Program-made: the position numbers and the translations under genes
Shown here: positions 1 through 62,682 of the stretch, in pieces
How positions within the stretch are numbered: position 1 is the first letter of the stretch
Layout: each line of letters starts with the position of its first letter
Assembly (NCBI GenBank): GCA_024137785.1
Contig: JAHRHZ010000102.1
Coordinates: forward strand, 62,001-124,682
Direction: 5' to 3'
Length of the DNA stretch: 62,682 nt
Source: Ginglymostoma cirratum
Lineage: Eukaryota
The notes under the pieces: model-generated
Told to the model about the DNA's origin: nothing
Database searches by the model: none
What the model saw: only the letters and a program-made list of their open reading frames with translations

Positions 1-551
1 TTTCACGTTTACTTTGAGGTAGGGCAGTTTGAATCTAAGACGAGCGCTTTATACCTAAATAAAGACAATGTCACCACTTGAAGTGAGGATGGCCAAAATG
101 AAGTGAAAGATTAAGTTAAGAAATTGTTCAGTGCAGACGCAATAGCAGAGATTTAAGGAAATAGTCCAGAATACACAAAAAACCCCAGTGTGTCTTTGTC
201 AGTTTCCCATCGGTTTTGAAGATGAGCAAGCATATTTTCAGCCTGACTCTTGTTTCACAATCCCATTGCGTCACAGCACCCAGAAGGTAAGGGTCAGATA
301 AATGACATGCAGAAGGTGAAAAGTACATCACGACACGCACAATGACAGATAAAGTGCTAAGGAAGCACGCAACACGCTGATATGGAGCGTACTTATTTAT
401 GTGAAAGGCTTTTGTATATAATCCCTATTTCATAAAGACTTCCCTCACATTGGAAAAAAAATGAATTTCCGTCCGTGTAACTCTGATGAACAGCTAAATA
501 TTTGCCTTGATACAGCAAGACTCTGTGAGTCAGTGACATTCTACCTTCTGT

Positions 552-592
552 AACAGCGTGGTCTGGTGAAAGCGTGCTGCCCATCAACCGGA
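552..592 (+). pseudogene. Initiator tRNA-Met 5' fragment
   Basis: AACAGCGTGGTCTGGTGAAAGCGTGCTGCCCATCAACC resembles AGCAGAGTGGCGCAGCGGAAGCGTGCTGGGCCCATAACC; 3' half not recognisable. Confidence 0.5.
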
Positions 593-1759
593 ACTAAATA
601 CATCAGAGGTTTCCAAAGTTCTGAAGAATGTATTTACTGCTCCTGCCGTCCCCTGTTACCCTATATCACCTGAGGTTCCCGCTTCCAGTAAACACTTCAA
701 ACCCGGACAAATCTATTATATATTTCACATAGCTTTTGTCCCCAACTAAACTGTCAGAGGTATGATGAACCGATTGGCCTTCTCTGGCTCTCTCACTGTG
801 GCATGACCGAAATGGTAAAGTGCATTGTGTCTCATCCACAGAATACCCTGCAGTATTTCCCCACGCCGAATCAGACAGCACCTTCCTCCCTGTGACATTA
901 ACATGTTGTGTGATAATTTGTCGAGCAATGTGTCCCGCTGTGTCAATATCACCTTTGTCTAACTTCCCACATTCTGATGGTCAAACACTGATTTCACTCA
1001 GAATCACAAATTTATCACAGTGCAGATGGAAGCCATGCAGCCCTCCTCAGCTGTGCCTGTTCTCCACAATGAGGAAATGGGTCATTCTCTTGACGACTTC
1101 CTGTAACCCTGCACGTTGTTACTTTTAACGTAACCATTGAATTCGTTTTTTAATAACACGATCGAACCTCACTCTTTGTCGCAATCAGTGATTACAGTGA
1201 TTACAGACTCTAACCACTCCCTGTGTGAAATCATTTTACCTGATGTCACTTTTGCTTTTTCAAATGAACCTCTGCCTAATCACTCTCGATCCTCCCATGC
1301 ATGGGAACATTTTCTCCTTATTGATTCTGTGTCGACCCTTCATGACTTGGAAAACTTCAGACAGACCAGCTTTCAACCTTCCAGTCGATCTTCATCGCTG
1401 ACATTCCACACAGGCGATTCGATTTATTACTGTCATGTTTCTCTTGTTATTCACAACTCCGTTTATCACTTGAAAGACGCTGCTGCCTGAAACAGCGTGG
1501 GGAATTATTGCAGGGCGCCCTGTGCATGGAACACACTGCAACTAATTCGTTTCAACTTCACTGGCTTTTTGTGGAGGTTTCATTCAATGTTCGATGGCAT
1601 GGGCAAACATCATGAGGCATGTTTTGTGTTTTGCTTTGCCCTGTTGAACGCAATGGCACCTTCTGTCTCATTCGTCCTTCAAAAAGTCCGACCTGATTGA
1701 ACACAGTCTCTTTTTCGGAAAGCTGATCAGCGATTTGGCAAAACCCAAAACGGCAATCA

Positions 1760-1848
1760 GGGCTCATCCAGGAATTGACTCCAGGACCTCTCACACATCC
1801 ACATTCTACCATCCCCAAAGCACGAAGCATGCCCTAGACCAACAAGCC
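1760..1848 (-). tRNA. tRNA-Pro(TGG)-derived gene with 18-nt intron-like insertion, probable pseudogene
   Basis: Minus strand GGCTTGTTGGTCTAGGGCATGCTTCGTGCTTTGGG[GATGGTAGAATGTGGATG]TGTGAGAGGTCCTGGAGTCAATTCCTGGATGAGCCC aligns to vertebrate tRNA-Pro; B box damaged; T4 runs downstream. Confidence 0.85.
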
Positions 1849-2529
1849 ATTGCCAGAGTTCCGTAGGCAGGGCTGAACCAGCTGGAACTTTCTCAGTCTG
1901 AAGTACATTTCACCTTGCTCCTGGGATCCAAAGCAGCAAAGAACGTCAAGAACAATCTCTGATTCTGTCTCCCTGCACTTGACACACTGTATAAAATTCA
2001 GGCTCACTGTGAACGTGGAGAGGGGCTGTCACACTGTGGGGGTTTCTGCACTTGCTGTTGAATAAAGATCACTGTGACTGTATCCAATGAGAGGAAAGGA
2101 ATTGTTGTTTTTTGGAAGCAATACTTTATGAACTCACTGTCACTCTGTTGTAACAAAAGAGGAGCTGGAATCTCCTGATAGATTGAATCATGAATTTGGG
2201 TGTTTATAGATTAAGTGGCAAAATATCAGGATAATGATATTAACACCGCGCTATCCCCAACTGAACGAATCGGCTGCCCAGAGGGAGGCGGCTGTGCTTT
2301 AACCCCATGATGAACAATTTATGTTTTACTTCTTGCACTGGGGGAGTTGAGAACTTACTAAAACAATGCACAACACATACTTGAACCATTGTTCCCATGT
2401 AAAAGTGAGAGGGAATCTTTGAGAGCAATCTAAAACAACAGGAAAGAAGATTTTGGTCAACATGCATCATCACCAACAACCTCCGTCGTAATATAGGGTT
2501 AAAGGGAACCTATTTGTATCTGAACAGAG

Positions 2530-2601
2530 TGAGCAGGACGTGATTTAAACACACAACCGTCTGATCTGGAAACAGATGCGCAAACTTGACACCACAAGCT
2601 C
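2530..2601 (-). tRNA. tRNA-Trp(CCA) pseudogene
   Basis: 72 nt; GCGCATCTGTTTCCAGATCAGACGGTTGTGTGTTTAAATCACGTC matches the Trp-CCA core; A and B boxes degenerate. Confidence 0.8.
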
Positions 2602-3892
2602 ACACGTGCACTGCTGCTGTACAGGATTAAGGGAAGTGATCGCAACATTATGATTTTAAACTATAATTTGCAAAGGAGGTCAAAGGGTAGTGCTCATTTT
2701 CTGTTAAATCAGCACAACGCTTCTGTCTCTCTTCAGTCCTCTTCTTTCTCTCTCTGCCTGTCTGTCTGTCCCTCTGTTTTCTCCATTCCGATCTTCTCTA
2801 CTTCGTTGTCCTAACTTTTCTTTCCTCCTCCTCTACATTTTTCCTTCGTACATCATGAGCCGAATTTGCAGGACACCGGGAAGATATGTCACAGGGCGAA
2901 TCCAGGACTGATTCTGGACACTTTTTCAAATGCAACGAGAGAGAAATGATCTGAGAGAGAAGAAAGAACTGACTGGACTCGAGACCCTACTTTGGATATT
3001 CTTCAGTAAATTCACCTGCCAAGAATAAATATTTCTCCAATTTCACGAAGAAACCCCACCATGAATATCATTAATACTAATATAGAATCCCAAGATTAGC
3101 TTAATTTAAGGCCAGACACGAACGTGTCTGAGATTGAAATGTACAAATAAAAATACCTGGAGATGTACTTACATTTCATTGAATGACTCAGTACCAAGTG
3201 ACCAACAACTATTTCATATTCATGTTCAAGGAGTCAGTATCATCATTGCGTCACAATAGTTGAAGGCCATCGCCGCCCATGCCATATGACATCATGGTGC
3301 AGCTGGAAGCCCCGGGGACGGTTTATTAAAGAAACCTCACTCAGGGTCAGGCAGCCCTGTGTCGGGAAGCATTTGGATGGCCAACCGAAATCATTTAATA
3401 CGACACAAATTCTCTAAATTAAACAAGTTCGAGGCATACTCCTTTCTTCTCACTTAAATTTCAGCACCCATCAAGCTCGATAATGATTACTGTGGGCAGT
3501 TGATTAAAGTCCGAAATGATCAGACGCGATGTCAAAACCACTTAAATAGAACAGCCCCGCCCGCCCAGTTTTGAATTAAACTCGTTGCTTGATCACCCGA
3601 CCAATGCCTAAAGCAAAGAAGTTCACATGAAATGACATCCCGATTTCAGCAAAGATTGTCCCTGTGTCTCCATGATGAATGCCCCACCTTTTATTTTGGA
3701 AGAGTAAAACTGATAGAGGAAAATTATCATTTTGGTAGGTGCAATATGAATTCTGAACTGGCTGATGCCTGGATCTTACGGATTGTTTCACATCAGTCTC
3801 TGTATTGCAATTAGTCAGCACGTTCAGCTGGAAAGCAAAAAATAAACAGAAAGAACTGCGGATGCTGCAAATCAGGACCAAAAACAACGTTG

Positions 3893-4060
3893 CTGGAAAA
3901 GCTCAGCAGGTTTGTCAGCATTTGTGAAGGAAAAAACAGAGTTAACGTTGAGGGTCCGGTACCCTTCCTCAGAACTGTTCTCAGGAAGGGTCACCGGGGC
4001 CGAAACGTTATACCTGTTTTTCCCTTCACAGATGCTGCCAGAGCAGCTGAGCTTTTCCAG
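3893..4060. mobile_element. Palindromic Penelope-derived mini-element with two opposed degenerate hammerhead motifs
   Basis: ~83 bp inverted arms around AGAAC-T-GTTCT at 3976; each arm has a CT(G/C)AGGA-AGGGT..stem..(GA)AACGTT motif. Confidence 0.8.
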
Positions 4061-4439
4061 AAACTTTGTTCTTGCAGTTGTTAACAAATATATCTTGTGA
4101 GTTCAAATTTTCAATGTTTCCGGGTCACACATTTCCGACCCGTCAGTTAGCTGTTAGAAAATATTCTCCAATCATGGAACATTCTGCAGATATTCAGTAC
4201 ATTCAGGCCCATGGAATCTTATAACAATGTTCTTTCAAACTCAACATGAAAAAAAAACCGAACGTACACCCTGTACATAATTTGTGAGAAATCTACGGAG
4301 CTCTCGGTTTCAATCAAAACCACAAGCACAAGACGATCAATATTCCAAATCCACACACTCTAATCATCTTCTACCTGCGACAAGCAACAACTTTTTCTCC
4401 TTTGAAGTGACATTCTGCTACTTTTGATCATCCACACAC

Positions 4440-5320
4440 CCGCATGGCTGCCTCAGCTGAGTTCTCGATCTGTTTGCAGTCTGTCCCATTTAGCACGGCG
4501 ACAGTGCCATGCAACACCATGGGTGGCATGCGCAAAGTGAAGAGACATCGTCCCCTCAAGAATTATATTTTGATCACCTCCTGCCGTTACTGTCATAGAC
4601 AGATGTGTCTGCTGAGAACAGATTGGTGAGGGTGAGATCAGGCATGTTTTCCCACTTCTTGGTTCTCTCACCACCTGCAGGACCAATCGAACAACTATGA
4701 TCTTGGGATAGTAGGAACTGTAGATGCTGGAGAATCTGAGATAACAAGGTAGAGAGCTGGATTAACATAACAGGCCAAACAGCATCAGAGGAGCGGGAAA
4801 ACTGACCTTTCGGGACGACACCCTTCTTCAGAAAATCCTGAAGAGTTTCTTAAGAAGGGTCTCGACCCGAACGTCAGCCTTCCTGATCCTCTGCTGCTGC
4901 TTGGCCTGCTGTGTTCAGGCAGCTCTGCACCTTGTTATGTCTCCACTATGATTTGGGACCTGACCAGCTGCTGCTGAGCCACTCTTAGTAATGGACATTG
5001 AAATCGCCAATGCAGAGTTCATTCTTACCAGCCTCAGTATTTCATCCAAGTTTTCATTTCAACATTGAGGACGACAGATTCATCAGCCGAGAGAGAACAG
5101 TTGGCGGGAATCAGCAGGCCGTTTCCTTGTCCATGTTATACTGGATGCACTGAGATCGAATGGGACCAGGATGCCATGTTGAGAACTCCAAGTTAATTTC
5201 CTCGAATATGTCACATTGTGCCGCCACCTATGCTGGGTCAGTCATGAAGGTGGAACAGGACATATCCATGGATGGGGATGGTGAATCTGGGACATTGTCT
5301 GTAAGATATGATTCCGTGAG
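4440..5320 (-). mobile_element. Non-LTR retrotransposon APE endonuclease fragment (CR1/L2 group), interrupted
   Basis: Broken frames give GDFNVH, LQVVREP, LTNL..ADTSV and WHCRRAKWDRLQTD, typical of a LINE APE domain; split by the insertion at 4709-4944. Confidence 0.8.
4709..4944. mobile_element. Palindromic Penelope-derived mini-element with hammerhead motifs and ~14-bp target-site duplication
   Basis: Inverted arms ATAACAAGGT(4741)...ACCTTGTTAT(4938); minus-strand CTGAAGA-AGGG..CCC-GAAAGGTC; flanked by ACTATGATCTTGGGA (4694-4708) and ACTATGATTTGGGA (4945-4958). Confidence 0.8.
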
Positions 5321-8229
5321 TTTCAGATTGATTGTCATTTTACAAGAAAAACAACTGCCCTTTGCCAATTTTCATCTAAAAAATAGAATCTGTGATATTT
5401 ATTGTGGAAACATGGAAACAGTCTGATCCCACCTCATGCAGAGACATCCGTGTCACCAGGAAACAGCTCTCCTGATCTCCGGGCCACCTCTCTTCGAGCC
5501 TTGCCACGTTTTGTCTGCTCCCAACTATCTGATTGCACTGCTGCAGAGATCCTGTTTGAATTCCTGACCTTTTCAAAGAATCCTGATTATTTCAAGGTCT
5601 TAGATCGGGCAATGACACCGAGAACAGCAGAGTCAATGCTCCAGTGTCATAAAGATGGGGAAGATGTCTTGACTGGCTCTGCTCATTCAGACCGTTCACC
5701 ATTCACTCTCCCCCGGGTCTGGTTCACAAAGAGCTTTGAAAGATTCCCGAAGCTGGATACTGGGTTTTCTACATTGTTTCCTTTCCATATTTCGCCTCCC
5801 AACTAACAAATTTCGCGTTGTTTTTCATGTTCGGGGTGGGGTTGGGCAGTTTGATTGAGCTGATAGTGAGAAATTTTTCCACTGATCAGGGTGGGTAACA
5901 GTTCGATTCCGTATTCTCCGAATGTGAGATTTTCACTGCAAAGGCCCTTTGGGATCTCAGACTGTCTCAGATTTCATAGTGAATCACCTTCACTCGCTCC
6001 CATTGGTTTTTGCGAAAAGACATCAAACAGCGAAGAGAGGATACAGCAACAGATAATTGAAATGCTGGAACGCTCACAGCCTCATCAACGACCTTCATAC
6101 CTCTACACCAACGCATAGTTCCATCGAGCATCAGCTTTCTGTTGTAATCTAGTTGACCCTCATACAGTGATCTTTGAACGTTAGAGAACGGTGTCAATTT
6201 CGATGTGCTCCAGAGGTGTGTGATAACATCTTTGAACAGGCTGCTTACATTTTAAAAATCTCAGTTCGGACAGTGAAAGCAAGAATGAACAGTTTTTTTC
6301 CCATTCTGCCCCTGCTCCTGGGCTGCTGCTGTTTGCTCCTTTCCCCAGCACCGGGCTGTCTTCAATGGCAGGTGAATCAAACCATTTCCCTCCACAGGCA
6401 CGCAGTGCTTGGGGATGGTGTAATTTTTGCAGCTCCTTCTTGAACACTGGAAGGGTGAAGAGGCAGAAGAGGCAGAATCAGACGTCAGGAAGTTATAAAC
6501 GACGATTGGTAACTTTCATCAGATGGCATGAATCAGAGGCAGATGGAAGAATGCAGAGCTGCTAGAAAAGAGAGAAAACTGGAGACTGTTCTCTTTAGAA
6601 ACTTTATATGGGATCTTTCTGTGCAGCCTGTTTGGTTTTCAGGATTCGACTTCACACAGCAATCTGGCAGAAAGTCTTCTGCAACGCGGACGTCGGTTTC
6701 TTTGTTAAATCTGGGCAGGTGTTAATATCTGACGCCAACAGTCCCAGATTAAGAGAATCCAAGTGAAACACGCACTCACTGAGAGTCATCCCCAACGTCC
6801 CTGAGCTGCGGGGCTGCAGACAGTATAACGCGGAAGGGAGGGTTAAAAATGAGCCACTGTTTCTCACTCGCCTGCTCTGTCACAGAGGCAGTGAAGAAAA
6901 TCAGAAGTCACGTGACACCAGGTTTATGTGAAATCACACGCTTTCAAAGCACTGCTCCTCCGTCCGGTGAAGTGACACTTTTCACCAGCATCTCCACGCC
7001 ACAGAGACAGGGAGAGTGACGTCATAAACCCGTGATGTAGTTCCCATGCAGGAAGAGGCCGTTCAGCCCATCGAGTCCACGGGGACTGTCTGTCGCTTGT
7101 ATCTCTCTGAGATATTTACAATCTTTGACATCTGTACGAATAATGCTGAACGGCCCCTGTGCCATGATGCTATCTCCGACACACTGACCCTCTTTGTCGT
7201 TCATGACTTCTCATTTCACCAGGAGGTCGCTGCTGTTCGAAACAGCATGGGCAATTCCTGCAGGGCCTCCTGCGCACGGAGCACACTTCAGTTGATATGT
7301 ATCGATACGAGAAAATTATTTCTGACACATGGAGTTACGGGAAGTTGATCAAACAGTTCTGTGCCGGAAAGACACTGGCAGCGATCAACACATACACACT
7401 GCACATGGAACTCCTAAAATTCACAGAGTGGTTTCAATCTAGTGATTTTTAACCTGACGCGTGCAGCATCCTCGCACTGCACCATTCTGCCAGCATAGAG
7501 TACTGGGCTTTCAGACAAGTGTTGGGCTTTTCATCTGGCGTGTGACACGTGCACTCGAGGATGATGTCAAAAGACCATCACTGATGTTCTGTAACATTTA
7601 CCCGGCTGTGTCAAATTAACCTTTGTGTCACTTCCCACATTCTGTTCGAACTCGGATTTCACGCAGAATCACAACATTCACGAAACATCAGAGTCGGACT
7701 GCGTGCATTCTGAAACATTTGTTTTCCCTTTGAGTGATTCCCATACCGTGTTCCTTGCACTGTTATCTCTGCCCCATCCCGACTTCACGTAGTCCGACCT
7801 CATATAGCGGAGCTGCGTTTTCAGAAAGCTTCTTGGGAGATTTGGCAAAACTGAAAACAAGAAATCAGGAGTGAGTACTGGGACCACCGCTTTCCTGGAC
7901 ATTTGTTAATGACACGTAATTGTGAACGGGGCAGACGACTCCAAAATCCTAAAATGAGGCAAACCTCGCAAATGAGCTGATCAACGCAGGACGCCATAAA
8001 ACTCTTCTTTTCGAACGAAGTCCGTTTCGTTTAACATTGCTCTGTGCATTTTCCTGAGCCTGATGGTCCAAGAAATAATGGTCCATTTTCATAAAAGCCA
8101 CTCCGGATGAGTTTTGATTTCATAGTCTCGCATTTCACACTCCTCTTTCTGTGTGTCTTCTTGCAATATTAATTGATCCCTTACTGTGTTCCTTTAAAAC
8201 ACGCTAAGAGGGAATAAATGGAACAACAG

Positions 8230-8286
8230 TGATTACAATCGTTACTGTGATGGTTACGCAAAATCCAACAACTATATGATCGCAAC
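8230..8286 (-). pseudogene. tRNA-His-like 5' relic (paralog ~54979-55035 +)
   Basis: Right-arm copy GCGATCGTATAGTTGTCGGATTTTGCGTT...AACC resembles GTGATCGTATAGTGGTTAGTACTCTGCGTT...AACC. Confidence 0.4.
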
Positions 8287-8799
8287 GCCATACAATAGAC
8301 GACTTGCAGAAAACAAGTAGCGCTGGAAAGCTCCAAACACACAACAGGCATACTTACTAAAGAGTGGACCGATATTAGGGAAGTCAGAATGCGGAGAATC
8401 TTTGCAATTCGTGGCTCCAGAGGTGATGAATGTCTGTATTGAGTCTGGAAAAGACTGAGATTGATAAATTGCTACAGATTAAAATCATCAAGAGCTCAGG
8501 GGATAGTGCAGAAACATGATGTCGAAGCAAAAGGTCATTCATGATCTCAGTGAACGACGAAGCGGGCTTGATGTTTGCTATTTATGTCGGTGTGGAATGA
8601 AAATACATTGACACGTTTGTTCCGAATTGAAGTGTTCATGGGAAGCCGGAAGCTGAGGGAGAAGCAGAGCAAACCGATGCAGATGGGACTGCTGGAGCTG
8701 CAAAGACCCTTCCTGCAGCACTAATGAAATTGCACCGCACAGCGGAGAGAATTGATGCATTGAATTTGTGTTGAACGGCCCAGCTTCCTTTCACAAGCC

Positions 8800-8935
8800 A
8801 GGGTTTACTGGGATATAAGGTATTAGAACAAACATGGATAGCATTTACTTGGATAAAACAACATTATAAAAGACACGGACTGGGTTTACTGGGATATGAA
8901 GACATTAGGGAGGACACAGACAGCATTTACTGGCT
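8800..8935. repeat. Degenerate ~40-bp tandem repeat, 4 units in an ~81-bp dimer pattern
   Basis: GGTTTACTGGGATAT near 8802 and 8883 alternates with GCATTTACT near 8841 and 8923; mirrored at ~54325-54460. Confidence 0.65.
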
Positions 8936-9894
8936 TTCAGGCACACGATAAACTGTCTCACCTGTTTCCTGCTAGCTGTATTTGAATCAATCTCTCGAAC
9001 TGATTTTATTGCCACACGGGCCAAGGTTGTAAATACTGAAAATATGCACTCGTCGAGACTGTCCGCTCTCACACATTCCACCTCTCTCCACGAGCTGTCA
9101 AGATGAATTGCCTTGCCACGTTGTCTGTCGCTCTGAGATTATTTGAATAATAAAATCCATTCTGTGAGCTGGGGAAAATGTGCTGAAATTTATACAGGTG
9201 CAGTGTGTCTGAGAGACAGGACTTCCTTCAGTCGCATCCCATGCTGAATTAGACAGCTGCGCACTTCCTGTGACACTGAGAAATACACAGGCACAGATCC
9301 CCATGATTGAGAGATTCTATGTTTCCCAACAACTCTGAATTTTTCGCGCTGTGTCAGACGTGGTAATTTGGACAAGATTCCCAACAAAATGCCAGTTTCT
9401 CTGCATGCACGATCTCCCTTTTGCACAGCCTTCCACACTTTCCACACCTCCCACTCCCACTACACCTGTCCTGCAAGTCCATGTTTGGCTGGGACCTGAA
9501 GAGCGCATTCATGTTGTTCTCCTCCAGCGCAGCCTGCCACTGAAAGATTGTTTTCTCCAACCGTCCATGGAGACAGCGTGGCCCCGGGGGAATAGTGCTA
9601 ACAGATCCTCCTTGGCAAGGGCGTTCAGAATGGGAAGAAGCTGTTGTTAATACTCAGTGCTGCTTTCGTGTTAACAGATCTGAGCTGTTGCTGGTTCTTT
9701 GGTCTCGGGATATAGTTCTGTTCCATGTGAATGGAGTAAATAGGAACAGCTCTCGCGTTCGAATTACAGACGATCCATGGAGTTCTTTATCTTTCTCCAT
9801 TCTTCACTGAGGTGGTCTGATTTTGTTGAGATCGAGTTCAGCCTGAGATCCCTTAGGACCTATGTGGCGAGTTTTTTAAAAATCGTTCATAGGA

Positions 9895-10225
9895 TATTCG
9901 TTCACGGGATGACGGCGTCGTTGGCTTGGCCAGCATTTATTGCCCATTCCCAATTACTCAGGCACATGGTCTACCATATTGCCTGTGAGTCTGCAGTCAC
10001 AAGTAGGCCAGACCAGGAGAAGATAGCAGTTTCCTTTCCGAAAGGGCATGGGTGAACCAGATGTGGTTTCTCCAACAATCGCTTCACAATCATCATTAGA
10101 TTCTTAATTCTAGATATTTATTCTATTCGAATTCCACCATCTGCCGTGGTTTAGAACCCAGGTCCCCAGAACTTTATCCAGATCTCTGGATTCACAAGCC
10201 AATGAAAGTACCATCATGTTCCCGT
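9895..10225 (-). mobile_element. tRNA-derived SINE (family not assigned)
   Basis: Head GGGGACCTGGGTTC, body CATCTGGTTCAC...CCTGGTCTGGCCTAC, tail GGGCAATAAATGCTGGCC...GACGCC; paralog 53008-53345. Confidence 0.75.
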
Positions 10226-10251
10226 GCCCCCCCCCCTCCCCAAGTGTGTGT

Positions 10252-10341
10252 GGCTCGTTGGTCTAGTGGTATGGTCCTCGCTGAGGGTACTGTGTAACGA
10301 TGATATGCGAGCGATCCCGGGTTTCACTCCCCGCCGAGCTC
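10252..10341 (+). tRNA. tRNA-Pro(AGG)-derived gene with 18-nt intron-like insertion, probable pseudogene
   Basis: GGCTCGTTGGTCTAGTGGTATGGTCCTCGCTGAGGG[TACTGTGTAACGATGATA]TGCGAGCGATCCCGGGTTTCACTCCCCGCCGAGCTC; anticodon stem CTCGC/GCGAG intact, T loop damaged. Confidence 0.88.
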
Positions 10342-12069
10342 CACGGTCTTGTATTGCTTTTGCCAGGATGGCCAAATAACTTCCCGAAACACCAGCTTCA
10401 GTAAATGAGGTCGGGTTGCCTGAAGTGGGAATGAGGCAGAAGTACCATTTCAGTGAACACAGCCAAAGGAAACGCTTGTTCAAATCAAAAACAAGTGTTT
10501 GCACACGCAATCTGATTCTGAGCGAAAATTCTAGCTGCATTATTGCTCAGCTCAGGGCGTGAAACTTCCGGAAGCAGGAATGCAAAGTGATTGGAGACAG
10601 TGTTGAACAGATTCACGTGAATGGTGCCTTGAATGAGAATGCCCATAACGAAGTTAGATGGGAACGTTTGGAAAGCTCTACTTGGAGAACAGAAAGCTGA
10701 AGTTTTGAACAGAGAGTGGCAGGGTCACTAGAACGCTGTCTAACAGTACGAAAGATGCAGTTTCTATCAACACAAAAGGAAATTTGATGGTTCTGTCACA
10801 AATAGCAATGGGCAGAGTTACACAGAGAAGGCATGAGGATTACATGAAATGACACTCATTTGCTCATTGTGGAGAGCAGCACACATAAGGTGTGCTGCAT
10901 GGCCTCCATCTGAGTGAAATCTGAATATGAGAGTAACAGAATGTGGGACATTAGGCAAAGGTTATGTTTACACAGGCGAGACACATCTGCGCAACAGGGT
11001 ATTACACAACAACAATGATTATTTAAAAATTCGTTCTTGAGGGTACATGCCAGACGCCAAATGAAAAGCCTAAAAAGCAGGCAATTCTCCCAAGCAGAAT
11101 GGCACAGCGGGAGCGTTGGTGGGCCCATTACCCAGAGGTTTATGAATCAAAGTCACGTTTTGCTTTTCCTTGCAAGCACGATTTGTGCTTTGTGGGAAGG
11201 TCGTGTGTCTAAAGTAAACCCTTTATATTGATACACAGGTGAGGTGACACACTTGTCAAGATCTCAGCAGTTTTCTCCTGTTCACCGTTGGTCTTCTCGA
11301 AGTTGGGACGAAACTGGGGTTGTTGATACGCATTTCCTCGTTTTTTTCCACGACCTGCAGTAATTGCACACTCTGTTTCAGACATGAATAACAAGAAGAT
11401 AATCGTGTTGGAGACAGCATCAAGGCACAGACACATATGACCATTATTAGAACAGATATCACCGATTGTGAGTAACCTCAGAGAGATACAAGCGACAGAC
11501 AGTCGCCGTGGATTCGATGGGCTGAACGGCTTCTTTCTGCACGGGAATGACGCTGTGGGTTTATGACGTCACTCTCCCTGTCTCTGTGGCTGAAGCGCAA
11601 TTTGCAACTTCTTTAAAATTATGAGCTCATCTTTCTCACTGTTCTGATGCCGTGATCAGGTTTGAATCCGATCTGCAGGAAGTGGAATCTTTTCACTGCC
11701 TCACAACAGTACATATTACTGAGGACATTGGAGTCAGTGTCCTAGAGTTATCAGAGGAGGGGAAGCTGATGTAGTACCATACACTGCCATTTGGCACCTA
11801 TTAACGTCCCAAAGCACTCAATCGCTGCAGCTCCTTGGAATGGAAAGGAAACTGAATTTTTTAAAAATCCACTCGTCTCAACTTTGTGAATCTTTCGAAC
11901 TGGGAATCAGAGGCACATGAAGGGTCAACTGTCTGACTGAGTAGAGAAAGATAAACTACCTTCCCTTTTTAAAGGGGCCAGGACATTCACTGATCCGAGA
12001 CATGAAAAGGATTCCCACCAGGCACTGTTTGACCTTTGCTGCTGTTATTGTGAGGATCGTAAACCCTCA

Positions 12070-12141
12070 TTCCTTGAGCAGGGGTCGACCCCAGGCCACT
12101 GTGATGAAAGTCGTGTACCTTTACCGCTGAGCCACCTGGGA
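12070..12141 (-). tRNA. tRNA-Glu(TTC) pseudogene
   Basis: 72 nt TCCCAGGTGG...CTTTCATCAC...TCAAGGAA colinear with Glu-TTC. Confidence 0.75.
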
Positions 12142-25600: not shown

Positions 25601-25880
25601 ACCCTTCAACCCCTAAGTATGAACTGATGGCGTATCCAGCGGCAACTGTGAGTATTTGAAACATTTTCAGTTTTAACCTCTGATAAAGCAAACTGCCCTG
25701 ATTTGCACGTTGGATTGGCCAATGACAAATCTGTATCAAAAGTGTTATAGCAGCTGTGATTTAAATGTCCGTGAAAGGTTTTTACAAAATACAAAGACAT
25801 CTTTCTTTTTAGATCCATTGCCCTGACTGCTAATCTCTCTGATCATGGAAATCGATTCTTCCAATTCACTCAGAGATATT

Positions 25881-26404
25881 AAGAACTGCCGATGCTGGTG
25901 TCAGAGATAACACAGTGTTGAGCTCGAAGAGAACAGCAGGCCAGACAGCATTAGAGGAGCTGTAACGTTGACGTTTCGGGTCGGGACTCTTCTTCAGGAG
26001 TGGGGGAGGGTGAAGGGAGCTCTGAAATAAATAGAGGAGGGGTGGGGCTGGGATGGTGATAGTTAAGTGGACTGTAATAGGCCTTGGGAGCTTACAATCC
26101 AGTGGTCTCATTGTGGACTTTACCAGTTTCAAAATCTTCCCACCCTGGCCTCATCCCATAACCAACCCTTCCTCTCAGCCCACCTCCTTGACCTGACACA
26201 ACCTGTCCATCTTCTCTCCCACCTGTCCGCGTCTCCCACCTCACGAACCAGTCTCCACCACTGCCAACCTCCACTCACCTGTCACCATCCCACCGACCTT
26301 CCCCAGCACTCCGCCACATCTCTATTTATTGCTGAGGTCCCTTCACCCTCCCCCATTTCTGAATGCGACCCGACATGCTGTGTTCCTCCAGCTCCATTGT
26401 GTTA
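25881..26404. mobile_element. Penelope-like element: inverted terminal copy joined to a GIY-YIG C-terminal/3' UTR copy
   Basis: Minus-strand hammerhead motif CTGAAGA-A-GAGTCCCGACCC-GAAACGTC (25969-25997); plus-strand LGSLQSSGLIVDFTSFK; GAGGGTGAAGGGA...AATAAATAGAG inverted at ~26320-26355. Confidence 0.8.
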
Positions 26405-26651
26405 ACAATGAAAACATTCAAAACGTTTGGCTGAGATCAATGTTAAAACAGGGAGCAGTCCGAAAGCATCAGAGGTTCACTCTCGTTCTCAATAATGTAG
26501 TTCAATTCAATCTCCCAGCATCCTCCTCCGTTCTGATTAAATATAACGTGACAAGAACTAGAAGGATCCTGGCAAGTGCAAGACAAACCAAATGCTCCTC
26601 CTCCCTGTTGGAACCATGATATGAGAAATATTAAACAGCGCCCTTGCTTCT

Positions 26652-26734
26652 GTAGTCTTGGCCGAGTGGTTCAAGCGATGGATTTGGTAATCCATTGCAG
26701 TTTCCCCGCGCAGGTTTGAATCCTGCTGAATACG
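26652..26734 (+). tRNA. tRNA-Ser(TGA)-derived gene, probable pseudogene
   Basis: GTAGTCTTGGCCGAGTGGTTCAAGCGATGGATTTGGTAATCCATTGCAGTTTCCCCGCGCAGGTTTGAATCCTGCTGAATACG; 8-nt anticodon loop, T loop TTT instead of TTC. Confidence 0.88.
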
Positions 26735-27766
26735 CTTCAACAGCCTACCATTTTCAATGATTTCCTGATGGATGAGCTGTCTCACACACTGGAAAATACA
26801 TCTCACAAACCCATTTCAGAGTCTGGGCATTTATTGACATTGAGGAAACACGAGTCTTGAACAAGAATGCTGCCATACTCAAAACCTTGCCTCTGTTTCT
26901 CTTTCCAACAGGTACCACTGAACGTGTTTAGTTTCTGCAGTATTCTCTGCTTTTAATCTACATAAATGATCTTGTTTCAAATAGTTTGAACCCCAATCCC
27001 CTGGTAAATGACCCTACTCATTGTTTGCAGTTTCTCCCGACATCATCCCACTCATCCCCACCACTCCCTTCCCAACTGTTATAAACCGCCCTAGGAAATC
27101 TCCTCTTAAACTTCTTTACTCCAAAGGGAACATTTCCGAAATCAGGAATCCCTTCATTAAACGGGATCTCCTCATCCCTGGACATGTTGCAAGGTGGAGG
27201 ATTGGAAAAAGATTTTGGAAAACTATTGTCAGTTGGTGGGGGATGGTGGCGGGAATGTTAGGGAAGAAAAACAGAAAACCTTGACTCCAACTTTGCGAAT
27301 CTTTAGAAACACTTGGAAATCGGAATCACAGTAGATTGAAGGGTGAACTTCCCGAATGAGCACAAACAGTCAAGACAGCCACCCCTTCTTTCAGTGGCCG
27401 GGACATTGACTCTGATGTTCTGGGGACATGAACTGACCTGAGACATGGAAAGACTTCTCCTTCCTGCCCATCGGGGATTCAAAACTTCATCTCGGCTCCA
27501 AGACAATGAGAAAACTCGGGAATAAACAAGACACTGAAAGGCTCGAAGGAAGACGGCCCTGGATGTATGAGAGCGGTTCCCAGTGACATGGATGTGTCTG
27601 CGGAGGGTAGGGTCAGACTGTTCCCATGCCTCCACAATGAATATGGCAGGCTTCATTTGGGAAAAGTAAAACTGATAGAGAACAATTGTCACTCCAAGAG
27701 AGGCAGACTGAAGCTTGAATTCACTAAGAACCTACTTTAAGGGATAGTGCGAGTCAATGGTAGTTA

Positions 27767-27841
27767 CACTCTGACCACGTAAGTGGTCAGCGTGTTTGGC
27801 TATTAAGTGAAAAGTCGAACATTCGAGGCCACACACGAAGG
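27767..27841 (+). pseudogene. tRNA-Asn relic
   Basis: GGTCAGCGTGTTTGGCTATTAAGTGAAAAGT...TTCGAGGCCAC colinear with Asn-GTT. Confidence 0.6.
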
Positions 27842-28281
27842 AACGATTAAAGTGTTCTTTGTTCCGCAGTTCCAGGTTTTAATACGGTTAGGAACGTGCT
27901 CCTGAAATGGAAATCTTATCCAGTGAGTAACCACAAAGATGTCTCAAAATTGCTTTAATTTCTAACCTAGAGAGCTGCAGATGTTGAGAATATGAAACAA
28001 ATACAGATGCTGCTGGAGAAACTCAGCAGGTTTGGCAGTACCTGTTGGAGAAAACAGAGTTCTGAAACATTGACTCTGATTCTCTGCCTGATCTGCTTAG
28101 CTTTTCTTGAAATTTATGCTGTTGTGTTTCAATGGATATTTATCCCATCTGTTGGGATGAAACAACCAGACTCATCATGCTCTGAATTTAATCCTTGAGA
28201 AATCTGAGAAGTGATTGGATTCAAACAAACGTAGTAACTATTCAGTCTTCCTCAGCCCCACAGGCAGAAAGATCTGGAAAG

Positions 28282-28360
28282 GGGAGTCACGATAGTGATT
28301 AAGGCAATAGACGTGAAATCCATGGGGTATTTTGTGTAGATTAGATTCCTGCCGACTACG
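28282..28360 (+). pseudogene. tRNA-Ser(TGA) relic
   Basis: AGTGATTAAGGCAATAGACGTGAAATCCATGGGGT...TCCTGCCGACTACG; the 3' end matches Ser exactly. Confidence 0.75.
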
Positions 28361-28837
28361 GTTGAGTGCTTCAGGCAAATAAGAAAGGAGTTTAGTCCCC
28401 GTCTACTTGTTTGCGAAAGGAATCACAAGAGGTGGGGGACAAAATCATTTCACTCAGATTGCCAAAGGGAGGAATATGCATTTTACTGTCTCAGAACAGA
28501 ACAAACAGAAACTCTCATATGCGTCCTGACCTGAAGCATAAAAATACCTGCCCCTCTGATGCTGCCTGTTCTGCTGTGTTCCTCCAGCTCCCCTGACTGT
28601 GTCATCTCTGACTCTCCCATTTGCAATTCTGACTGAGTCATTTAGGTGTACATTTGAATTATCTTGTTGAGGCTATAAGACAAGTGCTGGGCAGTGACAC
28701 TGGAACATTCAGGGGCTGGAGTTCACCTGGCACAAACATGATGGGCTGAAAGGTCATTTTCTTTGCTGGAGACATCTATGACCAGCTGTGGTCAGCTCAG
28801 CTGTGAAGTGATAGAACGACGTTTGCAAAATGCACCG

Positions 28838-28909
28838 GAGGCAGGATGGGGTCGAACCGACTCTCCACTGATCTGGCTGTCAGACATATTATCCATTGGG
28901 ATTGGGGAT
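28838..28909 (-). pseudogene. tRNA-Arg-like relic
   Basis: CAATGGATAATATGTCTGAC...GATCAG...GGTTCGAC. Confidence 0.45.
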
Positions 28910-29835
28910 AACTGACACTCTGCATATTCCTGGGCTCAGTATCTGGGAGAATCAGGAAGATGCAATGCTGATGTCTCTATGTCCAGCCATGTGTAAACCC
29001 ATTGCTTCTCTCTCTCTACCTTGTGCCTTGCATTCCCTGGACCTGCTGTCAAGGTAAAGATTGATTTCACAACCTGCCTGTGTTTGTATCAAGCATCTCA
29101 TTGACCTTGGAGCTGGTCGGTCAGAGAGAGCTTGAGGTAAGACACGGACACAGGCAGGAAGAGATGCGACATGAAAGTGTTCAGAGTCTGTCATGTGTCT
29201 GTTGCTTTTAGTGTCCTGTCAGATTCCCAGGAGCTGCAGTGATTGTTTTGATGAGTTTTCGAAATTGAAAGTTGCACGTGAGCAGCCTGTGGGACTATTG
29301 AAGCTCAACTGTCCATTTCATATCCCAGCTCACGGAAACAGTTCTCATTGTCTGGAGAAGTCACTTGTGATCCACCTCAAGCTGCCTTTTGTCGCAGGAA
29401 CTTGTGTGTGGGGACGGACAGCGGACGTGAAGGTCATGGAGCGGGTATAATCCTGAGGTGTCTGTCACTCTCGGGGATGTGTCTGTGTGTTTTACTCTAT
29501 GGGTGAAAATGAAGATGAGTTCCTCAAGAAGTATTAAGACAGTTTTACCATCTCAACCTTCAGTCCCATTTGCTGCGTTATGTGAAATGAGAGAGATAAA
29601 CTCATTGACATTTGCCTTGCAAAGTCAGAGCTCACAAGGCTATGAACCAAATGCTGGAAACTAAGACTAGAATGGATGGGTTTTGATGAACTGCACTGAA
29701 ACGGTGGGCCGAATGGTCTTCTTCCACGCTGTACAAAGAAAATCAGTGATGGAGAAACTGATCTGCAGCGAACGTGATCCCACATGACAAGGCAAAAGCA
29801 GGTCACGAAGAAAAGACACGATTTTTCAGTCGTGT

Positions 29836-29907
29836 TCCTTGGTGGTCTAGTGGTTAGGATTCAGCGCTTTCATTGCCGCGACCCGAGACCGCTTCCCCTT
29901 AAGGGAA
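29836..29907 (+). tRNA. tRNA-Glu(TTC) pseudogene
   Basis: TCCTTGGTGGTCTAGTGGTTAGGATTCAGCGCTTTCATTGCCGCGACCCG is near-canonical; B box destroyed. Confidence 0.9.
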
Positions 29908-31226
29908 TAAAAGTTCTGCTGAACTACTCTATGGTGGTGATGGAACTTCTGACTGTTTCTCCAGGGGCTGACACCGAATCTATTTTATCCCAAAAGTTAT
30001 CAACTAACATAAAACAATGAACTGCGAAAATCCGACACAAAAACAGTAATTGATAGAGAAACTCAGCAGGCATGGTAACATCTGCAGAGGGAAACTGTTT
30101 AACGTTTCGGATCCACTGACGGTTCGTCGCTACCAGGTTAACTGTGCATTTCCGTAGTATCATACCGGGAGACATTATTGGCGTTATCATTCGAATCAGT
30201 GTATTTATCAAAATCACACCCTCTCATTAGCTGTCAAGTGCTTACTTTTCAACTTTAAAGGGACTTGATCAGCACTAATGCTCCTTCTGTTGCCCTGAGG
30301 TGGTGAAATTCTCTGTTTTTTTTTCATTTATTTTCTGTTAATGAGCAGCCATGTCGAATAGAGAATTGGTCCTTTCATTGTCTACCACAATATGTGCTTA
30401 TATTTGTCTCTCTTTGTCTCTGTGTATACACCTGGACATCTTTCACATTATCCCACACTCCATCTGTATATACCCCTCATTTCCCATTTATGCGCTGTGT
30501 AAAGTCTGAAATTAGGAGAAACCTTGAGAATGGAGTGTTTAGTACTGGACTCACATTCCTCGGAAAATGTGTCTTTCAGTTATGACTGAGGTAAGGAGAC
30601 ATTTCTCGTCTCAAAAGATTATGAATCTTCAGAATTCAAAATGGAATTCCTAATCCTCCAGAAAAAATACAATGCTGCCACAATTATAGGGTTACAGCGA
30701 TGTCTTTACAGTTGGTGTAAAAATGTTTGAACGATGACAGCAGAGAATGAGAGTGATCAGCTCGTGGTCTCTGTGCCATGACCACAACATTCCACGGTGA
30801 GGCTGCATTTTATCCTGCCTCACCTCTTTCTTGCGACCAAGCTGAGAATGAAGTGATGGGAACACAAGTAATGGAGAAACAGAAGTGCTTGTGGAAGAGC
30901 AGAAAGGAACTTCATGACGAAACCAGCAGTAAAAGAGGAGACCCTGAAGCGGCCTCCTGATGACAAATGTGTTTTCTTTGCCAGGAAAACTCACCGCCTC
31001 ACAAAGCGGGGACCATTGAAGTGAAGCAGTGACGGAGATTATCTTTGCTGGTTGTTCACACTGTGAATGTGACCGTTGTTGCTCATGTTCGGTCTCACAC
31101 CACAACACCACTGCTTGTAAGTATCACACATAAACTGGAGATAGGCGCTGAAAACTGAGAGACCTCCAGCTGCGCAATGAGGCTGACTTCCTGCATTAGG
31201 AGCTTTGGCAGAGCTTCATGTTAATA

Positions 31227-31290
31227 GCTTCGGTTTTGCAATTGGTCAATGCATTCGGTTATTGAGAGAAAGATTGGTGTTTCAAGAGCG
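31227..31290 (+). pseudogene. tRNA-Asn relic
   Basis: GCAATTGGTCAATGCATTCGGTTATT...GAAAGATTGGTGTTTCAAG colinear with Asn-GTT. Confidence 0.5.
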
Positions 31291-32374
31291 TTGCCTCTTT
31301 TGGTTTCCTACCTTTTGACGTTTCCAGCGATACAGAAGATTGATAATCGGGATTGTGCCTTCAGGAGACAGCTTTGAAACTTTGTCAGCTCCACCGTTTT
31401 CCAGTCAAACCGCAGACATACAGGTTTTAATGCAATTATTCTCAACATTGTGATCTAACAATTGAACCAGCTATGTACCTGCATTTAATTCGTAAAAGTT
31501 TACGAAGAGATTGGAATCAAACAAACCCATCAATGATTGTCTCTTTCCCAGCTCCATGCTGAGTGAGACAGTGACAAGCAATAGTATTTGACATCACATT
31601 CTCCAATCCTCCGGTGTTAGCAGAACGTGGCCTCTGCATCTTCAATCAGCAGCTTGCTACCCATCCCTGGAAGACAAGATCCCACAGCTGGGGCCAATCC
31701 TCCCCATCTACCGAGCACAGGCTCAAGAAAAAACAGAGAGATTTCATCCCGCTCAAAAAACCCCAGGGCAGCATTGACACAATCTCCAAGCGAGTGGAAT
31801 TTTCTCTTAGCTCCACTTGGGAAAACTCAACTGACAAAAGTAGTAGAACCTGTTCCAAATGAACGGTTCTTCTCCTGTGAAAAAGGGCGAAAATCCTTTT
31901 ACATTTCACAAGGCTGCAGCAAATTCTTCCCGATCTTCGAATCTTTTTAACTGAGCTCCAAAAATCCAGTCCCCAAATCGAAGCTGCAGAAGTTGCTGAT
32001 GTACTGAGCAAACAAAGTGCTGAAAGTATTGAGTTAGAGTAGGCAGACAAATACGCATTTCACACAATCTGTAACAGAAATGGTTTATCGAAGCAGATTC
32101 TCCGTCTCTCAGAGTCACTGACAGCCATATCGGCAGCTAAAGTGTGAGGGCACCGTCATTAAAATATGAATTTTGAATGTTGAATGAAAATGGATTATAA
32201 TGGTCTGAAGGAGTAACAACTGAAAAGTGGAAGATGTAAATAATGTTATTTGTGATTGAGAAGAATTAACTGTAAACTTGTGATTTTCGAGGTGTGTCAT
32301 CTTTGGCACATTGAAATGAGGTTGCATGGGATTTGGCGCAGTGTGACATTGGAAAATGAGTAGCTTTTCGTTCA

Positions 32375-32447
32375 GCCTGGTGAGCTCAGTTGTTAGAGTA
32401 TGTGTCTCTGAGTCTCAGGGTTGCGGGTTTGAGCCCCACGATGAGTG
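32375..32447 (+). tRNA. tRNA-Lys(CTT)-derived pseudogene
   Basis: 73 nt GCCTGGTGAGCTCAGTTGTTAGAGTATG...TCTCAGGGTTGCGGGTTTGAGCCCCACGATGAGTG. Confidence 0.85.
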
Positions 32448-33099
32448 CCTATGCTTCTTACAGCATCGCTTCCTGAGGTGAAGCACAGCTCTTCAGCTTT
32501 GTTTGTAAAACCAGCAGCTTTAGCTATGCCTAAAGCATAGCTTCACTTCTGCTGCTTTGATTAAAATACTGGTTTCCAGTTTTTCGTGAAAATTGTTTCC
32601 ACTTCACTGGAAATCCCAGACATCAGTTTGGACGTGCAGCTGCTTGTATAATAAATGACAGGACATGCAAAGGGGCAAACCCAAATCCAATCCTGCACCA
32701 ACAAGAATATTCAGAGTAACAGAATGAGAATGGACACCTCCTGGGCGGCTCCATGTCAAATGGAGCTGAACCAGAATTAACTAACTCTGAGGATACCATG
32801 GAAAACATCAGTGAAGTCGACCTGAATGTTACACAATTGACTAGGGAAATTATATTCTTTTGTGACCATGTGGGTTTATTCATTACAATTTTACTTCTTG
32901 GTATATGAGGGGTAAAATTGTGAGTTTTCAGTGTGTGACATAAGGGATCTAGGTGAACCTGAAAATGTGGTGCAGTTATGTGTTCTTTATCAAAGTTTAA
33001 ACGAAAATATTTTCTCACAGGCACATGACATTTTTTGAGCAACCGAATCTCACAAGATGCGTTCAGCTTTCCTGTGGCATTTGTTTTCATTTAAGAACT

Positions 33100-34010
33100 A
33101 TCGCCATCTGGTGTGAAATTAATATTGTAGCCGGGCATTGCCAAGCAGCTAAGAAAATGGACGAGGAGGATGGCGTTCCTCCAAGCATTTCCCTGTGCCT
33201 TCGCTTTAGTTGTGTGCAGTAGCAACATTTGAAAATATCATATTTGGGATTTCTAGTAGGGGAGCCGAGCAGTTTAATGCCCTGGATTATGGTTCCAATT
33301 TCTGAGGAAGCATGGGTTCGAATCTCACCGCTGCTAACCCTCACACCAGAGCTTCGTAAAATGGCACACATTTGGCTTGTCTTTGTTTCGCCCAAAGCAA
33401 TCTTTGATGTGGGAGAGCTTGAAGAATTCATCCAGTCAGCGTTCCCGGCGTGTTTCCATGGTGCAATGGCGAAGACAGGCGGAATGCCCCCAGCATGACA
33501 GCGAGAATAAGCAGGCTGCGCTGTTGCTTTACGTTCCAGGCAAGTTGCGTTGCTCACCCTTTCGCTGCAAGTGAATGCAGATCGTTATTTCGCTGCTGCT
33601 GTGAAACAAAATCCTGCATTGAACCGACTCGCAGTTATTTACCTTTTGTTGGTGAAAAGGAGGGTAATTGAGATGTGAAATTTCTTTCACTTCCTTCAAG
33701 AAGGGAGCTGATGATCCACTTTCTTGAAACGCTGAAATGGTTGCGGTGCAGGCACACTCGCGTTGCTGACCAGAAGGGAAACCTAATCTAATCGAGACTG
33801 TGATTGGTTGCATTCACTTTTCGTGGGATGTTCTTATTCTGTTCTTTTATTGCCTGACTTGAGCAGTTTCCAGTAAGTGGCGTTGCACTAAACCTTGAGC
33901 GCATTTGGAGGAGCAGATCGGAATAGCCCCGATGCCAGTTGTGTGAGTAGTTCGTAACCCAGAGAACTGGAGGTGTTTCACAGGAAGCATTCGTGCTTCA
34001 GTATGTGTGG
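33100..34010 (-). repeat. Older paralog of 17150-18130 (inverted) and ~45420-46020 (direct)
   Basis: Shared ATATTGTAGCCGGGCAT, ATCTTTGATGTGGGA, GCTGCTGTGAAA.AAATCCTGCAT and GTGCAGGCACAC. Confidence 0.85.
33255..33336 (+). tRNA. tRNA-Leu(AAG)-derived pseudogene
   Basis: 82 nt AGTAGGGGAGCCGAGCAGTTTAATGCCCTGGATTATGGTTCCA...GGGTTCGAATCTCACCGCTGCTA. Confidence 0.85.
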
Positions 34011-34174
34011 AAATGTATTTGCCATGTCATTTTTGCTTCTGTTGCGCGTTAAGATCTGTGTGTTTGCTCAGCACCTGAGGTGCAAACACAGTTTGTGAGG
34101 AATCTTCCTAAATTCAAAATCCTCACTGAAGACCTGGGAAGGTGTCTCAAAGAATGGTCATTTTTGGCAAAAGT

Positions 34175-34590
34175 GGACGAACACTTCGCCTGTGGGAGGT
34201 TCTCATTCCTCTTAGCCCAACCGATTCATAAACGTATTCAGGTGCCTTTGAAATGTTGTAATTTTACGAGCCTCCACCACTTCCTCTGGCAGTTCACTCC
34301 ATACACTTACCACATTCGGCGTGAAAAAAAATGCCCCTCAGAACTCGTTTAATTTATTCCCCTCTCATCTTAAATATATGCCCTCTCGTTTTGCGTTCGG
34401 GCCCACTCTTGGAAAATGACATTGACTATTCCCCCTATCCATATCCCTCATGGTTTTACAGTCTTCTGTCAGGTCTTTCCTCTGCTTGTGATGCTCCAGG
34501 AAAAATTGCCCCAGTCGGTTCAGACTCGCCCAACAGTCCAAACCCTGCAACTCTGGCAACTTTCAAGTGAACATTTCCTGTACAATTTTA
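34175..34590 (-). mobile_element. CR1 LINE 3' fragment
   Basis: Reverse complement of the same CR1 3' region seen at 16470-16940. Confidence 0.8.
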
Positions 34591-34726
34591 CGTGGTATCT
34601 TTTACTTTTAACCATGTCAATAATGCTGGACAACATCGTTCTATTTAAAACAGAGAAATCAAACATTGAACGGCTGCAAATTTCAATGGTGTTCGAAGGA
34701 CAGCGGGTAGACGACTTTCGTATGGT

Positions 34727-34799
34727 GTTTCTGTTGCGTCGTGGTTATTTCATTCGCCTGATCCGCGAAAAATCCCCCATTAGAAACCGGGTAGAAACA
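34727..34799 (+). tRNA. tRNA-Val-derived pseudogene
   Basis: 73 nt GTTTCTGT...GTGGTTATTTCATTCGCCT...CGCGAAAA..CCCC..TTAGAAACCGGGTAGAAACA. Confidence 0.8.
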
Positions 34800-35068
34800 G
34801 CAGTGCTCCGTTTTTCACAGTGACAGGTTTCTGCATTTCCGTGAACGGAACTACCTTGCCTTGCTGTTGTCGTCAGCGAGCCTTTCATTCTGTTAAGCCA
34901 CCCAAAATTGCTGCCATAACCATTTTTTTTGAGGAACGGAGGGTAATTCCAATGCATTGCGGTGGATAGCTTTGCTAAATTTCTCCCCTTCCTGCTCCTG
35001 AATATGGCCCTGAATATAGGAATAGGTGCTCAACCTTTTTCCGAGTGCATTTGGCGTGACCGTATTTT

Positions 35069-35140
35069 TTTTCTGTAGTGCAGTCGTGTCGCTTTTGCTT
35101 GAAGTGCGAAAGCGTCCTGGCTCAAAGTCAAGTAGAAGCC
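35069..35140 (+). pseudogene. tRNA-Val relic (flank shared with ~44960-45130)
   Basis: TTTCTGTAGTGCAGT...TGCGAAAG..TCCTGGCTCAAA...TAGAAGC. Confidence 0.55.
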
Positions 35141-36369
35141 TGATGTGCTGGTGTCGCAGTGCACCACTCATTCATGATTTACTCTCTCTGTCAAATGCAT
35201 CTCAAATTATTCTCTGACAGGCTTAATTCCGCGGCTGTCTGTCCTGTCTGGAAAGCTCTGCAGGCAATTGCACAGCTGAGGAGAATTACAAAGAAAGTGG
35301 CAACTTCTACCTCCACCGAGGTTCGGACAGCCTCGCAATGTTCTCAGATTCTAACGCGAACTCAGCTTTTCAGATGGAGGATTATCTTTGAGCCACTCAT
35401 TCTGCAAAACAGTAGTGCCTGGCCCGCTGTGTTCGTCGAGCTCCACATTGTGTTATCTCTGACTCCAGCATCGGCAGTTCTTACTATCCCCTCGTGGTAA
35501 CTGTAAATATGCTGAACGGTATGATCTTGTACACGGCCTGCTCGACTTTGTGCATTTTCCCTGCAGTCTGGTGTGATCATGCTTCACTTACAAATTCCAG
35601 CACTGCACAGTATCCTTAGGAAGAATCATGCCTCTACATCAACGAGCCGCTCCCATTGTTTGCTTGCCCAGCTCTGAACCAGCTGAGAATTACTCAGAGC
35701 GACATACCTCTGACTTTGCTACAGGAATTCGGTGGAGCAAACTGTTTCAAGAACATTTTCCTCTCATTCTGTCTCCCTGCTCCCAGGCCTGTGCTGTTTT
35801 TCCTTTCCCCGGGACTGGGTTCTCTCCATTGGTGAATTAAATCAATTTCTTCCATTTGGATCACAAAAGATTTTGAAAGATTCACAAAGCTGGAGACTGA
35901 GTTTTTGTTTTTCTTTTCCTTTCCAAGTTTCCACCTACCAACTGATTTTTCCTCCAAAATCTCATCGCAATACTCCGGCTTCATCATTCCCAGGAATGAG
36001 GGAATTCAGTTTTATGGAGAGATTCCAGAGGCCGGGATTGTTCTGTTTCAGGCTTGAAGGATGAAATAGAGATTTGATGGCGCGAGTGTTTGGATGAAGC
36101 AGGCAGCGAAAAACTGTTTCCAGGGAACTGACATTTTAGAACATCGAAAGATAAAGAGAGTTGCGTTAATGTGGGACTTTTCACCATCCGTGATGTGGTT
36201 TGTTGACCACGGGCAAATGTTCTTAAAACTTACTTCCTACTTCTCCATACGTGATATATTTACCATCGAGAGACTGAGGGGTCTCGATCTCATCAGAACC
36301 CGTCATCATTAATGAAGATTGGAGACACTGAACGTCCGGAATCGCCCGCGCATCAAAAGTGAAAGGTGC

Positions 36370-37228
36370 ACCTATTTACACCATCCACATGAAACAGGAT
36401 TCATACCCCTCGACCAATGAGCCAGCAACAGCACAGAGCTGTTAACACTAAATCAGGTGAGTTTTCTTGTGAAGTAAGACTTTTCCCGTTGCTTCGGGAT
36501 GTGAAAGCAGCACTGAGTTTTAACAACAGCTTCTTCCCATTCTGACCAACTGCACCCAAGAGGCTGGATCAGCGTTGCCCCCCCGGACCGTTCCCTCTCC
36601 ATTGGCGGCTGCAGTAAGTCATCTTCCACTGGCCGGCAGTTCTGAGGGAGAACAGCATGAAGGCGCTCATCAGGTCCCTGTCAAACACGGGCTTGCGGGG
36701 CAGGGATGCGGGTTGGTGGCGGTGGGAGGTATGGAAAGTGTGGAAGGCTGTGCAAAAGAGAGATTGCGCATGCACAGCAACTAAAATTCTGTTGGGAAAC
36801 TCATCCAAATTACTGCATCTGAGACAATGCAAAAAGTGCAGAGCTGCTCGGAAGGAAAGAACATTCCCCAATAAAGGGGATTTCCATCTGTGTCTTTCTT
36901 TATGTCACAGAGAGGTCGCTGCAACCTGAAACATGGTGGGGTGTTACTGCAGGGAGTCCTGTCTCTCAGACACACTGCACCTGAAGTGTATAATCTTCAC
37001 GACGTTGTTCTCAGCTGAGTGAATAGATCTTACTGTTCAAACCAACCCGGAATGACAGAGAACGAGAAAAGGCATCACAGTCCACCATTCGAACAGCTCC
37101 TGGAGAGAAAAGGGATGTGTGAGAGCGAGCAGTCTCGACTACTACATATCTTCAGCATTTACAACGTTGGCCCGTGGGACAATGAAATCAGTTTGAGAGA
37201 TTGATTCAGTTACCTGTAGCAGGAAACA
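36370..37228 (+). repeat. Third copy of a non-coding module (direct to 53500-54297, inverted to ~8960-9750)
   Basis: Shared TTTAACAACAGCTTCTTCCCATTCTGA, TGGAAAGTGTGGAAGGCTG and TGTCTCTCAGACACACTGCACCTG. Confidence 0.9.
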
Positions 37229-38346
37229 TTTGAGGCTGTGTTTGTCTTGTTTATGAAAACTGTTGAGTAAACTTTGCAGAGCAACAGATACTTCTCCCTG
37301 TTGTTAGTGAAATGATAAACAGCAGAGGACGGTTTCCAGCCTATGGTATGACTTCTGGGTCGGGGGTGCAGCTCGCTCCCACCGTGACATTCTGTATGCA
37401 TGAGCTGAACACAAATAAAAAAAAAATTACTCAGTGACAAGATCTGTTGAGTCAAATTCTGTGAGGAATTGAACCCGATTGAATGAACAGCCCTGTGATA
37501 GCGGGGAAGTAACATCTTTTGTGAGCAATTGTTTCCCAGGTTTGAGGAGAGTGCACAGTGTTGTTCCAAGGTTTTTTATCTTGGGGTTACCTCTCTTCTG
37601 GGTCGATGTTAATTACCCGCACTTTATTCCGAGTGGAAAATTACAGAATCCTAAATGACAAAATTCTCGTAAATAATGTAATCAGTGCAGAAAGCCACAG
37701 GAACTGATTTCTTTTTTGCATTAAATATTCCACTGTCTGGTGTGAAGCTGGAACATTCCAGCTGTGAGAGCGGCGAAGCAAAGCTGATGAGTTGATATTC
37801 AGTGGTGTCAATTCACATTGTTCTCATCATGTTATTTAAAACTGCCCACCAACAATAACTCTGAAAAATAGCAACGATCCTCACGATTCGATACAGTCAA
37901 GGCTGATCTATCACTTCAATAACTTGCCCCAGACCATCCACACGACCCTGTCTGCAATTGGGAATCAGACAATTACCGATGCCCATCTTCAATAAAAAAA
38001 AATCGAAAATAACAAGTTGACTGTGGAAGGGAAGGTTTGCGCTGCGAACTAGTTGGACTTCTACACAAAGTGCGCAGGTTTGTCGGGTGAGCAGCTGATT
38101 CTTGTCCGACCATGTTTGAAACAATATTGTGAAGAAGGGTCACTGGAACCTGAAACGTTAACTCGATTTTTCTTCACAGATGCTGCCAGACCTGCTCAGC
38201 TTTTCCAGTAACTTTATTTCCAAAAAGCTTGCCCTGAAAATCTGACAGACTTCCTCTCCTCAGCAGTACGGACTGGACAACAGGAAGTGACAATGAATCG
38301 GCTTCTACACACCATCATTGACTCCTATCAAACGTGAACGAAAACT

Positions 38347-38438
38347 TGACTCTAGTGGAACTCAAATCCACAATGTTTGAACAACACGGTTAATAAGCCC
38401 GTAAAAGCCCAATACGCTCTCCATTGCGCCACAGAGCC
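38347..38438 (-). tRNA. Intron-containing tRNA-Arg(TCT)-derived pseudogene
   Basis: GGCTCTGTGGCGCAATGGAGAGCGTATTGGGCTTTTA[~19 nt]GTTCAAACATTGTGGATTTGAGTTCCACTAGAGTCA followed by a T4 run; Arg-TCT is an established intron-containing family. Confidence 0.85.
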
Positions 38439-40284
38439 GCAGCTGCTGCAGTCTGACAGTACAGAAAGTTATCTTTGGCAAATTATCTTTATGTCTTTCA
38501 TCAAGTGTCTGTTTTTCCCACGGCATGGAAGGGTCACCTGACCCAAACTCTGATTTTTCTTCACAGGTGCTGCCAGACCTGCTGAGCTTTCCAGCTTTTT
38601 GTATCTGTTTGTCCACGCTTTCCACTACCTAGCTCCTACCTTTTTGTGATATGGCGCTTCAAATGGTTATCTAAACATTCCTAAAATGATCTGATGATTC
38701 TTAGCTTAACCATATACCCAGGCAGTGGATTCCAGAAACCCAGACGTCTCTGGGGGAGAAACACATCTTCCTGAAGTTTCTTCTCAGTCATCCGTCCCTT
38801 GCTTTTAAACGATATTGATGGTCATTCGTCCTTTTCAATTAGATGAAGCTTATTACAATCTCCTACCTCTATCCCTTTATAATTTTGTGCACGTTAATAA
38901 GTTCCCCTCAAACTTTCTATGTTCTCAGAAAAATAACTTCAGCCGAGATCGTCTATCTCCACAGAGGAAATAGTTCAGCTTCGGTCATAACCTGGTCAAT
39001 TTGCTCAGTACGCCCTCGAGGACAACTGCACCTTTCCTGCAGTCCAGTGATCAGACCGAACAATGTTCTCTGAACAAAAGCAGCAATTTCTGGAGAAATG
39101 CAGCATGACCGGCATCATCTGTGAACACAATTGATTAGTTGTCAAGTGTACCAGAGAATAGTGTAAAGCTTTGTTTACAAGCAGGATAAGCAGATCATTG
39201 TGCGAAAGGATGTACTGATCAGAGGTTGTAAAAAGACTGAGACAGAGACATACAGGTTTCATTGCACAGGGATTGCACTCAGCAACATCAACTTTAGCAA
39301 GATCAGCATTATTTGCTGTCCTGGGTCTGTGAGTGAAGCGTCATCAGTACTTGGATCTGTACGACTGCAGCATCCTTAAATCTGTAACTAGATTTGAAAG
39401 AACATTATTGGTCATTCTTTCAGACTTAGATTTAAGTTTAAAAGTCTAGGACAGTAAGAAGAAATGTTCGGGTTAGATCTGCTCTGGGGATGTCGTAAGA
39501 AGTCGCACGATGTCAGCGCCATCTTGAAAGCAGAGTTAATGCTTCAAGTCCAGCGACTCTTCTTCAGAACTGATAATACTGATGAAAAGGTGGTATAGAA
39601 AATGTGCTCACCTAAACAATGTGACCTGTGTGTGTATGTCTGAATATGAACATTTCTGTGGAACTCTTATTTCAAGTTCATCTTATCTTACAGTCCTTCC
39701 TTAGATGTGGTTGGTGCTTCATTTTCTTCGACTCTTCCTGACTGGAATGTAGCTTTTTCGAGTGTTCTGAAACACCTCGCAAAATATCTACCATTACAAG
39801 TCTACTGCCCCCGATCTTAACCTAATTTTCCAATTCATTTCAGCCAACCCTAACTTCGTACTGTTATCATTTTCCTCAATTTGGTTTTAAGCGCTCATCT
39901 TAGAACTAAATTTCCCTTCCTCAAAGTAAATATAAAACTCGGTCACACTGCGATCAGTGCTAACCATTGGCGTCTTCACTATGAGGTCAATAATGAATCC
40001 TGTGCCATTGCATATTACCAGATATCCTGCTCTCTGGTTGCTTCTGGAAAGTATTGCTCTAATAAACTGCGCCAATAACACCTCAACAACTCACCATTCG
40101 AACTACTTTCGACAATCTGGCGTGGCCAATTTATATCATCATTAGAATCACCAAAGATTATTGCTGTACCATGACTTAAAAGAAAAAGGTGCTTTCAATG
40201 GGGCAGCGGTGGAACGACAAGGGTCCAGAGTCCAACAGTCGGCAACAGCACACACTTTGGTTCAGCAATTGACAACCAAGGCTA

Positions 40285-40356
40285 GAAGGAATCGGGGATT
40301 GAAATCATTATTTCCCGTTTATGAGACCAGTGTCCGTCCACTAGCCACCACATCCT
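40285..40356 (-). pseudogene. tRNA-like relic, possibly Thr(CGT)
   Basis: GGTGGCTAGTGG...CTGGTCTCATAAAC...TTCAATCCCCG. Confidence 0.35.
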
Positions 40357-42485
40357 TGCAGTGCCCAGGTGTTGCTAAACTACTGCATTCTATCAGTTTG
40401 GTACACGCGAGTCAGATTGTTTGAAATATTTCGAACTGTGTGTTCAGACAAATTTAGATGTCATTGTACACGGTGAAGTACAGGCTACCATGCACACACA
40501 AACGACACTGAGAAATGCAGCTTTTAGGTTAATCTTTGCTGTAATCAGATTGTAAAAGCTGAATGTGAAAGTCTTGCTGCAATTGCCTTGGTTGTGATGA
40601 ACACACAAATGCAGGTTGGGGCAGTAATGATCTCCCTCAACCCGGAGAAGGAATTACTTGCCTTCGAGGTCACATCAGGAATGTCCATTCGATTCATCTC
40701 ACGGATGAGAGGACTGTATTCCAGGCTCATACAAGTAATATCAGTTTGTGCTCCATAGAGTTCAGAATAATGAGAGATGAGGGAAATGTCTTAATTAATA
40801 AATTACTCATTCGGTCGAATTCAATACAGGGACGCACCATGTGACGAACGAAGGGGTCACGAATATGAATAAACTACACACAATAAGTAGGGCAGTTATT
40901 CAAGAAAATTTTAGATCTCAGGTCCACGATTAGCTTTGGTTAAGATATTTACTGTACTTAACCAGTCAGTCCTGGAAGTGACTGTAGCCCCACAGTGAGG
41001 TGGTTGATATCACAGTACAACCGTAACGTCTGTAGTGCAGCCTCACTTGGAGCATTGTGTGTAATCCTTATCCGCACTCTTCACCACAAATAAGTAAACA
41101 GATCAGAAAAATCGCAGATGGAGTCTACTGGGATATTAAGTCTTTAGAACGGACGCAGACGGGTTTTATCGGGGTGGTGGAAAAGTTGCAGATTATATTC
41201 ACGAGTTGTTGGGAAATTCGGAAATGCTGTAACTGACGCAGAGAAAATTGGGAAGTAAATAAATGGAGATTTGCCAGATGATGCAAGGTTTGGAGTTTCT
41301 AAATAAGATGAAAATTCCCTCTTTCAATTTGAGAGAGGTCAGAAATTCAACAGTGTCGGTGAATAATAAATGAAACATTGGAGTAGAGTTTCATTCTGTC
41401 AGAGAGGTATTAAAATCTGCGAAAATATTCCAGAAACAAAGGATGTCAGTAATTCCAGTACGTTTTAAAGGACATATGAGCAAGCATACAAGGATTGTAT
41501 TTAACAAGGGGAGAGAGTCTGTAGCCGGGGCTGGGTGGGAGAAATGGTGGGATGGCGAGTTGTGTGGGTGGAGAATCAATTTGACTTTGATTGACTTCAG
41601 ATGTGAAAAAATTACATGAAAGGCTGTTAAAACTGATTATAAAAAAAATTAATAGTTTTGGAAGGTGTGGCATATTATTTGATGTGAAGCATTATAAGTT
41701 GTGAAGCAACTGAGCAGGATTTTAAAAATTAGAGAAAGGAAATTTAGATATCAACAAATTTCGTCAACACGTGCAGTTGAAGAGCATGGACGATAAAAAT
41801 TCTCTGGTTTTGGAACGTGTGGCATATGATTTCCTGTGAAGCTTTAGAAATGGAATAGAGCTCTTTTATTAATTGGTAAGTAACGTTATACCATAATAAT
41901 CAGGAAGTGAACCGTCTCTCAGAGACGGAATTCCTGATTTTATCTTGTTCCTTGAAGATTGTGACCACATTTATCATGATTTTGCGTCCATTTCATCCGT
42001 ATTGATCTCTGCCGAATGGATCCACCAACTAGACTTCACCGTTTTGTATTTTCAAGCCCCTGTTCTTCTCAGCAGCACTTGAATTGAATGAATTCCGATA
42101 AAAGTTGAATGCACCAGTCAAACAGTACAATGAGACAAATCTAATTCCTTTTTTAAAAATTATTGTCATAGATTCTGCCAGTTAGCAACAAATTGAGTAA
42201 TATGAAACAGGCTGAACAACCTTTTCCCCCCCATTTTTCCCAGCGTGCAACCAATGCAGGGTCAGCCATGTGAAAAAGGTTATCGTGCTGAAACATCACA
42301 TTCGGTTTTCTCTCCGCAGATGTTCCCACACGCATTGAATATATGCCGGATATTTGTTAATAATTGAGATATTTCCCACCGAAAAATTCATTTCTCAATC
42401 CACAGAAACTGACACTTTCCAATAAAGTCGAATTTGCTCAGCATAGCCCTTATTCTTAGCATACGATCCGGATGTCAGTAAAAGC

Positions 42486-42579
42486 TAATCCACGTGAAGC
42501 TCGAAATCATAGCTGGTATTTCACAGATCTCTACACTGTCAAATAACTATGACGCACTGACCGATTGTGCCACTGGACG
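42486..42579 (-). tRNA. Intron-containing tRNA-Ile(TAT) pseudogene
   Basis: TCCAGTGGCACAATCGGTCAGTGCG...TTATT[TGACAGTG...]ATACC...TTCGAGCTTCACGTGGA. Confidence 0.8.
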
Positions 42580-43649
42580 CACGTTTTCCACGTTACGTTC
42601 TTTGTTTAGAATGTACATAATGAATTTTCCACGACAGGAATAATTGCCAAATCGCCAACGGAGATGTGGGAATGTCAGAGTGGGACAAACTTTGGAATTC
42701 GGTGACCCAGAGGCTGTGGGAGGGTCAGTCACTGAGTCTGTTCAAGACTGAGATTTCAAAACATCACACGTTTAGGGGATAGTGCAGGAAAATATTGAAA
42801 ATGCATTTTTCAAAAAGAAATGGTGTTTAACATCTGTTACTTCACCAGTTCCCTCACACAAGGAAGTAACCACTGATGCAGATCACCATTTAATCCCAGT
42901 TCCCAGGCCCGGAATCAGCGAAACTCAGTGGCCCAGCCACAAAGATACAACCGGAAATGGGAACGGCAACGAGCGTTTGGAGTAGCTTTGATTGACATGG
43001 ACCAAGGATTACTGGGACATCAGGATTTGGGAAAGCAATTTTAATCAAAAGCAAATAGTTTTTCGCAGCACACATGTTTGGGGGTTGAGGGAGGATGTGT
43101 TCATGAAAATGTCTCAATTATAAAGAAAAATGCTGCAAATATTCAACCTGTAAAGAGAGATATCTGTGCTGGGAGAAATTGAGGTAACGTTTTCGTTCTC
43201 TGAACTTTCTCATATGGTTGTCTCTGCACTGGGTTAAATTGCAGGAAGGGCTTTTTCGCTCGTTTCATATTTTTAAATAATCTGCAAACACGCAAAGGCC
43301 ATTAAAGAAATCTAAACTTGCGAAAAGTAACGCGAATATACGATGTCATAATTTGGCTTGAGTTTTCATCACGTTATGCAGTGAAAACAGGAAAGTCGAG
43401 TTGAGATTTATTAGAACAGTTTGGATCCCACTGAATAACTAAGCGAACTGTATACAGTGAATGGCAGCTCCCTGAGGACAAATGTGTTTTCTTTGCCAGT
43501 GAAACTCGCTGCATCACAAAGTCGGGGCCATTGAACTGAAGCAATGACAGTGATGAACTTTGCTGGCTGTTCATGTTGTGAATGTTACTGTTGCTACTCA
43601 TGTCCGCGTTAACATCATAACTGCAGTGTGTAAAACCGCTGTATGGTCA

Positions 43650-43722
43650 GGGCCAGTGGCGCAATGGACAACACACCTGCCTACCAGTCAGGAGATTGTA
43701 GGTTTCACTCCAACCTGGCTCG
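43650..43722 (+). tRNA. tRNA-Arg(ACG)-derived pseudogene
   Basis: 73 nt GGGCCAGTGGCGCAATGGACAAC...TCAGGAGATTGTAGGTTTCACTCCAACCTGGCTCG; 5' flank 43455-43650 is an inverted paralog of 23085-23300. Confidence 0.85.
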
Positions 43723-44390
43723 AGCGCGGTCTGTAGAATTAGTGCACCGCCCAATGAAATTTTCTCACTGCTCTGAAGCAAAATCCCCTAATGTGGAGAT
43801 GCCGGTGTTGAACTGAAACCTCCAAAGTTAGAAATCACACACCGGTTTCTAGTCCAACTTTCGGAGTCTCACTTCTTCATCAGGTGTTAGTGAGAGAGGT
43901 GTCAGACACAGAATTTATAACTAAAAGATCCAAGATGGGCGAGTTCAGTGACATAGCCTGCTACTTGTCCTTGTCCCTGTCGCTGTCCCATTCTGAATGG
44001 AGCAGAGGTGGGTCATTGATGGTGCTGCTTCATTCCAATATTGTCACAGAATTCTAGTAGGTGAAATACAGGCATGTGGTCAGTATAATTGTTTGATCTG
44101 AAACCGCTGAGGCTGTGTACCTGGGAGGTCTCGAGCAACAGCTCCATCAGCAACTGACCAAGTGAGACACAGAAACTGACGCCAACATGGCATTGAAAGT
44201 TCCCAAGCAGAGATCTGAGGAGGCACTGTACAGCCGGAGCTCTCGCTGTTTTTAGTACCAGTTGCCCATTTTCCCACTTTCCTAACCGAAACTGCAAGAG
44301 GCCCGAAGGAACTGCAAACACCAGGAAGAAAAGTAGATGTTAAAAAAATGACCTTGTCCAGCTTTCACTGAGGTGAATCACAAACGGTCC

Positions 44391-44462
44391 TAGTAGCAAT
44401 GAGATTCGAACCCATGACTCATCAGAGAGTGGAACTTAAATCGACCACTCAGCGACCCTTGC
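44391..44462 (-). pseudogene. tRNA-Leu-derived pseudogene with internal deletion
   Basis: GCTGAGTGGTCGATTTAAGTTCCACTCTCT...GGGTTCGAATCTCATTGCTACTA; paralog of 20440-20521. Confidence 0.7.
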
Positions 44463-44786
44463 GCATGACATAAAAACGCCAAAATCGGCATGATTAGTGT
44501 TGACAGTAAATTCGAATACTTGTTGTAGAATATTTATCAATCTGATTAGCCTGAAGAAACGTCGAGCCTCTCGTTTTTTTAAAAAAAGATCTTCCCATGA
44601 ATGTGAGCACTTCAGCATTTATTACAACTTCCCAGTCGCCTCTGAGAAGATGGTGGGGAGCGGTTTGTTGCAAATGGATCAATCTGACCAACTGGCCCAA
44701 TACTGACTGAAGAAGCTGTTCAGTCAACATTTCAATTCTCCTCCAATTGATACCCACAAACAGACACTCAGATAGCTGCAATGCAA

Positions 44787-44942
44787 GTGGCGCGATGGCT
44801 CAGTGATTAGCACTGTTACGTTACAACAGCATGAACCTGTGTTTGATTCCACCTGCAAGTGACCTCCTGTGCAAAGTTTGCAAGTTCTCCTGGGTCTGCT
44901 TGGGTGTGTTTCAGTTTTCCCCCACATTCCAAAGATATGCAA
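44787..44942 (+). mobile_element. HE1-like V-SINE, 3'-truncated
   Basis: tRNA-like head TGGCTCAGTGATTAGCACTG followed by V-domain-like AGTTTGCAAGTTCTCC...CCCACATTCCAAAGATATGC. Confidence 0.8.
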
Positions 44943-46136
44943 ACAACACGTAGCCTTGGCGTGTTCTGCAACGTATCTTTTACGCATTTGCTTTCCATGC
45001 CGAGGCGTCCTGGTTCAATGCCTCGTGGAAGCCTGATTTGCTGGTGTCATAGTGCACCAAGGATTCCTGATTCACCCTCTCTTTCAAATGTATCTGAAAT
45101 TAGTCTCTGAAAGGTCTAATTCTGATGTTGTCTGCCATGTCTCAATGTGTGTGAATCAAAACTAGAAGTCCTCAATCATGTTTTGGAGTCGAGAAACATG
45201 TTGGCATTTCTGAGCACATGAGCATCTCATTCAGTCAACAACGAGAATGAATGGATTTACCAACTCTGATGAACCTCATGATTCACGCTCTGACACAGTC
45301 ACTAATAGTAAGGTGTGCTCTAAAATCTAAGCCATGTTGCAATTCAAACTGAGGTAAAGACGGTCAGACTGCCCAATAACATGGTATCCACTTTTGAGAC
45401 AACACAAAAAAGGCTGTGTTTCCATTGTGCAGTGGTTGGCTCATGCGGAAAGCCCCCAGCATGATCTCAGAAAAATCAGGCTATGCTGCTGCTTCATGTT
45501 CCAGGCAGGATGCGTTGTTCACCATTTTCATTGAAAGAGAATGAAGATCACTTTCCCACTGCTGCTGTGAAATCAAATCCTGCATTAATTCTAATCGCAG
45601 TTATTTGCTGTGGTGGAGTAAAGGAGGGTAACTGCGATGTGAAATGTTGTTACATTTCTCTCATTTCCTTCATTTCTGTCCTCTAGAAGGGAACTGATGA
45701 TCCGCCTTTTCGATCCGCTGCAATCATTGCCGTGCAGGCACACCCACATTGTTGATCAGAAGGGAAACCCAGCCTCTTTGAGACTGTGATTGCTATTCAT
45801 CCATTTTCTTGGGTCATTCCTATCCTGTTCTTTTTTCCCTTATTAGAGCATTTTCTGGAAAGTGGCGTTGGAAAAAACTCCCAGGATAATTGAAAGCCAG
45901 TTTAGAATTGCCCCGCTGCCACTTGTTACACAAACAAGCAGAGGTGTCTCACAGAGAGCATTCATGCTTTGGTGTGTCTTCAATTGCGTTCGCCTGGTCA
46001 TTTTTGCTTCCGTTGCGCGTTAAGACCTGTCTGTTTTAGGCTTCACTCGATTCGTGAGGAGCTGACACGGTTATCTTCTTGCAGCCAAAAGACCTTCCTG
46101 TCAGCGGTCATTGGGGTTAACAGTGAAGCTACCCTT

Positions 46137-46214
46137 CATCCCGCGGGGGGGGGCTAGAACCGCTAACTTTTCAGTTAACAACCAAAATGCACTAACCGAT
46201 TGTGCCACAGAAAC
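46137..46214 (-). tRNA. tRNA-Asn(GTT) pseudogene
   Basis: GTTTCTGTGGCACAATCGGTTAGTGCATTTTGGTTGTTAACTGAAAAGTTAGCGGTTCTAGCCC. Confidence 0.85.
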
Positions 46215-46931
46215 AGGCTCAAGAAAGCATGCCAAACAAACAATGAAATCGGGGATCAGCAACTGTCGCGTCGCCCGCATGGACAGCGCGAAAAGAGAAA
46301 CTTCGGGATCCTCGTGCATGCCGGCCAGATATCCTAAATTAATTTAGTTCCATTTGCCAGTATTTGGTCCTTATCTCTCCAAACCCTTCCAATTCATTTA
46401 CGCATCAAGATGCCTTTAAAGTGTTGTCATTTCACCAGCCTCCACAACTTCCTCCGTCAGTTCATTCCATACACGCACCACCTTCTGCGTGAAAAATGCC
46501 GCTCAGCTCTCATTTCATTTTCCCCCTCACACCTTACATATATGCCCTGTAGTTTTGGACACCCCCACCGGTGAAGGAAGATCTTGAAAATTCATTCTGT
46601 TCATATCCCTCATGACTTTATATACTTCGATAAGTTCTCATCCTTCGACGTTGCAGGGAAATTTCGCCCTGCAGTCCAAGCCGCACTACCCTGGCAAGAA
46701 CGTGATTGACAGATTTGTACAGGCTGGAAACATCCTCGGATCAAGGAACACTGTAGGAAAATGCTGAAAATGCGTATTGCAGTAATCAATTCAGTTTAGC
46801 ACTCTGTCGTTCAGCAATTTCCTCAAAAAAGTCAGGAACCACTTGTGAAGGGAATCATCTTATCCCAGTTCACAGCTGATTTGCCAACCGATGAGGGATA
46901 CTCAGAATTATGGAACCTTTCAAGAAACGTG

Positions 46932-47025
46932 GCTCCAGTGACATTGTCGCTTAGCTGACTGTGCCTGTCAGAGAATAGAGGTGTGTTCAATACCGAGGTG
47001 GTGAGTTCAAGCCTTTGCTGGCGCA
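46932..47025 (+). tRNA. Intron-containing tRNA-Ile(TAT)-derived pseudogene (arm paralog of 16173-16268)
   Basis: GCTCCAGTG...ATACCGAGGTGGTGAGTTCAAGCCT...TGGCGCA followed by a T run. Confidence 0.75.
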
Positions 47026-47774
47026 GTTTTAATTTGTCGTGGGATAAGACCCTAAGGATCAACAACAATTTTGAACAATGTTTATGGGAATTTGCCAGTT
47101 TCTGAGGTTTTGGAAATGACTCAACGATCGACAAACTTCTTGGAAATGTTCGAAATCTCAAAAAATATTTGCGGAGAGAGCAAAAAGACGATCTTTTTTC
47201 AGCTCACAAACGTTTCTCATGTGGTTATTGAAAATTGAATTAAGTTGCGGGAAAAAGTTGTTTAACCGGCTTCAATTCATTCGTTTTGCTGCAAACTCCA
47301 CAGGTCATTCAAACATTCAAAAAGGAATTAGAATTATCTCATTGAAATGTGAGAATGTTACATTCAACTATGGTCAGAATTTTTATCAGTTTAAAGTAAA
47401 GAGCTGCTGAAAGGAAGGGAGGGTTCAAAACGGAAAAAAGACAGAGAATTGTTTGTGGATTTCTTGGGTGGAATTGAGACAGTGTGAAATGGATCTAACA
47501 TCATCGGAATGTGGTCGAATCATTAAGGCACCATTTTAAAGCAGGGATTGCGACTCGGAGTGACAGTTTCCTTCCTACTCGAGAGGGTCTAACTTTACTT
47601 TTCAATTGAAAAAAAAATGTTCAGTTTCATTTATAGTTCTTCACGGAGAATGAGGTACGGATCTTATTCACCTGTACGTGTGCAATAAATCTCTTCAGAC
47701 GTGAAGTCAAAGAAATTCGTAACTATTCCCCACCCGTCCACAGACTTTGTCTCACTGTTAAAGTGCCTGCTCAG

Positions 47775-48230
47775 TGACCTACGGGTACAGGTACATTATT
47801 CTTTGAAGTTTGCATCACAAAAAGACAGAGAAGTTAAACAGACTTTTGGCACGCCTGCCTTCATTGCTCAACTGTTTCAGTTTAGGAGTTGGGAAGTGAT
47901 GTTGAGCTTGCACAGGATGTTGGTGAGGCCTTTTCTGGAATACAGTGCGCTGTTCCGGTCGCACAATTACAGAAGGCATACTATTAAGCTGGCGATTGTT
48001 AAGAAGAGGTTTACCAGTATGTTGCCTGGTACGAAAGGTTTGATTTATCAAGAAAGGCTGTATAGACTTGGACTTTTTTTCGCTGGTGCTTAGGAGGTTG
48101 AGAGGCGACCTGTTAGAAGTTCCTAAAATAATGAGACGTGAAGAGAGTAGTCGTCTTTTCCCTCAGATGGGAGATGTCAAGACTAAGTTGCAAGGTGATA
48201 ATTTAAAATAAAACATAGGAGAGGCAAAAC
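47775..48230 (+). mobile_element. CR1 LINE ORF2 C-terminal fragment (arm paralog of 14960-15432)
   Basis: ORF 47701-48093: DLRVQVHYSLK...LVRPFLEY...KRFTSMLPG...ERLYRLGLF. Confidence 0.9.
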
Positions 48231-48919
48231 TTTGCAATGACTGTGAATAAAACGATGCCAAGTTCCAGCAGAGAAATGGGAGGCAGAGAAACGGGTGACA
48301 GTGAAGCAGGCATACAAGAACAAATGTTTTTCGTTTGCCAGCGAAATTCACCGCTTCACAAAGTGGAGAACATTGAAATGCAGCAGTGACCGCGATGATT
48401 TTGCTGGATAATCACCTTGCGAAAGGTTTTTCCGCCGGTATCCCTGATTACTTCACAAGTTGACAGGATGAAAGCTGCAGCAAGACTTGTGGAGCCAGTG
48501 GTGTAATTGATACTACGTCTGACTTTGATTTGGAAGATTGAAATGTTATATCTTCCCTCGCTCGAGGGAAGTTGACAGCTTTTCTCCCCTTGCAAATTGA
48601 CAGATGCTTCGGAAGAGGAATGTGTGCCCAGCGCTGTTTTTGTCAGATTCCGAGCAGCTGAAGTGATTGGATCGCTTGGTTTTGGAAATTGAACATTGAA
48701 ATTGAAAGGTAAATGAGTAATATGAATGTGGGGCTACTTCAGCTCCCTGTCTATTTCATATCCCAGCTCATGGCAACGGTACCCATTGTCCGGAGAAACT
48801 GCTTGTGTTCCACATAAAGCTGCCTTTTGTCGGGGAACCTTGTGTGCGGCGGGAGAAGCGGGTAGAACAGTGTGTGTATAATATCACAAAGATTGACACT
48901 GAGCCACACATTAAACGGT

Positions 48920-49710
48920 AAAGTTGAGGTGGTTAACTTGCTCACCCAGCTGGCTTGTTTTCGTTCAGTAGTTTCGTCACCATGCAAGGTAACATCATGA
49001 GTGAGACTTCCGATGAAGCGATGTTGTTCTACTCCACATGGAATTTACACTGTCCGGTCTGTTGCAGTGAGTTCTGTCATTTCCGGTTCTGTTCTGGATG
49101 GGCTGTGTATGGGGTCCAATTCTACATGTTTGCTGATTGCATAATGGATTGAGAACCATGCGTCGAAGAATTCACATGGATGTCTATATTCGGTTTGGGC
49201 TACGATGGTTTTGTTACTACGGCTTCCATTATCCGAGTGTACTGATATCAGGAAAGGTTGGTCATGTCATTTTGCTGCTAGCTGATGTTCATGTATTCTG
49301 ATGGCGAGTTTCCTTCCCGGCTCTCTGATATAATGTTGGTGGAAGTCGTTGCATGGTATTTTGTAAACTATGTCAGTTCTGCATGTCGTGGGTATGGGGT
49401 CTTTAATCCTTGTGAGTGTATGTCGTCGCATCGCTGTGGGCTTGTGTGCCCCTGTAATTCCTAGTGGTCATAGGACTTGTCAGTTCTGATATGTTCTTGA
49501 TGTACGGCAGTATGGCCAGTGCGTTAGGGCATAATGTGTCCTCTTCGTGTTGCGATTTAGTAGGCCGATGAAATTGCAGGGATATCCGTTCTAAGCGAAG
49601 ATTTTGTATTGGTGTTCTTCCTCTTTCTGCATAGTTCTGGGTCATTGCAATGAGTGGGGGCCCGTTTAAATAGTGTCCGAACACAGCACAGTTTGTGGAC
49701 CACTGACCTG
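48920..49710 (-). mobile_element. Penelope-like retroelement fragment (arm paralog of 13460-14260)
   Basis: LAILPYIKNISELT frame in ORF 49403-49786, GIY-YIG remnants, hammerhead-like tail at 48969-49001. Confidence 0.88.
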
Positions 49711-50340
49711 AGTTAGTTGCCAAATTAAAAGTTTGAGAACCCCTCAAAGCACTGAACCGAGTTGTGATGTGCAAAGGACAACACACAAAGGAGAGTCCTT
49801 GTATGATTGATCCAATGTGATCTGTACACCAGGGTAAACAGTGAAGACTGGTCTTCAGCGCTCACATTGAGCCTGGCTCCACTCGGCCGACAGTCAACTC
49901 TCGCAAACTACCATTGCCCTTCACTTTTCATGACCTCCCCTCTATTCTTGTTTTAAACCGATTGCACGTCAGGCAGTTGCAGCTGACATTGCTGATGTGG
50001 AACTGTAACATGGAGTGAAGCGATTTTGACTGGTCAATGACATAATTCTGCTTCAAAGGTTCAGTCAATATTTCGTATTTATTCCTGTAAATGTTAACCA
50101 TTAACAGGCCATGGCAGTAAAGGCACTGAATCATACTCACTGGACTACCAGGAAAGGTCGGTTTATGTCATTCAGGACACTGTCTGCTGCGGCCTTGCAT
50201 TCTCCCATCCTTCTGCACGTGATGGCCCTCGACTCTGTTTCGGTTTTGTTTTGCCTTGGTTCAGAACACACAAAGTCTCCAATTATCTATTACTTTGTCG
50301 TTTCCAATATATGAGACCGTCATGGACTGTGTTTGTGCCT

Positions 50341-50414
50341 GCCGCCATAGCTCAGTGGTTAGAGCGCTGGTCTTGTTAAACCAAGTGTCGTAAGTTCGAA
50401 TTTCGCTGGGGCTT
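50341..50414 (+). tRNA. tRNA-Thr(TGT)-derived gene, probable pseudogene
   Basis: GCCGCCATAGCTCAGTGGTTAGAGCGCTGGTCTTGTTAAACCAAGTGTCGTAAGTTCGAATTTCGCTGGGGCTT; A and B boxes plausible and TTTT downstream, but 8-nt anticodon loop and two acceptor-stem mismatches. Confidence 0.88.
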
Positions 50415-51111
50415 GTAGCAGCTTTTGTACACCTGGTGTTTCCAAAATCAGAAGGATTCCTTTCAATATTATCTGAAATTTTGACAATATCATTTCCTCC
50501 ACAGGCCAGAATTGTGTTTGAAATTCCACATTCCTGTTTGTTCTTCCACGTACTTGAGGAAGACCCTTCAGAAGGGCAGGAAGCAGCTGAAGTGAGCGAC
50601 GTTTGGCTGGAAGAGCGAGTTGAAGCAAGAAAACTGCAGAGTGGCAGGTGTACAACGAGGGAGGAACACAAACCAGGGGCAGCTGATTCTCGTTTTGAAG
50701 TCTGAAATGGGACAATACAGCTGAGTGATTGAAATTCTGCTTTCTGGGTTGGCTCTCTACTAAAGCCTCTGGCACTCTCGGCGGGAAGTGTCCATGTTTG
50801 TTTCCTTCTGTGGATGAAAATGAGGTTCACTTTCCCGACGGGGCATGAACACAATTTTCCCATCTCAAACTTCCATCTCATTGCTAGTGATGCATGAGGT
50901 TAAAATGTTACAAGGAAAATAACATTGAAATGAGCAGTTGAAACACGAGAGCACAGAAGACTAAAAGGCCAAGTGCTGGAAACTGGGATGATCGGCCTCT
51001 TTCCATGCTGTAAAAAAACTCAATGATGCGATAATTTTGCAGGAGCAACTGACTACCAATGAAATAAAACCCATCAGTTGTGTTATTAAGAAATGACGCA
51101 AGTCTGCTTGT

Positions 51112-51183
51112 TCCCAGGTGGTCTAGTGGTCAGTGAACAGTAGTTTCATCACTATTGCTTCGGCTTCAACCCTGCTCAGGGAA
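51112..51183 (+). tRNA. tRNA-Glu(TTC) pseudogene (arm paralog of 12070-12141)
   Basis: 72 nt TCCCAGGTGGTCTAGTGGTCAG...TTTCATCAC...TCAGGGAA. Confidence 0.8.
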
Positions 51184-52899
51184 TGAGGGTTTACTGTCCC
51201 CACAATAACAGCAGCAAAGTTCAAACAGTGCCTGGTGGGAATCCTTTTAATGGCTCGGATCAATGAATGTCCTGGCCCTTTAAAAAAGGGAAGGTAGTTT
51301 ATCTTTCTCTACTCAGTCAGACAGTTCGCCCTTCATGTGCCTCTGATTCCTAATTTTAAAGATTCACAAGGTTGAGACGAGTGCATTTTTAAAAAAATTC
51401 TGTTTCCTTTCCATTCCAAGGAGCTGCAGTGATTGAGTGGTTTGGGAAGTTAAAAGGTGCCAAATGACAGTGTATGGTACTACTTCAACTTCCCCTCCTC
51501 TGATAACTCCAGGACACTGACTCCAATGTTCTCAGTGATATTTACTGGTGTGAGGCAGTGAAAGGATTCCAGTTCCTGCAGATCAGATTGAAACCTAATC
51601 ACGGCATCAGAACAGTGAGAAAGATGAGCTTGGAATTTAAAAGAAGTTGCAAATTTCGCTTCAGCCACAGAGACAGGGAGAGTGACGTCATAAACCCATG
51701 TCTTCATTCCCGTGCAGAAAGAAGCCGTTCAGCCCATCGAATCCACGGCGACTCTCTGTCGCTTGTATCTCTCGGAGGTTATTCACAATCGGTGATATCT
51801 GTTCTAATAATGGTCAAATGTGTTTGTGCCATGGTGCTGTCTCCAACATGATTATACTCTTGTTATTCACAGCTGAAACAGTGAATGGATTTACTGCAGG
51901 TCTTGGAAAAAAAGCTGGAAGTAACATGTTTCAACTACCCCAGCTTCATCCCAACTTGGAGAAGACCAGTGGTGATCAGGAGAAAACTACTGAGATCTTG
52001 GCAAGTGTTCCACGTCACCTGTGGATTTATTTCAGGTACATGAACTTACCTCAAAGCACAAATCGTGCTTTTCAAGCAAAAGCAGAAGATGGCTTTGACC
52101 AATTGAGCTGCAGGTAATGGGCCCACCGCGCTCCCGCTCTGCCACTCTGCTTGCGCGCATTGCATGCTTTTTAGGCTTTTCATTTGGTGTGTGGCATGTA
52201 CCTTCAAGAATGAACTTTTTAAACATCATTGTTGTTGAGTAATATCCTGTGGTGCTGATGTGTCTCGCCTGTGTAAACATAACCTTTGTCTAATGTCCCG
52301 CATTCTGTTACTCCCACATTCAGATTTCACTCGGAATCACAAAATTTGTCACAACGCAGATGGAGGCCACGCCGCCCACCATATCTGAGCAAATGGGTGT
52401 CATTTCATGTAAATCTCTTGCATTCTCTGTGTAACTCTGCCCATTATTATTTGTTACATAACTATCAAATTTCATTTTGTGTGGATTGAATCTGCGTCTT
52501 TAGTACTGTCAGACAGCGTTTTAGTGACCCTGCCACTCTCTTTTCAAAACTTCAGCTTTCTGTTCTCTAAGGAGAGCTTTCCCATCTAACTTCGTTACGG
52601 ACATTGCTCATACACGTGAATCTGTTCAACGCTGTCTCCAATCACTTGGCATTCCCGCTTCCGGAAGTTTCACGCCCTGTACTGAGCAATAATGCGGCTG
52701 GAATTTTCACTCAGAGTCAGATTTCGTGGCAAACAACCTGAAATCCTCGCTTTTGATTTGATCAAGCGTTCTCTTTGGCCGTGTTCACTGCAATGGTACT
52801 TCTGCCTCATCCCCAGTTCAGGCAACCCGACCTAATTTAATGAAGCTAGTTTTTCGGAATGCTCTTTGGGCATTGTGGCAAAAGCAGCACGAGATAGGA

Positions 52900-52987
52900 A
52901 GGCTTGTCTGGGAGTTGTACCCGGGATCTATCGCAAGTCATCATTATACGGTACTCTCAGTCGAATCAGACCGCCAAACGAACCAGC
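52900..52987 (-). pseudogene. Degraded intron-bearing tRNA-Pro (arm paralog of 10252-10341)
   Basis: CTGAGAG[TACCGTATAATGATGACT]TGCGATAGATCCCGGGTACAACTCCCAGACAAGCC. Confidence 0.75.
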
Positions 52988-53007
52988 TACAGGTATTAAT
53001 AGGGGAA

Positions 53008-53345
53008 TGGGGACATGATGGAATAGTGGTACTTTCGTTGGTATGTGATTCTAAAGATCCGGATAATGTTTTGGGGACCTGGGTTCGAAACCGTGGTAGA
53101 TGGGAGAATTCGAATAAAATAAATATCTAGAATTAAGAATTAAATGATGGCTGTGAATCGATTGCTGGAGAAACCACATCTGGTTCACTACAGCCTTTTA
53201 GGAAAGCAAACTGCTCTCTTTTCCTGGTCTGGCCAACCTGTGACTTCAGACCCACAGGCGATATGGTTGACCCTGTGTCTGAGTAATTGGGGATGGGCGA
53301 TAAATGCTGGCCTAGCCAACGACGCTGTCATCCGGTGAATAAATA
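53008..53345 (+). mobile_element. tRNA-derived SINE (arm paralog of 9895-10225)
   Basis: B-box-like GGGTTCGAAACC head; tail GGGATGGGCGATAAATGCTGGCCTAGCCAACGACGC. Confidence 0.75.
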
Positions 53346-56300
53346 TTCTATGATCGAATTTTTAAAAAAATACTCGCTACATAGATCCTGAGGGATCTCA
53401 GGCTGAACTCGATCTCAACAAAATCAGACCACCTCAGTGAAGAATGGAGCAAGATACAGAACTCCAGGGATCGCCTGTAATTCGAAAGCGTGAGCTGCTC
53501 TTACTTCCTCCATCCACACGGAGCAGAACTATATCCGGAGACCAATGAACCAGCAACAGCTCAGATCCGTTAACACTAAAGCAGCACCGAGTTTTAACAA
53601 CAGCTTCTTCCCATTCTGAACCCGCGTTCTAAGGATAATCTGTTAGCACTATTCCCCCGGGGCCACGCTGTCTCCATTGACGGCTGGAGTAAACGATCTT
53701 TCACTGGCAGGCTGTGCTGGAAGAGAACAAAACGAATGCGCTCTTCAGCTCCCTGTCAAACATGGACTTGCAGGGCAGGGGAGGGGTGTGGTGGGAGTGG
53801 AAGGTATGGAAAGTGTGGAAGGCTGCGCAAAAGGGAGATTGTGCGTGCAGAGAAACTAACATTCTGTTGGGAACCTTGTCCAAATTACCACATCTGACAC
53901 AGTGCGAAAAATTCAGAGTTGTTGGGAAAGATAGAATCTCTCCCAAACATGGGGATCTGTGTCTGTGTCTTTCTTAATGTCACAGGAAGGGCGCAGCTGC
54001 CTGATTCAGTGCGGCATGCTACTGAAGGAAGTGCTGTCTCTCAGACACACTGCACCTGATGTATATAAATTTCAGCACATTTTCCCCAGCTCACAGAATC
54101 GATTTTATTATTCAAATAATCCCAGAGCGACAGAGAACGGGGCAAGTCAATTCATCTTGACAGCTCCTGGAGAGAAGTGGAATGTGTGAGAGCGGGCAGT
54201 CTCGACGAGTGCATAGTTTCAGCATTTACAGCCTTGGCCCGTGTGGCAATAACATCAGTTCGAGAGATTGATTCAAATACAGATAGCAGGAAACAAGTGA
54301 GACAGCTTATCGTGTGCCTGAAAGCCAGTAAATGCTATCTGTGTCCTTCCGAACGTCTTCATATCCCAGTAAACACAGTCTGTGTCTTTTATAACCTTTT
54401 TATGTCCAAGTAAATGCTATCCGTGTATGTTGTAGTACCTTATATCCCAGTAAACCCTGACTTTTGAAAGGATGTTGGGCTGCTCAACCCAAATTCAATG
54501 CATCAAATCTCTCCCCTGTGCTGTGCAACTTCATTAGTGCTGCAGGAAGGGTCTTTGCAGCTCCAGCAGTCCCGTCTGCATCGGTTTGCTCTGCGTCTCC
54601 CTCAGCTTCCTGCTTCCTGCGAACACTTCAATTCGGAACAAACGTGTCAATGTATTTTCATTCCACACGGACACAAGTTGCAAACATTAAGCCCGCCTTG
54701 TCATTCACTGAGATCATGGATGACCTTTTGCTTCGACGTCATGTTTCTGCACTATCCCCTGAGCTCTTGATGATTTTAATCTGCAGCAATTTATCATAAT
54801 ATCAGTCTTTTACAGACTCAATACAGACATTCATAACCTCTGGAGCCACGAATTGCAAAGATTCTCCCCATTCCGACTTCCCTAATATCAGTCCACTGTT
54901 TAGTATGTATGCCTGTTGTGTTTCTGGAGCTTTCTCGCGCTACTTGTTTTCAGCTTTTCGTGTAGTCTATTGAATGGCGTAGCGATCGTATAGTTGTCGG
55001 ATTTTGCGTTACGATCTCAATAACCTTTGTAATCACTGTTGTTCCTTTCTTTTCCCTCTTAGCGTGTTTTAAAGGAACACAGTCAGGGATCGATTAATAT
55101 TGCAAGAAGACACACAGAAAGAGGCGTGTGAAATGCAAGATTGTGGAATCAAAACTCATCCTGAGCGGTGTGTAATAAAATTGACATTATTTCTTGGAGC
55201 ATCAGGCTCAGGAAAATGCACAGAGCGATGTTAAACGAAACGGACTTCGTTTGAAAGGGCCAGTTTTATGGCGGTCTGCGTTGATGAGCTCATTTGTGAG
55301 TTTTGCCTGATTTTAGGATTTTGGAGTCGTCTGCCCCGTTCACAATTCCGTGTCATTAAGAAATGTCCAGGAAAGCCGTGGTCCCAGTTCTGACTTCTGA
55401 TTTCTTGTTTTCAGTTTTGCCAAATCTCCGATCAGCTTTCTGAAAACGCAGCTCTGCTATATGAGGTCGGACTACGTGAAGTAGGGATGGGGCAGAGCTA
55501 ACAGTGCAGGCAACACGGCAAGGGATTGACTCAAAGGGAAAACAAATGTTTCAGAATGCACGCAATCCGACTCTGATGTTTCATGGATGTTGTGATTCTG
55601 CGTGAAATCCGAGTTCGAACAGAATGTGGGAAGTTACACAAAGGTTTTGTTTACACAGCCGGGTAAATGTTAGAGAACATCAGTGATGGTCTTTTGACAT
55701 CATCCTCGAATGCACGTGTCACACACCAGATGAAAAGTCCAATGCTTGCCTGGAATCCCAGTACTGTGTGCTGGCAGAAAGGTGCAGTGCGAGCATGCTG
55801 TGCCCGTTAGCTTAAAAATCACTAGATCGAAAGCACCCTGTGAATTTTAAGAGCTCCATGTGCAGTGTGCATGTATTGATCGCTGCCAGTGTCCTTCCGG
55901 CACAGAACTGCAGTGTGCTGCATTTTGATCAACTTCCCGTAACTTCGTGTGTCATAAATAATTGTCTCATATCGATACATATCAATTACAGTGTGCTCCA
56001 TGCGCAGGAGAGCCTGCAGGAATTGTCCATGCTGTTTCGAACAGCAGCGGCCTCCTGGTGAAATGAGATGTCACGAAAGACAAGAGGGTCAGTGTGTCGG
56101 AGACAGCATCATGTCACAGGAGCAGTTCAGCATTATTCGTAAAGATGTCAAAGATTGTAAATATCTCAGAGAGATATAAGCGACAGACAGTCCCCATGTA
56201 CTCGATGGGCTGAACGGCTTCTTCCTGCACGGGAATGACGCCATGGATTTATGACGTATCTCTGTCTGTCTCTGTGACGCGGAGATAAAGGTGAAAAGTA

Positions 56301-57974
56301 TCACCACCTGATGGAGGAGCAGCGCTGTGAAAGTGTGTGATTTCACGTAAATCTGTTGGGCTATGACCTGGTGTCATGTGACTTCTGATTTTGTTTTCTG
56401 TCTGTGACAGAGCTGGCGAGTGAGAAACAATGGCTCATTTTTAACCCTCCCTTCCGCGTTGTACTGTCTGCTGCTCCGCAGGTCAGGGAGGTTGGGGATG
56501 ACTCTCAGTGAGTGAGTGTTTCTGTTGGATTCTCTTAATCTGAGACTGTCGGTATCAGATATTAACACCTGCCCAGATTTAACAAAGAAACCGACGTCCG
56601 CGTTGCAAAAGACTTTCTGCCAGATTGCTGTGTGAAGTCGAATCCTGAAAACCAAACAGGCTGCACAGAAAGATCCCATATAAAGTTTCTAAAGTGAATA
56701 GTCTCCACTTTTGACTTCTCTCTTTTCCAGCAGCGCTGCATCCTTCTCTATGTCTCTGATTCATGCCATTTGATGAAAGTTCCCAATCGTCGTTTATAAT
56801 TTCCTGATGTCTGATTCTGCCTCGTTTGCTTCTTCACCCTTCCAGTGTTCAAGAAGGAGCTGCAAAAATTAAACCACCCCCAAGCGCTGCTTCCCCGTAG
56901 AGAGAAATGGTTTGATCCATCTGCCATTGAAGACAGCCTGGTGCTTGGGGAATTGAGCAAACAGCAGCAGCCCAGGAACAGGGGCAGAATGGGAAAAAGC
57001 TGCTCATTGTTGCTTTCACTATCAGAACTGAGATTTTTTAAATGTAAGCAGCCGGTTCAAAGATGTTATTACACACCTCTAGAGCAGATAGAAATTGACA
57101 CCGGTCTCCAAAATTCAAAGATCACTGCATGAGAGTCAGCTAGATTACAACAGAAAGCTGATGTTCGATGGAACTGTTCGTTGGTGTAGAGGTGTGAGGG
57201 TCGTTGATGAGGCTGTGAGCGGTCCAGCATTCCAATTATCTGTAGCTGTGTCCTCTCTTCGCTGTTTGACGTCTTTTCGTGAAAATCTTTGGTAGCGTGT
57301 GAAGGTGGTTCTCTACGAAATATAAGACAGTCTGAGATCCCAAAGGGTCTTTGCAGTGAAAATCTCACATTCGGAGAATACGGAATCGAACTGTAACTCA
57401 TCCTGGTCAGTGGAAAGAATTTCTCACGATCAGCTCAATCAAACTGCCCAACCCCACCCCTAACATGATAAACATTGTGAAATTTGTTAGTTGGGAGGCG
57501 AAACATGGAAAGGAAACAACGTAGAAAACCCAGTCTACAGCTTCGGGAATCTTTCAAAGCTCTTTGTGAATTGGACCCGGGGGAGAGTGAACGGTGAACG
57601 GTCTGAACGAGCAGAGCCAGTCAAGACATCTTGCCGATCTTTATGACGCTGGAGCATTGACTCTGATGTTCTCGGTGTCATTGCCCGATCTAAGACCTTG
57701 AAATAATCAGGATTCTTTGAGAAGATCAGGAATTCAAACAAGATCTCTGCAGCAGCGCAATCAGATAATTGGGAGCAGACAAAAAGTGGCGAGGCTCGAA
57801 GAGAGATTGCCCGGGGTTCAGGAGAGATGTTTCCCGGTGATACGGATGTCTCTGCAGGAGGTGGGATCAGACTGTTTCCATGTTTCCACAATAAACATCA
57901 CAGATTCTATTTTTTAGATGAAAATTGGCCAAGGGCAGTTGTTTTTCTTGTAAAATGACAATCAATCTGAAACA

Positions 57975-58820
57975 CACGGTATCATATCTCATTGACAATG
58001 TCCCACATTCACCATCCCCACCAATGGATATGTCCTGTTCCACCTTCATGACAGACCCAGCATAGGTGGCGGCACAATGTGACATATTCGAGGAAATTAA
58101 CTTGGAGTTCTCAACATGGCATCCTGGTCCCATTCGATCTCAGGGCATCCAGTTTATCATTGACAAAGGAAACGGCCTGCTGATTCCCGCCGACTGTTCT
58201 CTCTCGGCCGATGAATCAGTAGTCCTCCATATTGAACAGCACTTGGGTGGAATACTGAGGCTGGTATGAATGAACACTGCATTGGCGATTTCAATGTCCA
58301 TTACTAAGAGTGGCTCGGCAGCATCTGGTCAGGTCCCAAATCATAGTTAAGGCATAACAAGGTGTAGAGCTGGATGAACACAGGAGGCCAAGCAGCATCA
58401 GAGGATCAGGAAAGCTGACGTTTCCGGTCTGGACCCTTCTTCAGAAACTCTTCCGTTTTCCCGTTCCTCTGATGCTGTTTGGCCTGTTGTGTTCATCCAG
58501 CTCTATATCTTGTTATCTCAGATTCTCCAGCATCTGCAGTTCCTACGATCCCCAGATCATCGTTGTTCGATTGGTCCTGCAGGTGGTGAGAGAACCAGGA
58601 AGAGGGAAAAGATGCTTGATCTCATCCTCACCAACCTGTCCTCAGCAGACACATCTGTCCATGATCGTAACGGCAGGAGGAGATTAAAATATAATTCTTG
58701 AGGGGACGATGTTTCGCCTTCACATTGCGCGTGCCACCCATTGTGTTGCATGGCACTGTCGCCGTGCTAAATGGGACAGACTGCAAACAGATCCAGAACT
58801 CAGCTTAGGCAGCCATGCGG
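57975..58820 (+). mobile_element. LINE APE endonuclease fragment interrupted by a palindromic Penelope-derived element (~58349-58548)
   Basis: SADESVVLHIEQHL, GDFNVH and LDLILTNLSSADTSVHD in broken frames; arm paralog of 4440-5320. Confidence 0.8.
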
Positions 58821-59196
58821 GGGTGTGGACGATCAAAAGTAGCAGAACGGGACTTCAAAGGAGCCGCAGTTGTTGCTTGTTGCAGGTAGAAGATAATTGG
58901 AGTGTGTGCATTTGGAATATTGATCGTCTTGTGCTTGTGGTTTTGATTTAAACCGAGAGCTCCGTAGATTTCTCACAAATTATGTATAGGTGTACGTTCG
59001 GTTTTTTTCTCATGTTGAGTTTGAAAGAACATTGTTGTAAGATTCCTGGGCCTGAATGTACTGGATATCTGCAGAATGTTCCTTGATTGGAGAATATTTC
59101 TGACAGCGAATTGACGGGTCGGAAATGTGTGACCCAGAAACAGTGAAAATTTCAACTCACAAGACATATTGGTTAACAACTGCAAAAGCAAAATTT

Positions 59197-59365
59197 CTGG
59201 AAAAGCTCAGCAGCTCTGGCAGCATCTGTGAAGGAAAAAAGAGAGTTAACGTTACGGGCCCGGTGACCCTTCCTGAGAACAGTTCTGAGGAAGGGTATCG
59301 GACCCGAAACGTTAACTCTGTCTTTTTTCTTCACAGATGCTGACAAACCTGCTGAGCGTTTCCAG
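59197..59365. mobile_element. Palindromic Penelope-derived mini-element (arm paralog of 3893-4060)
   Basis: 84-bp inverted arms centred on 59281. Confidence 0.8.
59281..59317 (+). ncRNA. Candidate minimal type I hammerhead ribozyme
   Basis: AGTT-CTGAGGA-A-GGGT(ATCGG)ACCC-GAAAC-GTT-AACT: helix I AGTT/AACT, core CUGANGA and GAAA, helix II, palindromic ACGT in place of helix III. Confidence 0.65.
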
Positions 59366-59660
59366 CAACGTTGTTTTCGGTCCTGATTTACAGCACACTC
59401 AGTTCTTTCTGTTCATTTTTTGGTTTACAGCTGAACGTGCTGACAAAATGCAATACAGAGACTGATGTGAAACAATCTGTAAGTTCCAGGAAACAAGGTG
59501 TCAGCCAGTTCAGACTTCATATTGCATCTACCAAAATGACAATTTTCCTCTACCAGTTTTACTCTTCCAAATTAAAGGGTGGGGCATTCATCATGGAGAC
59601 ATAGGGACAATTTTTGCTGTAATCGGGATGTGATTTCACGTGAACTTCTTTGCTTTAGGC

Positions 59661-59752
59661 ATTGGTCGGGTGATCAAGCAACGAGTTTAATTCAAAGCTG
59701 GGGGGCGGGGCTGTTGTATTTAAATGGTTTTGACGTCGTGTCTCATCATTTC
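59661..59752 (+). promoter_or_regulatory. Pol II promoter-like motif array without a recognisable downstream gene (paralog ~3515-3606 -)
   Basis: ATTGG (59661), GGGGCGGGGC (59702), TATTTAAA (59717) and TCATTTC with its A 31 nt after the TATA start. Confidence 0.4.
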
Positions 59753-60658
59753 AGACTTGAATCAACTGCCCACTGTAATCATTATCTAGCTTGATGGGTG
59801 CTGAAATTTAAGTGAGAAGAAAGGAGGATGCCTCGAACTTGTTTAATTAGGAGATTTTGTATCGCATTGGATAATTTCGGTTGGCCATCCAAATGCTTCC
59901 CGACACAAGGCTGCCTGACTCTCAGTGAGGTTTCTTTAATAAACACTCCCCAGGGCTTCCGGCTGCACCATGATGTCATATGGCATGGGCGGTAATGGCC
60001 TTCAACTATTGTGACGCAATGATGATGCTGTGTCCTTTAATATGAATATGAAATAGTTGTTGTTCACGTGATACTGAATTATTCAATGAAATGTGACGAC
60101 GTCTCCAGGTATTTTTGACATTACAATCTCAGACACTTTCGTGTCTCGCCTCAAATTAAGCTACTCTTGGGATTCTCTATTTGTATTAATGATATTCATG
60201 GTGGGGTTTCATCGTGAAATTGGAGAAATATTTATTCTTGGCGTCTGAATTTACTGAAGAATATCGAAAGGAGGGTCGAGAGCCTTGTTAGTTGTTTCTT
60301 ACCTTTCAGATCATTTCTCTCTCGTTGCATTTGAAAAAGTGTCCAGAATGAGTCCTGGATTCGCCCTGTGACATATCTTCCCGGTGTCCTGCAAATTCGG
60401 AGCATGAAGTACGAGGGAAAAAGGTAGAGCAGGAGGAAAGAAAAGTTAGGACAATGAAGTAGACAAGAGCTGAATGGAGCAAATAGAGGGACAGATAAAC
60501 AGTCAGAGGGAGAAAGAAGAGGACTGAAGAGAGACAGAAGCGTTGTGGTGACTTAACAGCAAATGAGCAGTACCCTTTCATCTTCTTTGCCACTTCTAGT
60601 TTAAAATCATTATGTTGCGATCACTTCCTTTAATCCAGTACAGCAACAGCGCACGTGT

Positions 60659-60730
60659 GAGCTGGTGGTGTAAAGTTTGCGCATCTGTTTCCAGATCAGA
60701 CGGTTGTGGTTTTAAATCACGTCCTGCGCA
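60659..60730 (+). tRNA. tRNA-Trp(CCA) pseudogene (arm paralog of 2530-2601)
   Basis: 72 nt; TCTGTTTCCAGATCAGACGGTTG...TAAATCACGTC. Confidence 0.8.
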
Positions 60731-61408
60731 CGCTGTTCAGATGCAAATAAGTTCCCTTAAACCCTATATTACGACGGAGGTTGTTGGTGATGATGCATGT
60801 TGACCAAAATCTTCTTTCCTGTTGTTTTAGATTGTTCTCAAAGATTCCCTCTCAGTTTTACATGGGAACAATGGTTCAAGTATGTATTGTTCATTGTTTG
60901 GGTAAGTTCTCAGCTCCCCCAGTGCAAGAAGTAAAACATAAATTGTTCATCATTAGGTTAAAACACAGCCGCCTCTCTCTGGGCAGCCGATTCGTTCAGT
61001 TGGGGATAGCGCGGTGTTAATATCATTGTCCTGATGTTTTATCACTTAATCTATAAACAGCCAAATTCATGATTCAATCTATCAGGAGATTCAAGTTCCT
61101 CTTCTGTTATAACAGAGTGACAGTGAGTTCATAAAGTAATGCTTCCAAAAAACAGCAATTCCTTTCCTCTCATTGGACACAGTTACAGTGATCTTTCTTC
61201 AACAGCAGGTGCAGAAGCCATAGTGTGACAGCCCCTCTCCACGTTGACAGTGAGCCTGAATTTTATACACTGTATCGAGTGCCGGGAGACAGGATCAGAA
61301 GATGTTCTTGAAATTCTTTGCTGCTTTGGATCCCAGGAGCAAGGTAAAATGTACTTCACACTGAGAAAGTTCCAGCTGGTTCAGCCCTGCCTATGGAGCT
61401 CTGGCAAT

Positions 61409-61497
61409 GGCTTGTTGGTCTAGGGGCATGATTCTTGATTTGGGGATGGTGGATTGTGGACGTGTCAGAGGCCCTGGGTCAATTCCTGGATGAGCCC
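61409..61497 (+). tRNA. tRNA-Pro(TGG)-derived gene with 18-nt insertion (arm paralog of 1760-1848), probable pseudogene
   Basis: GGCTTGTTGGTCTAGGGGCATGATTCTTGATTTGGG[GATGGTGGATTGTGGACG]TGTCAGAGGCCCTGGGTCAATTCCTGGATGAGCCC. Confidence 0.85.
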
Positions 61498-61840
61498 TGA
61501 TGCCGTTTTGGGTTTTGCCAAATCGCTGATCAGCTCTCCGAAAAAGAGGCTGTGTTCAATCAGGTCGGACTTTTTGAAGGAGGGATGAGACAGAAGGTGC
61601 CATTGCGGTCAACAGGGCAAAACAAAACACAAAACATGCCTCATGATGTTTGTCCATGCCATCGAACATTGACTGAATCCTCCATAAAAAGCCAATGAAG
61701 TTGAAACGCATTAGTTGCAGTGTGTTCGATGCACAAGGCGCCCTGCAATAATTCCCCACGCTGTTTCAGGCAGCAGTGTCATTCATGTGATACGGGGAGT
61801 TGTGAATAACAAGAGAAACATGACAGTAATAAATCGAATC

Positions 61841-62500
61841 AAATCAACTCAACGATCAGCCCATCGAAGACAGCATCGCAACACAGACTCCATTATTAGG
61901 ACGGATATCACCGTTCCTGAGAAAAGGACAGAGAGATACAAGCGACAGGGAGTCGCCGTAGGCTCGATAAATTGAACAGCTTCCTTCTGCACGGGAATGA
62001 ATCCATGAGTGAGAGTTTCACTCAGATTCTCTTAATCTGAGGCTGTTACTGTCAGATAATAACTGTTGACCAGCCACAGCAAAAAATCTGATCCCGCATT
62101 TCAAAAGTCTTCCGGCAGGATTGCTGTATGAAGATGAATCCGGAACACCAAACACGCTGCACAAATAGAACTCATGTTGATTTACCTGACAGAAGCGTCT
62201 CCAGTGTCCATTTCTTTCTTTGCCAGCAACTGGGCATCTTTCTTTGTCTCGCTCTTGGAAAACAGACATTTGGGGCAAGTTCGCAAACAAAGTTGCTAAT
62301 TTCCAGCTCATGCGAATAAAGTAAACGTTTGAGAGATCGGAAGAGTGCATTCCCTCCCCCAGCACTGCTTGCAAGAGAAAGAAACCGGTTTCATAATCCA
62401 CCAGTGGAGACTGCTCAGTTCCCGGGCAAGGGACTAGCAATACTGTCTCGGGAGCAGAGACACAGAATGAGAAGATGTTCTTGAAACTGAATTCTGCTTC
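61841..62500 (-). repeat. Older inverted paralog of ~6290-7190 (direct to ~56090-57000)
   Basis: Shared GAGATACAAGCGACAG, TTCCTTCTGCACGGGAATGA, GATTCTCTTAATCTGAG and GATTGCTGT.TGAAG..GAATCC. Confidence 0.8.
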
Positions 62501-62537
62501 ACACCGGGTTCCGCGCGAGAAATGCAAGGGTTTTATT

Positions 62538-62627
62538 GGCTCGTTGGTCGAGAAGTATGATTCTTGCATGGGGATTTGGATTCTATTTGCGTGTGAGTGG
62601 TCCTGGATTCAAATTCCAGGCAAGCTC
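62538..62627 (+). tRNA. tRNA-Pro-derived gene with 18-nt intron-like insertion and T7 terminator, probable pseudogene
   Basis: 36 nt + [ATTTGGATTCTATTTGCG] + 36 nt, colinear without gaps with the 72-nt tRNA-Pro; followed immediately by TTTTTTT; A box and anticodon loop mutated. Confidence 0.88.
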
Positions 62628-62682
62628 TTTTTTTGGCCAGGTCGCTTGCTCAGCTTTTCGAAAAACCAGCTGCACCTCACGA

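Follow-up and report, generated by a model that had tools for sequence, protein, structure and literature searches.

The genome of the shark Ginglymostoma cirratum carries a family of tRNA-Pro genes interrupted at the canonical position between nucleotides 37 and 38, and we consider it probable (about 0.8) that these genes give rise to a Pol III precursor that is cut by TSEN and joined by RTCB into an ordinary tRNA-Pro. Intact intron-bearing genes, a retained capacity for anticodon–intron (A-I) pairing and retro-copied precursors all support the real spliced tRNA-Pro class proposed in a preliminary description of this DNA, and we infer the splicing itself from them. We started from a stretch of 62,682 nucleotides (contig JAHRHZ010000102.1 of assembly GCA_024137785.1, positions 62,001–124,682), hereafter the window, which is a decayed, duplicated cluster of tRNA genes of several isotypes (Table 1). 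RAG1 of the genome points to a shark, likely a carpet shark, with 98% identity to a cluster bearing the whale shark's name, 91% to horn shark and catshark, 85–86% to rays and no more than 81% to bony vertebrates.

All five tRNA-Pro loci previously placed in the window were recovered, each with an 18-nt insert between G37 and T38, one base 3' of the anticodon (5/5), and a sixth remnant was added. Four of the five form two pairs (1760/61409 and 10252/52900) that stem from a single inverted duplication, whose arms are 81–88% identical. The three insert sequences that had been called different each occur once, as the introns of the 1760, 10252 and 62538 loci. Every window Pro copy is a pseudogene, as had been suspected: the four copies scored show 10–14 exon differences from the intact gene described below, the T-loop or anticodon is broken in several (the 10252 copy, with 12 exon differences, has lost C56 of the T-loop), and none retains an intact mature body with A and B boxes. 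In agreement with this decay, neither ARAGORN at default settings nor Rfam called any of the five loci, while relaxed ARAGORN scoring of the window returned mostly noise. The earlier count of at least two anticodons stands for AGG and TGG, but the 62538 copy now reads GGG, decayed from an AGG that two of its relatives still carry, and the 52900 copy reads AGA. No SINE body or tail follows the tRNA in the window copies, and their flanks are shared through DNA duplication, so that they lack the make-up of a tRNA-derived SINE.

Table 1. Features of the window (positions in the 62,682-nt stretch)
Feature	Positions	Strand	Remarks
Left arm of 16-kb inverted segmental duplication	1416–17799		right arm 45411–61840; copied two Pro loci
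tRNA-Pro(TGG) pseudogene	1760–1848	-	intron 1796–1813; 11 exon differences and one gap
tRNA-Pro(AGG) pseudogene	10252–10341	+	exon 1 10252–10287, intron 10288–10305, exon 2 10306–10341
18-nt intron at canonical position, main AGG lineage	10288–10305	+	26-member group, of which 20 are SINE chimeras
Sixth Pro remnant	about 35571–35648	-	exon 1 and 10252-type insert recognisable; exon 2 mostly decayed
Decayed intron-bearing tRNA-Arg(TCT)-type gene, same cluster	38347–38438	-	control for a known spliced family
Inverted-duplication partner of 10252–10341	52900–52988	-	heavy decay; anticodon AGA; 18-nt insert 52936–52953
tRNA-Pro(TGG) pseudogene, duplication partner of 1760–1848	61409–61497	+	intron 61445–61462
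Pro pseudogene, anticodon GGG (from AGG)	62538–62627	+	intron 62574–62591

The remaining decayed tRNA genes of the window appear Ser-, Arg-, Thr-, Trp- and Leu-like, with isotypes assigned by eye; the control gene at 38347–38438 we likewise take to be Arg(TCT) from a reading by eye. Further decayed genes of several isotypes lie at 2530–2601, 5900, 12757–12829, 17028, 20500, 26652–26734, 33315, 43650–43722, 44412, 45012, 50341–50413 and 60659–60730, and two stretches adjoining the cluster hold Ile-TAT-type remnants with an intron. A Pfam scan of 44 long window frames gave no match, and short MITE-like inverted repeats were seen at 3879–4070, 4741–4837, 38127–38219, 58354–58450 and 59183–59375.

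For a genome-wide census, the assembly (4.36 Gb in 289 contigs) was searched with three of the window's Pro loci and a single intact gene, which gave 25, 21, 40 and 21 DNA matches, and with an exon-1 motif, which gave 8 exact matches and 105 at up to two mismatches, 100 of the latter being listed. An insert at 37/38 is present in 146 of 155 unique Pro loci, the other nine having none or 2 nt; this set is biased toward inserts because the queries carried them, and all counts are lower bounds, with parts of the fetched cluster stretches reading N. Most inserts measure 18 nt (109 of the 146), followed by 19 nt (13) and 17 nt (8), and the loci that bear them cover the anticodons AGG, TGG and CGG. 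In the insert-blind subset, recovered by the exon-1 motif among the matches listed, 79 of 88 loci carry an insert (AGG 34, TGG 33, CGG 4, decayed anticodon 8). Cluster copies with shared flanks, about 75% identical upstream, are found on eight contigs. In several TGG copies the intron measures 11 nt, through internal deletion in at least part of them, and mostly retains the 3' end of the 18-nt form. A genome-wide Rfam tRNA search, in which 63 of 403,457 candidates were scored and which is hence no census, included no Pro gene among 30 loci.

Candidates for the functional parents that were expected elsewhere in the genome, and for the high-scoring intron-bearing Pro gene that had been set as a test of the class, were found on contig C46, where two divergent Pro-AGG genes with introns of 12 and 19 nt lie 1 kb apart. 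Both are fully intact: all 20 of the 20 cloverleaf pairs tested are formed, the exons equal those of intact intronless genes save for C20, and each gene has the undamaged body with A and B boxes that belongs to a canonical TSEN-spliced gene. Terminators follow directly downstream, as an 11-T run behind one gene and two T4 runs behind the other, and ARAGORN reported a tRNA-Pro(agg) interrupted at position 37 by an intron of 12 nt. As the exons match intact intronless Pro genes, the isotype is not that of the Tyr, Ile, Leu or Arg families. The introns of this pair are 12 and 19 rather than 18 nt long, their kinship to the 18-nt class being a candidate relationship, and the 12-nt intron forms just three of the four helix pairs considered below. 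A third candidate, a near-intact Pro-TGG gene with an 18-nt intron, shows two differences.

The 80 kb surrounding the pair yielded no further tRNA gene call, and a Pfam scan of 40 nearby frames recovered three retroelement fragments and no neighbour gene usable for synteny. About 11 kb away (L100:8010–8954), two consecutive frames encode an RT–RNase H tether and RNase H domains, apparently a broken retrovirus-like remnant. One of the intact genes has, 7 nt upstream, 83 nt of a repeat that is abundant and very young (L045:1590–1672); this piece matches copies at several unlinked places with 100% identity and could disturb the gene. Intact intronless Pro genes are present as an AGG/TGG pair on contig C16, in which the TGG gene has a swapped but compensated anticodon-stem pair, and as a single gene on C264; Wnt-family exons are found at distances of about 14 kb and 76 kb from these loci. 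A human Pro pair lies near WNT11, and the two Wnt-linked shark loci may be paralogous ancestral vertebrate loci. Our Wnt search found no Wnt exon on C46, and the intact intron-bearing pair is therefore not tied to them.

The main rival to a living class holds that these tRNA-Pro genes were once real and spliced but are now extinct, the 18-nt genes being dead, the intact pair silent and tRNA-Pro supplied by intronless genes. Intact intronless AGG and TGG genes do exist, and the assembly shows no gene of the 18-nt class that is free of damage, among the 88 loci parsed from the 100 exon-1 matches listed. However, the exons of the intact pair are perfect at every position, its 12 CpG sites among them, whereas the introns of the two genes differ from each other, a pattern that implies selection is still acting. 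The Pro set visible in the assembly—eight perfect exon-1 matches, with no intact CGG gene seen—is moreover too small for a vertebrate, and since no intact Arg-TCT gene was found either, among 19 matches to the control gene, and the clusters contain stretches of N, live arrays may be unseen. We therefore regard extinction as unlikely, and continued selection on a living class as the better account of the pair.

The description of the inserts as different was correct in that the three window lineages have only 4–9 of 18 letters in common, but it requires qualification at the genome scale. Across 93 ungapped 18-nt inserts, mean pairwise identity is 48%, against 27% after shuffling, which makes descent from one 18-nt intron likely; at five or fewer mismatches, 72 of the 93 link up. 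How this intron diverged distinguishes the class from a single neutral 18-nt insertion into a dead Pro copy that was spread by segmental duplication, a possibility raised at the outset. The 62538 lineage behaves as such a model predicts: its 24 copies, none of them a SINE chimera, have a majority sequence with 12 exon defects, and in 23 copies exon (0.13), intron (0.14) and flank (0.14) have diverged equally, so this lineage was amplified after its death. In contrast, among 41 dispersed chimeras of the other lineages the introns are about three times more divergent than the exons (pairwise 0.43 versus 0.13 at non-CpG sites and 0.19 at all sites), indicating that their parents were under selection, and the majority exon departs from the intact gene only at positions 20 and 59 (plus 34 in TGG copies). 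The likely common origin of the inserts suits the neutral model too, yet the divergence pattern already contradicts it, as do the undamaged majority exons, the retained helix and the existence of intact genes; it fits the 62538 lineage only and is, for the class as a whole, the least credible of the alternatives considered here. Selection on spliced parents remains our preferred reading.

In human pre-tRNA bound to TSEN, as far as the accessible account goes, a 4-bp A-I helix runs from base 32 paired with the third-last intron base, next to a 3-nt bulge (PMC10539383). We scored the corresponding pairing capacity with intron positions -3 to -6 in 139 of the 146 insert-bearing loci (seven were left out, six for exon-1 gaps, none under 9 nt). 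Pairing is possible for U32 in 128, U33 in 122, N34 in 115 and G35 in 106 of the 139, and for position 36 in only 16; pairing at 32–35 but rarely at 36 matches the four pairs and the 3-nt bulge of the human substrate. When each intron cluster is represented once, 27 of 32 keep at least three of the four pairs, compared with a mean of 10.3 and a maximum of 20 in 5000 shuffles and with 4–11 in slid registers, although the clusters are related by descent and the shuffle count is therefore not a probability. On its own, the pair of base 32 with intron position -3 does not discriminate (27/32 in register versus 28/32 when slid by one). The intron letter facing position 34 tracks the anticodon, A34 facing T in 44 of 53 cases and T34 facing G or A in 44 of 54, a co-variation that may reflect few events. 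In position, and in helix as judged from pairing capacity, the inserts resemble canonical TSEN-spliced introns.

Of the 155 Pro loci, 60 are dispersed fusions in which a leader, an unspliced pre-tRNA and its trailer are joined to a SINE. Their order is constant: the gene, 1–25 trailer bases, and a SINE of about 320 nt that mostly begins at its bases 1–11 and ends in an octamer-repeat tail. We presume the SINE to be the one named HE1 and its tail type to be CR1. Upstream similarity between the fusions stops about 7 nt before +1, unlike in the cluster copies; the last 7 bases are biased and those before them random, as expected of a Pol III leader. Homology thus begins at the transcript start and ends in a same-sense retroelement junction at variable points, as in template-switch chimeras. 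Target-site duplications showed no excess around the fusions (4 of 47 at a score of at least 8, against 6.7% in the control); such duplications are often missing from CR1-type insertions. The reading that suits the fusions best is a switch of template, from SINE RNA to the 3' end of a precursor, and they likely represent fossil transcripts of those precursors. Three of the 19 relatives of the window Arg-TCT-type gene are SINE fusions of this kind with the intron kept, and intronless Pro precursors occur in fusions as well. Across the genome, the fusions record the ends of germ-line pre-tRNAs as fossils, with leaders of 6–7 nt and trailers of 1–25 nt. They are old, at 7% non-CpG divergence from intact exons, an age that an extinct class would also explain.

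The uniformity of these 60 copies, which share one architecture with junctions clustering 7–10 nt into the trailer, could instead indicate a composite SINE, whose Pro-derived head carries a never-spliced insert and whose copies come from a few masters, so that the insert is a feature of the SINE. This is hard to reconcile with junctions that span 1–25 nt, with varying SINE starts, and with heads that derive from many parents differing in leader, intron and trailer and carrying three anticodons; some heads come from intronless Pro and from Arg-TCT precursors, and neither the cluster copies nor the intact pair have a SINE behind them. A composite SINE may explain some subgroups of the fusions, but not the intron, and as a general account we hold it to be very improbable. 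We thus retain capture of precursors from intron-bearing genes as the explanation.

Combining these observations, we propose that a Pro gene acquired one 18-nt intron, which duplication of the gene and switches of anticodon then carried to AGG, TGG and CGG; the letter of the intron opposite position 34 would have changed in step with the anticodon. Pol III would produce precursors with a 6–7-nt leader and a short trailer, their transcription being what we infer from the retro-copies; TSEN, measuring from the tRNA body, would cut at the A-I helix, and RTCB would ligate the exons into an ordinary tRNA-Pro. In the germ line, a CR1-type LINE reverse transcriptase would occasionally finish a SINE RNA and then switch to the 3' end of a still unspliced precursor, and intronless Pro genes would be kept alongside. 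The model is weakened by the finding that the assembly shows no intact 18-nt gene and that the intact introns measure 12 and 19 nt.

The broader proposal, that sharks gained a fifth spliced vertebrate family—an 18-nt Pro intron over three anticodons, with compensatory helix changes, forming the main germ-line Pro class, with a SINE-captured fossil record and live arrays today—seems to us evenly balanced between acceptance and rejection. Metazoan tRNA introns are described, in the accessible part of a recent account, as common in the genes for Tyr, Ile, Leu and Arg tRNAs and as virtually lacking in all others (PMC12530127), and the supplement text of a survey of 576 genomes ranks AGG 9th and UGG 10th over all eukaryotes (PMC12168002). 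So far as the available portions of these sources describe them, the vertebrate TSEN families Tyr-GTA, Ile-TAT, Leu-CAA and Arg-TCT resemble the shark class in having short, gene-variable introns at 37/38 with an A-I helix (PMC12530127, PMC12168002, PMC10275265), and human Arg-TCT and Leu-CAA likewise appear to combine intron-bearing and intronless members; the shark class differs in its isotype and in the spread of one intron lineage over three anticodons. Budding-yeast tRNA-Pro(UGG), given as ten intron-containing genes in the part of the source available (PMC4090602), shares the Pro isotype and a canonical intron but is fungal, has one anticodon and has members that are all alike, and the shark intron would be a gain independent of it. 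What would be new here is a vertebrate Pro intron family, canonical tRNA introns and the yeast Pro(UGG) introns being already known.

No description of an intron-bearing vertebrate Pro family was found in the literature searched, including the accessible portions of PMC8450103 and PMC10485636, which hold nothing on Pro introns. The text of earlier work on the same clade, so far as available, similarly reports tRNAscan-SE intron-bearing loci and large tRNA clusters, but names no isotype, does not use the word proline and gives no test of structure or origin; its figures might show Pro. Template-switch retrogenes of platypus (U6-L2 and the U6-Mon-1 SINE) and human pre-tRNA retropseudogenes, as presented in the part of their description available, offer precedents in which a Pol III RNA lies 5' of a retroelement within one insertion, a stringent LINE is involved and unprocessed pre-tRNA serves as substrate (PMC4476161); the shark fusions differ from them in an unspliced pre-tRNA head with leader and trailer, a SINE body present at its full length of about 320 nt with a presumed CR1-type tail, and no target-site duplication. 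Clear cases of tRNA intron gain and spread in eukaryotes are few, and recent surveys confine animal tRNA introns to four families, whereas here a single genome lets an apparent gain be traced, since it holds genes that lack the intron, intact ones that have it, duplicates that have died and dozens of retro-copied precursors of differing parentage. The surprise is limited, as the mature product would be an ordinary tRNA. Older human annotations reportedly include a single intron-bearing Pro-AGG prediction.

In a second species, two DNA runs, with 290 and 294 contigs, span every one of the 30 bins between positions 61300 and 62682 of the window, at a summed depth that is mostly thousands-fold. 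The region is thus a high-copy repeat in that species, and it predates the split between the two. The region, spacers included, is there a homogeneous repeat with the T-arm defect of the 62538 lineage, so that, judging by these contigs, the pseudogene rides in a large array; such a homogeneous high-copy repeat also argues against the extinction of the class. No 18-nt deletion is listed in the second-species contigs over this interval, and one contig has a Pro copy with a different insert of similar length. A dip in depth was seen over one tRNA bin. In two RNA runs the window copies drew 0 and 8 reads, all less than 95% alike, from long-RNA libraries that are unsuited to tRNAs. Outside the tRNA loci, we also noted a second, partial RAG1 match of 199 profile positions on contig C130, the full gene lying on C63.
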